A DNA stretch of 64,000 nucleotides from Arenicellales bacterium. Lineage in GTDB: Bacteria > Pseudomonadota > Gammaproteobacteria > Arenicellales > Poriferihabitantaceae. Positions 1 through 64,000 of the stretch are shown in pieces. The position numbers were made by a program, and so were the translations under genes. The stretch covers positions 2,725,031 to 2,789,030 of the forward strand of contig OZ241374.1 in NCBI GenBank assembly GCA_965200715.1, read 5' to 3'. Numbering within the stretch: position 1 is the first letter of the stretch; every line of letters starts with the position of its first letter. The notes under the pieces are model-generated. The model ran no database searches. It was not told where the DNA came from and saw only the letters and a program-made list of their open reading frames with translations.

Positions 1-1
1 A

Positions 2-430
2 AGAGCGGGAGCTATATCCATAAATATTCGAGATCTGCATCATTCATTAACCGCAGCCATATTGAATGATTATTTCAATATTGCGGTACGAAATGCCTGT
101 TTTTGTGCACACCCTTATGTACGGGAGATGATTTCGGACGATCTCGGTGAGCAGATGGAGGGACTAACCAATGAGGAACTCGAGGCTCTAGCCGAGTTGC
201 ATCGCGGGATGGTGAGATGTAGTTTCGGAATTTACAATACAACCGAAGATATCGATATTCTGGCTGATGCTTTAGAAGAAATTGTCGGAAATAAATATCA
301 TTTTCAGTCCAAATATCGCAAAAACCATTGTGGTGAGTACATTCACGAGACTTTTGACTTTGACAGTACTCGCTTATTCTCAACCACTGATGCAGTTGAT
401 CACTGGTTGCAGCAAGAAGTGGTTCGGTAG
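2..430 (+). CDS. PLP-dependent aminotransferase class V-fold enzyme (cysteine desulfurase-like), C-terminal part; 5' end lies outside the window
   Basis: The frame is open from base 2 to the stop at 428-430. The pattern ...NDYFNIAVRNACFCAHPY...GMVRCSFGIYNTTEDIDIL is typical of the class V aminotransferase C-terminal domain. Confidence 0.6.
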   Translation, partial: RAGAISINIRDLHHSLTAAILNDYFNIAVRNACFCAHPYVREMISDDLGEQMEGLTNEELEALAELHRGMVRCSFGIYNTTEDIDILADALEEIVGNKYHFQSKYRKNHCGEYIHETFDFDSTRLFSTTDAVDHWLQQEVVR

Positions 431-521
431 CCAACCCCTATGGCTTGAATCTTTCGGCCTTGTTCACTGACGACATTGGATTAGACTTGGCCAAGGATGA
501 TCTTATTCTTGATCGGATAGA

Positions 522-821
522 CTAACGAAGTTTTTCGTTAACACTATCGATCTTATCCTGCATGGTTTGCTCTCGGTCAGTTCTTGTTCCCAAACGAATA
601 GTGGTACTGATTCTTGGAGCACCAGCGTCATGCACGGCCTCGTGGCAAGATTTGATCGCATCCATGACCTGATCCCACTCACCTTCCACATTGGTACCGT
701 AGGAATGCATTGAATAATTCAGGCCTGCAACTTCAAATATTTTTTGACAAGTTGCCACATGCTCTGATACCGAAAGACCGACACCCATAGGAATGACACA
801 AACATCTGCAAGCACTTTCAT
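522..821 (-). CDS. MTH1187/YkoF-family thiamine-binding protein (UPF0045)
   Basis: MKVLADVCVIPMGVGLSVSEHVATC...GTNVEGEWDQVMDAIKSCHEAV...RISTTIRLGTRTDREQTMQDKIDSV matches the family pattern over its full length. The ATG at 821 has an AGGTG Shine-Dalgarno 6 nt upstream, so it is preferred over the GTG at 830. Confidence 0.8.
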   Translation of the reverse strand: MKVLADVCVIPMGVGLSVSEHVATCQKIFEVAGLNYSMHSYGTNVEGEWDQVMDAIKSCHEAVHDAGAPRISTTIRLGTRTDREQTMQDKIDSVNEKLR

Positions 822-1347
822 AATATACACCTAAGAAAATTGATTAAACAGGCCGAGCCATGAGCCAATATGTTTCAACGAAACTTCGCTCACAGGCTTC
901 AACGCTTAAACAACTCCATTGTACACCAAGCTATATGTTTCAATTAAGCCATCTAATGTCTTGATCCATAGATAGAAAACCCGAAATTATCCTCAATACC
1001 TTCTAAGCATTTTTTTCGAGGGGTCTGTAGAATCCTCCAATAGATGATAATAGGTTGCTTATCTAATGGGTTAGTAACTAATGATCTTGCAAACTAGCCA
1101 ATTGAAACATGAAATCTTGTGGAATCAAATGCCTAATTGGGCAGTCAACATTAACCACCATCCTTTTGATCTGTAATCAGCGTTTGCTTCATAACTTTGT
1201 CATCTCTTCCAAGCATCGCTATCGGAATTCCACATATGCCATAAGTATTAACTTGTTGTGTAATCTGTACATCAAAGATGGGCTTTGATAGTGAGTCTGG
1301 TTACTGATGTCTGTAAGTTATGAAATAGAAACAAGGAAAAATACAGC

Positions 1348-1716
1348 TCAGATTTGAAAGCACTTTCTGATGTTCACTTGCCCAAAAGGGAAATCAGTGC
1401 AACGACCACGCTCCTTAGCAATCAATGCGCCAAATACCCATTTTAGGAAACTGCTGTGTGATGACTCAATATTGTCCTTAGTTTCCTGCCGCAATATTTC
1501 AATGTCTGCATGAATGTTTGCAATCTTGGTTTTGGTTTCCTGCCGAAATGCTTCTATGCTCGCATGAATGTTTGCAATCTCGGTTTTGGTTGCAAGGTTG
1601 GCATTCAGCAGGGACACCTGTTCATCCGCCAGTGTCTCGGCCTGCTGATCAGTAAACCCACCATCAATGAGGTGTTTAACAAAGCGGTGAGTATCAAAAG
1701 TAATGGCTTGATTCAT
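1348..1716 (-). CDS. DUF1640 family coiled-coil protein (paralog 1); 3' end probably out of frame
   Basis: The N-terminus MNQAITFDTHRFVKHLIDGGFTDQQAETLADEQVSLL and heptad-rich middle fit DUF1640. The expected hydrophobic C-terminal anchor (SVVVALISLLGK*) is found only in the +1 frame after about 1413-1416. Confidence 0.65.
   Translation of the reverse strand: MNQAITFDTHRFVKHLIDGGFTDQQAETLADEQVSLLNANLATKTEIANIHASIEAFRQETKTKIANIHADIEILRQETKDNIESSHSSFLKWVFGALIAKERGRCTDFPFGQVNIRKCFQI
1481..1588 (-). repeat. 2 x 54-nt in-frame tandem duplication inside the DUF1640 gene
   Basis: Units 1481-1534 and 1535-1588 differ at about 8 of 54 positions. They encode the 18-aa units KTEIANIHASIEAFRQET and KTKIANIHADIEILRQET. 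Confidence 0.85.
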
Positions 1717-2289
1717 GATCCAGTTTCAACAGGTATGGATCGATTCTTCAGAGGTGTCTGGCTAGGTTCCATGGATAACAATCTTCTAACACTTATAATC
1801 CATGGGAACGTACGGTCAATTTGATTGCTTGAGCATGACATTCAACAAGACTCTATAATTTGGAAGAATCCTGATCCTCAATGGTACACGAAAACAAAAA
1901 GGAATCGAGCGATAACATAACTTTTGTACCTTCTTATTTCTTATCAAAACCACAATCATATTGAAGCATATTGATATACTCCCAACCGCATCAACCTCAT
2001 CCAAAATAGATAACTTCTGGACTCTCTTTCGGATTCAACGCATTATTATCCTTTTCCTTGCTTTGTTTGCAGCAAAAAGTACGTCATCAATCTTTCAAGA
2101 GTGGTGTTTTTCCCTGTCAAATAAGCCTCTAATGCGATAAATTATGGTGCTGGTTTCCCATGTTGAATACGCCCATTCAGAATTAAATTCTTTATGTATC
2201 TAATGTAATTTCTAGTCTGTTTAAAACAATGCGAGGTTCTAATGATGATGTTCAGCGTGTTACAACCCAGTTTTTGAATACAGTATCCA

Positions 2290-2502
2290 ATGTCCTTCAA
2301 ATCCCCTTCCATTCTGAATAAACTCTTCCATGTGATAGGCGATACTCATGGACATGCTGACCTTCTCATCAAAATGCTTGAAATGATTCGTAACGACTCC
2401 GAAAATAAGCTGGCGAATCGGCGTGTTTTAATTTTTCCGGGTGACTACGTGGATCGAGCTCAGTCAACCTTCCGCAATCCAATAATCCAAACTACCGACT
2501 AA
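2290..2502 (+). pseudogene. N-terminal remnant of a PPP-family Ser/Thr phosphatase / ApaH-like metallophosphoesterase
   Basis: Only 70 codons remain. The GDxHG (VIGDTHGHADL) and GDxVDR (GDYVDRA) motifs are present, then the ORF stops 21 nt before the convergent neighbour. The GNHE and later motifs are absent. Confidence 0.5.
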
Positions 2503-2523
2503 AACATTCGCCAGAGACTCTCC

Positions 2524-3558
2524 CTATTGTTTTGGCATGATGGTAAACAAGGTGATTTCATTGAACGATCCCAATCGCATCAATGGTCCCCATGTACCTG
2601 TTCCCGGAGAAATATAAAAATACCGACCCTCATGACTGTAGAGACCATGAATTCGCTTGAAATATTTTCGGACCACGAAATTAAACGGAAATATCTGGCC
2701 CTTGTGAGTGTGCCCGCTCAGCATCAGATCAATACCGTGGTCAATTGCAGACTCCCACCCTTGCGGCCGATGATAAAGAAGAATATTGAATTTGTCCAAA
2801 TTACGGCTGATATTGGGCAACTCTCGTGAGACTTGATTCGGGTCGGGATCATCGTCAATGCCGGTAATACAAAATTCCTCAAACTCCTCAGACTGTTGTC
2901 TCAACGTCCTTAATCCTAATTTGCCCGACATATCCATAACCTTGTCCATGTCGGCATAGAGTTCGTGGTTTCCAATCGAAAAAAACACCGGTATGTCCAG
3001 CCAGAATAAGGGGCGTAATGACTCGATCCCAACAGCGCTAGTGTCAATCAAATCTCCGGTAATTACAACAACGTCAGGTTTCAGTTTTTGCACTTTTCGA
3101 ACCACCCGCGCAAAGTACCCGGTTTGTCGGGAACCAACATGCACATCCGATAATTGGATCAACCGCCATGTTCGGGACACCTTGTGACTCAGTATGCCCA
3201 TCTCGCGAATCGAAATGTGATGTGAAAATAAGTTCGCTATGATCATCACACATCCACCTAGGATGAGAGTCCACTTTGCAATTAATGGATCCGGATAATT
3301 CGTGAGCAATCGAACAAATTCAGCGATGAACGTTATCGATGCGAGTATAAATCCGGCACCTACCCAGTGCACAACGAGATACCGGATTCTTTGATTCGGA
3401 CCACTGAATGAATAACGCATGCCGGCCATACCCAATATCCAGAGAACGGTTGAAACACCAATGGATAGAATGACATTACCGGTCATCCAATCAATATAGC
3501 GCAACCATGGATAAGCAAAAACCAAATAGGCTGCCAAGCAGAAGAACATTGTTCCCAT
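2524..3558 (-). CDS. Membrane-anchored calcineurin-like metallophosphoesterase
   Basis: The N-terminal part (about 130 aa) is hydrophobic. It is followed by LSDVHVG, ITGDLID, GNHE and SGHTHKGQ metallophosphoesterase motifs. Confidence 0.8.
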   Translation of the reverse strand: MGTMFFCLAAYLVFAYPWLRYIDWMTGNVILSIGVSTVLWILGMAGMRYSFSGPNQRIRYLVVHWVGAGFILASITFIAEFVRLLTNYPDPLIAKWTLILGGCVMIIANLFSHHISIREMGILSHKVSRTWRLIQLSDVHVGSRQTGYFARVVRKVQKLKPDVVVITGDLIDTSAVGIESLRPLFWLDIPVFFSIGNHELYADMDKVMDMSGKLGLRTLRQQSEEFEEFCITGIDDDPDPNQVSRELPNISRNLDKFNILLYHRPQGWESAIDHGIDLMLSGHTHKGQIFPFNFVVRKYFKRIHGLYSHEGRYFYISPGTGTWGPLMRLGSFNEITLFTIMPKQ

Positions 3559-3617
3559 GAATTATCGAAATCTCATATAAATTCGGATGGCCGTTACTAC
3601 GCTTGCAGTTTCACTGT

Positions 3618-4166
3618 TCAATCAGAAAGCTCTTGAATAACAGTTTTCTGAAGAAACCAAACACCGATGAAACAAAACCACATAGCAAAGACTGGACCAT
3701 AAATATCGAGAAAAATGGTGTGGCGACCGTGTTTCAAGGTCATCAGTTGAGTGGCAGCGGTCCAGATGGAAAAAGCTATACAACCAAGTACCGTAAAGTG
3801 GACATAAATCATCCATCCGGGTAGCGTTTGAAGCTCCCCATGATGAAGTGGTATTAGAACTTGAGAAACATAGATTACAAGTCCAACAAATGGCATGATA
3901 AATGAAATTTTCATCAACTGGATTCGTATTGAAGAAAGTTGATGCTCTGGTTGTAGTCGAGTATTTGCCGCGTAGCAGATGCTGTGAATCCAGCCGAGCA
4001 TGGCACACAGGAAAACAATCACCAAGATCGCCCATTCAATCGGATGATTACTTCCAAATGCAGTCAACTTATACACTCCATAAGGTGTGACCATCAATGA
4101 GCAAAGTGCTAACGGTTGGGAATTTGTAAAGTACTTGATGCAGGCGATCATGAAAATACGAATCAA
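3618..4166 (-). CDS. Hypothetical integral membrane protein
   Basis: A 182-aa ORF with 4-5 hydrophobic segments. No recognisable motif. The overlapping alternative-frame ORF 3622-4035 looks less protein-like. Confidence 0.4.
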   Translation of the reverse strand: MIRIFMIACIKYFTNSQPLALCSLMVTPYGVYKLTAFGSNHPIEWAILVIVFLCAMLGWIHSICYAANTRLQPEHQLSSIRIQLMKISFIMPFVGLVIYVSQVLIPLHHGELQTLPGWMIYVHFTVLGCIAFSIWTAATQLMTLKHGRHTIFLDIYGPVFAMWFCFIGVWFLQKTVIQELSD

Positions 4167-4315
4167 TGTATTGATTATCTGAATTTAGTTCGAAATGGGC
4201 TACTATATTGCAATTATAATTCCAGAAACCACCCATCAAAGCAAGAACCCTGAACTCAAAACCGAAATTTAGAAAGACCAAGGTTATCGCCACCATTGGA
4301 CCAGCCTGTGATTCG

Positions 4316-5689
4316 TTGGAGGGACTAAAGTCCTTGGCACAGGCTGGCATGAATGTAGCTAGATTGAACATGTCGCATAGCGACGAAACTGAGCATCGTC
4401 GCATTCTTGGGTTAATTCGTGAGGCCAGTCGTCAGACCGGATTAACCATTGCCTGCATGGTCGATACTCGTGGACGGGAAATCCGCTCCGGTCCACTCAA
4501 GGAAGGTAGCGTTTTGCTGAAAAGAGGTCAGCATTTTTCCATTTATAGTGACCATCAGGCAGGCAACATAAAGGGCGTATCAACGACGCATCCTACCCTC
4601 TACCAAACCATCGGAAAGGGACATCGTGTTTTGATTGACGATGGTCAGATCGAATTGATTGTAAACAGTGTCAAGGATCGGCAAATCCAGACCCAGATAA
4701 TTTGCGGTGGTGTTCTGCGAAGTGGCAAGGGTATAAATTTACCAGACAGCCCCGAGACATTTGAAGCGGTTACGGATAACTCGGATTACGAGATTAAATT
4801 TGCGATCGACAATGATGTTGAGTATCTCGCTGCATCCTTTGTGCAAAATGCCGAAGATATCGAACGGTTACGCAAAATGATCAAGGATCGGAAAGGAACT
4901 ATACCGATCATCGCCAAGATCGAAAATCGCGAAGGAGTCAAGAACATTGACCAGATTATCACAACTGCAAATGGCATCATGGTAGCGCGAGGTGATCTCG
5001 GTGTTGAGTTGGAAGCGGGAGAAGGACCAATAGTGCAAAAACGCATCATTCGAGCCACTGTCTCTCAGGGAAAACCAGTAATCACAGCTACTCAAATGCT
5101 CGATTCTATGGAACGCAATCCTCGTCCGACCCGAGCTGAGGTAAGCGATGTAGCAAATGCCATATTCGATGGCAGTTCAGCAGTTATGCTCTCTGGAGAG
5201 ACTGCGGTTGGCCGACATCCAGTCGAAGCAGTGGCCATGATGGATGACCTAGCCAGAGCGGCTGAGTCTTCGCTCGTCTACTTCGGCCACTTGCAAAGAA
5301 TTGAAACAAACGAGCCGCATCACTCTCGTAAAGTAACCGATGCCGTTGCACTTGCAGCCATTGCAATATCCAATCAACTCGATGCTAGCGCAATTATTGC
5401 TCTAACCGAAACCGGTGTAACCGCTCGCCAAGTATCCAAATATCGGCCAACATGTCCAATACTGGCCATCACCTCCTCACCCAAAGTTGTCAACCGACTG
5501 GCTATGAACTGGGGAGTATTGGGAATTCTGTATTTGGGTGGAGGTTCCGATGAAGAGCGTCTATTATTTGCTACCGAACGCGGCAAGGAACTCGGCCTTG
5601 TACAATCAAATGATAAAGTAATCCTGATTGCTGGTAGCTCCAATCAGGCCGGGAGCACGAATTTGATTCGCGTAATCTCTGTCCCGTAG
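4316..5689 (+). CDS. pyk: Pyruvate kinase (annotated start is a TTG; conserved N-terminal residues continue upstream)
   Basis: GMNVARLNMSH, MVDTRGREIR, IIAKIENREGV, GIMVARGDLGVE and MLSGETA motifs are present. The in-frame upstream codons 4271-4315 read RKTKVIATIGPACDS, which is the canonical PK N-terminus. Confidence 0.9.
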   Translation: MEGLKSLAQAGMNVARLNMSHSDETEHRRILGLIREASRQTGLTIACMVDTRGREIRSGPLKEGSVLLKRGQHFSIYSDHQAGNIKGVSTTHPTLYQTIGKGHRVLIDDGQIELIVNSVKDRQIQTQIICGGVLRSGKGINLPDSPETFEAVTDNSDYEIKFAIDNDVEYLAASFVQNAEDIERLRKMIKDRKGTIPIIAKIENREGVKNIDQIITTANGIMVARGDLGVELEAGEGPIVQKRIIRATVSQGKPVITATQMLDSMERNPRPTRAEVSDVANAIFDGSSAVMLSGETAVGRHPVEAVAMMDDLARAAESSLVYFGHLQRIETNEPHHSRKVTDAVALAAIAISNQLDASAIIALTETGVTARQVSKYRPTCPILAITSSPKVVNRLAMNWGVLGILYLGGGSDEERLLFATERGKELGLVQSNDKVILIAGSSNQAGSTNLIRVISVP

Positions 5690-5712
5690 CAAAAAACTCC
5701 ACTTCACTGTGA

Positions 5713-6804
5713 TCAATTGGGTCCCTTGGTATTGACCACATTGATCGGATCAGGAATTTCCAGGGTAGTAGTCGGAAAGGCACAAGAGGCGCCATGACCC
5801 TCAACAATCTCCAATATTTTCAGAAGAACATCCTGTTTGACCTGAAAATACTGAGGGCCGGATTGGGTCCGGGTAAAACAGTAAACAAAGAAGTCTAGGG
5901 ACGATGCCGAAAAGGCGGTAAATCCTACCATCAAGGTCTGATCCTGATCAATGCCTGAATGAGATTGTAAATAAGAGCGCACATCGTCAACAATCTGATT
6001 CATGGCTCCCGCATCCTGATAACGAATACCAACCAACTCGTAGATTCTGCGATTACTCATACGTGTGACGTTTTCGATCGTGACACAGGAAAAGCTCGAA
6101 TTGGGAACATACAGAGGTCGACTGTCAAAATTACGGATCAACGTTACTCTCCACCCGATTCTTTCAACAATACCTTCGATCTCTCGATCAGGTGAGCGTA
6201 CCCAATCGCCAACCTTGAACGGCCGATCAAAATAAATCATGAAGCCGCCAAAGAAATTTGCCAACATGTCCTTAGCTGCCAAACCGACTGCGAGACCACC
6301 TATCCCACCAAAAGCAAGCAATCCAGTCAGACTGAAACCGAGAGATTGCATGGCAATCAGAACAGTAAAAATCACCACTGTCAACTTCGATAACTTACTA
6401 ACGATATCAACCAGAGATTGATCAATAGTCGCGCCACCAAAGGTCGTCCTACCTACCAGATTCTTGCCCAATGAATCAATCAAGCGAAACAAAAACCAAG
6501 CAAACAATACAACGATAATGAGGATACGACCAGTGTGCAACATCCCAAATACATCTTTCGGAACGATTCCCGATACTTCGATAGCAGCAGTCAAACCGAC
6601 CAGCCAAATCATCCATCGAACAGGAGCACCAACAGAATCGATCAGCGCATCATCCCAGGCAGTTTTGCTCTTCTGGGACAAGATCGTCATTTTTCTAATC
6701 AGTAAACGACTGACAATGTCCAGAATCACGATAACAACAAGTGTCGCAAATAACTTGATCATTGTGCCGTGCTCAGAAACCGTGCTGGTTAAGTTTTCAA
6801 TCAT
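5713..6804 (-). CDS. MscS-family mechanosensitive ion channel
   Basis: Multiple N-terminal TM helices are followed by GLAAKDMLANFFGGFMIYFDRPFKVGDWV...GIVERIGWRVTLIRNFD, the MscS core signature. Confidence 0.85.
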   Translation of the reverse strand: MIENLTSTVSEHGTMIKLFATLVVIVILDIVSRLLIRKMTILSQKSKTAWDDALIDSVGAPVRWMIWLVGLTAAIEVSGIVPKDVFGMLHTGRILIIVVLFAWFLFRLIDSLGKNLVGRTTFGGATIDQSLVDIVSKLSKLTVVIFTVLIAMQSLGFSLTGLLAFGGIGGLAVGLAAKDMLANFFGGFMIYFDRPFKVGDWVRSPDREIEGIVERIGWRVTLIRNFDSRPLYVPNSSFSCVTIENVTRMSNRRIYELVGIRYQDAGAMNQIVDDVRSYLQSHSGIDQDQTLMVGFTAFSASSLDFFVYCFTRTQSGPQYFQVKQDVLLKILEIVEGHGASCAFPTTTLEIPDPINVVNTKGPN

Positions 6805-6880
6805 GTGTGATAAGACGAAGATAATGTGGATATAAAGCGTCAGTATTGGTCACTAGACCCAACGAGTGGATTTGAATTTC

Positions 6881-7207
6881 TCACTGTTCTGAACTCTCCA
6901 ATTGGGCTAGATCGTGCCAACGCTTGAATCCCCCATCGAGACTATAGGCTTTTTCAAACCCCTGCTGCCCCATGAATTCAGCTGCACCCTGACTCGCGTT
7001 TCCATGATAACAATAAACAATCAGTGGAATCTTGCGGTTTGCCTGATCAAGAAATTCATTGAGATTCTGATTATCAACGCGGATAGAACCCTCAATATGG
7101 CTTTGCGCATGCGAATCTGGATCTCGTATATCCATAAGTTGTACAGGTCCCTCAGCTATCAGGGTCTTCGCCTCTTCTACCGAGATATGTTCAAAGTTTC
7201 TTTGCAT
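6881..7207 (-). CDS. glpE: Rhodanese-domain thiosulfate sulfurtransferase GlpE
   Basis: A 108-aa single rhodanese domain with active-site loop VYCYHGNASQGAA and a GlpE-like N-terminus (FEHISVEEA...LMDIRDP). Confidence 0.8.
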   Translation of the reverse strand: MQRNFEHISVEEAKTLIAEGPVQLMDIRDPDSHAQSHIEGSIRVDNQNLNEFLDQANRKIPLIVYCYHGNASQGAAEFMGQQGFEKAYSLDGGFKRWHDLAQLESSEQ

Positions 7208-7463
7208 GTTTCTATTGTGAATATAGTTGATTGAGATTGAAGTAAACTGTTACTGGAAATACTCAATTAAGTCGACCTTTTATTCTTGTACTAGATGAGT
7301 ATTACTCTCAGACCAAAGGCAGCCAAAAATGAGATATTGATTCTAAACGATTACCTTGCAAAAATGAGATAGCGATAAGATTACAGTTTGGTCGGTTCTT
7401 GACTGATACTCAACTTCGTAATTATGAATTAGCATATCTCAATACACAAATGACCTTCCATCA

Positions 7464-9398
7464 GTGATCCTTGAAATAATCGACCAAACACCCTACTCAA
7501 GCATTTATCAGGATATCTATTTCTCTCGCGAGAATGGACTAAAAGAATCCAGACATGTGTTTCTCAGAGGAAACAATCTGCCAAATCGTTGGTTGGATAA
7601 GTCGAATTTTACGATTGCTGAAACTGGATTTGGTACTGGCCTTAATTTCCTTGCGACATGGCAATTTTGGCGTTGTCATGTAAACGCATACTCCAGACTA
7701 CATTTCATTTCCATAGAAAAGCACCCACTCGATATCAAGACTCTCCGATACTGTCATGCACTTTTTCCTGAACTTGAATCGCTTTCAGAGGAACTCCTCC
7801 GCCAGTGGCCGGGTAATCTAGATGGCTTCCATCGATGTTTCCTAGATGATGGTCGCGTGACCCTGACCCTTTGTCATGGGGAAGCGCATCATGAATTAAG
7901 CGAACTGATCGCAAAAGTTGATTGCTGGTATCTCGATGGGTTTTCACCTGCGAAAAATCCTGCAATGTGGACACATTCAGTATTTCGTGAAATCGCAAGA
8001 CTGAGTGATATTGGTACCACGATAGCAACGTTTACCGTCGCTACGCAGATCCAACAATTATTGCTCGATCAGGGATTCCAAATCTGCAAACTTCCGGGTT
8101 TTGGAAAGAAACGGGAGATGCTAACTGGAGTTATGCAAACGAAGCCAACTATTCGAGTCAGAGAACCATGGTATTTCCCCGAACATACCAATCATTCATC
8201 CAAAACCGCTACCGTAATTGGGGCAGGCATTGCGGGTGCTCAAAGCGCATATCATCTAGCAAGGCGGGGATGGAAAGTTACCGTTCTAGAGCAGGAATCC
8301 TCTGTTGCAATGCAAGCAAGCGGCAATCCATCTGCAGTTTATTCACCCTATTTGACCGCTAGCCCATCACTTGAAGAGCGACTATCTCTTCAAAGCTTTG
8401 CATTCCTTCTAAATCAACTCGATGAATTAGACCCAAAGCAATTATTCCATCAAAAGTGTGGGCTACTTGAGTTCGCGGTCGATAAACAGCAGAGTATACG
8501 TCAGGAGAAAATTTCTGCCCGTTCTCTGCCAGAGTGGCTGGTAAGGAAGTCCACTCAAGATGAAGCAGAAACACAAAGTGGTGTTGAATGCCCCTTTGCT
8601 GGGCTGTTCTATGCAAAGGCCGGTTTCTTAAATTCGAGCAAGTGGATTAGGCATTTACTTGACCACCAAAATATCGATCTGCAGTTAGGAAAGCAGGCTT
8701 ATACCATCTCACCTAGCAAACATGGAGTGAGTATTATGACTTTAAATAATCAAATTCTCTCCAATACAGCTGTATTGATCCTCGCATCTGGACATAGCAT
8801 GACATGGCCTGAGGTGAACTGGATACCTTTTACACCGATCTCGGGTCAAAGTACCTATGTCAATGTCGGCCTCATATCCCAGTCACCGATGTGCATTCTA
8901 CGATATGGAGGTTATCTGTTACCTGCCTGCAGCGGCCATCATTTGATCGGAGCCACCTATGAAAGTGGCAGGGTTTCGTCGAGTCCAAACCCCAAGGCCG
9001 ATCTTGATTTTAATTTACTCGCAAAATATCTGCCTCATCTGATCGACTCGAGATACAAACCCCATGATCATATCCAGTGTGCTCATCACGGAGTACGCAT
9101 GGTCAGCGAAAATCGACTACCCTTAGTTGGTAGAGTCCCCAAACAGGATCGTTTTATCGATCAGTTTCAGTCCATGCGAAAAAGGAACTATCCGATCTCA
9201 AACATTGAGCGTGTCTATTATCCAAATCTGTATCTTTGTGCAGCTTGGGGCTCTCGAGGCATGACCGGAGCCGCGCTAAGCGGGGAATTCCTGACATCCT
9301 GGATTACGGGCGAACCATTACCACTTCAAGCATCTGTCGTTCGCGCTATCCAACCTGCTAGAAGTCTGGTTAGAGGCTTAAAACGCGGAACACTTTAG
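7464..9398 (+). CDS. mnmC: Bifunctional tRNA (mnm5s2U34) methyltransferase / FAD-dependent cmnm5s2U34 oxidoreductase MnmC
   Basis: The N-terminal methyltransferase part has ETGFGTGLNFL and DGFSPAKNPAMW. The C-terminal DAO-type FAD domain has VIGAGIAGAQSAYHLARRG. GTG at 7464 is the first start after the in-frame stop at 7425. Confidence 0.9.
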   Translation: MILEIIDQTPYSSIYQDIYFSRENGLKESRHVFLRGNNLPNRWLDKSNFTIAETGFGTGLNFLATWQFWRCHVNAYSRLHFISIEKHPLDIKTLRYCHALFPELESLSEELLRQWPGNLDGFHRCFLDDGRVTLTLCHGEAHHELSELIAKVDCWYLDGFSPAKNPAMWTHSVFREIARLSDIGTTIATFTVATQIQQLLLDQGFQICKLPGFGKKREMLTGVMQTKPTIRVREPWYFPEHTNHSSKTATVIGAGIAGAQSAYHLARRGWKVTVLEQESSVAMQASGNPSAVYSPYLTASPSLEERLSLQSFAFLLNQLDELDPKQLFHQKCGLLEFAVDKQQSIRQEKISARSLPEWLVRKSTQDEAETQSGVECPFAGLFYAKAGFLNSSKWIRHLLDHQNIDLQLGKQAYTISPSKHGVSIMTLNNQILSNTAVLILASGHSMTWPEVNWIPFTPISGQSTYVNVGLISQSPMCILRYGGYLLPACSGHHLIGATYESGRVSSSPNPKADLDFNLLAKYLPHLIDSRYKPHDHIQCAHHGVRMVSENRLPLVGRVPKQDRFIDQFQSMRKRNYPISNIERVYYPNLYLCAAWGSRGMTGAALSGEFLTSWITGEPLPLQASVVRAIQPARSLVRGLKRGTL

Positions 9399-9638
9399 TC
9401 ACTATTTGGGAATTATATACAGTGTTAGGCATATATCTTTTGGTGGTTACGGAGTCTCTAATGAGAAGGCTCCTAATCGTCCAGCTACCCCAATCCCGAA
9501 GGTAGACACACTAGGTATGCTTCGTGTATGGCTTGTATAAGCAAAAACCGGAATTATTTCAACACAATCTTACATGGCTAACAATGTATATAATTCCTCA
9601 CTATTTCATATCAAACTTCCCATTTTATTCACCAAAAT

Positions 9639-10127
9639 ATGGAAACTAAGATCAGGGATTTCATAAATACTGATACTCCAGATATTCTTGAAATCAATCA
9701 AGAATCGGTCCAGATGTTGAGTCCTATGAATGAAAAACGCTTTCATCAGCTTAGAAAATTATCCAGTTTGCTACTGGTTTGTCAAACACCGCACGGGATC
9801 GGTGGTTTCCTACTCGGTTTTGAAAGCAATACCAAATACGATAGCACAAATTATCAGTGGTTTGATGAGAATGAAGAGCAGTTTCTGTACATCGATCGTG
9901 TTGCGGTCTCTTCTCCATACCGAGGTCAAGGTATTGGCAAGCAATTGTATGACCAAGCCGTTATCTGGGCTCGAAATAAATCATTAATTTCGGTCGTTGC
10001 AGAGATAAACATAAAACCGAGAAATGAAGAATCATTGTGCTTTCACAAAATGAGGAGGTTTGTCGAGATTGGGAGGCGAAGCCCCGAATCAGGAAAGATC
10101 GTATCTCTGCAGAAATTGTTGGTTTAA
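9639..10127 (+). CDS. GNAT family N-acetyltransferase
   Basis: The acetyl-CoA binding motif is LYIDRVAVSSPYRGQGIGKQLY, and the C-terminal PRNEESLCFHKMRRF is typical of GNAT. Confidence 0.7.
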   Translation: METKIRDFINTDTPDILEINQESVQMLSPMNEKRFHQLRKLSSLLLVCQTPHGIGGFLLGFESNTKYDSTNYQWFDENEEQFLYIDRVAVSSPYRGQGIGKQLYDQAVIWARNKSLISVVAEINIKPRNEESLCFHKMRRFVEIGRRSPESGKIVSLQKLLV

Positions 10128-10882
10128 GTACTGATGTTTCTTAATGACCGAATATAGGCGCGTTCAAGATAATAATTCACTTCAGTTTTTGTATAGCCAA
10201 TCAGATCAATCAGTCGTCTCCGACATTCATTCATAGAGGCACCCCTTTGCTTCCATACAGGAACCCGTTTCATCAACGTTTCAATTCTCTCACGCGGTGT
10301 GATGATCCATGTATCTTGTGGAGTTTCACCAAATGAAAAATCTGCATCACATACGTTCTTTGCTTTCGGCTTCATATACATTACCAAAGTCAGCACTCTG
10401 CGTGCACCACTATCAAGTATATATTGGTTCAGAAACTGCAAAGTCCCGCCACCATCTCCCAAGTCATCAATGACCAAGACCGTCTGACCACTGATCGGGA
10501 TTGAAATACCATGCTGAACTCTGGGGTTTTGGTAGCGCTGGCCAGGTCCCTTATACAGGGAAACACCGAGCGTGCCGAATTCGATCTTTGGAGAACCATC
10601 CAAGCGACCTTCTACCAGATGATCATAAAGCAACACACTTGGTAACAAGCCCCCCATGGTGACCATTAACGCCCGCGTGATACGTTCGGTAGAATCATCT
10701 TGTTCCGACTGCCAACGATGCACTTGTTTTGCCAGATCCAGACAGGCAGCAGACTCGACCGCATCTGGAACTAATAGAAAATTCAACTCATCATCCGGAA
10801 CCGAAACACCCTGTGGGTTTTTCCAGAAATCCAAATCAATAAATTCCCTAGAACATGTGAGCTGTTTTAGGTAGGTATCCAA
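10124..10882 (-). CDS. Type I phosphoribosyltransferase family protein (purine PRTase-like) with extra N- and C-terminal regions
   Basis: The PRPP-binding loop is VLVIDDLGDGGGTL, and a flexible-loop region lies upstream. At 252 aa it is longer than classical HGPRTs. Confidence 0.6.
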   Translation of the reverse strand: MDTYLKQLTCSREFIDLDFWKNPQGVSVPDDELNFLLVPDAVESAACLDLAKQVHRWQSEQDDSTERITRALMVTMGGLLPSVLLYDHLVEGRLDGSPKIEFGTLGVSLYKGPGQRYQNPRVQHGISIPISGQTVLVIDDLGDGGGTLQFLNQYILDSGARRVLTLVMYMKPKAKNVCDADFSFGETPQDTWIITPRERIETLMKRVPVWKQRGASMNECRRRLIDLIGYTKTEVNYYLERAYIRSLRNIST

Positions 10883-11043
10883 GTTCCAAAAATGTTTCAG
10901 TTATGAAATTCGAAAAATGATAACAGGACGATCGAATCAGTATTTCGACTGATCGGTATGAAATGACAATTCTCAGTCGTTAGTGTACTGGATTACTGAA
11001 CGAAATTGGTTAGGAACAACGTTTGAGTTTGGCTGGATTTCCT

Positions 11044-12357
11044 TCACTTTTTCGAATGGATAACCGATTCATCCAGTTGATTCGCCTCAACAACACCGGA
11101 AGCGATGTCCACCTTTGATAAGAAAATTGCACCGCCAGCAAACAGAATAAGCAACGCCAAAATGCTATCTCTCTCATCAGCACCAATAATGGCTAGAGGA
11201 ACGATAATCATCAATAGCGGTCCCAAAATACTCGAGAATCTGCCAACCAGATTGAAAAAACCAAAAAACTCCGCAACTTTGGATTTCGGTATCAGTCTTG
11301 CAAATAGGGATCGACTTAATCCCTGAATTCCTCCCTGAACTAAACCGATACTTGCTGCTAGAAAATAAAAATCCATGGCAGAACGAAGCCATTGCCAAGC
11401 ATAAGTGATAACAACCGCATACACTACAATACAAATATAAATTCCGGACTTCGGTCCAATTTTTTTCCCAAACCACCCAAAAAACAGAGCGGCTGGAAAT
11501 GCGACAAATTGCGTGAGCAGTAATGCCTTGATCAGGCTCTCCGAAGGCAGTCCTAAAATGCGATCTGCAAAAAAAACGGCCATTTTGAAAATGGTTGCTA
11601 CACCATCGATATACAACCAATAACCAATGAGAAAGAAAGAGGCTGCTCTGAGCACTCGGATTTCCCGAAACGTTGACTTGAACCGATACCATCCTTCACG
11701 AGCTGTCGATCCTATACTTCGTTTTTGGACAGCAGATGGTTCTTTCACAAAAAGAAAAAGAGGTAGACTGAAGAGTAACCACCAGATCCCAACTGACACA
11801 AATGAAACTGCGAGAGCGACTGAGGTTGATGCAAGCCCAAACCAACCCGGATTGGTAACCATCAATACATTGATCAGAAACAACAGGCCACCTCCAATAT
11901 AACCGAGTGCATAACCAAAACCAGACACGATATCAACTTGATCAATCGATGAGACCATGACCAATAAAGAGTTATAAAAGGTGATCGCCCCATTGAATCC
12001 AATGAGTCCGATTCCATACAGGATCAACGCCATCCACCACACCCCCGAAGCTGCCCAACCAAGACCTAGGCACATAATAATGCCGAGCAGGGTAAAGCCT
12101 GCGAGAAAGGTTTTACGCTGATTACCGGAATCCGCAATCGCACCCAAAATTGGCGAGCTAATACCAACCACAATACTTCCTATGGCAATCGTGATATTGA
12201 GCCAGATCTGTGCATCCTGAGTAGACAGATCACGAGTCATATGACTGTAAAGGACTGGAAAAAACCCAGCAACGATGGTTGTCGCAAATGCCGAATTTGC
12301 CCAATCGTACAGGGCCCATGAGAGTACTTTGCGGTCTAAAAACAGAAAAGCTCTCAT
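11044..12357 (-). CDS. MFS transporter, UMF1 (Atg22-like) family
   Basis: The N-terminus is SWALYDWANSAFATTIVAGFFPV. About 12 hydrophobic segments over 437 aa. Confidence 0.8.
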   Translation of the reverse strand: MRAFLFLDRKVLSWALYDWANSAFATTIVAGFFPVLYSHMTRDLSTQDAQIWLNITIAIGSIVVGISSPILGAIADSGNQRKTFLAGFTLLGIIMCLGLGWAASGVWWMALILYGIGLIGFNGAITFYNSLLVMVSSIDQVDIVSGFGYALGYIGGGLLFLINVLMVTNPGWFGLASTSVALAVSFVSVGIWWLLFSLPLFLFVKEPSAVQKRSIGSTAREGWYRFKSTFREIRVLRAASFFLIGYWLYIDGVATIFKMAVFFADRILGLPSESLIKALLLTQFVAFPAALFFGWFGKKIGPKSGIYICIVVYAVVITYAWQWLRSAMDFYFLAASIGLVQGGIQGLSRSLFARLIPKSKVAEFFGFFNLVGRFSSILGPLLMIIVPLAIIGADERDSILALLILFAGGAIFLSKVDIASGVVEANQLDESVIHSKK

Positions 12358-12736
12358 TTCAATCTGGTGCAGAAGCTAACTTCGTATCCGAAATTTGGTA
12401 ATTCAATCTTCATTTCTTATCCATATAATCTTACCTGAAAGCATGCATAATCTATTGGCCGATGTATTTTGGTGCATATCAACCAATTTCAGGTAGCAAT
12501 TCGCGTCATGAGACTTGGATATCGAAACTCCTCCAAAAAAATTACACATGCATCAATCTACCTTTGCTTCTAGTTTCAGTACCTGCTAGATTCAGATCAT
12601 CAATAATCATCTGGTGCAAACGTAGTTCGTATCGAACATCTGTAACTTGCAATCAAAGAAGCCAGAACTAAACCATTTTAATGATCTCATGGATGTATGG
12701 GGTGCTTAGTTGTAACAGACAACAGCCAGATAAAAA

Positions 12737-12755
12737 TGTTATCATGTTGATAACA
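12737..12755. promoter_or_regulatory. Perfect 8-3-8 inverted repeat TGTTATCA-TGT-TGATAACA, candidate (metallo)regulator operator
   Basis: Read directly from the sequence. It lies about 125 nt upstream of the MBL-fold/HupE gene pair, in the divergent intergenic region shared with the MFS gene. The half-site TGTTAT/ATAACA is reminiscent of Zur/Fur-type boxes. Confidence 0.3.
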
Positions 12756-12879
12756 AAACGTATTTCATGACTACAATTCCATCAGCTCGATAAAACGTCG
12801 ATCATAGACTCAACCCGCCTTACTTTAATCATAATTTATGTGGTAATCTATCTCATCAATCAACCTGAATTATTACACA

Positions 12880-13821
12880 ATGAATAGAACAAAAATATTT
12901 GCAATAGCCATTGCAATAGCCATTGGCGGTATCGCAACAATCAGTGACGAGGCAGTCAGTCAAATGAATGCCTGGATGTCGAATAAGAATCACAATCGGA
13001 TTGTTCAAATACAGAATGAAGGTGGTGTTCAGAATTCTTCTGGAATGGTTGAAATTGCCTATTATAGTAACTCGTCATTCAAAATAACCTCACCAAAGGG
13101 CATAACCTTAATGGTAGATCCTTGGAGAAACGACCCTTCAGGAGCATGGGGTCTTTGGTATCGCATGGAGTTCCCAATGACGGAGGTGGACATTGGTTTG
13201 TCTACCCATGCCCATTTTGACCATGATGCTCTGGATAGACTAGATGCGAATATGTTGTTAGATCGCATGGGCGGCACCTTTGAACTTGGCGATGTCAAGA
13301 TCATTGGAATTGCTGACAAACATGTCTGTGTCGCACCGGGAATCATTCCTTGGACAGATGCCGTCAAGCAATTTGAAGGACGAGACGATCCTTGCCCACC
13401 TACCAACATGAGACACTTGGATAATAATCTCTACATCATTGAAACTGGGGGTCTACGCCTTCTGATGTGGGGAGATAATCGAGCTGACCCACCCGCTTCA
13501 GTCATGGAAAAAATCGGACAAGTGGATGTTGTGTTCGTACCGGTTGATGGATCACGACACATTCTCGACTATGAACAAGCGGATAATGTTGTTGTAATGA
13601 CCGGTGCAAAAGTGGCTATCCCTCATCACTATCTGGTGCCAGAGACAACATTTGTGACTTCCACTTTAATGACTGCTCTTGAATGGACCGAGCGACATCC
13701 AAACACGATACTGGATAAACCGACTGTACAATTAAGTACAGATAGTATCGCCGATATGAAGGGGCATGTGATGTACTTCGGCTCTCACAATATGGTTACT
13801 AACGAAGGCGGTACTGGCTAA
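12880..13821 (+). CDS. Secreted MBL-fold metallo-hydrolase
   Basis: N-terminal signal-like segment IFAIAIAIAIGGIA, the metal-binding motif STHAHFDHD, and later PHHY. Confidence 0.7.
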   Translation: MNRTKIFAIAIAIAIGGIATISDEAVSQMNAWMSNKNHNRIVQIQNEGGVQNSSGMVEIAYYSNSSFKITSPKGITLMVDPWRNDPSGAWGLWYRMEFPMTEVDIGLSTHAHFDHDALDRLDANMLLDRMGGTFELGDVKIIGIADKHVCVAPGIIPWTDAVKQFEGRDDPCPPTNMRHLDNNLYIIETGGLRLLMWGDNRADPPASVMEKIGQVDVVFVPVDGSRHILDYEQADNVVVMTGAKVAIPHHYLVPETTFVTSTLMTALEWTERHPNTILDKPTVQLSTDSIADMKGHVMYFGSHNMVTNEGGTG

Positions 13822-13996
13822 ACTAACTGCCTTCTGACTTTTTCGAAAGTTGGGGAATCTCACCCCAACTTTCCAAATACAACAAACGAACTGGGTTTCA
13901 CTAAAAATCCATGTACATGGTTGTTTTTTGATTTGCCGAAATTTCGTTAAAGACAATCGGTTCTACCTCGGTGTTTGTTATAACCACGAGAGAGTG

Positions 13997-15301
13997 ATGA
14001 GATCCGTGTTTTGCTTGATAACACGCTCATATAGGTCAGTATTAATCCGACTTATTCTGACATTCTTAATCTTTCTTGCTTCCCCATTCGCCTCGGCACA
14101 TTTCAATCTGGATCTGAATATTCGTACAATCCATGTTGTTCATACTAATCAAGGGCTTGACGTTTATCTTCGATTGCCGACTCCTATATTTTTAGCTGGT
14201 CTTGTGCTAGAGAATGAGTTTGAGATGTTGGAGCCTGCGCCCTTTACCTATAACCGAATGGAATCCGGGACGCTGATGCACTATCTTGATTTGAAATCGA
14301 TTCGGGATGCACCTGTTCGTTTCGCATCATTGGCTGAAAGTGGGATCGTTTTTTCTGCAAATGGGAAAAAGTTAGAGGCTGAAATTGTTGATATAGGTCT
14401 ACATCCTGGTTTTGAGCAACCGCCATTTTCGACTCTAGAAGAAGCAAAACGATCTTTCGAAGGCGAAATTTTTCCCTATGGATATCCAGAAATATATGTG
14501 GGTAGCACAGTTACCGATCTGCAGCTTCGCTATCGACATGATGGCCCAGTTGATGCCTACTCATTCCAAAGTCTGTTCAATCCGGGTTTGGAGGATCAAG
14601 AAAAGACAGCAAATTTGATTCTTGATCATTTTGCGGGTAATGTCCGAGTCCATAGATTGACCGGTCTATTGAATGAACCTGTTCAAATTCGAAACTCGGA
14701 ATGGGCGGCTATTTCTTCATTTATTCAACTAGGACTTATCCATATACTTGAAGGTTTAGACCATGTCTTATTCATTTTATGCCTGACGATTGGTGCGACA
14801 GGACTCATCGGATTATTATGGCGAATAACAGGCTTCACGGTCGGCCATACGATCACTCTTATCGTTGGATTTTTCGGCTATGTCCCGAGCGGCACTTGGT
14901 TCATACCGTTCATAGAGACTGCGATCGCTCTGACCATTATCTACGCAGCAGGAATAGTCCTTTTATCGAAACGCAAGATGGCAGACTCCTTTATTTCCTA
15001 TACAATTACGATCGGTATCGGATTAATCCATGGACTTGGTTTTTCGTTTGTTCTCCATGAATTGCTACTACCTGAAGGTGCCCATCTCTGGAAATCTCTT
15101 ATCGCTTTCAATATTGGCGTAGAGATAGGACAAGTCATGATTGTTTCAGGAGTTTGGTTGCTGTTGTGGATGATAGCCCGAATCAATCAGCGCGCGCTCA
15201 TTCCATTGTATTGGATCATAGCACTCCCTTGTATTAGTATAGCTTCGTACTGGGGCTTGGAGCGTTTCTTACAGTTGATCCGTATTGTGTCATCCTCTTG
15301 A
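13997..15301 (+). CDS. HupE/UreJ-family (type 2) metal transporter-like membrane protein with a large N-terminal extracytoplasmic domain
   Basis: The signal peptide ends ...ASPFASA|H. The C-terminal half carries GLIHILEGLDHVLFILCL, GHTITL, GLIHGLGFSFVL and FNIGVEIGQ motifs. The ATG at 13997 is preferred over the TTG at 13850. Confidence 0.65.
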   Translation: MRSVFCLITRSYRSVLIRLILTFLIFLASPFASAHFNLDLNIRTIHVVHTNQGLDVYLRLPTPIFLAGLVLENEFEMLEPAPFTYNRMESGTLMHYLDLKSIRDAPVRFASLAESGIVFSANGKKLEAEIVDIGLHPGFEQPPFSTLEEAKRSFEGEIFPYGYPEIYVGSTVTDLQLRYRHDGPVDAYSFQSLFNPGLEDQEKTANLILDHFAGNVRVHRLTGLLNEPVQIRNSEWAAISSFIQLGLIHILEGLDHVLFILCLTIGATGLIGLLWRITGFTVGHTITLIVGFFGYVPSGTWFIPFIETAIALTIIYAAGIVLLSKRKMADSFISYTITIGIGLIHGLGFSFVLHELLLPEGAHLWKSLIAFNIGVEIGQVMIVSGVWLLLWMIARINQRALIPLYWIIALPCISIASYWGLERFLQLIRIVSSS

Positions 15302-15624
15302 ACTTAAGCTTGTTGCGAGATTTTTCGATCATTTCACTTTGTTAATCAGATAAAAGAGTACCTCTTGGAAGTGAGAGATCGTATTTGTTTGGCAAGAACT
15401 AGAATCAAAGTATAGTTTCCAAGGCATCGTGCTAATGTTTGTATACGCAATTCGAAAATTCAAAATCACTACCGAGTTGTGGATTGGGCCTGGATAGTCA
15501 TTCAATATTATGGGGCATCGAATTAGCAAAGGGTCTTGTTGCAAAATTCCAAATTGCTCTATTCATATTACCCAACCCATGATATGCTATCGCTTGTGTT
15601 TAACTCATGAAAGGAGGTGGTCCT

Positions 15625-15696
15625 ATGTCTAGTATTTTGAATTTGATCGGCTCATCCACGGTGTCAACAATAAAGCTTACACCTTTATCGATCTGA
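15625..15696 (+). CDS. Candidate 23-aa micro-ORF (MSSILNLIGSSTVSTIKLTPLSI)
   Basis: A strong AAGGAGG Shine-Dalgarno ends 7 nt before the ATG. An intrinsic terminator follows about 40 nt downstream. No homology evidence is available. Confidence 0.2.
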   Translation: MSSILNLIGSSTVSTIKLTPLSI

Positions 15697-15733
15697 ACAC
15701 CACAAACTGGCTGAATCGGTCAGCCAAAATACG

Positions 15734-15760
15734 GGGCTGCGAATTGCAGCCCTTTTCAAT
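15734..15760 (+). terminator. Intrinsic terminator (possibly bidirectional)
   Basis: A 7-bp GC-rich stem (GGGCTGC/GCAGCCC) with a 5-nt loop is followed by TTTTCAATTT. On the minus strand the stem is followed by GTATTTT, so it may also serve nrdJb. Confidence 0.6.
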
Positions 15761-15870
15761 TTGTCAAAACCAAAACCATCTGGACTGGTTCCAATCGAGA
15801 CTCTGCAATCAGAGACCAACAACGAATTCAAATCATCGGGGAGAGACCTGTTGTTGATCGACAAACCTAC

Positions 15871-16605
15871 TCATCCGCACTTGCTATCCCCACAATTCAG
15901 GCAAACCATGCACCCGTCCATCATCACCACTGCCATAACATAACATTTTTGACATAGAGTCGCCCCAATCGGAAAATCCCCTCTCGACCCAGATGGGAAT
16001 GTGCCCTTCATGTTGGTTTGCTGCATTTCCTCGAATTGCTTTCGTTTCTCGTCAATCATAGCCTGTCTCGACTGACTTTGCTCTTCTTCAATAATCATGC
16101 CGATCATTTTCAGATGCGCTTCGACAACATTTCCGATTTCCGATACTAGGGACGGTACATATTGCCCATGCGTACCCGGCTTGATGTAACCACCTTTGGG
16201 ATCAAATACACCCTGCAATTCATCAACCATGAAAGTAACATCACCACCCTTACGAAATACAGCCGAAATAATGAGTGTCAAGGCAGTAATCCACTGATAG
16301 TGCTCCATGTTTTTCGAGTTTACAAAAATCTCAAAAGGTCGACGCTTTTCATAAGGAGTACCGGGATTGAGCACAATATCGTTGATGGTGATATAAAACG
16401 CATGCTCAGTCACAGGTGTCTTGATCTTGTATGTGCTGCCAGTTAGAGACTCGGGACGTGCAACATTCTCATGCATTCGCACAATATTGTCCTCAGGGTT
16501 CTCTTGAACTGCTACGGGTACAGACGTAACTTGCACTTCGGACTCATCGCCCTGTTGCTTGATTACGTTATAACCAACAATTTTTCGCTCTATTTTTCTG
16601 GTCAT
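15871..16605 (-). CDS. nrdJb: Class II (B12-dependent) ribonucleotide reductase, C-terminal split subunit NrdJb
   Basis: RPESLTGSTYKIKTP...FYITINDIVLNPGTPYEKRRPFEIFVNSKNMEHYQW corresponds to the C-terminal third of NrdJ. It ends in a Cys-rich tail, CQKC...CLNCGDSKCG. Confidence 0.8.
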   Translation of the reverse strand: MTRKIERKIVGYNVIKQQGDESEVQVTSVPVAVQENPEDNIVRMHENVARPESLTGSTYKIKTPVTEHAFYITINDIVLNPGTPYEKRRPFEIFVNSKNMEHYQWITALTLIISAVFRKGGDVTFMVDELQGVFDPKGGYIKPGTHGQYVPSLVSEIGNVVEAHLKMIGMIIEEEQSQSRQAMIDEKRKQFEEMQQTNMKGTFPSGSRGDFPIGATLCQKCYVMAVVMMDGCMVCLNCGDSKCG

Positions 16606-16793
16606 GAAAATTCACTCATCGCTCGTTCAGATTCATCATCATCCGAAAACCTCTCAAATCGATATCGCTCTATTTCTGGAATAACAGCCTGCCTCGCTTG
16701 GTTATGACCCAAGGTAAATCCAGTGTGCATAGCAAACTGAATTCTACGTTTGGCTTTTTGCTGTTTGATTCCGAGTTTCTTGAGTTTTTGCAT
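16602..16793 (-). CDS. Candidate 63-aa ORF between nrdJa and nrdJb (basic N-terminus, acidic C-terminus)
   Basis: Its stop overlaps the nrdJb start (ATGA, 16602-16605), and it starts 49 nt after the nrdJa stop. No recognisable motif. Confidence 0.3.
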   Translation of the reverse strand: MQKLKKLGIKQQKAKRRIQFAMHTGFTLGHNQARQAVIPEIERYRFERFSDDDESERAMSEFS

Positions 16794-16841
16794 TGAATTC
16801 GTTCATTTTCCCGATTGTCATTTAAGGGTCGGGAATGTGAT

Positions 16842-18989
16842 CTAGAATCGTCCGTAATAACCTTCCTTTAATGCATCGAATAAATTGGCAGCACTATGCT
16901 GCTCTCCGTCATACTCGATCATCTCATTTCCCTTGGCCTCGATGATTTCTCCATTATCAAGGGTAAATCGATAAATCGTATTTTCCAAATCTTCTTCCTT
17001 CACCAATACACCCTGAAAGGCTTCTGGGTTAAAACGGAAGGTTGTACAACCCTTGAGACCCTGCTTCCATGCATACATATAAATATCCTTGAATTCATCG
17101 AAATCAAAGTCAGTCGGAACATTAGCGGTTTTCGAAATCGACGAATCAATCCATTTCTGGGCAGCCGCCTGAATTTCAACATGCTGTTGTGGTGTGACAT
17201 CGTCAGCGGCAACAAAATAATCTGGCAGCTGATTCTTCTCATCCTTTGCTCCCGGTTCCGCTTGTGGATTTACCAACTGCCTGTAGGCAAGAAGTTCGTA
17301 AGAAAATACATCGACACTTTCTTTTGTTTTCTTGCCTTCTCTTATTACATTACGCGTGTATTTGTGTGCAAAACTAGGCTCAATACCATTACTGGCATTG
17401 TTGGCTAAAGACAGGCTAATAGTGCCGGTTGGCGCAATTGAAGTATGGTGTGTGTAGCGACAACCTTTTTCGACGATCTCGTCTTGCAAGGATTTTGGAA
17501 ATTTTTGCATGTACCGACTGTAACGGCCTATCAGTTCACGACCCTTGATTGTATCACCTGCTCGATAACCTTTTTCCTTCATCTCAGGGCGTTGTCGTAA
17601 CATCTGCTGCGTCACTGTAAAATCCTCATCGAAAATAGGCGCCATACCTTTCTCTTCGGCTAATTTAATACCGACCCGCCAACCAATCTCAGCCATCTCT
17701 CTCGCAACCTGTTCCGTAAACTCAAGTGATTCAGGCTCACCGTATTTCATTCTTAGCATGGTTAGTGTTGAGCCAAGCCCCAAAAAACCCATCCCATGAC
17801 GACGCTTTCTGAGAATTTCCTCACCCTGTGAATCCAGTGGGAGACCATGGATTTCAACGACATTGTCAAGCATGCGTGTAAATACTGCAACAAGCTCTCG
17901 GTACTTCTTCCAGTTAAAACGAGCCTTACTGGTAAATGGATATTCGACACACTTGGTCAAATTTATTGAACCTAACAAACAGGCACCATATGGAGGTAAT
18001 GGCTGTTCACCGCAAGGATTGGTGGCTCGGATTGTTTCACAAAACCAATTGTTATTCATCTCATTAATACGATCAACCAGAATAAATCCAGGCTCTGCAT
18101 AATCGTAGGTGGAATTCATTATTTGATTCCATAATCTATGGGCAGGGACCTTGTCATATACTCGGCATGCAACTCGTCCCTGTTCATCTTTTATATATCG
18201 ATCATCATGCTCCCAGTTGCGATAAATAATTTCATATTCACCAGACTCGAACTCATGCTGCTTGGCCGGAAAATACAAAAGCCAGTCCGAGCCTTCCTCA
18301 ACCGCTTTCATGAATTCATCGGTGATCAAACAAGAAAGATTGAACTGCCGAAGCCTGCCGTCCTCTCGCTTGGCACGAATAAAATCGCTGATATCCGGAT
18401 GAGAAATATCGAAGGTTGCCATCTGCGCACCACGACGTCCACCAGCCGAAGAAACGGTAAAACACATTGCATCAAAAATATCCATAAATGATAGCGGACC
18501 AGATGTCTGTGCGCCAGCGCCAGAAACCAGGGCACCTTTGGGTCTTAATGTCGAAAATTCATATCCAATACCGCATCCAGCCTTAAGGGTGAGACCGGCT
18601 TCTCGAACTGATTCCAGAATTCCTGCCATGGAGTCTGGAACAGTACAGGAGACTGTGCAGTTTATGGTACTAGTTGCAGGTTTGTGCTCTAGTGCCCCGG
18701 CATTCGAGATAATGCGCCCAGCTGGGATTGCCCCATTTTGCAAGGCCCAAATAAATTGTTCACGCCAGTATTCTTTCTGGTTCGCTTTCTCACTTATAAC
18801 TAATGCTTCGGCAACTCTCCCATAGGTATCTTGGATATCCTGATCAACTGGCCATCCATCTTTGGTTTTCAGTCGGTATTTTGTGTCCCAGATATCCAGT
18901 GAGGTGTTCTGCATTGGAACCGATTCTAGTTCGGGATCCTGAAATTCATTCTGATCCTCTATCAATTCAAGGCGTGTTGTTTCTTGCAT
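16842..18989 (-). CDS. nrdJa: Class II (B12-dependent) ribonucleotide reductase, large split subunit NrdJa
   Basis: NCTVSCTVPDSM, GCGIGYEFSTLRPKG, NPCGEQPLPPYGACLLGSINL and SIAPTGTISL are class I/II RNR active-site motifs. 715 aa. Confidence 0.9.
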   Translation of the reverse strand: MQETTRLELIEDQNEFQDPELESVPMQNTSLDIWDTKYRLKTKDGWPVDQDIQDTYGRVAEALVISEKANQKEYWREQFIWALQNGAIPAGRIISNAGALEHKPATSTINCTVSCTVPDSMAGILESVREAGLTLKAGCGIGYEFSTLRPKGALVSGAGAQTSGPLSFMDIFDAMCFTVSSAGGRRGAQMATFDISHPDISDFIRAKREDGRLRQFNLSCLITDEFMKAVEEGSDWLLYFPAKQHEFESGEYEIIYRNWEHDDRYIKDEQGRVACRVYDKVPAHRLWNQIMNSTYDYAEPGFILVDRINEMNNNWFCETIRATNPCGEQPLPPYGACLLGSINLTKCVEYPFTSKARFNWKKYRELVAVFTRMLDNVVEIHGLPLDSQGEEILRKRRHGMGFLGLGSTLTMLRMKYGEPESLEFTEQVAREMAEIGWRVGIKLAEEKGMAPIFDEDFTVTQQMLRQRPEMKEKGYRAGDTIKGRELIGRYSRYMQKFPKSLQDEIVEKGCRYTHHTSIAPTGTISLSLANNASNGIEPSFAHKYTRNVIREGKKTKESVDVFSYELLAYRQLVNPQAEPGAKDEKNQLPDYFVAADDVTPQQHVEIQAAAQKWIDSSISKTANVPTDFDFDEFKDIYMYAWKQGLKGCTTFRFNPEAFQGVLVKEEDLENTIYRFTLDNGEIIEAKGNEMIEYDGEQHSAANLFDALKEGYYGRF

Positions 18990-19035
18990 GCCAATTCATT
19001 CTTTTCTCTTGTAGGTTTTCAATGATGACGATCAC

Positions 19036-19254
19036 TCAGCTCTCTTCTAGGATATAGAGGGTCCCACAGTAGGGACATCGTTCTCGCCCGGTTTCTCCAA
19101 TAGGCAAAAATACTTTTGGGTGCGAATCCCACAACCGCATATTTGGCATCGGACAGTGAAGCGGTAAATCATTTCGCGTGACCCGAATTACCCGGTGTGC
19201 ATTTGGCACATCCGATACACACTCCATATTACTTGTGGTTTGTGTTTCAGACAT
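19036..19254 (-). CDS. zf-CHCC zinc-finger domain protein
   Basis: 72 aa. LHCPMPNMRLWDSHPKVFLPI...ERCPYCGTLYIL matches the C-H-C-C finger pattern. Confidence 0.6.
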   Translation of the reverse strand: MSETQTTSNMECVSDVPNAHRVIRVTRNDLPLHCPMPNMRLWDSHPKVFLPIGETGRERCPYCGTLYILEES

Positions 19255-20167
19255 ATGTTAACCAGTCTCGATACTCAGGGATCTTGCCATAACAGGCGTC
19301 GAAGTACCGAGTTTGAATCCGTTCAGTAATCGGGCCTCTTTGACCATTGCCAATCTGCTTATTATCTAGTTCGCGAATTGGTGTAACCTCTGCAGCCGTT
19401 CCAGTGAAAAAGGCCTCATCAGCGATATACACTTCATCTCGGGTAATCCTTTTTTCGACAAGTTGATATCCTTCATCGTGAATAATCCTGAACACAGACT
19501 TACGGGTGATTCCATCTAGGGCCGAAGCCAAATCTGGCGTGTAGATTACACCATCTCGAATGATAAACAGATTCTCACCCGTACCCTCCATGACGTATCC
19601 ATTGGTATCCAACATCAGTGCCTCTTGATAACCATCCCGCAAAGCCTCTTGTAATGCAAGAGTGGAATTGACGTAATGACCATTGGCTTTGGCTCGACAC
19701 ATGCTGACATTAACATGATGTCGGTTGATTGAAGACACTTTTACCCGAATACCACGATTGAGACTCTCCTCGCCGAGGTAAGTCCCCCATTCCCAGGCAG
19801 CCACAATCACATGCACCTTAAGATTATCAGCTCGCAAACCCATTCCTTCCGCACCATAGAAGATCATTGGTCGGACATAACATGCCTCAAGTCCATTTTG
19901 GCGTATTGATTCAATTTGGGCATCCTGTATCGTTTCACGATCAAAAGGAATGTCCATACCCAAAATGTGAGCTGATTCAAACAGGCGCCGAGTGTGCGCT
20001 TGGAGATGGAATATTGCAGTCCCATGATCAGTTTTATACGCTCTAACGCCTTCAAATGCACCCAATCCGTAGTGCAGTGTATGAGTTAAAACATGTGTGG
20101 TAGCCTCTCTCCATGGCACCATTTGACCATCCATCCAGATGACTCCGTCACGATCACTAAACAACAT
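19247..20167 (-). CDS. ilvE: Branched-chain amino acid aminotransferase
   Basis: HTLHYGLGAFEGVRAY, EACYVRPMIFYG, EGTGENLF and TPDLASALDGITR motifs. 306 aa. Confidence 0.9.
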   Translation of the reverse strand: MLFSDRDGVIWMDGQMVPWREATTHVLTHTLHYGLGAFEGVRAYKTDHGTAIFHLQAHTRRLFESAHILGMDIPFDRETIQDAQIESIRQNGLEACYVRPMIFYGAEGMGLRADNLKVHVIVAAWEWGTYLGEESLNRGIRVKVSSINRHHVNVSMCRAKANGHYVNSTLALQEALRDGYQEALMLDTNGYVMEGTGENLFIIRDGVIYTPDLASALDGITRKSVFRIIHDEGYQLVEKRITRDEVYIADEAFFTGTAAEVTPIRELDNKQIGNGQRGPITERIQTRYFDACYGKIPEYRDWLTYV

Positions 20168-20532
20168 ATTTTTGCTCCGGTTGAAGCAAAAGATTATAAG
20201 ACAATTTTTTTAATGAATTTCAGAAAATCTGATTTAATTTTCAAATTTTTCTGCCGTATCATTCTTAGATTCAATCAGCATCAAAACCGACATTGACTGA
20301 AGGAAATCAGTGCCTATTCGGAATATTCGGACATGAAATTGTCAATGATTGTCTCGGTGATAATGAAAGATACCCACACAACCATCTGAACATATGCTAT
20401 AACAAGATTTGTAAGGTGCTGGTAAATACTACAACAAACCGAAATTGTATGCCCATTTGGAGAAAATTTATTCTTTCTGAACTCTTACCAAACTATACAC
20501 GAGTTTCCCTATCCAATATTCTTCGATCAAGC

Positions 20533-21705
20533 ATGAATGAGCAAGCAGCAAAACGCCCGACAAAAGAATTGACGGTGCAAATCCATAATAGAATCGATGA
20601 GATCCCACCCGAAGATTGGGATGGCATACTGAGAAATGACTATCCATTTCTGAAACACTGCTTTCTGTCAGCCATTGAACGCCATGAATGCATCGGCGAA
20701 GGGGTTGGCTGGATCCCACGACACATAGGCATCTACGAGCAGTCTCAGCTTATCGCTGCCATGCCGCTATATGAGAAACACAATTCATGGGGGGAATTCG
20801 TATTTGATCATGTTTGGGTAGATGCCTATCATCGCTATGGACAACACTATTACCCAAAACTGGTAAACGCGATTCCCTTTACTCCGGTAACCGGGCCGAG
20901 AATCATCAGCCAGAAGCAACGAGGTTATATGGATGTACCAATTTTCATTCAGTCGATAAAATCAATGATGGAACGTTTTGGGTATAGTTCACTGCACTGC
21001 CTCTTCCCAGACCAGAGGGATCAACAGCACTTGAAAATCAATGATGCGTTGGTTCGTAGCGACTGCCATTTCCAGTGGCATAATCATAGTTATTCTTCGT
21101 TTGAGAATTTTCTAGATGGACTCAAATCCAAAAAACGAAAAAATATCCGTCAGGAACGGAGAAAAGTTACCGAAGCTGGCGTTACGATTCGCTGGCTCAG
21201 TGGTCATCAGACAACTCACCAAGATTGGCATGACTTTTATGAAGTCTACAATCTGATCTATCAGCGCAAATATGGCATGCCTGCGTTTAACCTTGAGTTT
21301 TTTTTGGAAATTGCACACACGATGTCGGACCAAGTCATTCTGGCACTGGCTGATTACCAGAAATCGGTCATAGCCGGTGCTCTTTTCTACCGCGATGAGC
21401 AAACACTTTATGGCAGAATCTGGGGAACCCGACAAAGGATGGACTCTCTGCATTTTGAACTATGTTATTACGCGGGGATTGACTATTGCATCCGCGAAGG
21501 CCTTGCGAGATTTGATCCCGGAGTTCAGGGTGAACACAAAATCGCCAGAGGTTTTGTGCCAACCGAAACTCACTCCCTTCACTGGATTGCAAGTCAACCA
21601 TTCAGACGAGCGATTCGTGAATTTCTTGAACGAGAGCAGTATGGGGTTCAGAGCTATATGAACAGTATTGAGGACCGCACAGCCTATGGGATCCAATCCA
21701 CATGA
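20533..21705 (+). CDS. FemAB-like / DUF482 (GNAT-fold) family protein
   Basis: WDGILRNDYPFLKHCFLSAIE, WGEFVFDHVWVDAY, YYPKL...IPFTPVTGPR and RFDPGVQGEHKIARGF fit the family. The ATG at 20533 gives the usual ~390-aa length. The longer upstream extension looks non-coding. Confidence 0.7.
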   Translation: MNEQAAKRPTKELTVQIHNRIDEIPPEDWDGILRNDYPFLKHCFLSAIERHECIGEGVGWIPRHIGIYEQSQLIAAMPLYEKHNSWGEFVFDHVWVDAYHRYGQHYYPKLVNAIPFTPVTGPRIISQKQRGYMDVPIFIQSIKSMMERFGYSSLHCLFPDQRDQQHLKINDALVRSDCHFQWHNHSYSSFENFLDGLKSKKRKNIRQERRKVTEAGVTIRWLSGHQTTHQDWHDFYEVYNLIYQRKYGMPAFNLEFFLEIAHTMSDQVILALADYQKSVIAGALFYRDEQTLYGRIWGTRQRMDSLHFELCYYAGIDYCIREGLARFDPGVQGEHKIARGFVPTETHSLHWIASQPFRRAIREFLEREQYGVQSYMNSIEDRTAYGIQST

Positions 21706-23126
21706 ATGATCTTTATGCTTCTCGCGGACCATTCATGCCACTTGCAGGCAGGTCACGAACGAATCCCAACCCAGTGCTGAATTATTTGCCGGTAATTTTG
21801 TTCTTCTTGTTGATTCTGGGGATCGTCATTTACAAGTCCAATACCATACCCGATCGGATTGCCAGTGAAGTAAGTCAGCAGTTAAAACCATATCCGAGAC
21901 TGGCATCTGTTGCTGATGTTCGTGGTCGTACTCTGGTATTAGAAGGTTCGATCGACCCTTTTCCGGGCATGGATGAAGCCATTAGCCAACTCGCCTCCAT
22001 CAGTGGATTGCGTCGCTTGGACGACCGACTGATCCGACTTAATCTTGCTTCACCCTATCTGCATCTAATACAAAATGAAGACTCAATTATCCTAACGGGA
22101 TCGCTGAATCAGGAGGATTTCGATTCTGTGATTGAGCAAATTCAAGCTGCTTTTCCCTATTTAACGATTCGGCATTGGATTCAAATCGAAGATACAGTCG
22201 GGACGCCATTGTGGCTAGAAGGGCTATCGAAAAGTCTTAACACACTGCACTCGGTGAAAGACCTTGAACTCAGGGGGTGGAGAAATCGGTTACAACTGAA
22301 TGGCAATATCCCAAATAAGGATAGTCAGACACTTGTTCGTTCCATGGCAGCCTCCCTAGTGCACCGAGTTGAAGTCGAAAACCGAATTGTCGAGCAGTCA
22401 TCAACCAACCAAGCTACCAAGTTCTCGCTACGTGCAAATCAAGATGGTCTGGAGTTGTATGCCACGGTAAAAAACCGAGAACAGGCTACCCAAATTCAAA
22501 ATGCCGCTGAGCGTGTCTTTGGGCTGGTCGTCGGGAGAATAGAACTCAACCCAAATCTCGAAAATGACCCAGTTCTATCATCTATGCTGCCTCTTTTTCC
22601 CGATTTGGCACTGGTGAAAGACTTACGCTTGATGAGTGATGGAAATAAATACGTTGTATGGGGTGAAGTATCTAGTTCGAATCGACTTGAAAAGATTACC
22701 CAACGCATCCGCGAGCTGGGGATGGCGAGCGATATCAAAAATAAAATTCACATTCACAAAAGTAACACGCCAGCCATTCTGACAATGCTTCGCTATGACA
22801 AGCAAATTACCTTATCCGGAAAACTCCCGAGTTCATTTGTTCGAAACCAGTTGCTGGAATCTACCCGAGAAATCTTTGCTACCAAAATCATCGAATCCTC
22901 GCTCGATATTCTACAGCATGTTGAATACTCTACCTGGATTGAAATATGGCCTGAAGTGATAAAATCCATTCCTCTGGAGGTTTTTGGTATCGCTGTTGAC
23001 AATTCTCAGGTCGTCCTGACGGGCATGCCGGAATCGGAAGAACAGAGTCAGGGCATAGCACTCCGAATTGGTGAGTTACTCCCAGATTATCAGGTCCGTA
23101 ACTGGATGCGAATATCCGACCTCTAA
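21702..23126 (+). CDS. Membrane-anchored protein with seven BON-like repeats
   Basis: One N-terminal TM helix (LPVILFFLLILGIVIY) is followed by seven ~45-65-aa modules. Each fits the pattern v.l...g..l.L.G.v.s......i...a......V.n.i. Confidence 0.5.
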   Translation: MNDLYASRGPFMPLAGRSRTNPNPVLNYLPVILFFLLILGIVIYKSNTIPDRIASEVSQQLKPYPRLASVADVRGRTLVLEGSIDPFPGMDEAISQLASISGLRRLDDRLIRLNLASPYLHLIQNEDSIILTGSLNQEDFDSVIEQIQAAFPYLTIRHWIQIEDTVGTPLWLEGLSKSLNTLHSVKDLELRGWRNRLQLNGNIPNKDSQTLVRSMAASLVHRVEVENRIVEQSSTNQATKFSLRANQDGLELYATVKNREQATQIQNAAERVFGLVVGRIELNPNLENDPVLSSMLPLFPDLALVKDLRLMSDGNKYVVWGEVSSSNRLEKITQRIRELGMASDIKNKIHIHKSNTPAILTMLRYDKQITLSGKLPSSFVRNQLLESTREIFATKIIESSLDILQHVEYSTWIEIWPEVIKSIPLEVFGIAVDNSQVVLTGMPESEEQSQGIALRIGELLPDYQVRNWMRISDL

Positions 23127-23238
23127 TATTGAATTGCACATCAATTCGTATCGCTTAATAAGTAACGAAATTCACACCCTTTCCAACTGTATCACTTTCA
23201 TATCCCCTAGCCATTTTGTCCTATCGACTGACCTTTTC

Positions 23239-24105
23239 ATGAACGCACCTGTACTCCAAAGTATGACTGGATTTGCACGAAGTTGCTCTGAATCCAATGG
23301 TCAAGAATATGTTTGGGAAATCCGCAGTGTCAACCATCGCTTTCTCAATATTTCTTTCAAACTGCCGCCTGCGATGCGTCATCTTGAAACCCGTATTCGC
23401 GATATGATACAAGCAGTGATTCACCGCGGTCATATTGAAATTTCCCTGTGGATAAATAGTGCCTTTAGCGGTAATCTTGATGACTTGAATCAAGACAATC
23501 TCGACGCATTAGCTACTCTCATGCTTCGTGTGCATGAGAGACATCCCGAGCTATTACCCAGTAGTGTTTCTGAATTACTGAGGTGGCCGGGTATTCTGCC
23601 TGAAGAGCCGGTGGGTAGCAGTATTGAATCCCTTCCGGGGTTTCAGGCTAGTCTCGATCAATTGGTCCTTAGCCGTTTGACTGAGGGTGCACGACTAACC
23701 CAGATCCTCCGTGAAAAACTGGAGCGCTGCCTGTCTATGCTCGATCGTCTGCAAGAAAAATTGCCTGATATTGAAGACCAAACCAAACAAAAACTACTGC
23801 AACGCATTGATGAAATTGAGCATGAAGTTGAATCGGAACGCATTGCACATGAAATAGCCCTGTTACTGATCAAGCATGATGTTACAGAAGAGTTGGACCG
23901 GTTGCATTCGCATCTTGAAGAATCAATATCCCTATTAGATGGAGGTGGAGCTGTAGGACGACGTCTTGATTTTTTGATGCAGGAACTAAATCGAGAAGCC
24001 AATACACTCGGTGCCAAATCCTCAAGCACGGTCATGACTAGTGCCTCAATCGATCTCAAATTGCTAATCGAGCAAATCCGAGAGCAGATACAGAACCTTG
24101 AATAA
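23239..24105 (+). CDS. yicC: YicC family stress-induced protein
   Basis: MNAPVLQSMTGFARS...WEIRSVNHRFL and the C-terminal EANTLGAKS...IEQIREQIQNLE match YicC. The ATG at 23239 matches the family N-terminus. Confidence 0.85.
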   Translation: MNAPVLQSMTGFARSCSESNGQEYVWEIRSVNHRFLNISFKLPPAMRHLETRIRDMIQAVIHRGHIEISLWINSAFSGNLDDLNQDNLDALATLMLRVHERHPELLPSSVSELLRWPGILPEEPVGSSIESLPGFQASLDQLVLSRLTEGARLTQILREKLERCLSMLDRLQEKLPDIEDQTKQKLLQRIDEIEHEVESERIAHEIALLLIKHDVTEELDRLHSHLEESISLLDGGGAVGRRLDFLMQELNREANTLGAKSSSTVMTSASIDLKLLIEQIREQIQNLE

Positions 24106-24703
24106 CCTTAACATCTCCAACCGCTACATGCCTAAGCAAGTAACTGACCCGAAAATTCTGATCCTCTCTGCACCTTCTGGAGGCGGTAAAACTAGTCTTG
24201 CGCTAGCACTTGCCAAGGGCCGTACTGATGCACAGATAGTCGTATCCCATACGACAAGAGAGGCACGACCTGGAGAAATTGACGGTGTTCACTATCAGTT
24301 TGTGGACTACGACACCTTTCGGAGGTTGATTCATCAAAATTCGTTTATTGAGCATGCTTCGGTATATGGAAACCTGTATGGTACATCCCATGTAGCGGTC
24401 AATGAATTACTGAAGTCTGGAAAGCATGCAATTCTGGATATCGACTGGCAAGGAGCTCGTGCGGTCAGAGAGTGCTATCCCCAGGCAATTTCAGTTTTTA
24501 TATTGCCACCTTCAATCCATGAACTTGAGCAGAGACTAAGGGAGCGCAATCAGGATAGCGAACTGGTGATTCGGCAACGCATGGACAAGGCCATGGAAGA
24601 ATTAAGTCATCAGGATGAGTTTCAAGTAATGCTCGTCAATGAGCATTTTGAAGAATCCGTTACAAAATTAAACGAAATACTCGACTCGGCTGATAACGAA
24701 TGA
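24098..24703 (+). CDS. gmk: Guanylate kinase
   Basis: P-loop SAPSGGGKTS, plus TTREARPGEIDGVHYQF and EHASVYGNLYGTS. Confidence 0.9.
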   Translation: MNNLNISNRYMPKQVTDPKILILSAPSGGGKTSLALALAKGRTDAQIVVSHTTREARPGEIDGVHYQFVDYDTFRRLIHQNSFIEHASVYGNLYGTSHVAVNELLKSGKHAILDIDWQGARAVRECYPQAISVFILPPSIHELEQRLRERNQDSELVIRQRMDKAMEELSHQDEFQVMLVNEHFEESVTKLNEILDSADNE

Positions 24704-25028
24704 ATAGAGAGACCTCCCAAGTATAATTGAAGAGAATCTATTGCATTTGATCGCTCACGGCCTGATGGGTATCGACTCGCGGACCACTCTTTTGTTTTGG
24801 AATGACTCTGTGCAAGCCTTTGTATATACCGGACCGATCATCCCGAATGTTCTTTCCTGTAACCGCCCTTCTGTTGCGGTCTCAGCACAACAATCAGGAT
24901 ATCGGAATCATCTTAACCAACGGGTATACAAAATTTGTATTTTGGAATACGAACGACTGGTTCCAGTTTATACCAAAATATGGGAAAAATCATTCTGCCC
25001 TAATCGACAATTAGAATCAGCGAAACCC

Positions 25029-26421
25029 ATGAGATTTTTTATAGCACTAGGCGCACTGGCCACACTTATAACGGGATGTGGAGGTAGTGGAGGTACCTCT
25101 ATGCACATCACCGAAACGAACTCAACATCCATGACAATGAATAATCCCCCGCAAGCACGAACACGAACAAGCACGCAATTACAAAATAGTAATTTTAGCA
25201 ACTTGGAATGGTATGTTGATCCTCAAGTCGATTTGCCGAGAGATGGTCGTGGTGGCCTCAGAGTGATTAGACCCGAACAAGGGGGTGCGTCCTTTATTCG
25301 GCCGGACTTTGATAATCGGTTATTGGAACGTCTAGAACCTAGCTTGAGATTTAATCAACAGGCACAAACTCGAATAACCGCTTTTGCTAGTGTACTCGGG
25401 ATTTTATATAGCCAAGCCTATCGACAATGGACACGACATTTAAATTATGATCCGGGTGATCTTGCCTTACAAATTGGCAGATTGCGGGGCTGGAAGTTTA
25501 GGCTGTTATGATCCTATAAGTAATATTGTCATATTAAATGAGGATACAATCGTTCGTAACTATGGGCGATATTTGGATTGGTTAATTTCTGGGAATGATG
25601 TTTTTGCTGAACAAGCAATTCAAGAGCTTTTCCTCTTATTTACCCATGAAGCTGCGCACCAATTCGGCTATCAAAATCCAGATGGTATTTCAGGACGAGA
25701 AAATGATTGTAGTAGCCAGGAAGACTACTGCCATGCTGCTTACGGTTCCGGAAGTATAGTCAGTTATGGCCACCTAAGAGGAGGAAGTGTTCGCTACAAC
25801 GTGACTGAGGAGGATATTCGGCACATACCCAATGCTACATGGAACGATGAACTATTTGATCGGTATTCGGTTTCACGAGCAGGCACACCCGCTTCCATTG
25901 ACCAATGGGGTGTTTGGATCGATCATTATTTTGCTGTTTCCGGGCAAACCGCACCCGGAAGAACCTTCGGTGGCAACCTGAATATATCCGATGATCTTGT
26001 CGGAACGGGTTGGGTACGTGGAGTCGCATCGGAGAATGTTTCGCTCACGGGTTCGGCGACCTGGAGTGGAACCGATAATTTTCTAGGCGTGGATATGAGT
26101 GCAAATTATTTGGGGGCACTGCTCAGAGCCGACGCTAATCTGCACTATACCTTTGCAGCAAATCCAAACCTGAATGTGCGGATCAACAATTTTGAAGCTC
26201 ATTATTCCCGCATTGGTGCTACTAGATGGCATGACCACACATTCACCGACTGGGGTGACTTCAGCTACGATTTGGAATGCACCGCGAACGGGTGTGCAAA
26301 CACCCTTGCAAGAGCCGAATGGTATGCCAACGATACTGGTGATCCCTCCGGCTGGATCGGTGGTGTCGTGAACGATCAAATCAACACTTACGAGGGATCT
26401 TTTGTCGCGGAGAAAGACTAG
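25029..26421 (+). pseudogene. Surface-lipoprotein-like gene (lipobox + HExxH region + TbpB-like C-terminal beta-barrel), interrupted by a frameshift at 25444-25511
   Basis: The signal/lipobox MRFFIALGALATLITGC is followed by a GGSGG linker. The reading frame switches by +1 between ORFs 24741-25511 and 25447-26421. The second part has FTHEAAHQFG and ends ...GSATWSGTDNFLGV...YEGSFVAEKD, like TbpB/fHbp-type barrels. Confidence 0.5.
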
Positions 26422-26700
26422 ACATAAAACCCTAACCTAGCATAGCCAGAACCAAAGCAAGGTTTCCTAATCCGAAAATAGAGTGCTTGAAATAGGGCAC
26501 AAAGCCATATGCACTGTGGGTTTCAGTCCTAAACTGATCAAACCCATTGGGGGATTCGATAAAGTCCCTCAAATATCACGCTATACAAGGTATCGAGGAT
26601 ATTTCTGGTTTTCTATTTCAGGATTAGGGGGAATTCTGAATGATTGAAACACGTCATTTGCCTGTATAATCTCTGTTTTGTTTCTGAATTTTATAGAAAA

Positions 26701-27063
26701 GTGGCTAGAATTACTGTTAATGATTGTCTTGAAAAAGTCGATAATCGCTTCCAACTTGTCATGATCGCTGCCAAGCGAACCCGGGAGTTGATACTAGGTG
26801 CAGAACCCTTGGTTAATCCCGAAGATGACAAACCCACCGTAATCGCATTACGGGAAATTGCCGAAGGTCTGGTTGATGCATCTATTCTCGAGAAGAGTAA
26901 CACTATGCTGGATGATTTTGATCTCAGTGAAGATCTGTTAGACGATGCGGGGCTTGAGAGTATGGATGACACCGACGTAGAAGGCGCAATCCGACAAGCG
27001 ATTCTCGAGGGCTCAGATGGCGACCAAACTCGCACTAGCGCGACGGCTAAAGAAGAATCTTAG
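26701..27063 (+). CDS. rpoZ: RNA polymerase omega subunit with long acidic C-terminal tail
   Basis: With a GTG start the N-terminus reads [31 protein letters not shown], the canonical omega N-terminus. Confidence 0.85.
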
Positions 27064-29218
27064 TGAGTTACTGGAATCTTCAACTTCCAGTGTACCTAGA
27101 TCCGACTACGAAACACTGTTCGCAGACCTGAACGGAACGCTTGAAGAATATCTGGATCCGCAATCGATCTCCGATATTTTCAAAGCAACCATTTTTGGTG
27201 CTAACGCTCACAAGGGCCAGAAACGCAAGAGCGGAGAAGATTTCATCTATCATCCCATGGCAGTCGCCAAGATACTGGGCGAAATGCGCATGGATAGTCG
27301 TACCATCATCGCAGCCATATTGCATGATGTTATTGAAGATACCGATACCTCCCTCAAACGACTAGAAAAGAAATTTGGACGGGAAATTGCTCATCTCGTC
27401 AATGGAGTTAGCAAAGTCAACCATCTTGAGGAGCAAACTTCTCGCAAGCATGCCGAGGCGGTGTCGTTTGGCAAAATGTTCGTAGCTACTGCTGATGATA
27501 TTCGAGTGATCATCATCAAACTTGCCGACCGACTGCACAATATGACCACACTGGATTCGCTGGACCGCGATCGACAAAATCGGATTGCTCGTCAAACCCT
27601 TGAAATTTATGCGCCTGTCGCCTATCGACTCGGAATGTATGATCTCGCTCTCAAGCTTGAGGATCTAGGATTTCAACGACTGTATCCCTGGCGACACAAA
27701 ACCTTGGGTCGGGCAGTACAGACCACCTCTAGTGCGCGCAAAAAAATGGTTCGCCGGGCCAGTAAGCAAATTGCCGATGCTCTGGCCAATGATGATATTG
27801 AAGTTAGCATTGTCAGCAAATCCCTCTACTATATCTATCGCACCATGGAAAAAAGTGGCATCACTCTCCATGACATTAAGGACATATATTCGATACGCAT
27901 CATCACACGTACCCGCCAGCAATGCTACGAATCCATTGGTGTAGCACATGAGGTATTTCGTCCTTTGCCGGGAAATTTCAAAGATTTCATTGCAATCCCG
28001 AAAACCAATGGTTATCAGTCCCTGCATACCATGATTGTTGGTCCAAATGGTCAGGCAATCGAGATTCAGGTTCAGACTCGGGCCATGCATATCATCGCAA
28101 AATCCGGTGTGGCCTCACTTAATATGCCCGATGAAATTCTCAATGAGGAAGGCTTACCCACAAAACATCTAGCCCATGAATGGGTAAGTAGCATAGTTGA
28201 GTCACATGAACTATCAAGTACCTCAGGCGAGTTTATGGAGCATCTGAAAACTGCCTTATTTCCAGATGAGGTTTATGTATTCACCCCAAAAGGTGATATC
28301 AAGCGCTTGCCAGTTGATGCTACCGCACTGGATTTTGCCTATTCGGTCCACACAGATATCGGTAACGAAAGTATTGGTGCTATTGTCAATGACCAGCCTG
28401 TGCCCCTGCATGAGGTTCTGAATAACGGAGACCGAATCGAAATTAAGACCCGCAAACCAGCAAATCCAAATATCTCGTGGTTAGATTTCGTAACCACTTC
28501 TCGAGCCAAAACCGCAATCCGTCATCATTTCAATATCCAGAGAAAGCAACAAGCTCTGCAATTTGGCAAGAAATTACTGTTTACGGCCCTGCATAACGTA
28601 GGGTACACGCGGCGTATCTCAGAGACAGAAAAAAATCGTTTACTCAAAGAGCTTAAGATCGATACCTGGAATCAGTTGCTCTCTGATATCGGATCGGGAT
28701 CACGACTCCCACTACTGGTCGCCCGTCAATTAGCCGACCTTTCCTCGGAGAATATCGAAGCGCTCGATTCTGCGACTACAACGAACTTGACGATTGAGGG
28801 CACGGAAAATCTGGTTGTTACCCACTCCAAGTGTTGCTATCCTGTTCCGGGCGACAAAATCTATGGCATATATTATCCGGGTAAAGGGTTGGTGGTCCAC
28901 CGTAATCAGTGTTCGAATACGAATGTAAGAACGCAACCACTTGAAAATTGTGTTCACCTGAACTGGTCAAAGGATATCATCGGATGCTATGAAGCCAGTC
29001 TGATTGCCGAAATTGCTGACGAGCCCGGAATGCTTTGGAAAGTAGCCGGAATCATTGCCAATCACGACTCCAATATCAACGGTATCACCATGAATGCCGA
29101 ACCTTTCGGTACAGCGCGCCTGTCGATTTTGCTCTTGGTTCGAAACAACCAACACCTCGCAAAGATTATTCGAGATCTGGAGTCTACATCGACAGTATAT
29201 AAAGTATACCGGCCATGA
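27017..29218 (+). CDS. spoT: Bifunctional (p)ppGpp synthetase/hydrolase SpoT/RelA family
   Basis: HD domain ([10 protein letters not shown]...LHDVIEDT), RelA/SpoT synthetase domain (YRTMEKSGI...YQSLHT), and TGS and ACT-like C-terminal regions. The only canonical start, ATG 27017, overlaps rpoZ by 47 nt. Confidence 0.9.
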
Positions 29219-29679
29219 ATAGGGTCTTATTTGTTTGTCTAGGAAATATCTGTCGCTCTCCGAGTGCAGAAGGCATATTTCGAAAAATTGTCCAGGCGAA
29301 AGGGTTTGAAGATGCATTTGAAATCGATTCTGCCGGAACGGGCGATTGGCACATCGGCCATACTCCTGATCAACGAGCGCAACAGGCGGCTAGTCGTCGT
29401 GATGTCGACTTGTCTGCCTTGAGGGCACGGCAGTTGAGTATTGAGGATATCATCTACCATGACTTAATCTTGGTTATGGATAGACGGAACCGGGCAGATG
29501 TAGTCTCACTGGCACAACCCGAACATGAGCATAAAATTCGCTACTTGCTGGAATACAGCGAGCAATATGATGGACTCGAAATACCTGACCCATATTATGG
29601 AGGTACGCATGGATTTGATTTGGTACTGGACATGATCGAAGATTCCTGCAAACGATTACTTAATTCCATCATCGAGTGA
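29215..29679 (+). CDS. Low-molecular-weight protein-tyrosine phosphatase
   Basis: Active-site loop VLFVCLGNICRSPSAEG and the DPYYG motif. Confidence 0.85.
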   Translation: MNRVLFVCLGNICRSPSAEGIFRKIVQAKGFEDAFEIDSAGTGDWHIGHTPDQRAQQAASRRDVDLSALRARQLSIEDIIYHDLILVMDRRNRADVVSLAQPEHEHKIRYLLEYSEQYDGLEIPDPYYGGTHGFDLVLDMIEDSCKRLLNSIIE

Positions 29680-30170
29680 TGACCTTCAAATCAAATATTG
29701 AGATCAATCTCTCAGACCAAACCTTGACACTCTATTGTGCTGAGGGAACGACTCGACAAACCTATCCGGTCTCGACAGCAAAGAAAGGTCCCGGACAAAT
29801 CATGAACAGTAATTGCACTCCGCTAGGTAAGCACATCATTCGCGCTAAGGTTGGTGATGGACAACCGACCAATACCGTGTTCCGAGGGCGTCGACCAACA
29901 GGGGAAATTTATCGATTTGATATGCGAGAGGTTGAACCGGAAAGAGACTGGATACTAACACGTATTCTCTGGCTCAGTGGTCTTGAGATTGGCTATAACC
30001 GATTGGGCAATGTCGACACCATGCGACGCTATATCTACATCCATGGCAGTCCCGATGAAATTGAACTTGGACAACCCGGCTCGCATGGTTGTATTCGTAT
30101 GAGTAATACAGATGTGATTCATCTATTTGACTCTATTCCTGTAGGCACGCCGGTACTGATTTATGTCTAA
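29676..30170 (+). CDS. L,D-transpeptidase (YkuD) domain protein
   Basis: IYIHGSPDE...GQPGSHGCIRMSNTDVIHLF is the catalytic His/Cys motif. Confidence 0.8.
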   Translation: MMTFKSNIEINLSDQTLTLYCAEGTTRQTYPVSTAKKGPGQIMNSNCTPLGKHIIRAKVGDGQPTNTVFRGRRPTGEIYRFDMREVEPERDWILTRILWLSGLEIGYNRLGNVDTMRRYIYIHGSPDEIELGQPGSHGCIRMSNTDVIHLFDSIPVGTPVLIYV

Positions 30171-31158
30171 CTTGCCACTTGGTCCATTGATTATTGATTT
30201 CTCTGGCGAAACACTGGGTTCAGAGGAAAGGACATTACTCCAAACAGCCGCTATTGGTGGAGTTATCCTTTTTTCCGATAATTACCGATCACGACAGCAG
30301 TTAACAGAATTGACTGGTGAAATTCGGAGTTTGCGTACCCCACCCCTTCTGATTTGTGTTGATCAGGAAGGTGGTCGAGTACAACGCTTTCGGGATGGTT
30401 TTTTCCGCCTGCCAGCTGCAAAGGAGATCGGGCAAGCATATGAGCAAGATATGCAGATCGGTCTACAACTCGCCCGAAAAATGGGCATTATTATGGCTGG
30501 AGAATTGGTTCTAGCGGGGGTGGATATTAGCTTTGCTCCTGTTCTGGATTGTGCACACCCAAAGAGTCAGGTTATCGGCGACCGAAGCTTTAGCGCTGAC
30601 CCAAATATGATTGCCTCATTAGCCGGAGAATTTGTTAGAGGTATGTGCCAAGCGGGTATGGCAGCTACCGGCAAACACTATCCCGGTCATGGCGGTGTGA
30701 AGGAGGATTCACATGAGCTACAGCCCGTGGATAGTCGCGATTTATCCGCACTATTCGACAAGGATCTTTTACCGTTTCGAAAATTAGCTAAACAATTGTC
30801 TGGAATAATGACGGCACATGTCCAATATCCCAAGATCGACACAACGATTCCCTGTTTTTCGCCTTATTGGCTCGTTACGGTATTACGCCAACGTCTGGGA
30901 TTTACTGGTATTATCTTCAGTGATGATTTAACAATGGGCGGTGCAGAGCAAGGCGGGAAGCCCATTGAGCGTGCTCTTTCAGCATTAGAAGCTGGATGCG
31001 ACATGATTCTTGTATGCAAGGACCGAGAAGCAGTGCTTGAAATTGCTGAACAACTTGGAGACAACCATAACCCAAACCCCAGCAAAATCAATCGCCTTTA
31101 TTCGAAGCAGAAATTATCGGAACTCGATCTGACCATAACCCGATCTTCTCTCGGGTAA
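30163..31158 (+). CDS. nagZ: Beta-N-acetylhexosaminidase NagZ
   Basis: GGVILFSDNY, ICVDQEGGRVQRF, KHYPGHGGV.EDSH and IIFSDDLTMGGA motifs of GH3 NagZ. Confidence 0.9.
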   Translation: MSNLPLGPLIIDFSGETLGSEERTLLQTAAIGGVILFSDNYRSRQQLTELTGEIRSLRTPPLLICVDQEGGRVQRFRDGFFRLPAAKEIGQAYEQDMQIGLQLARKMGIIMAGELVLAGVDISFAPVLDCAHPKSQVIGDRSFSADPNMIASLAGEFVRGMCQAGMAATGKHYPGHGGVKEDSHELQPVDSRDLSALFDKDLLPFRKLAKQLSGIMTAHVQYPKIDTTIPCFSPYWLVTVLRQRLGFTGIIFSDDLTMGGAEQGGKPIERALSALEAGCDMILVCKDREAVLEIAEQLGDNHNPNPSKINRLYSKQKLSELDLTITRSSLG

Positions 31159-31583
31159 GTGAGTGGCTAACTACCAAATATTAAATCACAGTGTACAAAC
31201 ACTGAGCTTATGACAATATCGACATAACTAACCAAAGGGAACCTTACGAATCTTTGAATTGAGTTGGATAGGATAGTGACCAACCCATATCACAGTCTAG
31301 TTTTATTGGCTTGCTAACCGAGTGCTACTTTATTGAAAAACAAGTCTTCAGATATCCATGTTAGCGGAGTGAACTATTCCACCCACTGTCAATTTCTCGT
31401 TGTAACCAAGTAAATAACAGGACATCCCAGAGAAGTGGAAACTCTCCATTTACTTTTTTTTAGGGATTCCTTATTGATTCTTATTACCTTACTCAATGAC
31501 CTAGATGCTTTACGCCTTCACCGATGACCACTAAAAATGCAATTATCATGTAACCAATAGACAAGTTTTTGATATACTTCTAT

Positions 31584-31599
31584 ATTGTTAACGAACAAT
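31584..31599. promoter_or_regulatory. Inverted repeat ATTGTT-AACG-AACAAT upstream of the sterol operon
   Basis: 6-bp perfect arms with a 4-nt spacer, 51 nt upstream of the first start codon (31650), inside a 491-nt AT-rich leader. Confidence 0.2.
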
Positions 31600-31649
31600 C
31601 ATAAGTATCTATTTTTTAATTGATATGAACTAGAACTGATCGATCGGAT

Positions 31650-32744
31650 ATGGCAAAAAATTCTACAATAAAGAAGAATTCACCGTCTGCACCGGTACTC
31701 ATAACAGGTGCAGGGGGACATCTCGGTGCTAACCTTGTCCACCGACTTCTAGATGATGGTGTCAAAGTCAGAGTGTTGGTGCGCGCGGAGAGTAAAAATG
31801 AGGCTATTCAGGGTCTGAATGTTGAGCGCTTTTACGGCGACCTCCGTCAAAAAGAAAGTCTAAGACCGGCTCTTGAAGGATGTCAGGGGGTCTATCATGT
31901 TGCTGCTAGAATTGCTACGATTAATGGCAATAAACAGTTCCGGCGAGAACTGTATGAATGCAATGTTGTAGGCACTCGCAACCTGCTTGAGGTCGCCCGT
32001 GAATGTGAGGCGGGTCGGGTAGTCGTAACCGGATCATTTAGTGCTGTAGGATACGACTTGGATAATCCTTCCTTGCCGAGTGATGAAACGATGCAGTTTT
32101 ATCCTCTGGAACGCACAATGCCCTACGAGCGAACCAAGGCATTTGTGGAACATGAGTGCTGGCAAGCAGTGGCGAAAAATCAGGATGTGGTCGTTGCTAC
32201 TTGTTGTGCATTAATGGGAGGTTGGGATTATCATCCATCCAGACTGGGTCGAACGCTTGTTGATTACGCAAACGGAAAACTTCGGGCATATGTCGATGGA
32301 GGCTTTGAATTCGTAGCTGCAAGGGACATTGTAGAGGGACATATCCTGTGCATGCACAAAGGTCGTCCAGGAGAAAAATACATCTTCAGCACTGAATTCA
32401 AGACGATCTCAGAAATTTTGGATATTTTTGAAGAAGTGACTGGCATACCTCGCCCGGCTAAACGTGTACCCGCAAAATTGATGGAAATGTTTGCTGAGGT
32501 AGCCAGTTTTTATTTGAGCCATTTTCACCCATCCTTTCCACAGCGATTTACCCCAGGAGCCATTCGTCTTCTTCAATTATGTCGGCATGCAAACACTCAG
32601 AAAGCTCAAGAGGAACTTGGATTCGAGCCATCCACAATTCGTCAAGCTGTTAAAGATGCATATGAATTTCACTATAATCAGCGTAAGGTGATTACCAATC
32701 CGGATGCAAAACCTCCGGAAGAAGTGGCTTCAGTCGCCGAATAA
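31650..32744 (+). CDS. Extended-SDR NAD(P)-dependent reductase/dehydrogenase, SdmB-like (candidate sterol C-4 demethylation partner / 3-ketosteroid reductase)
   Basis: Rossmann motif ITGAGGHLGANLV, catalytic PYERTK (YxxxK), and 3beta-HSD/dihydroflavonol-reductase-like length. It is the first gene of an operon with a Rieske oxygenase, a sterol reductase, CYP51 and an OSC. Confidence 0.6.
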   Translation: MAKNSTIKKNSPSAPVLITGAGGHLGANLVHRLLDDGVKVRVLVRAESKNEAIQGLNVERFYGDLRQKESLRPALEGCQGVYHVAARIATINGNKQFRRELYECNVVGTRNLLEVARECEAGRVVVTGSFSAVGYDLDNPSLPSDETMQFYPLERTMPYERTKAFVEHECWQAVAKNQDVVVATCCALMGGWDYHPSRLGRTLVDYANGKLRAYVDGGFEFVAARDIVEGHILCMHKGRPGEKYIFSTEFKTISEILDIFEEVTGIPRPAKRVPAKLMEMFAEVASFYLSHFHPSFPQRFTPGAIRLLQLCRHANTQKAQEELGFEPSTIRQAVKDAYEFHYNQRKVITNPDAKPPEEVASVAE

Positions 32745-32789
32745 TAATCTTGTCGTTTTATATATACGAAAATATCGAGGTAAGTTAGA

Positions 32790-33905
32790 ATGAATTTACA
32801 AGCTACTACCGAAGCACCACCTGGATTTTACGATTCAAACAACCTACGCCAGAAAGTGCGTGCTACGGGCTTGGACCCAAATTACTGGTATGCCGTCGAA
32901 GTAGCCCAGAATATAAAGCCGGGCTCGGTCACTGAGGTTATTTTCTGGAAACAATCCATCGCCCTGTATCGAACCAAACAGGGGGATTTTCATGCGCTTG
33001 AGAATCGCTGCGCACATCGCCAGATCAAACTCTCACTAGGTGATGTTGATGGCTGTACTCTGGTTTGCCCCTATCATGGCTGGTCCTATGATAACTGTGG
33101 ACGCCGTGCTGATAATCGCAAGGAAGGAGACAATCCCGAAACAATACGACCATCAATCACTAGTTATCCCGTAAAAGTACGATACGGGCTAGTCTGGTTA
33201 TTCCCCGGTGATCCGGAACGGGCTACAGAACAGGAAATTCCTGATATCCCTGAACTTGAAGGGAAAGATCGTTGGTCTTGTGTTCCACTCAATTTCACCT
33301 GGTCTGCACACCACTCAATGGTAATTGATAATGTAAGCGATTTTACCCACGCACACCTGCACCGAAAATACCGACCTTTTGAAGGCGCAACACTGACAAA
33401 GTTCGAGACGATCGGGGACGATGTCCACCTTTCCTACGACACCCAAGTTGGACGTGGTCGTATTTCAGGATTATTTGTCGACCACAAAAAACTGAACACC
33501 AATCAGATGGACCTGTGTTACAAATATCCGTATCAATGGTCAAATACGGATGATGCGATCAAACATTGGTTGTTTGTCTTACCGATAAACGAGCGGACTA
33601 CTCGGGTATTCTTTTTCTTTTATTTTAAAACGCTAAAAGTTCCCTATCTTCCTGTACGTATCCCTCGCGTCATAATGGATTTGATTATGCGAATTTCTAG
33701 CCGCTGGCTAATTGCACCGCTACTAGATCAGGATCGGTATGCGATTGAGGCTGAACAGGAAGGATATGAGAAGTTCTGGGATGCGCATCCAGTTGAATTT
33801 AACCCAGTGGTCAAGGCATTTCAGGAAGTAACCGTTCGCAAGTGGCAGGAGTTTCTGGAATCCAAAAAAATTGAAGGGCAATCGCCGAGCCATTCAACTA
33901 GTTAA
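32790..33905 (+). CDS. Rieske [2Fe-2S] non-heme-iron oxygenase, SdmA-like (candidate sterol C-4 methyl oxidase)
   Basis: Rieske ligands CAHRQ...CPYHGW (33009-33077), the mononuclear iron motif DNVSDFTHAHLH, and the operon context. Confidence 0.65.
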   Translation: MNLQATTEAPPGFYDSNNLRQKVRATGLDPNYWYAVEVAQNIKPGSVTEVIFWKQSIALYRTKQGDFHALENRCAHRQIKLSLGDVDGCTLVCPYHGWSYDNCGRRADNRKEGDNPETIRPSITSYPVKVRYGLVWLFPGDPERATEQEIPDIPELEGKDRWSCVPLNFTWSAHHSMVIDNVSDFTHAHLHRKYRPFEGATLTKFETIGDDVHLSYDTQVGRGRISGLFVDHKKLNTNQMDLCYKYPYQWSNTDDAIKHWLFVLPINERTTRVFFFFYFKTLKVPYLPVRIPRVIMDLIMRISSRWLIAPLLDQDRYAIEAEQEGYEKFWDAHPVEFNPVVKAFQEVTVRKWQEFLESKKIEGQSPSHSTS

Positions 33906-33911
33906 CATTCC

Positions 33912-34991
33912 GTGATTGAACTCACACTTACAGGAACGTCGCTACTGGTAGCTAGTACGTTGTTAATCGGTTTCTGCGGACTGTTGTTCGTGGGTTCGAT
34001 CATCGCACCGGGACCCAAAATCGAAACCACACGTTCCGATGGCACAACTTTCGTCTATAAACTAAATGGGCTCAGCCTGTTTTTGTTTACGACTGCGGTA
34101 ATGATACTAGCCCACTATTTCGGCTGGTTTTCACTCTCCATATTAATAACATACTTTCTGGAACTCTTTATCGTAACCAATATATTCGCCTTTGCAGTGT
34201 CTTTGTGGCTGTACCTAGAAGGAAAAAATTCACAAACCGAACCGTCAAGTTTCTTGAAAGGCTATTATTATGGCGTCACACTAAATCCAACCCTATGTGG
34301 TGTTGATCTAAAAATTTATAGTTATCGACCTTCACTCATTGGTCTAGCTTTGTTTAATGCCTCATTTGCAGCGGTGCAATATGAGACCTATGGATCCCTG
34401 ACTTTAGCGATGATCATTTATCAGGGCTTTACTTTTCTGTACATACTGAATTATTTCCACTTCGAAAACGGAATGATCTTTACATGGGATATAGTTAGCG
34501 AAAAGTTTGGTTGGATACTGGTCTGGGGTGATTTTGTTCTGGTTCCGTTCTTTTACTGTATTTGCGGTTGGTATCTTGTGCATACCCCTGATTTGCTCTC
34601 GCCATTAGCGGCTACATTGCTAATTATGCTTTATATTTTTGGATTCTGGATGTTTCGTGGAACCAATAACCAGAAGCACCGTTTCAAATCCAACCCAAAC
34701 ATCAAGATTTGGGGACAACCTGCTGAATCACTCGATGGTCGTCTATTGGTCTCTGGATTTTGGAGTTGGGGCAGACATATGAATTATACTGGAGAAATTC
34801 TAGTGTATTTCTCATTCTTTCTGACTACCTGTTTTGTATCGTGGGTACCACTGTTATTACCGTTATGGCTCACCGGCTTGTTGATTCATCGTTCCTTTCG
34901 TGATGAAATGCGCTGCAATGCCAAGTATGGTGAATTATGGCAACGTTATAAGCAACGTGTCCGCTATACCATGTTTCCACCAATCTACTAG
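33912..34991 (+). CDS. ERG4/ERG24-family sterol reductase (C-14 reductase type most likely)
   Basis: A polytopic membrane protein with the family signature LLVSGFWSWGRHMNYTGEIL and the C-terminal HRSFRDEMRCNAKYG. GTG start 6 nt after the upstream stop. Confidence 0.75.
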   Translation: MIELTLTGTSLLVASTLLIGFCGLLFVGSIIAPGPKIETTRSDGTTFVYKLNGLSLFLFTTAVMILAHYFGWFSLSILITYFLELFIVTNIFAFAVSLWLYLEGKNSQTEPSSFLKGYYYGVTLNPTLCGVDLKIYSYRPSLIGLALFNASFAAVQYETYGSLTLAMIIYQGFTFLYILNYFHFENGMIFTWDIVSEKFGWILVWGDFVLVPFFYCICGWYLVHTPDLLSPLAATLLIMLYIFGFWMFRGTNNQKHRFKSNPNIKIWGQPAESLDGRLLVSGFWSWGRHMNYTGEILVYFSFFLTTCFVSWVPLLLPLWLTGLLIHRSFRDEMRCNAKYGELWQRYKQRVRYTMFPPIY

Positions 34992-35002
34992 AAGAATCTG
35001 TC

Positions 35003-36403
35003 ATGTCACAAACCGCTGAAAGCGTGAATGGTTCTGGTCCGTTGATGCGGATGCCAACAATGAGTGGGGGTTGGCCGTTGCTGGGTCATCTGCCCGGCTT
35101 TCTGAAAGACCCTGTTTCGTTATTAACCCGTGGATGGAGTGCTGAGGGCGATCTATTCCGCTTCAAGATTGGTTTCAGTAACTTTGCTCTGTTCACGGGA
35201 CTTGAAGCACATGATTTCTATTTTCGAGCCGGTCAGGATGAATTGAGTGCGAAAGCCTGTTATCAGTTCACGGTGCCTATTTTTGGTAAGGGGGTAGCCT
35301 ATGATGTTGCACCTGAGCTGATGGCTGAACAATTGGGCTTTCTATTTCCTGCACTGCGTGATAATGCAATGCGCAGATATGCCAAGATTATGTATCATGA
35401 GGTCTGCATGTATGCTGATTCGCTTGGCAAAGAAGGTCAACTCGACCTACCCGCAGCTTTGAATGAACTCACGGTCAGAAACGCAAGTCATAGCCTGATT
35501 TGCAAGGAAGTTAGGCATGAAGCAAGCAGTGAATTTGCTGCGGCCTATCATGAATTACAAAACGGGATCAACACACTCGGGTTCTTCTTTCCGAATTTGC
35601 CCACGGCCGCACATCGATCCCGAGACCGGGCACGACAAAAAATTCACCAGATTTTCAGCAAAATCATGGAAAAACGACGACGTGAAGGTTCGGATGAACA
35701 AGACTTCATGCAAACCCTCATGGAAGCCCGATATAAAGATGGTAGGGCGCTAACTGATGATGAGATATCCGGCATTTTGGTTACCGTTTTATTTGCAGGA
35801 CAGCATACTAGCGCAGTCTTGGGTACTTGGACAATGCTGGAGCTGATGCGAGATACTGCCTATCTGGCTCGTGTCCGGGAAGAAAACGAGAAACTGTATT
35901 CAGATACTGGTTTTATGGAACTGACCACTCTCAAGCAACAGAGCATCCTAGAATACGCAATTCGTGAAGGTGAACGATTACATCCTCCACTCATCCTGTT
36001 AATCCGTAAGGTCTTGAAACCTTTAGTATATAACGGTTACGAAATACCTGTTGGTACTCTTGCGATGGTCTCGCCTGCGGTTTCGCACCGGTTAGAGCAT
36101 ATTTTTTCTGATCCAGAACGATTCAATCCTGATCGATATGCACCCCCAGCAAGAGAAGATAAACAACACCACTACACGCTGATCGGTTTTGGTGGAGGTA
36201 AACACCGGTGTATGGGCAAGGCCTTTGCGATTCTTCAACTGAAGATCGTTCTAGGGGTATTGTTTGATCGCTTCGACTTCAGCATTAATTCGTGCTTCCC
36301 GCTTCCCAACTATCGTAGCTGGGTTACTGGACCAACAGAACCCTGCCTAGTCAATTACAAACGACGCTTGGAACCCAGCATTCTCAAAACAGAGGTGGCA
36401 TGA
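35003..36403 (+). CDS. cyp51: Cytochrome P450 sterol 14-alpha-demethylase (CYP51), no ferredoxin domain
   Basis: CYP51 B'-helix signature YQFTVPIFGKGVAYD, I-helix FAGQHTS, and heme loop FGGGKHRCMGKAFA (Cys codon at 36209-36211). Confidence 0.85.
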   Translation: MSQTAESVNGSGPLMRMPTMSGGWPLLGHLPGFLKDPVSLLTRGWSAEGDLFRFKIGFSNFALFTGLEAHDFYFRAGQDELSAKACYQFTVPIFGKGVAYDVAPELMAEQLGFLFPALRDNAMRRYAKIMYHEVCMYADSLGKEGQLDLPAALNELTVRNASHSLICKEVRHEASSEFAAAYHELQNGINTLGFFFPNLPTAAHRSRDRARQKIHQIFSKIMEKRRREGSDEQDFMQTLMEARYKDGRALTDDEISGILVTVLFAGQHTSAVLGTWTMLELMRDTAYLARVREENEKLYSDTGFMELTTLKQQSILEYAIREGERLHPPLILLIRKVLKPLVYNGYEIPVGTLAMVSPAVSHRLEHIFSDPERFNPDRYAPPAREDKQHHYTLIGFGGGKHRCMGKAFAILQLKIVLGVLFDRFDFSINSCFPLPNYRSWVTGPTEPCLVNYKRRLEPSILKTEVA

Positions 36404-39400
36404 CTTCTAAATACGATGTTGCGATAGTAGGGGGCGGACCCGTTGGTAGTGTCTGCGCCCTAGCTCATGCCCGCAAGGGTTCTCACGTCGTAATGCTTGA
36501 GGCAAATCCAAAATCCGCTTATCGATTGGCAGGAGAGTGGTTGCATCCACCTGCTGTCCGGATTCTAGAGGAATTAGGTGTTCAACTAGACATCGAGTGT
36601 GAACAGCCGATTGGCAAGGGTTTTGCAATTTTTCCAGAAGATGGAACCGAAGCAATTCGCTTCCCCTATTCCAAAAATGCCCGAGGTTTCTCCTGTGAGC
36701 ATTCGACACTTGTTGCTTCGATCCACAAAACGGTCATCAATCAGCCAAATATTGATTTTCTACTCGATGCTCGGGCTGTAGCCGTTGAAGATGGACTCAT
36801 TGAGTACACTTACCAAGGAGCAAAAGAAACTATCCATGCACCTCGAATTATTGGTGCCGATGGTCAGGCTTCAATTGTTCGTCAGTCACTAGGCTTATCG
36901 GTCAATCCAAAAATCATCTCCCAAACTGTTGGGATCATATTGAATGATGTCGAATTGCCACTTGAGGGTTATGGGCATGTGTTTCTAGGCGGACCTGGAC
37001 CGATTTTGATTTATCGCTTGTCTGAAGGGCAGGTCAGACTTATTTCGGATATTCCTCAAGATCGCACTTCTCCGAGGGATCGAATTTCCTTTTTACTGGA
37101 TTCATATACCGAGATTTTGCCCGATACAATCAAGCCTTCTTTCATGGAAGCATTGCGCATGAAGAAATTTCAGATTGCCATAAACAAGGTCAGGCCGCAT
37201 GTTACATATGGAAATTCCAAGCGGATTCTGATTGGCGATGCTGCTGGACACTATCACCCAATGACTGCCATGGGTATGACTTTCGGATTTGCAGACGCTT
37301 TTGCGCTCGCTGAGCACGAAGATTTCAAGATCTTTACGCGCAAACGTTTTCGAGACACGCATACTCCATCATTCTTAGCTATGGGTTTATATGAGGTATT
37401 TGCGGATTATCATTCGGAGGCAGTTGCCATCCGACATGCAATCTATAGCAGAGCACGTGCAAGTTCGGGATTCCGAAATCGAACTATTCGATTATTAGCC
37501 TGTGACGACACATCGGCGATTCGCATGAACATTGCTTTTTTCAGCACGGTGGTTCAGGCGGTCTACAAACAGATTCCTTTCTCTCTGAATAAACTTGCTT
37601 GGCAAAAATCCTATAAAACGTTAGAGTCCTTGTGCAGACGGTTGTGGTGGCTCCTTTTGGCCATCAAACAGTTGTATAAAGTCAAATATCGGGGGGAGGA
37701 CATGGACGACCGGGCGTGGAACATGCTCTCCGGGGTGTTCAAGTTTTCGGTACCATTCCAGAAATCAAAGAATAAACAGACCAAACTAAGGGATAAACCA
37801 TCATCCGATGCGAGTCCAGCATTGCAATCAGCGATCGCCCAATTAGCGAATTTACAACGCAAAGACGGCTCGTGGGAAGGGGAGATGGTTTGGTGTCCGA
37901 TGCTAACTGCGCAATATGCACTGTTACATTACATTATTGGCAAACCATTGAGTGCGAAACGACGCAAGAATATTTTGCGTTCCTTTGTAAAGACCCGTTT
38001 CGATAATGGGACCTGGGGCATGCATGATCACTCTGATCCTCATCTGTTTGTGACCACACTGGTTTATATTGCTAGCCGATTGCTAGGTATTGAACGTGAT
38101 GATCCTATGTTGAAGCCCGCCCAAGAATTCATCGAGTCTGAAGGTGTTGTTAACGTCCCGAGTTGGGGTAAATTCTGGTTGGCAGTACTCAATCTCTATG
38201 AATGGCAAGGCGTCAATGCCGTATTGCCTGAACTCTGGGTTTTGCCGCGCTGGTTACCAATTCACCCATCCAAATGGTATTGTCATACTCGACTCATCTA
38301 CATGGCAATGTCAGTCATTTATGGACATCGCTTCCAGACATCCTTAAGTCCGGAGATCGAGTCGCTCCGTGAAGAGCTATACCCAAATGGGTTTGATCAG
38401 GTTGATTTTTCAAAAACCAGAAACCTATTACGGGAAGGAGATTTATTCGCCCGTCCACATTTTCTGTTGCGAGTAGCAAATAGTCTGACGAGATTTTATG
38501 AAGAACGGCATCACAAAACGACTCGAAAGCGATCGATGAATGAGATGAGTGAGAAAATCAAGTGGGAATTACAGACTACCGATCACACTAGTATTTCTCC
38601 GGTCAGTGGTACGCTAAATATTCTTGCATTATGGTTACAGGACAATGAAAACCCGGATGCGAAACGTGGCCTCGATCAACTGGAAGGTTGGGTTTGGGAA
38701 GACAAGACAGATGGAGCTAGAGTAACCGGTGCCAGAAGCGGATCTTGGGATACTGGATTTGCACTTCAGGCACTACAACCGGTTTCTAGTTTCGATGGCA
38801 CCACAAGAATCATGAAGTCTGGCGCTCGGTTTTTGACTGAGAATCAGATCAGAACCAGTTTTGAGGGTTATTCCGAGTCTTATCGCAATGATCCGAGAGG
38901 TGGATGGTGTTTTGCTGGAGGATGGCACGGATGGCCAGTATCTGACTGTACCGCAGAAGCGGTGCTTGGTTTGATTGCTTTTCATGGCAAGGCTGCGGAC
39001 AAATCTGCAATCAAGGATGCTATCGAATTCATGTTGCGTGCGCAAAATCGCGATGGCAGTTTTGGCAGTTATGAATCCATCCGTTCCAGAATTGGGCTTG
39101 AGTGGCTGAATCCGGCTGAGATGTTTGGCGAATCAATGACAGAAGGTGCATATGTTGAATGTACAGCTTCCTGTCTTGAAGCTTTCAGTGCTTGTAAGGA
39201 GAATTTTCCGGATCTGGTCAATACCCAAGTCATGAACGCAATCATCAAGGGCGATGCTTGGTTACGAAAGACTCAGCGAGCCGATGGTTCTTGGCGAGGT
39301 GTTTGGGGAATTCAGTATATCTATGGTACCTTGTTCGGTATTCGGGGTCTAATGGCTACTGGAGCAAAACCAAGTGATCCTGCACTAAGATTGGCCTGTC

Positions 39401-39867
39401 GATGGCTTTTGGATCGCCAACACGATGATGGCGGATGGGGTGAGCACCATAGTGGTTGTATGAGCGGCGAGTATGTTGACCATAAAGAGAGTCAAGTCAT
39501 TCAAAGTGCCTGGGCTTTGATCGCTCTGCAGGTTGCAAGAGATGCTAGCTGGAACGCTATTTCCAGAGGAGCACAATATCTACTTGATATGCAAAATGAA
39601 GATGGCTCTTGGCCAAAGCAGGATATGGCAGGTGTGTTTTTTAGAACAGCGTTGCTGGATTATGTTTTATATCGACAGTATTTTCCGATTCATGCACTGG
39701 GGCTGTATGAAAAAAATCGCCATATTAGAATGAATCTGGCTACTTCTGTAATATCCATGCAGGAATCAGCAGATATCAATACCAGAGACGAAACATTGAT
39801 ATCTCCGGTCAATCAACCCAATTCTTCAACGGACCAAGACCGTGCTCTTGCATCTACTGCAAAATAG
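36400..39867 (+). CDS. Fusion protein: FAD-dependent squalene monooxygenase (aa 1 to ~440) + oxidosqualene cyclase (aa ~475-1155)
   Basis: A single uninterrupted 1155-codon ORF. The N-terminal part has VAIVGGGPVGSVCALAHARKG and GDAAGHYHPMTAMGMTF (the squalene epoxidase motif). The C-terminal part has repeated QW motifs (RAQNRDGSFGSY, RKTQRADGSWRGVWG, LDRQHDDGGWGEH, LDMQNEDGSWP) and the catalytic GWPVSDCTAEA (Asp codon at 38944-38946). The ATGA overlap with the cyp51 stop couples the two genes. Confidence 0.85.
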   Translation: MTSKYDVAIVGGGPVGSVCALAHARKGSHVVMLEANPKSAYRLAGEWLHPPAVRILEELGVQLDIECEQPIGKGFAIFPEDGTEAIRFPYSKNARGFSCEHSTLVASIHKTVINQPNIDFLLDARAVAVEDGLIEYTYQGAKETIHAPRIIGADGQASIVRQSLGLSVNPKIISQTVGIILNDVELPLEGYGHVFLGGPGPILIYRLSEGQVRLISDIPQDRTSPRDRISFLLDSYTEILPDTIKPSFMEALRMKKFQIAINKVRPHVTYGNSKRILIGDAAGHYHPMTAMGMTFGFADAFALAEHEDFKIFTRKRFRDTHTPSFLAMGLYEVFADYHSEAVAIRHAIYSRARASSGFRNRTIRLLACDDTSAIRMNIAFFSTVVQAVYKQIPFSLNKLAWQKSYKTLESLCRRLWWLLLAIKQLYKVKYRGEDMDDRAWNMLSGVFKFSVPFQKSKNKQTKLRDKPSSDASPALQSAIAQLANLQRKDGSWEGEMVWCPMLTAQYALLHYIIGKPLSAKRRKNILRSFVKTRFDNGTWGMHDHSDPHLFVTTLVYIASRLLGIERDDPMLKPAQEFIESEGVVNVPSWGKFWLAVLNLYEWQGVNAVLPELWVLPRWLPIHPSKWYCHTRLIYMAMSVIYGHRFQTSLSPEIESLREELYPNGFDQVDFSKTRNLLREGDLFARPHFLLRVANSLTRFYEERHHKTTRKRSMNEMSEKIKWELQTTDHTSISPVSGTLNILALWLQDNENPDAKRGLDQLEGWVWEDKTDGARVTGARSGSWDTGFALQALQPVSSFDGTTRIMKSGARFLTENQIRTSFEGYSESYRNDPRGGWCFAGGWHGWPVSDCTAEAVLGLIAFHGKAADKSAIKDAIEFMLRAQNRDGSFGSYESIRSRIGLEWLNPAEMFGESMTEGAYVECTASCLEAFSACKENFPDLVNTQVMNAIIKGDAWLRKTQRADGSWRGVWGIQYIYGTLFGIRGLMATGAKPSDPALRLACRWLLDRQHDDGGWGEHHSGCMSGEYVDHKESQVIQSAWALIALQVARDASWNAISRGAQYLLDMQNEDGSWPKQDMAGVFFRTALLDYVLYRQYFPIHALGLYEKNRHIRMNLATSVISMQESADINTRDETLISPVNQPNSSTDQDRALASTAK

Positions 39868-39930
39868 TTCAAGAATTTGGATGATGACCCTACCCATACC
39901 ATGGTTTGAAGGTGCCGTTGAAAATAACAA

Positions 39931-40398
39931 TCACCTGCCTTTTGTGACTTGTTCGGAAATCCGGTCGAAAAAATAGCCAATCTGCTTTTTTGCAAAAGGT
40001 TTGATCACTAATGCTCCAATTTTTGCTAGTGGCCCATATACCACTATTTCAGCAGAATAATTGATACGCGCATTATCCTCATCCATGGATTCAAGTCTGA
40101 CATCTGCTTTCGCTTCCGCAGTGACTTGATCATCACTTTTAACCGAGACTTGCAGTTTATATTTCTCGATAGCGTTACTGTCAATGATCTTTAGTTTTGC
40201 GGAATAATGGTTTTGGACTGGACCAATCTTAATATGAAAAAGGGCAATATACTCGCCATGGTCCAATCGATTGACCTCATAGCAACTGTTCAAGCATGCT
40301 TTCAGGATTTCGGGATCAGTGATCGCTTGCCATAAACGCTCTGCAGATAGAGGGACCGCATAACTGGAATTAATTTTCATATCTTCCAACTTGTTCAA
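39931..40398 (-). CDS. SRPBCC superfamily protein, CoxG-like (START-like ligand-binding fold)
   Basis: The sequence ...AVPLSAERLWQAITDPEILKACL...YGPLAKIGALVIKPFAKKQIGYFFDRI follows the CoxG family pattern over its full length. Confidence 0.7.
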   Translation of the reverse strand: MNKLEDMKINSSYAVPLSAERLWQAITDPEILKACLNSCYEVNRLDHGEYIALFHIKIGPVQNHYSAKLKIIDSNAIEKYKLQVSVKSDDQVTAEAKADVRLESMDEDNARINYSAEIVVYGPLAKIGALVIKPFAKKQIGYFFDRISEQVTKGR

Positions 40399-40537
40399 TT
40401 TGTCTCAATTTTCAGATATTTTCTATATACTAGAAAATGCAACAGTTTAAACCATTGAAAATTGGTCAGTATTTCACATATTTTTGCATTCAAGTATAAT
40501 CTATTTATGTTCATTACTCTAAATATGAATAGAACTT

Positions 40538-41368
40538 GTGTATAACTCTCGACTCCAATCAAATACTAGTGATATCAATTTATCTGAGCAATTTCAGAAT
40601 CTTGGTTGGCTTCATTTCAAATTTGACCCTGCTCTTCTCAAGTGGGTTGATCATGTACTGCCCTATGCAAGAGCCGCAGTAGCCGCTCCCGAGAATGCCG
40701 AATGGTTACGTTGTGGTGGCACTTGGTTTGTAGGAGTCAACCTACTGCCCAATAATTTACAAGGCCGAGTTGATGATTCAGATCCAATTAGCGGGGAAGC
40801 AATCTCGTTTCTCAAGAATAATCATGCATTTACTGGATTTAATCTGGACAAGGCACAGATATCCGTCTGTTATCCTGGATATCCGAAACCTTCCGAAACT
40901 GAATTCGGTTCCACGTATCGCTACCGCCGTAATCGTGATGGTGCACATATTGACGGACTGCTCGCAATTGGAGCGGACCGTCGTCGATACCTGAAAGAAC
41001 CTCATGCTTATATACTCGGGATTCCAATGACCGACTTCAACGCTGATGCCGCACCCCCGGTTGTATGGGAATCTTCGCATAACATTGTTCGCGCTGTATT
41101 CCGGGAATTCTTTTCTGATATCCAAGAGGAACTATGGGCAGATGTCGATATCACCAATACCTATCATCATCTTCGCAAAGAAGTATTTGACAAATGCCAA
41201 CGCATTCAACTGAAACTGAAACGAGGAGAGTCCTTCCTAGTTCATCGATTGGCATTACATGGCATTGGCCCATGGGGTGAAACTGCTAGAGCTGGTCCTG
41301 ATGGTAGGATGATCTGCTATTTCAGACCAAAATTCAAAAGTCCAAGTGAATGGCTATGTGCACCATAA
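40538..41368 (+). CDS. Hypothetical protein, possible PhyH-like Fe(II)/2-oxoglutarate oxygenase
   Basis: Candidate HxD (GAHIDG), a mid-region VVWESSH and a distal His (FLVHRLALHG) are spaced as in PhyH-type dioxygenases. This is a weak, motif-only call. Confidence 0.3.
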   Translation: MYNSRLQSNTSDINLSEQFQNLGWLHFKFDPALLKWVDHVLPYARAAVAAPENAEWLRCGGTWFVGVNLLPNNLQGRVDDSDPISGEAISFLKNNHAFTGFNLDKAQISVCYPGYPKPSETEFGSTYRYRRNRDGAHIDGLLAIGADRRRYLKEPHAYILGIPMTDFNADAAPPVVWESSHNIVRAVFREFFSDIQEELWADVDITNTYHHLRKEVFDKCQRIQLKLKRGESFLVHRLALHGIGPWGETARAGPDGRMICYFRPKFKSPSEWLCAP

Positions 41369-41490
41369 TCTTTGGGTTGAATCGAAATTATTTCGACAGA
41401 CAAGTACATGTGAATACATATTTCATCAAACTCTATCAATCGAGTTATCTATCCCACAATGGTTCACTTGTCTCATAATGCTCCCACAAT

Positions 41491-42111
41491 ATGAAAATTA
41501 GCGATTATCTGAACAATTTTCCATCTGATATCCCAATCAATATCATCGGACCACTATATCGCTCTGGCCCGCTACAAGAACCCGTTTTATTCATCGATGG
41601 AGGGACCAATTACCGCTGCAACGATTCTGGGCTATCTGTAGGCGATGGCGACTCATCGGAATTCCCTTTGGATATCCTTCTTTCGATCAATAAGGATTTT
41701 TCCGATCTTGCTTATGCTCTTTCTGCCATTCCATCTCATTTTTCCAATGTCTACCTATATGGATTTCTGGGCGAACGGCGTGACCACGAATTATTCAACC
41801 TAGGTGCAGCACACCGATTTCTCGAAAACCGTAGCCAACCCTCAACAATCCAATTCGAGCAAACTATCATCGGCTATACTGCTGGGAGATGGAATTTTCA
41901 AAGAGATGGTCTGTTTAGTATCCTGTGCCTCAAAGATACCTGGTTAACCTTACATGGTGAGTGTAACTATCCGTGTCAGGACCGTACTCAGTTCCAAGTA
42001 TTGGACTCACTAGGCTTAAGCAATGTTGGTCATGGTGAAATCGATTTGCAAAACGAAGGTCCGGTTTTTGTTATCTTTGAAACTCCAACCAAATACCAAC
42101 ATAGAACATAA
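41491..42111 (+). CDS. Thiamine pyrophosphokinase-like protein
   Basis: FIDGGTN, VGDGDSS, NKDFSDLAYAL and GFLGERRDHELFNL mirror the TPK catalytic-domain motifs. Confidence 0.6.
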   Translation: MKISDYLNNFPSDIPINIIGPLYRSGPLQEPVLFIDGGTNYRCNDSGLSVGDGDSSEFPLDILLSINKDFSDLAYALSAIPSHFSNVYLYGFLGERRDHELFNLGAAHRFLENRSQPSTIQFEQTIIGYTAGRWNFQRDGLFSILCLKDTWLTLHGECNYPCQDRTQFQVLDSLGLSNVGHGEIDLQNEGPVFVIFETPTKYQHRT

Positions 42112-42116
42112 CGGTC

Positions 42117-42983
42117 ATGAATGATCTATTCGATTTTAAGCCAAAACCTACCAGATTCGCTGTTATGGGAAATCCGATCGAACATAGTCGATCACCGGAA
42201 ATTCACCGTGAATTCGCCTTACAGACCAGCATTAATCTGGAATATGACCGAATCCGGGTTGACGGAGGGTTTAATCAGGCTGTCAGTCATTTCCAAGCTA
42301 GTAATGGAGCTGGATTGAATATTACAGTTCCATTCAAGGTCGATGCCTGGAAACTCTGTACTCGGACAGGCAATCAGCTAAGCACAAGAGCTGATAGTGC
42401 CAGAGCTGTCAATACCCTTCGTTTTCAAGAAAAAGACACCATATATGGAGACAATACCGATGGAATCGGATTGGTTACCGATCTTCAGCAAAATATTGGT
42501 TTTGCTATTGAAGAATCATCAATATTGTTGGTTGGTGCAGGAGGTGCGGTACGAGGCGTGCTTGGACCGCTGATTGAATGTTGCCCAAAAAGCATTGAAA
42601 TAACGAATAGGACGATGAGTAAAGCCTCTGACTTGGCTGAGTTATTCGGTGAGAAAGTTAGCGCTGTAACCATAGAGGAAACTACTCGGAGGAAATACGA
42701 TTTGATCATCAATGGGACTGCGGCAGGTTTACATGGGCAATTGCCTGAACTAAAGCCAACTTGCGTTCGTTCAAATACTCTAGCATATGATATGGTCTAT
42801 GGCTTGCAGACTACACCTTTTATGGAATGGGCGCTAGACAACGGAGCCTATGCTGTCCATGATGGATTGGGGATGCTGGTCGAACAGGCAGCTGTCTCAT
42901 TTCACTTGTGGCATGGCATTCACCCACAAACCAAACCTGTAATTGAACTGATTAGCAAAATTCATCATGTCAGGAATTCATGA
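42117..42983 (+). CDS. aroE: Shikimate dehydrogenase
   Basis: FAVMGNPIEHSRSPEIH, GLNITVPFK, NTDGIG and VGAGGAVRGV motifs. Confidence 0.9.
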   Translation: MNDLFDFKPKPTRFAVMGNPIEHSRSPEIHREFALQTSINLEYDRIRVDGGFNQAVSHFQASNGAGLNITVPFKVDAWKLCTRTGNQLSTRADSARAVNTLRFQEKDTIYGDNTDGIGLVTDLQQNIGFAIEESSILLVGAGGAVRGVLGPLIECCPKSIEITNRTMSKASDLAELFGEKVSAVTIEETTRRKYDLIINGTAAGLHGQLPELKPTCVRSNTLAYDMVYGLQTTPFMEWALDNGAYAVHDGLGMLVEQAAVSFHLWHGIHPQTKPVIELISKIHHVRNS

Positions 42984-43866
42984 AAAGCCTTTGGTAATTG
43001 CAATCTCTTCTCGGGCGCTTTTCGATCTAACGGAAAGCCATCAAGTTTATTCTTCAGAAGGAGTCGATGCCTACTGTGAATATCAAATTAAACACGAAAA
43101 CGAGATCCTTGAACCTGGGGTGGCATTTCTCATGGTTCAAAAATTTCTAGCGCTCAATCAAGCGAAAAACGAACAGCGATATCCATGTGTAGAAATTGTC
43201 CTGATCTCTCGAAACAGTGCCGACACCGGCCTTAGAATTTTCAATTCTATTGAACACTATCAATTGAATATTACCCGAGCTGCCTTCACATCTGGTGGGA
43301 TCCCTTACAAGTACGTATCACCATTTGGCGCCGATTTGTTTCTCTCAACTGACCCTCAAGATGTCAGCCAAGCATTGTTGAATGGACATGCTGCCGCGAC
43401 CATCCTTCCATCACAGGCTAGAGATGATCCAGATGATTTACTTCGCATTGCTTTTGATGGAGATTCCGTGCTCTTTTCGGATGAATCTGACAAAATCTAT
43501 CGAGAACAAGGAATTGATGGATTTGCAAAACACGAGAAAAAGAATGCCAATCATCCACTTCCCGGTGGCCCATTCAAGAGTTTTCTTGGGACGCTTCATC
43601 GTATTCAGAAAGAGCATTCTGATTCACCTATTCGAACCGCCTTGGTTACCTCACGTTCTGCACCTGCCCATGAAAGAGTAATCAAAACTTTACGTGCTTG
43701 GGATATCCGAATTGATGAGAGTTTTTTTCTAGGTGGTATGAAGAAAGGAATATTTCTAAAATGCTTTGGCGCAGATATCTTTTTTGATAATCAACAAGTG
43801 CATTGCGATACGGCTCGCCAATATGTAACAACTGGCCATGTGCCGATCGACTCTCAACCCGATTGA
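42967..43866 (+). CDS. 5'-nucleotidase family protein (Legionella cN-II-like family)
   Basis: The N-terminus PLVIAISSRALFDLTESHQVY..GVDAYCEYQ, plus RIAFDGDSVLFSDESD and ALVTSRSAPAHERVIKTLRAW, fit the bacterial '5-nucleotidase' family. Confidence 0.7.
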   Translation: MSGIHEKPLVIAISSRALFDLTESHQVYSSEGVDAYCEYQIKHENEILEPGVAFLMVQKFLALNQAKNEQRYPCVEIVLISRNSADTGLRIFNSIEHYQLNITRAAFTSGGIPYKYVSPFGADLFLSTDPQDVSQALLNGHAAATILPSQARDDPDDLLRIAFDGDSVLFSDESDKIYREQGIDGFAKHEKKNANHPLPGGPFKSFLGTLHRIQKEHSDSPIRTALVTSRSAPAHERVIKTLRAWDIRIDESFFLGGMKKGIFLKCFGADIFFDNQQVHCDTARQYVTTGHVPIDSQPD

Positions 43867-44180
43867 TTATCCAAAAAATCCTTCATCAGTCTAACTCTGT
43901 TCTGAAAATAATCTATTCAATCTCCAAGAAGTTAGTCTGAAAAATCTGCATGTTCTGATTCATCATTGTGATTTAGACAAGCGCCTCAAACTTGTTTGGT
44001 GGATTGAAAAAAACAGATTAGCTATAACGGCGGTAAATAGACGATGGATAAAATACCTTGAGCAAGGTCATCTTCTTGCTTTTTTCGCATTCGTGAGGTT
44101 TGATGTTTTTTTATCTTGGTATTTACTTATTGCTGAAGAACAAAGCAAGCCAACTCAGCGCTATCAGGCATATCCTACTT

Positions 44181-44536
44181 TTATTGTGATAAATATGTTT
44201 GGAGAGCAACGATTAGGCTTCTTTGAGCAATCAGTGCAGCGAAAGTCCACTTAAGCAAACTGGTTTGTGCAGATGCCAGTTCTGCCTTAGCCTCCTGCCG
44301 TGCTGCTCCAATCCTCTCCTTGGTTTCTTCACGTAGTGTTTCAATACTCTCCTTGGTTCCTTGCGTAATGCTTCAATGCTAGATTCTATGGTTGAAACAT
44401 CAGACTTGGCCGCAAGATTGGTGTTCAGCAAGGAGACCTGTTCATCCGCCAATATCTCAACCTGCTGCTCGGCAAACCCAGAACTAACCAAGCGTTTAAC
44501 ATAGCGATGTTAATCAAAAGAAATAGCTTTGTTCAT
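44181..44536 (-). pseudogene. DUF1640 family paralog 2, inactivated
   Basis: The sequence starts MNKAISFD then hits an in-frame TAA (44510-44512). A 1-nt deletion at about 44356-44361 switches the frame (…SIEALRKE | TKESIETLREETKERI…LLKWTFAALIAQ…). Confidence 0.7.
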
Positions 44537-44957
44537 GACCCAATCTCAATGATTACAACAACATTATTCTGAAGCAAGATCATAGAAGAAATCATAACAG
44601 GCTTCAAACCCCACACGCATCTCAAATTCGGCCGACACCGCACTAATAGGATTTTCTGGATTATCATATTGTTTCAGAAAAATTATAGGCAAATATAAAC
44701 AGTATAGACAACAATATTTGACTATTTATGATTCATATTAATATCTTTGCATCTGAAAATTAACGTAGAATCGTCTGAATCTCAAATAGAGGGATGATTA
44801 TACATTCCATTTGAACATAATATAGATTAGCGGTACTGGTCCTTGAGTATTGAATATTTGTCAAGAATCAGCCCTGTTCTTTTTAGCCTGAAATCAAAAA
44901 GTGATAATCCCTTGAACAATTGACTAACCGAACTTCTGAATCGATACATCTATAGGA

Positions 44958-46211
44958 TCATGGTAAGGTATTCTCCCCTTGCATCAGCACACTGATGTCT
45001 TCCTTTTCTCGAACTACCTGAAATTGGTCACCATCGACCATGATCTCAGCAGGCCTTGGTCGACTGTTGTAGTTTGATCCAAGTACGGACCCATATGCGC
45101 CAACTGTCTTCACTGCAAGAAGTCCCCCGGGTCGAACCGCAAGTTCTCGGTCTTTACCAAGAAAATCTGCACTCTCACAAACTGGTCCAACTACATCGTA
45201 CTTTTTTCGCTGACCCTCGCCATTTTCGATCACCTCGAAAATCTCGTGATAGGCCTGATACAGCGCAGGACGGACCAAATCGTTCATCGCTGCATCAACA
45301 ATACAAAAAGCTGATTGCTCATTCTTCTTCAAGCTGTGCACCCGAGTAATCAGGATGCCTGCATTACCAGCAATAGCCCGACCGGGCTCAATCGCAATCG
45401 GAATCACCAAACCACGGCTTTGCATTTGTTCGGTAATCTGTTTCGCATAATCATCTGGAGACGGAGGTAATTCGTCTTTGTATCTCACACCTAAACCACC
45501 ACCAAAATCGATCTCCTGAACCTCGATACTTTGAACTGCTAATTTCTCGACAAAATCCAGGATTTTTTCGAGCGCATCTCGGTAAGGTTCTAATTCGATG
45601 ATTTGCGAGCCAATATGGCAGGCCAACCCGCGTATACGGATTCCTGAAGTCTCCCGTGCTTGCAAATAAATCTCCATCGCACGCTCTTCCGGAAAACCGA
45701 ATTTATTTTTTTTCAAGCCTGTTGAAATATAAGGGTGAGTACGGGCATCGACATCTGGGTTTACTCTAACCGATATAGCAGCCTCGATTTCTAGTCTGTT
45801 GGCAATCTCAGAAATGGATTCAAGCTCTCCCTCCGATTCAATATTGAATGCAACAACACCTGATTGAATAGCCTCGGTGATTTCCCAATCCTGCTTGCAG
45901 ACACCGGAGAAAATCGTTTGCGCAGGATCACCGCCGGCTCGAATAACTCGAAGCAACTCACCACCCGAGACAATATCAAAACCGGAGCCCATTCGGGCGA
46001 GTATATTGAGCACTGCAAGATTAGAATTGGCTTTAACCGCATAATGAATGCGATGTGGATAATCTCCAAAAGCACGATCAAATGCGTGCCAGTGGCGTTC
46101 GAGTGTAGCTCTCGAATACACATAACACGGAGTACCGACATCCCGAACGATATCGCTTATCGATACATCTTCAGCATGCAATAAAGAATTTCTAAAATGA
46201 AAATAATCCAT
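44958..46211 (-). CDS. lysA: Diaminopimelate decarboxylase
   Basis: GTPCYVYS, YAVKANSNLAVL, GGGLGVRY, EPGRAIAGNAG and GPVCESAD motifs. Confidence 0.9.
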   Translation of the reverse strand: MDYFHFRNSLLHAEDVSISDIVRDVGTPCYVYSRATLERHWHAFDRAFGDYPHRIHYAVKANSNLAVLNILARMGSGFDIVSGGELLRVIRAGGDPAQTIFSGVCKQDWEITEAIQSGVVAFNIESEGELESISEIANRLEIEAAISVRVNPDVDARTHPYISTGLKKNKFGFPEERAMEIYLQARETSGIRIRGLACHIGSQIIELEPYRDALEKILDFVEKLAVQSIEVQEIDFGGGLGVRYKDELPPSPDDYAKQITEQMQSRGLVIPIAIEPGRAIAGNAGILITRVHSLKKNEQSAFCIVDAAMNDLVRPALYQAYHEIFEVIENGEGQRKKYDVVGPVCESADFLGKDRELAVRPGGLLAVKTVGAYGSVLGSNYNSRPRPAEIMVDGDQFQVVREKEDISVLMQGENTLP

Positions 46212-46291
46212 AAATTTGGAACCCCATAATTACCGATTCTGCAGTGAGATTGGATCTCAAACTTCTCCACATCGTACACCACAACAGATGG

Positions 46292-46504
46292 CTAACTGGA
46301 GGTAGAATTTGTTTCCTCGTCTTCTTCGGGGACCGATTTTAACTCTGTCTCTGATTCAAAGACATCCACAACCGGTTCCGGAATATACAAAGGCCCCTTT
46401 TGTCCGCAACCACTTAACAAAAAAGCACAAACCGCCCCAATGAAAAGCCAACAGCAAAGGAGGGTCTTGATATTGAGAACTGAGACGAATCGATAAACGT
46501 TCAA
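46292..46504 (-). CDS. lptM: Small lipoprotein, LptM/YifL-like
   Basis: Lipobox FLLSGC is followed by GQKGPLYIP, the YifL signature. The position between argH and lysA fits. The stop of argH overlaps its start. Confidence 0.55.
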   Translation of the reverse strand: MNVYRFVSVLNIKTLLCCWLFIGAVCAFLLSGCGQKGPLYIPEPVVDVFESETELKSVPEEDEETNSTSS

Positions 46505-47895
46505 GCGGATCGACCTTTTATTTTCCTTGCAGCTTGTTTTGCTGCTTTTCGGACTTGAGCTGGGGACGTCCCCCCAATATGATCGCGCCTCGAAAGTGAA
46601 CCATCTAGCGTGATACTCTCAAACACGTCCGAATCGATTTTTTCGCTAAACTCCCTCAGTTTCTTGAGTGGTACATCATGCAAATAAGTGTTGTTACGTA
46701 CCGTATAGGCAACAATACGACCAACGATTTGATAGGCGTCACGAAAAGGAATTTCTTTATCCACAAGATAATCAGCAAGGTCCGTCGCTGTCTGATGTCC
46801 AAGCGAAGCCATTTTTGCCATATTTTCCGGAAATAACTCAATGCTTGGCAACATGGACAGAAAAATGTTAAGACAGGATTTAACGGTATCCACTTGATCA
46901 AAGAGTGGCTCTTTATCTTCCTGATTATCTCGGTTGTAAGCTAAGGGTTGTGCCTTCATAATCATCAGCAAGGTAACCAGATTTCCAGTTGCACGACCCG
47001 ATTTGCCGCGAATTAACTCGGCAACATCCGGGTTTTTTTTCTGTGGCATGATGCTCGATCCGGTACAAAAATTCTCACCAATGTCGATGTATTCAAGCGA
47101 GGGCATCGACCATAAAACGAGCTCTTCAGCAATCCGTGAGAGATGGATCATCAATATCGCTGAGCTGGAAGCAAATTCAATCGCGAAATCCCGATCCGAT
47201 ACTGCATCGAGTGAATTCACCATCACTTTTCGAAAACCCAGTTTCGATGCAGTCATCTGCCGATCAATTGGATAGCCCGAACCGGCGAGAGCTGCTGAGC
47301 CTAATGGACTTTCATTTGTACGTCCATAACAATCTCGAAGTCTACGATAATCCCGATCTATCATCTCATTCCAAGCGAGAAGATGATGACCGAATGTAAC
47401 TGGCTGAGCTGGCTGCATGTGTGTCCAACCAGACATGATGGTTCCTGATTCCTCTCCTGCCCTGCGAGTCAATTCAATTTGAATGTCGGTTAGGAGCTCA
47501 CATATGCAATTGATCTCCTCCATCAGATATAAACGTATATCAGTCGCAATTTGATCATTTCGAGACCGACCTGTATGCAGTTTTTTCCCCGTTTCTCCAA
47601 TCTTTTCAATTAAGGCAGACTCGATGTTCATGTGTACATCTTCCTGATCTACCGACCAGAGAAACTTACCTGACTCAATCTCACCCTGAATCTCCTTGAG
47701 TGCTTTGCTGATTTTTTCCGACTCTTTTTCGTCGATAATGCCTTGTGCAGAAAGCATTTCAACATGTGCAATTGAGCCGGCAATATCATGCTTGTAAAGC
47801 CGCTTATCGAAACTAACGGACTGGGAGAATTTCTCCATCAGATCGCTGGGGCTTTCGGAAAATCGACCAGACCAGAGTTTGGCTTTCTTACTCAT
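46501..47895 (-). CDS. argH: Argininosuccinate lyase
   Basis: LWSGRF, TGRSRNDQIATD, GWTHMQPAQPVTFGH and GSSIMPQKKNPD motifs. Confidence 0.9.
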   Translation of the reverse strand: MSKKAKLWSGRFSESPSDLMEKFSQSVSFDKRLYKHDIAGSIAHVEMLSAQGIIDEKESEKISKALKEIQGEIESGKFLWSVDQEDVHMNIESALIEKIGETGKKLHTGRSRNDQIATDIRLYLMEEINCICELLTDIQIELTRRAGEESGTIMSGWTHMQPAQPVTFGHHLLAWNEMIDRDYRRLRDCYGRTNESPLGSAALAGSGYPIDRQMTASKLGFRKVMVNSLDAVSDRDFAIEFASSSAILMIHLSRIAEELVLWSMPSLEYIDIGENFCTGSSIMPQKKNPDVAELIRGKSGRATGNLVTLLMIMKAQPLAYNRDNQEDKEPLFDQVDTVKSCLNIFLSMLPSIELFPENMAKMASLGHQTATDLADYLVDKEIPFRDAYQIVGRIVAYTVRNNTYLHDVPLKKLREFSEKIDSDVFESITLDGSLSRRDHIGGTSPAQVRKAAKQAARKIKGRSA

Positions 47896-48044
47896 TATTT
47901 TAGGATTACACTTGAATCTGACCAGAAAATTGTCGCAAAAATCATCTCGCTTAGTGTACCTGTTTTCCGGTATGGATTTCGGTCAGAATACCAGAACTAC
48001 TATATTTCTTCGTAAATATTCATTCAATCCTCTATTACCAAGGA

Positions 48045-48470
48045 TCATGGGTTCATGAGTATTGTTCTCAAGTTCGATTGTAGAGGATAAAGCCAGATTT
48101 GTTTGATCGGTAAGGTGGGCTTATTTGAGGTTGAGCATTTGTCGCGTCCGCGTGTTTCACCGACGTGTATCCAGTTTGCGGCGTGATAACAAGTTCCGGA
48201 AAAGCGATGATCGACAAAGGTTTCGAGCAGTACGGGCCGGATTCGATAGCGGTTGCACCAATGATCGGGCAACTCCCGAGCGATTCTCGCGAGCAGGTGG
48301 GAGGCGAGATTTGGGCAATGGTTCCAGGGCAGGATCAAATATCGGGCATGATTGAAGAACAAGTGCAGATTGGCTTCCCACTGCTGGGGATTCCAGCCAA
48401 TGTATTAACGCGGGGTGTGGTCTTCCAGGCGGCGGCACCGAACCCGAGAGCGACCACGATTTGCTCATCT
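48045..48470 (-). pseudogene. DUF4338-domain gene, 5'-truncated and frameshifted
   Basis: QIVVALGFGAAAWKTTPR (one frame) is followed by YIGWNPQQWEANLHLFFNHARYLILPW...NRYRIRPVLLETFVDHRFSGTCYHAANWIHVGETRGR (another frame). The frame change is near 48410. Confidence 0.55.
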
Positions 48471-48881
48471 GATGCTTCAGAAATTCCTCAACCAATGGTT
48501 GAAACAGGTCTGGAAAACGTTTCAAGACATCACAGACCGTACTCGGCGAGATTGGCATACCCTGATGCTTCATCTCGGTCAACAGATTGTTGGTCAAACG
48601 ACCATACACATACTTCTGCAATACTATTTCGGTCCAAACCGATACCCTTGTCGACCCTAGGGAATCACCCGATCAGCTGGCGCGTCAGTCATGATCGATG
48701 GGGATTCTGCGCACTGATAACTCCGAGCATACTTGGTTCGACGAACCCAACGCACAACCAGCTTCACTACATATTCAAGTACCTCACAATCGTCCGTTCC
48801 TGAAATGGCCTCATAAGACATACCACAAGACTGACAAATCCGATCTTGTGGAACTTCCAGCACCTGTTCATAACGTGGCAC
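48471..48881 (-). pseudogene. IS66-family transposase, N-terminal fragment with frameshift
   Basis: zf-IS66-like CQSCGMSYEAISGTDDCEVLEYVV...KYARSYQC, then (after a frame change at about 48657) VLQKYVYGRLTNNLLTEMKHQGMPISPSTVCDVL...LFQPLVEEF. The DDE catalytic domain is absent. Confidence 0.6.
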
Positions 48882-48947
48882 TTCTAAATGATCCTCAAAA
48901 CCACTGCTTCTAGCTAACAGAAGGATTGCCGAATATTTACATTTCTT

Positions 48948-49568
48948 CTAACCAATCCGAGACAGTTTGAGGAGTTTTTTCAGGTCCTTCAACAATAACT
49001 TGGGGGGCAAATCATTTGGTATAGCCATCATGACATTTCCAAGTGGGTCGATTAATAAAGCATATTTTATGCTGGGATCCAGTGTCTGGTAAATTGAATC
49101 TAACTGATCTTCTATCCCACTTTCTGCATCCATAATCAATATCGCATCCGGATGTTCTGACCGAAACCACTCTACCGTTTCTAAATCCTCAATCACGATT
49201 AGTCTGGTAATTCGATGTACATCTCTCCCCACAGCAAGGCGTACTTGCCGAGTATTATAGAGAAACATTTCACAGTTCATATTGCAATCTTCATCGACAA
49301 TATGCACGATTGTCCATTTTCGTTTTAAATCTGCTAAGGTAAACGATGCACCTCCATGTTTTGGATTCGCAAATTCTTGAAGCGAGATCGGGGGATGAAC
49401 TAGGGGGGAGTTATTGATCTGATCTGGAACTAGTTTTGCATTCAATCCGTAATACCAGAGAAATGCACCAAGCAGTGGTCCAAGAAATAGCATAATCAAG
49501 ATTGCCGCTTTGGTTCTTGACAGGCCTCTGTTTGCTGAATTTAACGATTCTTTTTTGACTTTATCCAT
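48948..49568 (-). CDS. Membrane-anchored thioredoxin/SCO-like protein associated with cytochrome oxidase biogenesis
   Basis: One TM helix (AAILIMLFLGPLLGAFLW), then a domain with CNMNC (CxxxC) in a SCO-like context. It lies immediately downstream of SURF1. An alternative start at 49607 would overlap SURF1. Confidence 0.4.
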   Translation of the reverse strand: MDKVKKESLNSANRGLSRTKAAILIMLFLGPLLGAFLWYYGLNAKLVPDQINNSPLVHPPISLQEFANPKHGGASFTLADLKRKWTIVHIVDEDCNMNCEMFLYNTRQVRLAVGRDVHRITRLIVIEDLETVEWFRSEHPDAILIMDAESGIEDQLDSIYQTLDPSIKYALLIDPLGNVMMAIPNDLPPKLLLKDLKKLLKLSRIG

Positions 49569-49572
49569 TACG

Positions 49573-50283
49573 TTATTTTTGTATTCGGAATTTCCAGATC
49601 CACCCAAAGATTAACAAAACCAGCGCAAGTCCCCACCATTGCACAGCATAGCCATAATGTCGAACGGGACTCATCACATAAGGTTGCCATATTTTTTCAA
49701 AAGCATAATCATTCGTTGAGTCTAGCACCACAACTGCTGGAGCAAGGGAGATTTCTAACTCATAAGAAAGACTTGGAATATCGAGATACGCTATAACTCG
49801 AGGCCATTGGTCTCTCGCCAATATGGTATCAACCAATTTCAAACCAGTTTTTGGTAAATATAACTGTCCGATAATTTGCATATCTTTGATGATCACATCA
49901 TCCTCAAGATGATTAGCTTGCTCTCTAGATATCCAGCCCCTGTTCAGCAAAACAATTGCACTTTGATCTTGAAGCACAAAAGGAACAATCACTTCATATC
50001 CGACCCGCCCTTGGTATATTCGATTGTCGAGTAGCATCATTCCCTTGCTATCTGGTTTACCCATCAATCTAACCTCTCTATAATTTAAATCATTCCAGTT
50101 CTTCGGTGCAGTCTGTAAATCCATCGTTCTATCCTTCGACATCTCTATTTTCTTTTCCAATTCAGCTTTATACATTCCCCTAGTCAATTGCCATGTTCCA
50201 AGTGATACTAGTATCAAAACTGCGATAATATAAATGCCTATAACGCACAACTGTATTGATCTCTTTTCGGATCTCGGATTCAT
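49573..50283 (-). CDS. SURF1 family cytochrome oxidase assembly protein
   Basis: N- and C-terminal TM helices, plus GTWQLTRGMYKAEL, VLLNRGWI and RHYGYAVQWWGLA signatures. Confidence 0.8.
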   Translation of the reverse strand: MNPRSEKRSIQLCVIGIYIIAVLILVSLGTWQLTRGMYKAELEKKIEMSKDRTMDLQTAPKNWNDLNYREVRLMGKPDSKGMMLLDNRIYQGRVGYEVIVPFVLQDQSAIVLLNRGWISREQANHLEDDVIIKDMQIIGQLYLPKTGLKLVDTILARDQWPRVIAYLDIPSLSYELEISLAPAVVVLDSTNDYAFEKIWQPYVMSPVRHYGYAVQWWGLALVLLIFGWIWKFRIQK

Positions 50284-50315
50284 ATATTGATAACGATTAC
50301 TCAGAGGAAACCCTG

Positions 50316-50525
50316 ATGCTGTTCAAGATTGTTGTTATATCCTTATTAGTCTTTGTGATCATCAGCCTGTTCACTGGATTTTATTTTCTAATGCGGGATC
50401 CTTCCAGTTCTCAGCGTGTTACGAAAGCATTGTTTCTGCGCGTTGGTTTATCGCTTTTCATTATGCTGTTTCTTGCGATTGGCATCCATTTTGGCTGGGT
50501 TTTACCGCATGGCTTTGGACAATAA
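50316..50525 (+). CDS. Twin-transmembrane-helix small protein (DUF2909)
   Basis: MLFKIVVISLLVFVIISLFTGFYFLMRD...RVGLSLFIMLFLAIGI. This is the typical cox-cluster companion, divergent from SURF1. Confidence 0.65.
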   Translation: MLFKIVVISLLVFVIISLFTGFYFLMRDPSSSQRVTKALFLRVGLSLFIMLFLAIGIHFGWVLPHGFGQ

Positions 50526-50918
50526 ACCCCACAAGCAAATGAATCCTAGTTTACTCAACTGCACATTCAAATCTGCATTGAGAAAAGAACGATAAGAACC
50601 GATCTATTTCGTCAAAGGTTGTGAATATCGATATATTTGCACCGTTTACCCGATTTGGAATCTAAGACAAGGAAAGCCTCCGACACATACCTTTACCCCG
50701 AACACCTTCTTCGACCTTAATTCCCCTTAATTCTTGTCGTTTTGTTAAGCACAGTGACCACTCTGGACATTACTTAGTTTCTCAACAGAAAATTTGGTTA
50801 CTCCTTACCAATTAACAACATGCAACAAACCGTTCCCATTTCGATCATGCATTCCAAGTAATGGTGAAAAATCTGACACTTGAATAAAAACTTTGACCGG
50901 TTAAAGATAAAAACCAGT

Positions 50919-51710
50919 TCACCAAATTTCTTGAGAGTTATTGTAATTCTCCAGTAGTGTATAGGGTACTGCGAAAACCCTTCTGCTTTCACATTCGACC
51001 TTGGCGCGCTTGGGATTCATCCGAACGATTCGGCCCACAAATTGTTCGTGTTTACAACGAAAAGACACGATATCGCCTGTTCTAAATCGACCTTTAGCAT
51101 CCAAAAGGGACTTCATCGCCTTTTCAGGCTTATCCACCTCATATGCCCGAGCCTCGGGAGTTGCACCAATGCGACATGCGATATCCTTCCATTTGGGACC
51201 ATGCCCTACTCCGGGACCCGCCAATGCATGTGCAACTTCATGCAGGATAGTGTCTTCTACCTGCAATGGTCTATGGTTAACCGCATGATATCTGCTAATA
51301 AAGATGGATTGATCCTTGTATACGCATTTTCCAAGAAGACGTTTCGCATGATTGAAATACAAAGACCATGATCTCAGTCCATGAAAATCCATTAATTGCC
51401 GCGCACGTATTGCTGCATCTAACAATCGTTTGGCACGTGACTCCCGCTTATGAAACAAAGATTGATCAATATGGTCAAGGAATACATAAGGCACGGTCCA
51501 AATTTGACCATTCTCCGCGAACACACTGCATGTTTTCGAATTCAGCTTATCGATAGTACCAGAAAGTATTTCACCTTCACTTTTGTCAAAGCAAACCAAA
51601 TCACCAACCTCATAGAAGATTTGGATATCAGATGATTTTAGTATCTGCTCTTTTATAATTCGCTCATTTGAAAATAGCAAATCTACAATATACTTATTTG
51701 GCTTTTTCAT
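50919..51710 (-). CDS. SprT-like zinc metalloprotease domain protein flanked by two SH3/KOW-like modules
   Basis: The central TILHEVAHALAGPGVGHGPKWKDIACRIGA is the SprT HExxH motif. The N-terminal VGDLVCFDKSEGEILSGTIDKLNSKTCSV...WTVPYVFL and the C-terminal TGDIVSFRCKHEQFVGRIVRMNPKRAKV...FAVPYTLL are clear internal repeats. Confidence 0.7.
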   Translation of the reverse strand: MKKPNKYIVDLLFSNERIIKEQILKSSDIQIFYEVGDLVCFDKSEGEILSGTIDKLNSKTCSVFAENGQIWTVPYVFLDHIDQSLFHKRESRAKRLLDAAIRARQLMDFHGLRSWSLYFNHAKRLLGKCVYKDQSIFISRYHAVNHRPLQVEDTILHEVAHALAGPGVGHGPKWKDIACRIGATPEARAYEVDKPEKAMKSLLDAKGRFRTGDIVSFRCKHEQFVGRIVRMNPKRAKVECESRRVFAVPYTLLENYNNSQEIW

Positions 51711-51822
51711 GAAGATGCCAAATCCATTTAGGCGAATATTGTGACCAAGATGAGTTAATTTCGAATAGTGTGTTAGTAATTGGCTGTTTCGTGGCCTATT
51801 CAGTTTAGGCCATCAATTGATA

Positions 51823-52704
51823 CTACAGGATATATACGAAGATAAACAGTCCCAGCCAAACAACATCAACAAAGTGCCAGTACCAAGCTGCTGCTTCAAA
51901 TGCAAAATGTCGCTGCCCCGAGAAATGGCCGAGCATTGCCCGGACCAGCATTACCAGCAGAATAATTGCCCCCAGAGTTACATGCAAACCGTGAAAACCT
52001 GTCAACATGAAAAAAGTCGAACCATAGATTCCGCTGGACAATTTCATGCCTTGATCGTAGGCATACACATATTCCCACCCTTGCAGTCCTACAAATATAA
52101 ACCCCAGTAGAACTGTCAGAAACAACCCATAGATAAACTGTTTTCGATTGTCAATCTTGATTGCATGATGTGCCCAAGTCACCGTTAATCCAGAAGTTAA
52201 CAGGATAACAGTGTTGATAAACGGCAATGGCCACCACCCCATGTGATAGTCGCTTCCACCCAAATCATCAGGTCCGTTAGTGGGCCAGATCTCGGAATAT
52301 CCGGGCCATAGTAAATTATGTGTAGGCAAACCATCTCCTAAACCAAGTAGCCACGGCACCGAAAACTCACGGGCATAATAGAGTGCTCCAAAGAACGCGG
52401 CAAAAAACATCACCTCGGAGAATATAAACCAGCACATACCCATCCGGAATGACATATCTTCCCACTTTCGATAAGTGCCGGCCTCGCTCTCATTAACGAC
52501 TTGACCAAACCAACCGAACAACATGATAACAAACAGGATAAAACCCACTACCATCAGGGTTGGACCCAATAGGCTTCCATTAAGGTATGAAGCAAAACCA
52601 CAAAACAAAATAGTCAGTGAGATAGAGCCGACTATCGGCCACTTCGCGGCCTCTGGAACGAAGTATTTATCCTGGATAGCTTGTGACATAATGAATATAT
52701 TCAA
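51823..52704 (-). CDS. coxC: Cytochrome c oxidase subunit III
   Basis: WPLPFINTVILLTSG, YGSTFFMLTGFHGLHV and WYWHFVDVVWL motifs. Confidence 0.9.
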   Translation of the reverse strand: MNIFIMSQAIQDKYFVPEAAKWPIVGSISLTILFCGFASYLNGSLLGPTLMVVGFILFVIMLFGWFGQVVNESEAGTYRKWEDMSFRMGMCWFIFSEVMFFAAFFGALYYAREFSVPWLLGLGDGLPTHNLLWPGYSEIWPTNGPDDLGGSDYHMGWWPLPFINTVILLTSGLTVTWAHHAIKIDNRKQFIYGLFLTVLLGFIFVGLQGWEYVYAYDQGMKLSSGIYGSTFFMLTGFHGLHVTLGAIILLVMLVRAMLGHFSGQRHFAFEAAAWYWHFVDVVWLGLFIFVYIL

Positions 52705-52709
52705 ATGAT

Positions 52710-53231
52710 TCAGTTAATTCTGCTATTTACATCAAAGAAAGTGTATGAAAGCGTTAATGTATTAATGTCATCTGGCAACTCAGGGTCTACCACAAAGACC
52801 AGTGGCATTTGCCGGGATTCATGTGGCTCAAATGACTGTTGAACAAAGCAGAAACATTCAGTTTTGTTGAAATAAGTTGCAGCCTTTGCAGGGGCTACAC
52901 TGGGTACAGCCTGACCAACCATATTCTGATCAAGTCGGTTGGTTGCGGTATAAGTTGTGGTATACGACTTACCTGGGGTAATTTTCATGCTCTTCACATC
53001 AGGATAAAAATCCCATTGTGCATTCTGGTTCAGGGCGCTGATAAACTCAACCCGTACTCGGCGATCTTGGTCTTCCTCAAGGGCATTTACTTCCGCCTGA
53101 CTAATACTCCCAGTCTTACCATTCAAACCCGTAATATCACAAAAGATGTCGTAAATTGGTACCATAAGATAACCAAACCCAAACATGGCAACCGGAATGA
53201 CCAGAAGATGAATCTGCTTAAAACGTCGCAT
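52710..53231 (-). CDS. ctaG: Cytochrome c oxidase assembly protein Cox11/CtaG
   Basis: YDIFCDITGLNGKT and FNKTECFCFVQQ are the Cox11 copper-binding motifs. Confidence 0.85.
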   Translation of the reverse strand: MRRFKQIHLLVIPVAMFGFGYLMVPIYDIFCDITGLNGKTGSISQAEVNALEEDQDRRVRVEFISALNQNAQWDFYPDVKSMKITPGKSYTTTYTATNRLDQNMVGQAVPSVAPAKAATYFNKTECFCFVQQSFEPHESRQMPLVFVVDPELPDDINTLTLSYTFFDVNSRIN

Positions 53232-53237
53232 CTTCTT

Positions 53238-53336
53238 TTACATCGAATTGGTAACGGCCATCAATATAAAGCCAGCATAAAATATCACGACAACCAAGAC
53301 CAGAATAAACACCGTCCGTTTGATCTCCCTTTTCAT
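53238..53336 (-). CDS. Candidate 32-aa single-TM micro-protein between coxA and cox11
   Basis: MKREIKRTVFILVLVVVIFYAGFILMAVTNSM. It starts 28 nt after the coxA stop and ends 6 nt before the cox11 start. It is below the ORF-track length cutoff. Confidence 0.3.
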   Translation of the reverse strand: MKREIKRTVFILVLVVVIFYAGFILMAVTNSM

Positions 53337-53364
53337 GAACGATCACGAGATCACTCGAAAACCG

Positions 53365-54951
53365 TTATTTGACGACGGGTTGGGGTGAAAAGGTATGGTA
53401 GGGTGCAGGAGAAGCAATACTCCATTCCAGACCATGCGCACCATCCCATACCTGATTTGTCGCTTTTTCTCCACCTCGGATGCATTTGATAACGACTATC
53501 AACAATAGGATTTGTGCAAACCCAAAACCAAACGCACCAATCGTTGCAATCTGATTAAAGTCTGTAAATTGAACCGCATAATCGGGAATTCGGCGAGGCA
53601 TACCGGCCAAGCCGACGAAATGCATCGGGAAAAACAGGATATTGACAAAAATGGTCGAGAGCCAGAAGTGGGCTTTACCGAGTTTTTCATCATACATATT
53701 CCCAGTCCACTTCGGTAACCAGTAATAAACGGCGGCAACAATCGCAAATATAGCGCCCGGAACAAGTACATAGTGGAAGTGAGCGACCACAAAATACGTA
53801 TCATGGTACTGAAAGTCGATCGGTGTCATCGCCAGCATCAAACCCGAGAATCCACCGATTGTAAACATAATCACAAACCCAATTGCAAACAACATCGGTG
53901 TCTCAAAGGTCATGGCTCCACGCCACATGGTTGAGATCCAATTGAACACCTTGACACCTGTCGGAACGGCAATCAACATGGTGGTAAACATGAAAAATAG
54001 CTCACCAACTAAGGGCATACCCACCGTGAACATGTGATGAGCCCACACAATGAAGGATAAAAATGCGATAGAACCTGTGGCATAAACCATTGAGGTATAA
54101 CCAAATAACTTTTTCCGCGAGAAAGTTGGAATAATTTCTGAAACGATTCCGAATGCTGGCAGAATTAGAATATAGACTTCAGGGTGTCCGAAGAACCAGA
54201 ATATATGCTGAAACATTACTGGATCACCACCGCCGGCTGCATTAAAGAAACTGGTCCCGAAAAACTTATCAGTTAACAACATGGTAACAGCACCCGCGAG
54301 AACCGGCATCACGGCAATCAGAAGATAGGCCGTGATAAACCAGGTCCAAACGAATAGCGGCATCTTCATGTATGTCATGCCCGGTGCTCGCATATTCATG
54401 ATGGTTGCCACAATGTTGATGGCACCCATGATCGAAGAAACACCCAGAATGTGAATTGAGAAAATAAGATAAGGCAATGCATCACCGGTCTGCAATACGA
54501 GAGGGGGATAGATTGTCCATCCTGAGGCGGGCCCACCGCCCTCCATGAAAAGGGTGGAGAGCATCATCGAGAAGCCAAATGGTAAAATCCAAAAGCTCCA
54601 GTTATTCATTCTTGGAAGTGCCATATCTGGTGCACCGACCATCATTGGTAGCATCCAGTTTGCCAGACCAACAAAGGCTGGCATGACTACGCCAAAGATC
54701 ATAACCAATGCATGCATGGTAGTCATCTGATTGAAGAAATGTGGATCAACAATCTGCAAGCCAGGTTGGAAGAGTTCAGAACGGATAATCAGCGCCATAA
54801 AGCCACCGATAAAGAACATAATCAACGAAAACCATAGATACAGGGTACCAATATCCTTGTGGTTGGTCGTGGTTATCCAACGCATCAAGCCCGGAGGGGG
54901 GCCATGATCGTGATGGTCATCGTGGCTATGATCAACTGAGTATGCGTTCAT
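53365..54951 (-). CDS. coxA: Cytochrome c oxidase subunit I
   Basis: WFFGHPEVYILILPAFG, HHMFTVGM and VAHFHYVL are the heme-copper oxidase motifs. Confidence 0.95.
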   Translation of the reverse strand: MNAYSVDHSHDDHHDHGPPPGLMRWITTTNHKDIGTLYLWFSLIMFFIGGFMALIIRSELFQPGLQIVDPHFFNQMTTMHALVMIFGVVMPAFVGLANWMLPMMVGAPDMALPRMNNWSFWILPFGFSMMLSTLFMEGGGPASGWTIYPPLVLQTGDALPYLIFSIHILGVSSIMGAINIVATIMNMRAPGMTYMKMPLFVWTWFITAYLLIAVMPVLAGAVTMLLTDKFFGTSFFNAAGGGDPVMFQHIFWFFGHPEVYILILPAFGIVSEIIPTFSRKKLFGYTSMVYATGSIAFLSFIVWAHHMFTVGMPLVGELFFMFTTMLIAVPTGVKVFNWISTMWRGAMTFETPMLFAIGFVIMFTIGGFSGLMLAMTPIDFQYHDTYFVVAHFHYVLVPGAIFAIVAAVYYWLPKWTGNMYDEKLGKAHFWLSTIFVNILFFPMHFVGLAGMPRRIPDYAVQFTDFNQIATIGAFGFGFAQILLLIVVIKCIRGGEKATNQVWDGAHGLEWSIASPAPYHTFSPQPVVK

Positions 54952-55031
54952 GATTAATCCTATTTCTTCTCAATATAGTATTTGTTGGTTCTGTGATATC
55001 AAAACATGTACATCAAATTCGAAGCAGTTTG

Positions 55032-56174
55032 CTATTGCACTCGCATATCTTTAATTGTGGTCGGCTGAACAACATCACCAGTGTCGTTACCCCAGGCATT
55101 GCGCTCGTAGGTGACGACTGCCGCAATATCTGCATCATTCAGGGTCGTGGAGAAGGCCTGCATGGATGTACCTTCGACTCCGTTCAAAATGACATTGATA
55201 TGTCCTTCAACATCATTCATCACTAAATCGGTTCCGACCAAACCAGGAAAGACACCCGGTATCCCTTGACCATTCATTTGATGACAGGCTACGCAGTAGG
55301 TTCCATAGACTCCTTCACCACGCTCCATCAACTCATCCATCGCCCATTCTCGATCTGCAGATTGGGCCTCTGCTTCAGCCGAGGCCAATTGTGCTTGAAT
55401 CCAATCTTGGTATTCGGCCTCGGATGTAGCATGAACTACGATTGGCATAAAACCATGGTCACGTCCGCACAGTTCTGCACACTGTCCACGGTAGATTCCC
55501 TCCTCATCAATCTGCGTCCACATATCGTTGATAAATCCGGGAATGGCATCTTTTTTGATCGCGAATGCTGGCACCCACCATGCATGAAGGACATCACTTG
55601 CGGTCAAAACGAAACGGATTTTCTTATCCACTGGAAGTACTAGTGGGTTGTCAACTTCGAGGAGATAGTTATCGACAGAATTTGGATCAATGCCGGATTT
55701 CAAAGCAGCCGCCTGACGGCTGTCCGGATCAAGAGAGCTGATAATTCGAACCCCAGAATCCAGATATTCGTATTCCCATTTCCATTGATGGCCAGTAATT
55801 TTTACGGTGACATCGGAATCTGAGGTATCTTCCATGCGCACTAGAGTTTGGGCAGCTGGCACAGCCATGGTGACTAGAATACCAAATGGGATGACGGTCC
55901 AGATTACTTCTGCTAAAGTGCTGTGTGAGAACTTGGCCGGTTCAACGCCTTTGGATTTGCGATGCTTGATCATGCTGTAGGTCATAGCGCCAAACACCAC
56001 TACACCAATCCATACACATATCCACAGCACAAACATGTGCATATCGTAGACTTCGCGACTGATGTCTGTTACACCTTGGGTCAGATTGAGTTCCCAATCT
56101 GCCCAAGTGGAGTTACTCATGACGAAAGCCAACAGTCCGATCAGTCCGAGCTTTGTATTATGCAAAGTATTCAT
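55032..56174 (-). CDS. coxB: Cytochrome c oxidase subunit II with C-terminal cytochrome c domain
   Basis: CuA site DVLHAWWVP...GQCAELCGRDHGFM, and a C-terminal CVACHQ heme c motif. Confidence 0.9.
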   Translation of the reverse strand: MNTLHNTKLGLIGLLAFVMSNSTWADWELNLTQGVTDISREVYDMHMFVLWICVWIGVVVFGAMTYSMIKHRKSKGVEPAKFSHSTLAEVIWTVIPFGILVTMAVPAAQTLVRMEDTSDSDVTVKITGHQWKWEYEYLDSGVRIISSLDPDSRQAAALKSGIDPNSVDNYLLEVDNPLVLPVDKKIRFVLTASDVLHAWWVPAFAIKKDAIPGFINDMWTQIDEEGIYRGQCAELCGRDHGFMPIVVHATSEAEYQDWIQAQLASAEAEAQSADREWAMDELMERGEGVYGTYCVACHQMNGQGIPGVFPGLVGTDLVMNDVEGHINVILNGVEGTSMQAFSTTLNDADIAAVVTYERNAWGNDTGDVVQPTTIKDMRVQ

Positions 56175-56407
56175 GCGTTATTTTCGAATTCCGAAATCAA
56201 TAATTGGAACATACTCTAACAAAAGACCCAATGGTACGAGTGACCAGCTGAGTGTTTTGCATCCGAGTCTGCAAAATAGCCATACACATTCAGTGTTAAT
56301 CCACCGTAACAGCAAATTCTATGGGTAGGAATAATAGCCAATTCCTTTATCTGATACAAGTTAGTTAGAACGAAGATCGATTTTAATTTTCTAAAGATTT
56401 CTGGCAA

Positions 56408-57319
56408 TCACGATTCAAGAAAAAAAGCCCGAATAAAGATCCGCGCATAGTGGTCCAAGAGCAAAAACGCGAATAAAGCACTGAGGTAAAAAATCGAATA
56501 ACCAAAAGTCTTCATGGCGTAACCATCACCATCAGTGGTATAAAGTTTCACCGCGTAAAAAACAAAACCCGCTCCTAATGCGATCGCACCAGCTAGATAA
56601 ATCGTGCCGCTCATCATCACCAAAAATGGCATTAGGGTCACTACCACCAACAGCACTGTATAGAGTAATACGTGCAATTTGGTAAATGCGATACCATGGG
56701 TAACTGGAAGCATCGGGACATCTGCGTTGGCATATTCATCTACGCGTTTAATGGCAAGTGCCCAGAAATGCGGCGGAGTCCAGATGAAGATAATCAGAAA
56801 CAGAAGTAGTGCCTCGCTGTGTAATTCTCCGGTTACGGCTACCCAGCCTAAAACCGGTGGTGCTGCTCCTGCTGCACCCCCCAGTACGATATTTTGGGGG
56901 GTCGTGCGCTTTAAAAACATGGAATAGATAATTGCGTACCCGACCATAGAGGCCAGAGTAAGTACTGCGGTAAGAAGATTAACAAACGCAGTTAATATAG
57001 ACATGGAAAGTGTCACCAAAATCAACGCAAAAACTACCGCTTGACTACCGCTAATTTGGCCACGGGGAATCGGGCGCCCGCGAGTCCGTTCCATTCTAGT
57101 GTCAATTTCCTCATCGACCCAGTGATTAAGAGCAGCTCCAGCTGAGGCAGCAAGGCCGATACCAATCAACCCCCAGAACCATGCAGCAAAGGGAATGGGG
57201 CCATTGGTCGACAATGACATACCAACTAGAGCTGTGAACAGGATTAATAGCACAACCTTCGGCTTACACAAATTCAGATATTCGCGCCATGGAAAGAGGG
57301 TTTGTATCGCTGTGGTCAT
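56408..57319 (-). CDS. cyoE: Protoheme IX farnesyltransferase (heme O synthase)
   Basis: NHWVDEEIDTRMERTRGRPIP and the UbiA-family polytopic profile. Confidence 0.9.
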   Translation of the reverse strand: MTTAIQTLFPWREYLNLCKPKVVLLILFTALVGMSLSTNGPIPFAAWFWGLIGIGLAASAGAALNHWVDEEIDTRMERTRGRPIPRGQISGSQAVVFALILVTLSMSILTAFVNLLTAVLTLASMVGYAIIYSMFLKRTTPQNIVLGGAAGAAPPVLGWVAVTGELHSEALLLFLIIFIWTPPHFWALAIKRVDEYANADVPMLPVTHGIAFTKLHVLLYTVLLVVVTLMPFLVMMSGTIYLAGAIALGAGFVFYAVKLYTTDGDGYAMKTFGYSIFYLSALFAFLLLDHYARIFIRAFFLES

Positions 57320-57332
57320 GGTTTACTTTGAC

Positions 57333-57821
57333 CTATCCTATGATTTTTAAAGTTTGTCTCCCGATCTCAGCTTGCATGGCCTTCGCAAGTGACTCTCTTT
57401 CTTCTTGATTGAGACACCGCCCTATCTCAACCCATTTGCCTTTTGATCCCAGTAATAGGCGTGGGAGATACCATCGATAGATCGGAGGGTCGAGGCGAAT
57501 TTGTGTCCAATGAACTGGAAATCTCCAAGTTTTTCGGTTGTTCTTTTCGACATGTCGAATCACAACATGATCACCATCAATAATCACCTTCTCTCGATAT
57601 GCGGATTTTCGGGTTATCAAATAAAGAATCAGGCCCACAGTGGCCATATCAAGCACAGCAAACGGTAAAATCATCCAATATCCAAGGGAAGCCAATCGCA
57701 ATGCGATACCGAGGCAGATCACCGCTAACAACAGATATAGAATCGGTTGGTGCTGTCGATTAAGGCTACTGTTTGGCTGGATAACAAATTGAGCTGGAAG
57801 CAAGATTCTATAGTGTTCCAT
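57333..57821 (-). CDS. DUF2244 integral membrane protein (cox-associated)
   Basis: NSSLNRQ followed by two TM helices, then VIIDGDHVVIRH...WTQIRL. Immediately upstream of cyoE. Confidence 0.55.
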   Translation of the reverse strand: MEHYRILLPAQFVIQPNSSLNRQHQPILYLLLAVICLGIALRLASLGYWMILPFAVLDMATVGLILYLITRKSAYREKVIIDGDHVVIRHVEKNNRKTWRFPVHWTQIRLDPPIYRWYLPRLLLGSKGKWVEIGRCLNQEERESLAKAMQAEIGRQTLKIIG

Positions 57822-57844
57822 TCAAGGGATTATGAAATTGTACC

Positions 57845-58227
57845 AAAAATTACCACGCATAGAGGACAATTCGAATCCCCTGAGTCAGTATTGGTATCTT
57901 ATAAACAGTCATCATATGAGGTAGATACTATGCTTTGTGAAGACCCTACTATAGTTATGTGAGGTATTGAGAAAATGTGCTCAAAAAATTTTTGTTTTTA
58001 TCCATTCACCTTCAGATCCGATTCAAGGGTTAATAACAAATAACAAAGCTCAGCTCGTGTCATTGTTAAATGTCGATATGCAAATGCCTCAAGGGTGTAT
58101 GTCCGTACTTAGTTCAATCGAATGGGTTATTCAGAGCTTAACTCGCGTCTACGAAAAATCTATTGACCCAAAACAACCAGCATTACCAAAACTGATCGGT
58201 CTTAATGCCCACAAGAGAGAAATTTAA
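57845..58227 (+). pseudogene. cas1: cas1 3'-terminal remnant (type II-like), frameshifted and 5'-deleted
   Basis: The last ~87 codons (57967-58227) read ...HSPSDPIQGLITNN...MSVLSSIEWVIQSLTRVY...ALPKL. In pattern they resemble the C-terminus of type II Cas1 as recalled from S. pyogenes Cas1 (...MEPFRPLVDKIVYEN...MYLTNIISDYTKKVVKAL...VPEF). An upstream piece (THRGQFESPESVLV) lies in another frame. The remnant ends 11 nt before cas2. Confidence 0.35.
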
Positions 58228-58238
58228 CTTAATCAAGA

Positions 58239-58571
58239 ATGAGTGGTGCGAGAAGAAAATTTATGCGGCTATTGGTTTTTCTCGATCTTCCTGTGAAGAC
58301 CCAGCAAGACCGACGTGTCTCCACTTTATTCAGAAAATTTCTCATTGGGAATGGCTACGACATGCTTCAATATTCGGTTTATGGACGAATTGTCAATGGA
58401 TATGATGCCGAAGAAAAACACCTTAACCGTTTAAAATGTCATCTTCCTTCAAAAGGATCTGTCAGGCCATTGACAGTTACTGAAAAGCAATTTGCGGATA
58501 TGAAAATCCTAGTTGGTAACCCAAGTTTTCAGGAAAAAACAGTTCAACCTGTACAATTATCACTTTTCTAA
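58239..58571 (+). CDS. cas2: CRISPR-associated endoribonuclease Cas2 (type II subtype pattern)
   Basis: MRLLVFLDLPVKTQQDRR..FRKFLIGNGYDMLQYSVYGR...KGSVRPLTVTEKQFADMKILVG aligns motif for motif with type II Cas2 (…MFDMPTDT..RKAYRKFRKFL..GF.M.QFSVY…KGNITLLTVTEKQFARM). Confidence 0.8.
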   Translation: MSGARRKFMRLLVFLDLPVKTQQDRRVSTLFRKFLIGNGYDMLQYSVYGRIVNGYDAEEKHLNRLKCHLPSKGSVRPLTVTEKQFADMKILVGNPSFQEKTVQPVQLSLF

Positions 58572-58581
58572 CTTGAAATTT

Positions 58582-58622
58582 CGAAAAATAACCCCTTGCC
58601 AACCTTTGCTCAACAAGGGGTT
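58582..58622 (-). terminator. Intrinsic terminator oriented for minus-strand transcripts leaving the solo CRISPR repeat
   Basis: A 9-bp perfect stem (AACCCCTTG/CAAGGGGTT) with a 15-nt loop. On the minus strand it is followed by ATTTTTCGA. On the plus strand only TTT follows. Confidence 0.4.
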
Positions 58623-58633
58623 TCACGATAGAT

Positions 58634-58669
58634 ATTGTAGTCATCTGGAGTGATAAAGGGAACTACAAC
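58634..58669 (-). CRISPR. Solo 36-nt type II-C-like CRISPR repeat (array reduced to one unit)
   Basis: The minus-strand reading is GTTGTAGTTCCCTTTATCACTCCAGATGACTACAAT. It shares the GTTGTAG...CCCTTT...CTACAAT termini and the length of the Neisseria-type II-C repeat (recalled from memory). It lies 63 nt downstream of cas2. No second copy occurs within the next 130 nt. Confidence 0.55.
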
Positions 58670-58788
58670 AGTCTACCGGCTTTTGATTTGCTCAGTAATA
58701 CCATGCCGAGCAGACAAATCCATTGAGTGAGCAGTCATCTTTGATGAAATCATCTCTCAAAGTAACCTATTATTATTAAAAATATCTT

Positions 58789-58817
58789 TTGTAATTTATA
58801 AACTTGACATTTATAAT
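58789..58817 (+). promoter_or_regulatory. Sigma70-like promoter TTGTAA-17 nt-TATAAT, possibly giving a leaderless mRNA for the DUF4143 ATPase
   Basis: The -10 hexamer ends 7 nt before the ATG at 58825. No Shine-Dalgarno sequence lies between them. Confidence 0.3.
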
Positions 58818-58824
58818 TGCAAAT

Positions 58825-60075
58825 ATGATGAAAAAAATCCCCAGAAATCTCTCGAGAAACGTGCTTAATGCCTTGAATCACACACCGGTGGTTTTTGTTA
58901 ATGGTCCGCGCCAAGCCGGCAAAAGTACAATGGTGCAGATGATTGCAAAAAAGGATTTTCCATCTGAATATATCACCTTTGACCGTGTTACTCACATGGT
59001 GGCTGCTTCTACTTCTCCGCACAGTTTTTTGTCAGAGTATGGTCAACCTCTTATTCTGGATGAAGTGCAGATGGTCCCGGAAATTTTTCGCGCCCTGAAA
59101 ATTGTGATTGATGAATTGCGCTTGGATAACACCCAATCAAAAAACGGTCATTATTTACTCACGGGTTCCGCCAACATCATGATTTTACCGAAGCTTTCCG
59201 ATTCGTTAGTTGGACGAATGAGTATCAAAACGCTCTATCCATTCAGCGCTTGCGAACTTCTTGACGGTGAAGGAGATTTTGTCGAAAGATTGTTTTCCTG
59301 CGATTTTTCGATACAGAAAAAACTGCAGACGTCTGTAAATGATGCTCTGCAACTGGCAACCTTCCCAGAAATTTCCGGCAAACAGTGGAAAGAGCGCGCA
59401 GAATGGTTCGACGGATATCTGATGACCATTCTACAGCGCGATGTGCGGATGATTTCTGAATTGGAGAAAATCTCCCTGCTACCAACTTTGTTACGAACTT
59501 TGGCAACGCGTACCGGAGGATTATTAAATGATGCTGAAATTTCCCGTGATGTAGCATTAAATCAAGTAACCAGCAAAAATTATCGGTGCATTCTGCAAGC
59601 GATGTTTCTGACATTCAATATTCAGCCATGGTATCGCAATATCGGGAAAAGACTCGTAAAGTCACCCAAAGGCTATTTGACCGACACATTATTACTCTGT
59701 CATTTGCTGGATTGGAAAATGGATGATTTACGCAAACATCAGCCAAATCTATACGGACGCGTGATTGAAAATTTTGTGGCCACCGAACTCATCAAAATCC
59801 TGTCATTCAGTGAGGGCCGAGAACAACTATTGCACTTTCGCACCGGTGATGGGAAAGAGGTAGATTTTGTCCTGGAAAGACCAGATGGTTCCCTAGTGGC
59901 TATTGAAGTAAAAACTTCTGATACGATAACCCCTTCAGATTTCAAGGGGATGAAAGTTTTGCAAAGTGTTGCACCAAATGACTTCAAATGCGGTATCGTA
60001 CTGTATTCAGGCAAGCATGTTGTACCTTTTGGCAATATGTTTTTCGCTGTACCAATTGACCGGCTATGGCGATAG
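58825..60075 (+). CDS. AAA+ ATPase with DUF4143 C-terminal domain
   Basis: Walker A VNGPRQAGKSTM, Walker B LILDEVQ, and C-terminal GKEVDFVLERPDGSLVAIEVKTS (a restriction-endonuclease-like DUF4143 pattern). Confidence 0.8.
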   Translation: MMKKIPRNLSRNVLNALNHTPVVFVNGPRQAGKSTMVQMIAKKDFPSEYITFDRVTHMVAASTSPHSFLSEYGQPLILDEVQMVPEIFRALKIVIDELRLDNTQSKNGHYLLTGSANIMILPKLSDSLVGRMSIKTLYPFSACELLDGEGDFVERLFSCDFSIQKKLQTSVNDALQLATFPEISGKQWKERAEWFDGYLMTILQRDVRMISELEKISLLPTLLRTLATRTGGLLNDAEISRDVALNQVTSKNYRCILQAMFLTFNIQPWYRNIGKRLVKSPKGYLTDTLLLCHLLDWKMDDLRKHQPNLYGRVIENFVATELIKILSFSEGREQLLHFRTGDGKEVDFVLERPDGSLVAIEVKTSDTITPSDFKGMKVLQSVAPNDFKCGIVLYSGKHVVPFGNMFFAVPIDRLWR

Positions 60076-60101
60076 ACAACCAAGTAGTGATCAATAGAAA
60101 A

Positions 60102-61031
60102 ATGGCAGAAGTACTAGCAATAAAAGCTGATTTTGAACGCTTTGACGAATGGGTCCAAGCCTTCAGAGAAAGTGATCTGAAACTTGTCCGTTGGGAAGAT
60201 CTGAAGGAAGGCCAAGCCATAGACTACGCATTGGTGTGGCAACCGACAACAGGCATGTTTGATCCACACCCCGAAATTAAAATCATATTTTCGATTGGCG
60301 CCGGAGTCGATCATATGTTGGGAGAGAATGTCTTACCGAAAGGTGTACCAGTAGTCCGCATGGTCGAGACCAATCTGACTTTGGGAATGACCGAATACGT
60401 AACCTATCAAATCTTGCGACATCACCGGTTCATGCCGCTTTATGAACAATTTCAACGAGACAAAAACTGGAAAGAAATCATCCAGATTCCGGCCAGTCGG
60501 CGCAATGTCGGAATCATGGGGATGGGGGTTCTAGGGACAGCTTGTGCCCAAGTCTTAAAGTCTTTTGGATTTCGTCTTTTTGGCTGGAGTCGCTCTGAAA
60601 AACACATTGAGGGCATCGAACATTATCACGGCCCTGAACAACTCCATACTATGCTTTCATATTGTGACTTTCTGATTTGCTTGCTCCCAAATACACAGGA
60701 AACCAACCACATTCTCTGTGCGAAAAATTTGATGCATCTTCCCAAACAGGCTGTACTAATCAATGTTGGACGTGGCAGTTTGCTGGTAGAGAATGATCTA
60801 ATCACGCTCCTCGATAGTGACCATCTAAGCGCCGCTGTACTCGATGTGTTTCAAGAAGAGCCCTTACCTACCAATAGTCCACTCTGGAACCACCCTAGGA
60901 TCACGATTACACCCCATGTTGCGAGCATGACTGTACCGGAAACCAGTGCCGAACATATTTGGACCAATATCAAGCTCTACCGTCTTGGCCATCCTTTGAC
61001 CCATGTTGCGGATATGCAGAGAGGATATTGA
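60102..61031 (+). CDS. ghrA: Glyoxylate/hydroxypyruvate reductase A (D-2-hydroxyacid dehydrogenase family)
   Basis: IDYALVWQP, FSIGAGVD, GIMGMGVLG, LLPNTQET, PLWNHPRITITPHVAS and the terminal ...MQRGY parallel E. coli GhrA. The ATG at 60102 gives the matching N-terminal length. Confidence 0.8.
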   Translation: MAEVLAIKADFERFDEWVQAFRESDLKLVRWEDLKEGQAIDYALVWQPTTGMFDPHPEIKIIFSIGAGVDHMLGENVLPKGVPVVRMVETNLTLGMTEYVTYQILRHHRFMPLYEQFQRDKNWKEIIQIPASRRNVGIMGMGVLGTACAQVLKSFGFRLFGWSRSEKHIEGIEHYHGPEQLHTMLSYCDFLICLLPNTQETNHILCAKNLMHLPKQAVLINVGRGSLLVENDLITLLDSDHLSAAVLDVFQEEPLPTNSPLWNHPRITITPHVASMTVPETSAEHIWTNIKLYRLGHPLTHVADMQRGY

Positions 61032-61220
61032 ATCTTGGATAATGCAACAATCTGTGAAAATTTGATCATTTAATGATCACTGAAATCTCTGTATACAACT
61101 TCGCATCTTGAATTTTGTCAATTTGAGTAGTATATTTTTCAAAACTCTACGGCATAGTACCGTAGCCTACTATCGAAGCGAACCGAATTGATTCGTCTTA
61201 TTAAAACGGAGGCATTCATC

Positions 61221-61298
61221 ATGAACCCACTAAAATCTATTACTGGCACGATCATTTCGGGGTTTGTTCTCGCAATCATCATTGCCCTTTTGCTGTAA
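61221..61298 (+). CDS. Candidate 25-aa hydrophobic micro-ORF (MNPLKSITGTIISGFVLAIIIALLL)
   Basis: A GGAGG Shine-Dalgarno lies 8 nt upstream of the ATG. The product has a single predicted TM helix. The ORF sits 57 nt upstream of the next membrane-protein gene. Confidence 0.25.
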   Translation: MNPLKSITGTIISGFVLAIIIALLL

Positions 61299-61354
61299 TT
61301 TCAGCGAAACATTCTAAAAACCAATATAAACCCTAACTCTGGAGATATCGAATC

Positions 61355-61849
61355 ATGAATACGTGGTCGCTTGTCGTTTGGTTACATGTACTGGCTGGTA
61401 TTACCTGGATCGGCTTACTGTATTACTTTAATTTTGTCCAGGTACCGGCATTGGCTCAGGCTGCAGATGACAAAGATGGTCCCGGACCAGCTGGTATTTC
61501 AAAATATGTTGCGCCTCGCGCCTTACTCTGGTTTCGGTGGGGAGCTGTTGCCACCTGGCTAACGGGTGCAGCTGCACTGGAATATATCGGTGGATTCACC
61601 ACTCACTTTTTTGCTACTGCTGGGGTTACTGCAATCGGTGTCGGAGCCTGGCTTGGTACCATCATGCTGTTCAATGTATGGATGCTAATCTGGCCTAACC
61701 AGAAAAAGGTACTCGGACTAACTGAGGCTACTCCTGAAGAGGTTGCCAAAGCAAAGAATATTGCTCTTTTAGCCTCCCGAACGAATACGATGCTTTCGAT
61801 TCCAATGCTAATGTGTATGGTTGCCTATGGGCACGGTTTGCCATTCTAA
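61355..61849 (+). CDS. Integral membrane protein resembling the urate-hydroxylase (PuuD) N-terminal membrane domain family
   Basis: WLHVLAGITWIGLLYYFNFVQVP...WFRWGAVATWLTG. Four TM helices. Confidence 0.45.
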   Translation: MNTWSLVVWLHVLAGITWIGLLYYFNFVQVPALAQAADDKDGPGPAGISKYVAPRALLWFRWGAVATWLTGAAALEYIGGFTTHFFATAGVTAIGVGAWLGTIMLFNVWMLIWPNQKKVLGLTEATPEEVAKAKNIALLASRTNTMLSIPMLMCMVAYGHGLPF

Positions 61850-61947
61850 ATCGCCTTGCCTCACATTTCGATGTCGAAATTCAGTTGCAACAAGAGGACA
61901 ACAAACAGATTGACTAGATTGGAAGAAGTCCAAGGGATTTAACAAAC

Positions 61948-62580
61948 ATGTATAGTATTTTCAAAACTACAAAGATGCCTCGCCCAGATCGTGCATTGCC
62001 TGATCGGAATCAGCCCATTGAAGTAATCAACCGTCATTTTGTCAATGGAAATCCAATCAAGGCACCATTCCCATCGCACATGGAAACAGCGCAATTTGGT
62101 ATGGGGTGTTTTTGGGGGGCGGAACGCAAATTTTGGACAATTAAGGGGGTTTATACAACAGCCGTTGGTTATGCCGGCGGTTATACCCGAAATCCAACCT
62201 ATCAGGACGTATGTTCAGGATATAGTGGTCATACGGAAGTTGTTCTTGTAGTATTTGATCCTTCCGAGGTTGAATTTAGCCAATTATTAGAGGTGTTTTG
62301 GGAATCTCATGACCCGACTCAAGGTATGCGTCAGGGAAATGATGTGGGTACACAATATCGCTCGTCAATCTACATAGATAACAAAGATCAAATGCGATTG
62401 GCAACCGAGAGTCGTGACCGCTATGCGAAAAAACTGTCACAAACTGGTTTTGGTGAAATTACTACCGAAATATCAACGAACAAGGAGTTCTTCTATGCTG
62501 AAGACTATCATCAACAATATCTTGCTAAAAATCCAAATGGATATTGTGGACTAAACGGTACTGGAGTGAAATGTGCCTGA
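61948..62580 (+). CDS. msrA: Peptide methionine (S)-sulfoxide reductase MsrA
   Basis: [37 protein letters not shown] and YHQQYL motifs. Confidence 0.9.
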
Positions 62581-62757
62581 TTCTTGTTAGCGAAAATCTA
62601 GTCCCACATCGTTTGACCCATTACTAAACTATCGAAAATGGGCTTGTAGCGTGATAATAAAATCTGAACACAATTGGTATATTGAAGACTCTCTATACTT
62701 GTAAGGTAAAGTACTTCGTAACCATATAGCAAACGTTATTTTTGTGTGTTTTGCCAT

Positions 62758-63213
62758 TTATTTTGAGAGCACTGAGGGCCAATTGGCATCTCCGCGCCTG
62801 ATATTCCCTGGAATGTCCCGGCTCCAAGATGACCGAACACTCTTACTGTAGTTTAGGTATAGTCGATCATCGACGATTGACCATGCTTGTGGATCGGTAC
62901 TTGCCGTGTAGTTGTTGGATACTGCCCAAGCACAATATCCGCCATATTGAGGAGCCCATCGCTCTGGTTCTTTGGAGAATTTGTCTCGATTATCTCTCGA
63001 TGCAAACCGCCAAGTTGCTCCATTCCACTTGACAGTATAATGATCATTTCCCTTAATCGGTTTTCTTTCCAAGTGGTAGGCAACCGGATCATACCCTCGA
63101 ATTGCATAATCATCCTGACCAGCTACAAACACAGGAGAGTTCTCGGCTATCGCTGGCCCAATACCGAGCAGTAACCATAGAGTAACCCAGAACGAAATTT
63201 GTTTTTTCAACAT
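62758..63213 (-). CDS. Secreted YHS-domain family protein
   Basis: A signal peptide (MLKKQISFWVTLWLLLGIGPAIA) is followed by GYDPVAYH...WNGATWRFASRDNRDKF...APQYGGYCAWAV. The longer start at 63282 is less likely. Confidence 0.6.
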   Translation of the reverse strand: MLKKQISFWVTLWLLLGIGPAIAENSPVFVAGQDDYAIRGYDPVAYHLERKPIKGNDHYTVKWNGATWRFASRDNRDKFSKEPERWAPQYGGYCAWAVSNNYTASTDPQAWSIVDDRLYLNYSKSVRSSWSRDIPGNIRRGDANWPSVLSK

Positions 63214-63285
63214 GTGATTTTTCTTGTCTATCTTTCCGAAAATGTTCATCTTGCTAAACCTCTTTCGATTTTTTATTGCCATAAG

Positions 63286-63624
63286 TCAGTTCGGGAGTTC
63301 CGGCTTCAAGGGCGGCATTGGAAACATTTTGACATTGGTTTGCCCATCAACATCATCAATGATTTTGTTCACTCCTTCTTTGTCGACCACGTCGATACGA
63401 ACTATCGCATGTAAGGGGATATAAGTTCGCTCAACTTGACCGAATTCCTGTTTCAGGCGCTCCTCAGATGGATCGACCACTACTTTGGACTTTTCTCCGA
63501 ATATGATCTTACCAACTTCAACAAAAGCGTACATGTTACTTTGTGACACATCACGGGCATATAGTTCATAGAGCTTCCCTAGATGATGGAATAGGATCCG
63601 ATAAATTGTCTTTTTCGCCGGCAT
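63286..63624 (-). CDS. DUF1820 family protein
   Basis: IYRILFHHLGKLYELYARDVSQSNMYAFVEV..IIFGE...VVDPSEERLKQEF..V.RTYIPLHAIVRID is the family pattern. Confidence 0.6.
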   Translation of the reverse strand: MPAKKTIYRILFHHLGKLYELYARDVSQSNMYAFVEVGKIIFGEKSKVVVDPSEERLKQEFGQVERTYIPLHAIVRIDVVDKEGVNKIIDDVDGQTNVKMFPMPPLKPELPN

Positions 63625-63634
63625 TACAAAAATC

Positions 63635-64000
63635 ATGAATGTGAAGAAAAACATTATATCATTGCTTCAATCAATCATGCTCTTCATTGGACGAAAACGT
63701 TTACCAGCTTGGTTACTGGTTGTCTTTTTTTCTGCATCTGTAACAGCAGATATGCTTCCGACTTCAATTGCACAGACTTTAATCCGGTACGACATACCGG
63801 TTACCGATGTCAGTATCGAAATCCGGAATATTGCAAGCAATCATTCTGTTCTGAGTATAAATAGTGATAAATCACGCAATCCGGCATCTGTTATCAAACT
63901 ATTTACCACTCTAGCAGCACTCGAACTACTCGGTCCGCAACATCAGTGGAAAACACGCTATTACCTGGATGGTCGACTACAAGGCGACATACTCATAGGC
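63635..64000 (+). CDS. dacB: D-alanyl-D-alanine carboxypeptidase/endopeptidase (PBP4, peptidase S13), N-terminal part; 3' end outside the window
   Basis: An open frame runs to the window end. A signal peptide is followed by SRNPASVIKLFTTLAALELLGP (SxxK active site). The start is only 10 nt from the divergent DUF1820 start, so it is uncertain. Confidence 0.7.
   Translation, partial: MNVKKNIISLLQSIMLFIGRKRLPAWLLVVFFSASVTADMLPTSIAQTLIRYDIPVTDVSIEIRNIASNHSVLSINSDKSRNPASVIKLFTTLAALELLGPQHQWKTRYYLDGRLQGDILIG

Follow-up and report, generated by a model that had tools for sequence, protein, structure and literature searches.

Five contiguous plus-strand genes in the 64-kb stretch of DNA analysed here (the window) very probably form an operon for aerobic sterol synthesis in an uncultured gammaproteobacterium that lives as a sponge symbiont, and by their sequences they represent another copy of the msb/CSG cassette. 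This cassette is already published (2020 to 2023) and is present in many sponge-associated bacteria. The sequence-only reading from which we started had supposed that such a single-operon layout was undescribed, which was mistaken, because it appeared as msbA-msbE in 2020 (PMC7074536) and as a sponge-MAG operon in 2022 (PMC9531527).

According to the ORF listing, the five ORFs occupy 31650-39867 (8.2 kb in total); from 5' to 3' the first three junctions leave 45, 6 and 11 nt between genes, and the fourth is a 4-nt ATGA overlap. The ERG24-type gene starts with GTG and the other four with ATG (Table 1). The earlier claims on coordinates, gaps, ATGA overlap and a 491-nt AT-rich leader were all exact by the ORF listing and GC content, the leader having a GC of 0.352, compared with 0.456 in the cluster and 0.438 in the 64-kb window. 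The leader holds only short chance ORFs, and no Rfam family reaches gathering score anywhere in the window, so no known riboswitch or leader RNA is present there. Compared with its 84-90% relatives (L001, L003, L004 and L009), the leader is unconserved except weakly in the final ~70 nt. A sigma-70-like sequence within it agrees with the consensus at 10 of 12 positions and is the second-best match within 31000-40600; since the number of sites in this region equals the shuffled expectation, we list it as a candidate promoter. The weak similarity among the four close relatives sits near a -10-like box.

Table 1. Features of the sterol gene cluster and its leader (positions in the window).
Feature	Position	Strand	Length or basis
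Leader, AT-rich intergenic	31159..31649	+	491 nt; upstream gene ends 31158
Sigma-70-like promoter candidate, TAGACA-17-TATATT	31558..31586	+	64 nt before first ATG
SdmB-like extended-SDR, msbA equivalent; predicted C-4 decarboxylating dehydrogenase / 3-ketoreductase	31650..32744	+	364 aa
SdmA-like Rieske non-haem-iron oxygenase, msbB equivalent; predicted C-4 methyl oxidase	32790..33905	+	371 aa
ERG24-type integral-membrane sterol reductase, msbC equivalent; predicted delta14 reduction	33912..34991	+	359 aa
Predicted CYP51 sterol 14alpha-demethylase, msbD equivalent	35003..36403	+	466 aa
Squalene epoxidase (FAD monooxygenase) domain, residues 1-391	36400..37572	+	Pfam SE, FAD_binding_3
Inter-domain linker, residues 392-470	37573..37809	+	long predicted helix 398-431
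Oxidosqualene cyclase domain, residues 471-1108; predicted lanosterol synthase	37810..39723	+	profile and PDB matches
C-terminal tail of fusion and stop codon, unconserved	39724..39867	+	conservation, pLDDT

The spacing of the genes suggests that all five may be co-transcribed as one unit. It is also conceivable that they are merely adjacent and belong to several transcription units, with internal promoters driving subsets, as the AT-rich 45-nt gap ahead of the Rieske gene would allow; in some phyla (L025, L029, L030, L036 and L037) sdmAB lies apart on the opposite strand, so the two modules are separately expressible. We regard such a split as unlikely, because the 6, 11 and -4 nt junctions are too small for promoters, neither promoter-like nor terminator signals inside the cluster rise above the shuffled background, and the order SdmB-SdmA-ERG24-CYP51-SE/OSC is identical in 61 of the 80 independent related loci that we surveyed (a further four are truncated where their contig stops). 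Beyond 39867 we detected no terminator-like hairpin, and a convergent CoxG-family gene follows after 63 nt (39931-40398, minus strand).

The last ORF (36400-39867, plus strand, 1155 aa) is the msbE equivalent and encodes a single polypeptide with SE and SQHop_cyclase domains in Pfam; the fusion is shared by every one of its 120 homologues (1113-1174 aa). The epoxidase domain scored 97 bits against Pfam SE and 82 bits against FAD_binding_3 and aligned over residues 6-389 with human squalene monooxygenase (6C6N, 1.8e-29), while its GGGPVG (11-16), GADG (152-155) and GDAAGHYHP (279-287) motifs are invariant in 65 homologues. The AlphaFold2 model of the fusion (mean pLDDT 74, pTM 0.70) predicts that both domains fold and that the linker is helical, with helices at 398-431 and 437-446 and pLDDT below 50 at 456-465. 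This linker is the least conserved internal stretch of the fusion (mean conservation 0.61-0.68), and its hydrophobicity profile contains no transmembrane-grade window. In the tail, pLDDT is below 50 at 1116-1155 and conservation does not exceed 0.08 beyond residue 1126.

The cyclase domain reached 509 against TIGR01787 (squalene/oxidosqualene cyclases), above the cut-off of 322.7, and 729.6 bits against TIGR03463 (oxidosqualene cyclase), short of the cut-off of 851; its score with the hopene cyclase model was 261 bits, below the cut-off of 431. It matched human lanosterol synthase (1W6K) at 2e-128 with ~35% identity, and squalene-hopene cyclase at only 4.5e-50. It carries four QW motifs and the catalytic motif VSDCTAE at 847-853, that is, DCTAE and not DxDD, with D849 and C850 invariant in the 120 homologues. 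These results bear out the proposed SE-OSC as a true fusion, with lanosterol synthase, not squalene-hopene cyclase, far ahead as the best match. The product-determining triad A778/H843/V847 (381/449/453 in the human enzyme) is likewise invariant in the 120 homologues, but when compared with the T381, C or Q449, and V453 of lanosterol synthases, only V453 matches; H449 is the cycloartenol-synthase state and A381 occurs in neither class. This mixed triad leaves some room for a product other than lanosterol, such as cycloartenol, parkeol or an arborane-type triterpenol, in which case the downstream chemistry would differ. We find this improbable, because V453, the one residue with reported predictive value in bacteria, went together with lanosterol in every bacterium that Wei 2016 tested (PMC4919349), the lanosterol call was also reached for MsbE (Mohanty 2020, PMC7074536), the cluster has no candidate for a cyclopropyl-sterol isomerase, and the CYP51 and ERG24 genes stand directly beside the cyclase gene.

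The third gene product, the reductase, matched Pfam ERG4_ERG24 with 220 bits (cut-off 27) and the bacterial delta(14)-sterol reductase of PDB 4QUV at 6.6e-71, with ~40% identity over 331 residues and an N-terminus ~60 residues shorter. Of the five proteins, it alone has hydrophobic transmembrane-like segments, and its motif LLVSGFWSWGRHMNYTGE at 278-295 includes the C-terminal signature LLxSGxWxxxRHxNYxG (278-294). Its closest solved relative, together with its conserved place beside CYP51, points to a delta14 regiospecificity; two related loci (L019 and L050) hold a second reductase paralogue of 29-30% identity. The P450 scored 190 bits against Pfam p450, and its closest solved relative is the 551-aa Methylococcus capsulatus CYP51 chain (6MCW, 1.7e-103), in comparison with which the 466-aa protein has no fused ferredoxin domain. 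The top 56 distinct PDB sequences (1.7e-103 to 1.5e-53) are all CYP51 or 14-demethylase except for one generically named 'Cytochrome P450' (9wat, 3.6e-70), and the first clearly non-CYP51 match appears at 4.5e-29. Its motifs are YQFTVPIFGKGVAYD (87-101), GQHTS (266-270) and the haem loop FGGGKHRCMG (396-405). Pfam, PDB matches and motifs thus all agree with the ERG4/ERG24 and CYP51 identities given in the sequence-only reading.

The first two genes encode the expected pair architecture, a Rieske [2Fe-2S] and mononuclear-iron oxygenase adjoining an NAD(P)-dependent SDR, and they are adjacent in 68 of the 80 related loci. The SDR, with TGAGGHLG at 18-25 and Y159-x3-K163, matched Pfam Epimerase and 3Beta_HSD and scored 313.5 bits against NCBIfam SdmB over profile positions 3-325 of 328, ahead of the runner-up family HpnA (233 bits). 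The Rieske protein (Pfam Rieske and VanA_C) scored 398.6 bits against the NCBIfam 4beta-methylsterol monooxygenase SdmA over positions 4-348 of 351, with the runner-up family at 32 bits. Because both scores are below the equivalog cut-offs (600 in each case), we call the proteins SdmA-like and SdmB-like and not proven equivalogs. The proposal of an SdmB/SdmA-like pair is nevertheless well founded, as these are by far the best NCBIfam models, they match over the full length, and no unrelated ring-oxygenase system is preferred. The CxH...CxxH cluster motif was also read correctly (C74-x-H76 ... C93-x2-H96), but the spacing given for the mononuclear-iron motif has to be corrected, since D180-x3-D184-x2-H187-x-H189-x-H191 ends in H-x3-H and not H-x4-H.

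Taken in order, the predicted enzymes would form the following route. The FAD domain at the N-terminus of the 1155-aa fusion would epoxidise squalene, and in the C-terminal cyclase domain the Asp of DCTAE would protonate the epoxide to give lanosterol. CYP51 would then take off the 14alpha-methyl group, leaving a delta8,14-diene, in which the membrane-bound ERG24-type reductase would saturate delta14 to yield a delta8 sterol. The SdmA-like Rieske oxygenase may oxidise a C-4 methyl group, after which the SdmB-like SDR would decarboxylate and re-reduce C-3, so that the product would be 4-methyl- or 4-desmethyl-cholesta-8,24-dienol. We infer the order of the steps, the regiochemistry of the reductase and the number of C-4 methyls removed. 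In characterised organisms SdmAB removes one methyl in M. capsulatus and both in Calothrix, while E. salina needs SdmC (PMC10202945); because the outcome varies by organism, the number removed here is unreadable from homology, and which of the two end products is made cannot be predicted. A more specific version, in which the SMT-less cassette is a self-contained route to a zymosterol-like 4-desmethyl delta8,24 sterol and the fusion channels intermediates with its own product profile, seems rather unlikely to us. It would need an SdmAB pair that removes both C-4 methyls, as in Calothrix, and it would need the fusion with the A381/H449/V453 triad to be a channelling enzyme.

The enzyme identities and logic of the pathway stand, but the earlier claim that it is complete does not, because the 64-kb window has no squalene synthase and no electron partners for CYP51 and the Rieske oxygenase. 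Among the 39 flanking ORFs, Pfam searches (two ORFs re-scanned at a looser threshold) revealed no squalene synthase, HpnCDE, ferredoxin or reductase, and squalene and electrons are presumably supplied from genes elsewhere in the genome. The claimed absence of a C-24 methyltransferase was borne out, as no SMT homologue occurs across the window, nor beside the cluster in L001-L004 and L009; an SMT adjoins the cassette in 49 of the 80 related loci and is thus common but not universal. Accessory genes of the relatives (GPP34-P450, MMPL, amine-oxidase-like and LolA-like) gave no homologue in the window by tblastn, the sole exception being an expected weak P450-to-CYP51 match. The extra genes between cassette and CoxG gene in L003 and L004 were considered for a sterol role and rejected, as they are KatG and AbiEi. 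The window also contains an aa3-type cytochrome oxidase operon, which we count as support for an aerobic lifestyle.

The flanks consist of bacterial housekeeping genes (rpoZ-spoT, nagZ-like GH3, aroE and lysA), and the chromosomal position is kept in the close relatives L001, L003, L004 and L009. A repeat search for mobile-element boundaries within 31000-40600 returned only short chance matches, and the window has no tRNA genes. ERG24, CYP51, SE and OSC are typically eukaryotic families, which raises the question whether the region is DNA of the sponge host that was wrongly binned with a bacterial contig. Such contamination is effectively refuted by the housekeeping flanks, the conserved chromosomal position and the occurrence of the same arrangement in MAG assemblies that were deposited as complete single chromosomes; moreover, the tightly spaced ORFs lack introns, the GC content stays even throughout the region, and C-4 demethylation is of the bacterial SdmAB type.

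The window matches a gammaproteobacterial MAG from a sponge metagenome, and its nearest relative is labelled Candidatus Poriferihabitans. An identical protein is found on GCA_026709805.1 (JAPOSG010000024.1) and on the ENA metagenome scaffold ROBB21-1_SAMN13943198; we take the ROBB21, CAR and RHO MAG sets to be sponge-derived. The MAGs with the closest loci are labelled either Candidatus Poriferihabitans or Poriferihabitaceae, and sponge-related labels occur several times, e.g., Spongia_Bin9 and lac_sponge. By the identical protein and these MAG labels, the host is a sponge-associated bacterium. The labels of the 80 loci range over Gamma- and Alphaproteobacteria, Nitrospirales, Acidobacteria-type orders, Opitutales and others. 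All five genes are under strong purifying selection, with dN/dS of 0.03-0.08 (0.04-0.07 for the SDR and 0.03-0.04 for the Rieske gene), and their dS equals that of the flanking housekeeping genes.

These data also bear on the purpose of the cassette. For the homologous msb locus a saponin was proposed, with MsbA and MsbB possibly installing a C-23 oxo group (Mohanty 2020, PMC7074536). By analogy, the cassette might supply the aglycone of a specialised metabolite, e.g., a 30-norlanostane saponin like the sarasinosides, and not a membrane sterol, with the Rieske/SDR pair tailoring elsewhere (e.g., C-23 oxo), for which the sub-cut-off SdmA and SdmB scores leave room. There is, however, no glycosyltransferase or other tailoring gene beside the cluster, whose neighbours are housekeeping genes; the cassette is spread over many phyla and many sponge hosts, its genes are as tightly constrained as housekeeping genes, and over the full length SdmA far outscores every other family. 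We therefore hold aglycone supply to be improbable as well and retain the assignment to sterol synthesis.

Sterol synthesis by sponge symbionts bears on the reading of 'sponge' or 'eukaryote' sterane biomarkers and on host-symbiont lipid exchange, as earlier papers on the same cassette have pointed out (PMC7074536, PMC9531527, PMC10070321). If the zymosterol-like version were true, the symbiont would provide the sponge with eukaryote-type sterol precursors, and this would bear on the sponge sterane biomarker debate. The window adds a well-assembled example with conserved chromosomal context and no adjoining methyltransferase. Literature searches turned up no study that had characterised either the cassette or the fused enzyme biochemically, and the 8.2-kb five-gene cluster offers a compact construct for the first biochemistry of the fused epoxidase-cyclase and the sponge-type SdmAB.

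Among known systems, the msb locus (msbA-msbF, GenBank MT026193) comes from another gammaproteobacterial sponge symbiont, that of Melophlus sarasinorum (Mohanty 2020, PMC7074536). By its published description it likewise encodes an NAD(P) oxidoreductase, a Rieske oxygenase, a membrane sterol reductase, a lanosterol 14-demethylase and a bifunctional epoxidase/cyclase, and the gene contents agree in alphabetical gene-name order, msbA-E. Its cyclase has the same lanosterol-type Val, and its squalene synthase is also encoded elsewhere. The two loci differ in that msbA and msbB overlap, whereas their equivalents here are 45 nt apart, and in the sterol methyltransferase msbF, which the window lacks. 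Kelly 2022 (PMC9531527) described 'clusters of steroid genes' (CSGs) in 115 of 537 Ircinia sponge MAGs, spread over 10 phyla, and reported evidence of horizontal transfer and low omega; our survey, whose relatives include L004 and other jk18x MAGs, agrees. In the CSGs the ERG24-CYP51-LSS core follows two genes of the same strand, one annotated as 'dihydroflavonol-4-reductase' and one as a hypothetical protein, which correspond to the SDR and Rieske genes of the window and were not annotated as SdmA/SdmB there (PMC9531527). At their 3' end the CSGs usually have an SMT or squalene synthase gene in opposite orientation, whereas the window has neither. Fused SMO/OSC proteins and sdmAB-containing clusters were also noted by Brown 2023.

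Methylococcus capsulatus (SQMO, OSC, CYP51-ferredoxin, SdmA/SdmB and 8,14-Bsr) uses the same families for epoxidation, cyclisation, C-14 demethylation and C-4 demethylation. Its SQMO and OSC are separate genes, in contrast to the SE and OSC fused in the window, and its CYP51 is fused to ferredoxin, a domain that the window CYP51 lacks. There, the NTF2-family 8,14-Bsr acts on the delta8,14-diene to give delta8(14) sterols, while the window has a canonical ERG24-type reductase, which is absent from most methanotrophs; the delta8 sterol predicted here would differ from the delta8(14) sterols that most of them make. Calothrix sp. NIES-4105 and Enhygromyxa salina have de novo bacterial sterol pathways with SdmAB homologues (Lee 2023, PMC10202945). 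They belong to other phyla and have more pathway steps than the window cassette, and in Calothrix the sterol genes also form one single cluster (PMC10202945).

The sterol cassette comprises five genes on the + strand, and their positions in the ORF listing exactly match those assigned from the sequence alone (see the table). The first four genes lie 45, 6 and 11 nt apart, and an ATGA stop/start overlap links the last two. The leader measures 491 nt, counted from the end of a GH3 glycosidase gene at 31158; all these spacings, likewise claimed in the sequence-only reading, were recovered. The leader has a GC content of 35.2% (cluster, 45.6%; window, 43.8%), and no Rfam family, conserved block or repeats were found in it. 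Promoter-like and terminator-like sites within the cluster did not exceed the shuffled expectation, and no terminator was found 3' of 39867. The gene spacing and the conserved gene order make a single transcript a reasonable reading of the cassette. CoxG is a member of the SRPBCC/START-like ligand-binding superfamily, and the CoxG-family gene that converges on the operon end also occurs in L003 and L004, two loci of the close clade, where KatG, together with AbiEi in L003, separates it from the cassette; owing to these intervening genes, its functional link to the cassette is doubtful.

Features of the cassette, of the window around it and of the best 80 of 358 related loci (L handles; positions without a handle are those of the window)
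Feature	Position	Strand	Basis or remark
Gene 1, SDR	31650-32744	+	ORF listing
Gene 2, Rieske oxygenase	32790-33905	+	ORF listing
Gene 3, ERG4/ERG24 reductase	33912-34991, GTG start	+	ORF listing
Gene 4, CYP51	35003-36403	+	ORF listing
Gene 5, SE/OSC fusion	36400-39867	+	ORF listing
Squalene epoxidase (SE) domain	fusion residues 1-391		Pfam SE match; human SQLE 6C6N 1.8e-29
Oxidosqualene cyclase (OSC) domain	fusion residues 471-1108 (37810-39723)		human lanosterol synthase 1W6K 2e-128, about 35% identity
Best candidate promoter for cassette, TAGACA-17-TATATT	31558-31586		64 nt 5' of ATG
CoxG-family gene	39931-40398	-	63 nt from operon end
AAA_14/DUF4143 ATPase gene	58804-60075		amid housekeeping genes
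Sizeable ORFs without Pfam match	40538-41368, 21702-23126, 24741-26421, 10124-10882		
Sterol C-24 methyltransferase (Sterol_MT_C domain)	e.g. L054:13453-14490		beside cassette in 49/80 loci
GPP34-P450 fusion	e.g. L036:3196-5220		with cassette in 23/80 loci
Unannotated 275-aa protein			with cassette in 18/80 loci
MMPL (MMPL/RND-type) transporter	e.g. L070:6423-8723		with cassette in 17/80 loci
Amine-oxidase-like flavoprotein			with cassette in 15/80 loci
LolA-like (lipoprotein-carrier) protein	e.g. L039:4470-5405		with cassette in 8/80 loci
Second ERG4/ERG24-family paralogue	L019:15048-16160, L050:14925-16037		29-30% identical to window reductase

Family matches and motifs of the five genes bear out the earlier functional assignments in all essentials. 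Gene 1 is an extended SDR with Pfam Epimerase and 3Beta_HSD matches, and among NCBIfam models it scores highest against SdmB, a sterol demethylase protein (313.5 bits over almost the entire profile), with HpnA second (233 bits). Gene 2 encodes an oxygenase with Rieske and VanA_C domains (Pfam), whose top model is the 4beta-methylsterol monooxygenase SdmA (398.6 bits, profile positions 4-348 of 351; second family, 32 bits). A closer kinship of this pair to unrelated oxygenase systems, which the sequence-only reading had named as counter-evidence, was not found. Since both scores fall under the 600-bit equivalog cut-offs, we call the products SdmB-like and SdmA-like. All the motifs quoted from the sequence are present, except that the mononuclear-iron site of the Rieske oxygenase, given as H-x4-H, reads D180-x3-D184-x2-H187-x-H189-x-H191, i.e., H-x3-H.

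Gene 3 matches Pfam ERG4/ERG24 (220 bits) and the solved delta14-sterol reductase 4QUV (6.6e-71, about 40% identity), and its product alone among the five has transmembrane-grade hydrophobic segments. It starts with GTG only 6 nt past the Rieske gene, and the N-terminus is about 60 residues shorter than that of the bacterial enzyme 4QUV. Because tblastn matches in related loci cover a similar span, this short form appears typical of the family rather than a truncation in this contig. In two loci of Alphaproteobacteria, the second family member listed in the table lies 3' of the cassette; it may act as a delta7 or delta24 reductase. Among solved structures, those of M. capsulatus CYP51 match gene 4 best (1.7e-103); the next matches, down to 1.5e-53, are all named as CYP51 or 14-demethylase, apart from one P450 with a generic name, and the first clearly non-CYP51 P450 appears at 4.5e-29. 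M. capsulatus CYP51 (551 aa) carries a fused ferredoxin domain, whereas the window CYP51 (466 aa) is without it.

Gene 5 is a genuine fusion of two domains. Its cyclase domain matches squalene-hopene cyclase at 4.5e-50 only, versus 2e-128 for lanosterol synthase, so that a hopene cyclase, the other outcome that would have spoken against a sterol route, is not the closer relative. The Val of the cyclase motif VSDCTAE is the counterpart of human V453 in the alignment. Residues A778, H843 and V847 (human 381, 449 and 453) are invariant as A/H/V in an alignment of 120 fused homologues, which, judged by sequence, is a mixed signature with neither the lanosterol-synthase nor the cycloartenol-synthase pattern. 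Wei et al. (2016) found position 453 alone predictive in the bacteria tested, Val meaning lanosterol every time (PMC4919349). As modelled by AlphaFold2 (mean pLDDT 74, pTM 0.70), the fusion has two folded domains and a helical linker; the model offers no basis for a channelling claim.

According to these assignments, the SE domain would convert squalene to 2,3-oxidosqualene, the OSC domain would cyclize oxidosqualene to lanosterol, CYP51 would turn lanosterol into 4,4-dimethylcholesta-8,14,24-trienol, the ERG24-type reductase would yield 4,4-dimethylcholesta-8,24-dienol, and the SdmA-like and SdmB-like proteins would carry out C-4 demethylation. The fourth step differs from that of most methanotrophs, which use the NTF2-family 8,14-Bsr and make delta8(14) sterols (PMC13277303); with ERG24 in the cassette, delta8 sterols are predicted. 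The M. capsulatus SdmAB removes one C-4 methyl and the Calothrix SdmAB removes both, while C-4 demethylation in Enhygromyxa requires a third protein, SdmC (PMC10202945); given these differences, the number of C-4 methyls is not readable from sequence. The cluster spans the catalytic steps from squalene on and is not self-sufficient: neither squalene synthase nor HpnCDE is encoded in the 64-kb window, nor is a ferredoxin or a reductase to serve CYP51 or the Rieske oxygenase. The earlier description as a complete pathway is overstated.

Scanning GTDB with each species represented by one genome gave 358 stretches with a fusion relative, and gene order in the best 80 was read by tblastn with the window proteins. 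Nearly all of these 80 are uncultured MAGs, several with sponge-related labels; they are labeled as Gammaproteobacteria (Poriferihabitaceae, Arenicellales, Porisulfidus, Thiotrichales) but also Alphaproteobacteria, Nitrospirales, Binatia, Thermodesulfobacteriota, Opitutales, Acidimicrobiales, Vicinamibacterales, Bryobacterales and Nitrospinaceae, and beyond the close clade the fusion is 56-65% identical to the window protein. The order SdmB-SdmA-ERG24-CYP51-SE/OSC on one strand is identical in 61 of the 80; a contig end cuts the cassette in 4 more, sdmB alone or sdmA plus sdmB has moved to the opposite strand in 5, and 7 have the fusion without the rest. Two gammaproteobacterial loci, L075 and L077 (cassette at about 6600-13330), read SdmB-SdmA-ERG24-fusion with no CYP51 between ERG24 and the fusion, and L070 has only SdmB-SdmA and the fusion. 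The close clade (L001, L003, L004, L009) shares the chromosomal site of the cassette with the window, dN/dS is 0.03-0.08 for all five genes, and dS equals that of flanking housekeeping genes; together, these features indicate that the cassette is functional, vertically inherited and constrained in this lineage.

Six genes that accompany the cassette elsewhere (see the table) have no homologue in the window. The sterol C-24 methyltransferase lies directly 3' of the fusion gene, mostly on the opposite strand, and is likewise missing beside the cassette in L001-L004 and L009. The remark that side-chain enzymes are absent holds for both the window and the close clade. The GPP34-P450 protein (674 aa; L036 and 22 other loci, e.g., L025, L026, L032, L048, L070) combines a lipid-binding GPP34 domain (Golgi phosphoprotein 3) with another cytochrome P450 and may be an enzyme that tailors sterols and brings its own lipid-binding module. 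MMPL/RND and LolA-like genes in the vicinity of the cassette are reminiscent of the M. capsulatus Bst sterol transport system; none lies near the cluster in the window.

The fusion is 100% identical to a protein of "MAG: Gammaproteobacteria bacterium", encoded on GCA_026709805.1 (JAPOSG010000024.1) and on the ENA metagenome scaffold ROBB21-1_SAMN13943198, and the closest genome is a MAG labeled Candidatus Poriferihabitans (90% identity). We take the ROBB21, CAR and RHO MAG sets to be sponge-derived. GC is uniform across the window, and its other genes are ordinary gammaproteobacterial housekeeping genes, including pyruvate kinase, class II ribonucleotide reductase, gmk-rpoZ-spoT, aroE, lysA and argH; the window also has an aa3 cytochrome oxidase operon, in keeping with the need of sterol synthesis for oxygen. 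L001, L003 and L004 have a conserved counterpart of the 276-aa ORF at 40538-41368 in the same place (70-73% identity).

The single-operon layout, first taken to be new, is already in print. The msb locus (GenBank MT026193), described by Mohanty et al. (2020) from a gammaproteobacterium living in symbiosis with Melophlus sarasinorum, encodes an NAD(P) oxidoreductase (msbA), a Rieske oxygenase (msbB), a sterol reductase (msbC), a 14-demethylase (msbD), a bifunctional squalene epoxidase/lanosterol cyclase (msbE) and a methyltransferase (msbF) (PMC7074536). Of the 537 Ircinia MAGs of Kelly et al. (2022), 115, spread over 10 phyla, carry an ERG24-CYP51-LSS operon with a "dihydroflavonol reductase" and a hypothetical protein 5' of it; the authors also reported low omega and evidence of horizontal transfer (PMC9531527). 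In sponge metagenomes, Brown et al. (2023) noted SMO/OSC homologues in fused form and sterol clusters containing sdmAB (PMC10070321). In the literature searched, we found no published biochemical test of the cassette or the fused enzyme, and the main value of the window lies in a clean five-gene construct for a first functional test. Set beside these known systems, the window cluster is a copy of the sterol cassette of sponge symbionts that is compact and has no methyltransferase.

Follow-up and report, generated by a model that had tools for sequence, protein, structure and literature searches.

A predicted bifunctional squalene epoxidase–oxidosqualene cyclase of the MsbE type closes a five-gene sterol operon in a sponge symbiont

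The window (the whole 64,000-nucleotide stretch of DNA analyzed here) contains a gene that encodes a squalene epoxidase and an oxidosqualene cyclase (OSC) on a single polypeptide. Sequence comparison points to an ortholog of msbE, i.e., a bifunctional fusion belonging to a sterol operon and working by the mechanism proposed below, with a probability of roughly 0.85. The earlier note took this fusion to be unknown; in fact, it is already known at the level of annotation and is widespread in sponge symbionts. It was published in 2020 as MsbE, part of the msb locus of a sponge symbiont (Mohanty et al., Mar Drugs 18:124; PMC7074536), “fused SMO/OSC homologs” are mentioned by Brown et al. 2023 (PMC10070321), and the operon was catalogued in 115 MAGs by Kelly et al. 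2022, who name the fused gene merely LSS and report an omega of 0.17 for it (PMC9531527). The fusion goes unmentioned in Hoshino & Gaucher 2021 and in a triterpenoid-cyclase survey (PMC12324236), and the literature searched yielded no enzyme assay of any member of the fused family.

Table 1. Features of the fused gene and its operon, in positions of the window.
Feature	Coordinates	Strand	Basis or remark
Candidate sigma-70-like promoter, TAGACA-17-TATATT	31558..31586	+	10/12 matches; 491-bp gap before first cassette gene
SDR/3-beta-HSD-like reductase, SdmB-like (msbA equivalent)	31650..32744	+	Pfam Epimerase, 3Beta_HSD
Rieske [2Fe-2S] oxygenase, SdmA-like (msbB equivalent)	32790..33905	+	Pfam Rieske, VanA_C
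ERG4/ERG24-family sterol C-14 reductase (msbC equivalent)	33912..34991	+	Pfam PF01222, E 4.7e-65
CYP51 sterol 14-alpha-demethylase (msbD equivalent), without ferredoxin domain	35003..36403	+	Pfam p450
Whole fused gene, msbE-type: squalene epoxidase, linker, oxidosqualene cyclase	36400..39867	+	1155 aa plus stop
Squalene epoxidase (SQMO) domain, residues 1–446	36400..37737	+	Pfam SE and FAD_binding_3; 6C6N match
GxGxxG FAD-binding motif, G11-G-G-P-V-G16	36430..36447	+	Aligns with human SQLE GAGVLG
Second flavin motif GDAAGHYHPMTAMGMTF, residues 279–295	37234..37284	+	Aligns with human GDAYNMRHPLTGGGMTV
Inter-domain linker FKFSVPFQKSKNKQTKLRDKPSSDA, residues 447–471	37738..37812	+	AlphaFold2 coil
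Oxidosqualene cyclase domain, double alpha/alpha toroid, residues 472–1109	37813..39726	+	Pfam SQHop_cyclase_N and _C
VSDCTAE catalytic motif, residues 847–853	38938..38958	+	Aligned to 1W6K
Disordered, non-conserved C-terminal tail, residues 1110–1155	39727..39864	+	pLDDT, alignment

The open reading frame starts with ATG and runs through 1155 codons with zero in-frame stops. Its product carries the Pfam domains FAD_binding_3 (residues 4–304), SE (PF08491, 147–391), SQHop_cyclase_N (476–769), and SQHop_cyclase_C (781–1104), which bears out the claim that two complete enzymes share one chain. By both sequence and fold, the best solved-structure relatives of the two halves are human SQLE and human OSC, and the AlphaFold2 model of the two-domain chain has a pTM of 0.78. 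The catalytic residues of both domains are intact and invariant across 88 aligned relatives.

The modeled epoxidase half consists of an FAD Rossmann fold, a substrate domain, and C-terminal amphipathic helices (398–431 and 437–446). The PF08491 match reaches 97 bits (cut-off 20.1), and human SQLE (6C6N) is the top solved match (E 5e-30 over residues 6–389), the next family following at 1e-7; the N-terminus is, as had been proposed, a complete flavoprotein of the squalene epoxidase type. The target-normalized Foldseek TM-score is 0.77 for human SQLE vs approximately 0.67–0.75 for PHBH/PqsL-type enzymes. Both flavin motifs previously picked out, VAIVGGGPVGS and GDAAGHYHPMTAMGMT, are present and match the human ones: G11, G13, P14, and G16 of the first are at least 90% conserved, while G279, D280, A281, G283, Y285, H286, P287, A290, and G292 of the second are invariant in the 88 sequences. 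The amphipathic character ascribed to the end of the domain is likewise real, with the hydrophobic moment of a helix at approximately 401–422 reaching 0.53 vs a protein-wide 95th percentile of 0.44. Sequence identity to human SQLE is 24%, with matching fold and FAD motifs, and the epoxidase part of the fusion lacks the N-terminal regulatory or transmembrane region of the human enzyme. It also differs at the human active-site tyrosine Y195, which is F75 here, a phenylalanine invariant in the fused family. Because Phe occupies this position in 60 of 62 bacterial homologs of every architecture, fused or unfused, F75 is a bacterial-type trait and no defect of the fusion, and its reading as the mark of an inactive epoxidase was rejected.

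The C-terminal half is a full oxidosqualene cyclase, as the earlier note had held. TIGR01787 (squalene/oxidosqualene cyclases) scores 509 bits vs a cut-off of 322.7 and the hopene cyclase profile only 261 bits, while the best NCBIfam match, TIGR03463 (2,3-oxidosqualene cyclase; residues 480–1102), reaches 729.6 bits, under its cut-off of 851. Human lanosterol synthase (1W6K) is the top solved match, with an E value of 2e-128 over residues 475–1104 and a target-normalized TM-score of 0.80. The oxidosqualene-type VSDCTAE motif is present as described, an xSDCTAE acid motif as opposed to the DxDD of squalene-hopene cyclases. In the 1W6K alignment, from which the human counterparts were read by hand, the proton donor D849 corresponds to D455, C850 to C456, and V847 to V453; V847, D849, C850, and E853 are invariant. 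The same invariance holds for C921 (human C533), H629 (H232), Y891 (Y503), W783 (W387), F838 (F444), W969 (W581), F1080 (F696), and Y1088 (Y704). The D455/C456/C533 set, H232, Y503, and the cation-stabilizing aromatics are thus shared with the human enzyme at 33–34% identity; human residues 1–76 have no counterpart in the fusion. The count of at least five QW motifs proved slightly generous: strict QxxxGxW motifs number four (at 486, 959, 1007, and 1065), and a further two are degenerate. Model confidence (pLDDT) is low in the active-site loops 838–846, 891–917, and 1076–1086.

Between the two enzymes, the basic, Ser-rich linker reported earlier is real: its 25 residues include six lysines and four serines and are modeled as coil, with pLDDT below 50 at 454–465. 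Identity to relatives is 26% in the linker vs 60–67% within the domains, and gaps in it are confined to single residues in just 1–3 of the 88 sequences. The span from W417 to G490 measures 73 residues in all members of the sponge clade and 44–91 in other fused clades. Linker length is near-fixed only inside the sponge clade, despite variable sequence; given the 26% identity and the length range elsewhere, the linker was rejected as a conserved functional element of all fusions. The low-complexity C-terminal tail is real as well (from approximately residue 1110), and it is a lineage-specific disordered extension rather than a family feature, with pLDDT of 27–33 (typically about 28), a gap fraction of 0.5–0.6, a top-residue frequency of 0.17, and 10% identity to relatives.

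The fused gene is the last of a tight operon, preceded by genes for an SdmB-like SDR, an SdmA-like Rieske oxygenase, ERG24, and CYP51, with intergenic gaps of 45, 6, 11, and −4 bp; roughly 70 of 80 related loci preserve this order. The SdmB-like reductase is predicted from its sequence to act in sterol C-4 demethylation (best NCBIfam match NF052578 SdmB, 313.5 bits, under the cut-off of 600; conserved in 70/81 loci), and the SdmA-like oxygenase is a predicted 4-methylsterol monooxygenase (NF052579 SdmA, 398.6 bits, again under 600; 74/81 loci). The ERG24-family gene is conserved in 73/81 loci. CYP51 finds its best PDB match in the P450 part of M. capsulatus CYP51 (6MCW, E 1.7e-103). The CYP51 and fusion genes overlap by 4 bp, stop TGA and start ATG together reading ATGA, and a Shine-Dalgarno-like GAGGTG is present. 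Scans for promoters and terminators around the operon returned counts equal to shuffled expectation; the one plausible promoter is a weak candidate, by virtue only of its position. No electron donor or reductase gene is encoded in the five-gene operon, and neither a glycosyltransferase nor a sterol methyltransferase is present among the genes scanned around it in the window.

Relatives of the fusion occur in some nine phyla of sponge symbionts. The nearest genome relative is Ca. Poriferihabitans at 90% identity, and the other relatives among the matches listed are sponge MAGs; of all branches of the family, the lineage of the window (Ca. Poriferihabitaceae) diverges most, sharing 56–60% identity with the others. 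Because cross-phylum identities reach 82–90%, these sequences point to horizontal transfer of the sterol cassette among sponge-symbiont phyla. Composition carries no trace of recent insertion, GC being 0.41–0.48 across the cassette and its flanks.

In the proposed mechanism, the N-terminal FAD domain would use O2 to epoxidize membrane-dissolved squalene to (3S)-2,3-oxidosqualene, with electrons supplied by a host reductase encoded outside the operon. The amphipathic helices 398–446 would anchor the fusion on the membrane surface, and the short, fixed-length tether would hold the cyclase beside the epoxidase. D849, activated by C850 and C921, would then protonate the epoxide, and the cyclase would fold the substrate to the protosteryl cation and, with V847, release lanosterol. 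CYP51, ERG24, and SdmA/B would subsequently strip the 14-alpha methyl and one or both C-4 methyls. Likely benefits of the fusion are a 1:1 stoichiometry, membrane co-localization that keeps the diffusion path of oxidosqualene short, and the transfer of both steps together.

True tunnel-type channeling is only a possibility, and the premise of a “labile” intermediate behind it is weak, since 2,3-oxidosqualene is a stable membrane lipid intermediate. Somewhat doubtful, too, is a version in which the fixed tether would set the exit of the epoxidase against the membrane-facing channel of the cyclase, such that oxidosqualene is handed over outside the bulk membrane pool. Such a direct hand-over, if true, would also keep 2,3;22,23-dioxidosqualene from forming by over-oxidation. 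An explanation with close to even odds is that the protein is bifunctional without kinetic channeling: oxidosqualene would equilibrate with the membrane pool, and stoichiometry or co-expression, cyclase folding, or easier transfer would maintain the fusion. Poor conservation of the linker sequence and its variable length across independent fused clades favor this explanation, as do the existence of close unfused OSC relatives (P0129, P0130) and the high cross-phylum identities, with the cassette spreading as a unit. Furthermore, M. capsulatus lanosterol synthase had poor solubility when produced on its own in E. coli, a problem that a partner fused to its N-terminus overcame (PMC12146001). The nearly invariant linker length in the sponge clade despite sequence drift, on the other hand, and a pTM that hints at a defined inter-domain arrangement speak for closer coupling; both are indecisive.

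The cyclase positions equivalent to human 381, 449, and 453 are A778, H843, and V847, and only the valine fits the lanosterol set (T381, C or Q449, V453). Because A778 and H843 fit neither the lanosterol nor the cycloartenol consensus, it is V847 by itself that points to lanosterol. V453 vs I453 is the sole predictive position in bacteria, and V correlated fully with lanosterol in those tested (PMC4919349); the invariant valine of the fusion hence predicts lanosterol as the product. That the cyclase instead forms cycloartenol, parkeol, or another triterpenol, or that the operon makes the scaffold of a specialized metabolite (the 30-norlanostane aglycone of sarasinosides, for example) and no membrane sterol, is unlikely. 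The mismatches at A778 and H843 (histidine being the cycloartenol-type residue), the sub-threshold TIGR03463 score, and the published suggestion that the sarasinoside core derives from the msb locus (Mohanty et al., PMC7074536) lend this alternative some weight, against which stand the record of V453, the lack of glycosyltransferase or sterol methyltransferase genes among those scanned around the operon, and a spread over approximately nine phyla that better fits a general membrane-lipid role.

It is highly improbable that the chain is cut after translation, or that translation from an internal start yields the cyclase as well, to give two separate enzymes. The linker would be accessible to proteases because it is disordered and Lys-rich, and two methionines, Met434 and Met442, shortly precede it; however, these are unconserved beyond close relatives, a conserved internal start or ribosome-binding context is not apparent, and a constraint on linker length would be needless in a cut chain.

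The fusion itself recurs across independent data. Independent assemblies encode the identical 1155-aa protein on five or more contigs, of which two exceed 1 Mb, and the exact protein is present in the metagenome sample ROBB21-1 (SAMN13943198). A database search for orthologous fusions, as suggested in the earlier note, finds them widespread in sponge symbionts: over 120 protein clusters (90% identity) carry relatives with both domain sets, all 120 listed being full-length fusions of 1113–1174 aa, and among 358 relatives in species-representative genomes the 80 matches retained are all full-length fusions that align in a single frame over at least residues 1–1100, in many cases on complete chromosomes assembled from long reads. 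Recurrence in independent assemblies and conservation across hundreds of genomes, with no linker stop or frameshift in any relative and single-residue linker gaps at most, led to rejection of the idea that an assembly, binning, or sequencing error merged adjacent genes through an indel or a lost stop/start pair, the chance of which is vanishingly small.

Read as an msbE-type bifunctional enzyme, the fused gene provides the entry step of an operon widely spread among sponge symbionts. Bacterial sterol synthesis bears on the reading of sterane fossils, including the “sponge biomarker” debate, and on which organisms produce sterols within sponges. A self-contained “sterol synthase”, if true, would explain the horizontal spread of the cassette through approximately nine sponge-symbiont phyla. 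For the engineering of bacterial triterpenoid synthesis, which is held back by cyclase solubility and epoxidase coupling (PMC12146001), an epoxidase-cyclase fusion from nature also offers a ready part. Although the gene is known, showing biochemically and structurally what the fusion does would be a first.

The closest known system is MsbE from a gammaproteobacterial symbiont of the sponge Melophlus sarasinorum (MT026193.1), likened here by published architecture and gene order rather than by sequence. It has the same layout of N-terminal epoxidase and C-terminal cyclase with the diagnostic valine, its host, like the present one, is a gammaproteobacterial sponge symbiont, and its locus follows the same gene order of NAD(P) oxidoreductase, Rieske oxygenase, sterol reductase, CYP51-type demethylase, and fusion. 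The msb locus is adjoined by a sterol methyltransferase, msbF, which has no counterpart among the genes scanned around the operon in the window. The “CSG” operon of Ircinia symbionts, ERG24-CYP51-LSS (PMC9531527), and the cluster of Aplysina aerophoba symbionts (PMC10070321) represent the same operon. At 5910 bp, the CSG is as long as ERG24, CYP51, and a 3.4-kb fused gene together, the LSS alignment spans 3765 nt, and MT026193.1 shares 74% nucleotide identity with the CSGs (PMC9531527). In sponge-symbiont clusters, ERG1 and ERG7 queries both match one gene, JGIcombinedJ30088_1000083512. The 5′ “DFR” and “hypothetical” genes of the Ircinia and Aplysina clusters are the counterparts of the SdmB-like and SdmA-like genes; these clusters often end at the 3′ side in an SMT or squalene synthase gene, unlike the window.

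Human SQLE and human lanosterol synthase are two proteins, while here their counterparts are covalently joined. Methylococcus capsulatus performs the same two reactions with bacterial-type enzymes, and its pathway includes SdmA/SdmB and CYP51; its squalene monooxygenase and lanosterol synthase, however, are separate polypeptides, encoded by adjacent genes (MCA2872 and MCA2873). Its CYP51 is fused to a ferredoxin, whereas that of the window is not. In E. coli, the two M. capsulatus enzymes gave lanosterol, and the squalene monooxygenase, a separate protein, was active there without a eukaryotic P450 reductase (PMC12146001).

The squalene epoxidase–oxidosqualene cyclase (OSC) fusion is a single ORF that encodes two complete enzyme domains with intact catalytic residues, is conserved among relatives, and closes an operon. 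The feature is real and was correctly parsed in the earlier note, which had claimed one ORF without an in-frame stop and two complete enzymes in one chain: the translation is free of internal stops, Pfam recognizes the domains of both enzymes, and human squalene epoxidase (SQLE) and human OSC are the best matches among solved structures. The N-terminal 385 residues match human SQLE (6C6N) with an E value of 5e-30, the second-best flavoprotein family reaching only 1e-7, and for the C-terminal 630 residues the match is human lanosterol synthase (1W6K), at an E value of 2e-128. At 729.6 bits, the top NCBIfam model, TIGR03463 (2,3-oxidosqualene cyclase; residues 480-1102), falls short of its curated cut-off of 851. 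TIGR01787, a broader model, scores 509 bits, above its cut-off of 322.7, and the hopene cyclase model only 261 bits. An AlphaFold2 model built on 88 homologs (mean pLDDT 75.3, pTM 0.78) retrieves the same two human structures in Foldseek, with target-normalised TM-scores of 0.80 (1W6K) and 0.77 (6C6N).

Features of the fusion protein (residues) and of the window around it (nucleotides)
Feature	Position	Strand	Assignment
Fusion ORF	36400-39867	+	1155 aa, ATG start, single frame (ORF finder)
FAD_binding_3	residues 4-304		Pfam
SE (PF08491), squalene epoxidase family	residues 147-391		Pfam, 97 bits against a threshold of 20.1
SQHop_cyclase_N	residues 476-769		Pfam
SQHop_cyclase_C	residues 781-1104		Pfam
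CYP51	35003-36403		best PDB match M. capsulatus 6MCW
Upstream flank	29215-31158		low-molecular-weight phosphotyrosine phosphatase, YkuD L,D-transpeptidase, GH3 hydrolase
Downstream flank	39931-43866		CoxG, shikimate dehydrogenase, 5'-nucleotidase
ORF, just downstream of cassette	40538-41368	+	276 aa; no Pfam match at E < 1e-3, no NCBIfam match
ORF	21702-23126	+	no Pfam match at E < 1e-5
ORF	24741-25511	+	no Pfam match at E < 1e-5
ORF	25447-26421	+	no Pfam match at E < 1e-5
ORF	48948-49607	-	no Pfam match at E < 1e-5

An assembly artefact is ruled out by the occurrence of the identical 1155-aa sequence on at least five contigs from independent assemblies, two of them longer than 1 Mb (one source being sample ROBB21-1, SAMN13943198), and by its recurrence among relatives. 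The database search for orthologous fusions that the earlier note had proposed returned 738 relatives from 5.8 billion proteins, the best 120 clusters of which are all 1113-1174 aa long with both domain sets. When GTDB was scanned with a single genome for each species, 358 relatives emerged, and the 80 retained all match nearly the whole protein in one frame, many of them on complete long-read chromosomes. The database representative, P0001, differs from the window protein by one substitution, F381I (window 37540-37542), a strain-level variation; its NCBI name, [quoted passage not shown], conceals the cyclase half.

Both flavin motifs of the epoxidase half align with their human SQLE counterparts and are invariant among the fused homologs (n = 88). 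F75 (window 36622-36624) occupies the position of human SQLE Tyr195, a contact residue for inhibitors such as NB-598. Phe is found there in 60 of 62 bacterial homologs, whether fused, otherwise fused, or single-domain, which rules out a lesion of the fusion and marks a bacterial trait that may bear on the catalytic model and inhibitor sensitivity of bacterial epoxidases.

In the cyclase half, residues were paired by hand with human OSC from the 1W6K alignment: D849/C850 of the VSDCTAE motif (human D455/C456), C921 (C533), H629 (H232), Y891 (Y503), W783 (W387), F838 (F444), W969 (W581), F1080 (F696), and Y1088 (Y704). All are invariant across the 88 aligned fused homologs, as are A778, H843, and V847 at the human 381/449/453 specificity positions. 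Among bacteria, position 453 alone is predictive, Val indicating lanosterol and Ile cycloartenol (Wei et al. 2016, PMC4919349). Lanosterol is therefore the best guess for the product, a prediction resting on the single residue V847. The count of at least five QW motifs given previously stands if degenerate copies are included (four strict and two degenerate) and falls to four if only strict ones are admitted.

In the AlphaFold2 model, helices 309-391 are the counterpart of the SQLE helical domain and are followed by a long helix (398-431), a short helix (437-446), and a coil (447-471; pLDDT < 50 at 454-465) before the first cyclase helix starts at residue 472. The amphipathic helices said to end the epoxidase half are borne out by residues 401-422, where the hydrophobic moment peaks at 0.53 (95th percentile over the whole protein, 0.44), and none of the 19-residue windows of the fusion is hydrophobic enough for a transmembrane helix. 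This combination fits a monotopic membrane protein, like both parent enzymes. Across 88 relatives, identity to the window is 60% in the epoxidase core, 67% in the cyclase, and only 26% in the linker. Single-residue gaps in the linker occur in only 1-3 of these relatives, and invariant W417 and G490 lie 73 residues apart in all sponge-clade members examined. The tether thus appears free in sequence and constrained in length within this clade. A fixed length as a universal trait of such fusions is ruled out, since the same distance spans 44-91 residues in more distant fused clades. The low-complexity C-terminal tail, also noticed before, is confirmed as 46 unconserved, predicted disordered residues and is a lineage-specific decoration.

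A single protein at the membrane surface would carry out epoxidation and then cyclisation and release lanosterol, and electrons for the epoxidase would probably come from a reductase of the host. The epoxidase of M. capsulatus, a separate protein, works in E. coli with no need for a eukaryotic P450 reductase (PMC12146001). The fusion may channel oxidosqualene, and the fixed tether length in the sponge clade together with the pTM of 0.78 leans slightly toward the defined geometry that this reading favors. Linkers that vary among other fused clades, and close relatives that are unfused, lean the other way, toward a fusion that may merely fix stoichiometry and proximity, aid cyclase folding, or ease transfer. 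The M. capsulatus cyclase is insoluble until an N-terminal fusion partner is added (PMC12146001).

Five closely spaced genes, with intergenic distances of 45, 6, 11, and -4 bp, end with the fusion, whose ATG overlaps the stop of CYP51; GAGGTG lies 5 nt upstream. SdmB and SdmA are the best NCBIfam models for the SDR and the Rieske/VanA_C oxygenase, respectively, both scoring below the equivalog cut-off, and the third gene is an ERG4/ERG24 sterol reductase. Together, the five genes are predicted from sequence to convert squalene via oxidosqualene into lanosterol, which would next undergo 14-demethylation, C-14 reduction, and C-4 demethylation. The operon redox enzymes (CYP51, Rieske oxygenase, and epoxidase) have no ferredoxin, flavodoxin, or reductase gene beside them, and none of the scanned parts of the window held a squalene synthase, a sterol methyltransferase, or a redox partner. 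The window CYP51 differs from M. capsulatus CYP51fx (6MCW) in having no C-terminal ferredoxin domain.

The genes on either side have routine housekeeping roles (SpoT, guanylate kinase, ribonucleotide reductase, GH3, YkuD, shikimate dehydrogenase, and cytochrome c oxidase). GC content stays level from the cassette into its flanks, and the ORFs scanned around it include no integrase, transposase, or tRNA. The Pfam-negative ORFs in the table encode 218-474 aa; the one just downstream recurs near the cassette only among the closest relatives (loci L001, L003, and L004).

By tblastn of the five products, the cassette recurs with its gene order intact in about 70 of 80 related loci, with flanking genes in common only with the closest relatives. 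About nine phyla carry the cassette, with 57-72% identity to the window. The retained matches come from sponge-symbiont MAGs of many groups: (i) the gammaproteobacterial Ca. Poriferihabitaceae, Porisulfidus, Arenicellales, and Rariloculaceae, (ii) Alphaproteobacteria, (iii) Nitrospirales and Nitrospinaceae, (iv) Binatia, (v) Thermodesulfobacteriota, (vi) Opitutales, (vii) Acidimicrobiia, and (viii) Vicinamibacterales and Bryobacterales. Fused proteins are 82% identical between Nitrospirales and Binatia, 80% between Nitrospirales and Acidimicrobiales, and 90% between Binatia and Thermodesulfobacteriota, far too high for vertical descent. These comparisons identify the cassette as a sterol module spread horizontally among sponge symbionts, in line with Kelly et al. 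2022. The window lineage is an outlier, its fused protein being 90% identical to that of Ca. Poriferihabitans and 56-60% to all others.

Besides the single cluster that holds the entire sponge clade, a library of 50%-identity representatives contains at least eight more fused clusters at 35-46% identity; Pfam confirmed the architecture of six, and BLAST comparison with the two halves that of the rest. One member, P0122, belongs to a sterol cluster that has another gene order and includes an EBP isomerase. A neighbour-joining tree of cyclase halves places most fused sequences in one region with a few unfused cyclases and two divergent fusions elsewhere, which suggests one or a few fusion events together with fission or replacement, the exact number lying beyond a distance tree.

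Other natural fusions were also encountered. A separate clade of the epoxidase tree comprises fourteen proteins, about 1030-1200 aa long, that join squalene epoxidase (residues 1-400) to squalene synthase (SQS_PSY, ~800-1097), an architecture Pfam-confirmed for P0189, P0200, and P0212. In two of these three, the two enzymes are separated by a weak cyclase-like (alpha/alpha toroid) remnant, matching SQHop_cyclase_C in P0189 (596-706, E 2.8e-5) and P0200 (655-727, E 4.5e-6); Pfam detects none in P0212. At locus L084 (GCA_039186435.1; L084:1-2425), such a fusion clusters with SdmB-like, SdmA-like, HMG-CoA reductase, separate OSC, and sterol methyltransferase genes. The literature searched holds no mention of this fusion type. 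P0191 (1022 aa) fuses squalene synthase (SQS_PSY, 29-327) to a cyclase (388-1020), and P0210 (1063 aa) is a cyclase with a ~420-aa N-terminal extension lacking domain assignment.

The epoxidase–cyclase architecture, taken in the earlier note to be unknown, belongs to an already described family that is widespread among sponge symbionts. Brown et al. 2023 speak of "fused SMO/OSC homologs" (PMC10070321), and their Supplementary Data list ERG1 and ERG7 on the same gene, then ERG11, ERG24, sdmA, and sdmB. Kelly et al. 2022 found an ERG24-CYP51-"LSS" cluster of 5910 ± 74 bp, a length by which "LSS" must be 3.4 kb, in 115 of 537 Ircinia MAGs from ten phyla, and reported signs of HGT as well as strong purifying selection (omega 0.17) (PMC9531527). 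The literature searched holds no enzyme assay, product, or structure for any fused member; the remaining interest of the fusion is its biochemistry. Mohanty et al. 2020 described the fusion, as MsbE, in the msb locus of a gammaproteobacterial symbiont of the sponge Melophlus sarasinorum and pointed out the diagnostic valine and the flavin-binding residues (PMC7074536). There, msbA-D encode an NAD(P) oxidoreductase, a Rieske oxygenase, a sterol reductase, and a lanosterol demethylase, exactly the gene set of the window operon.
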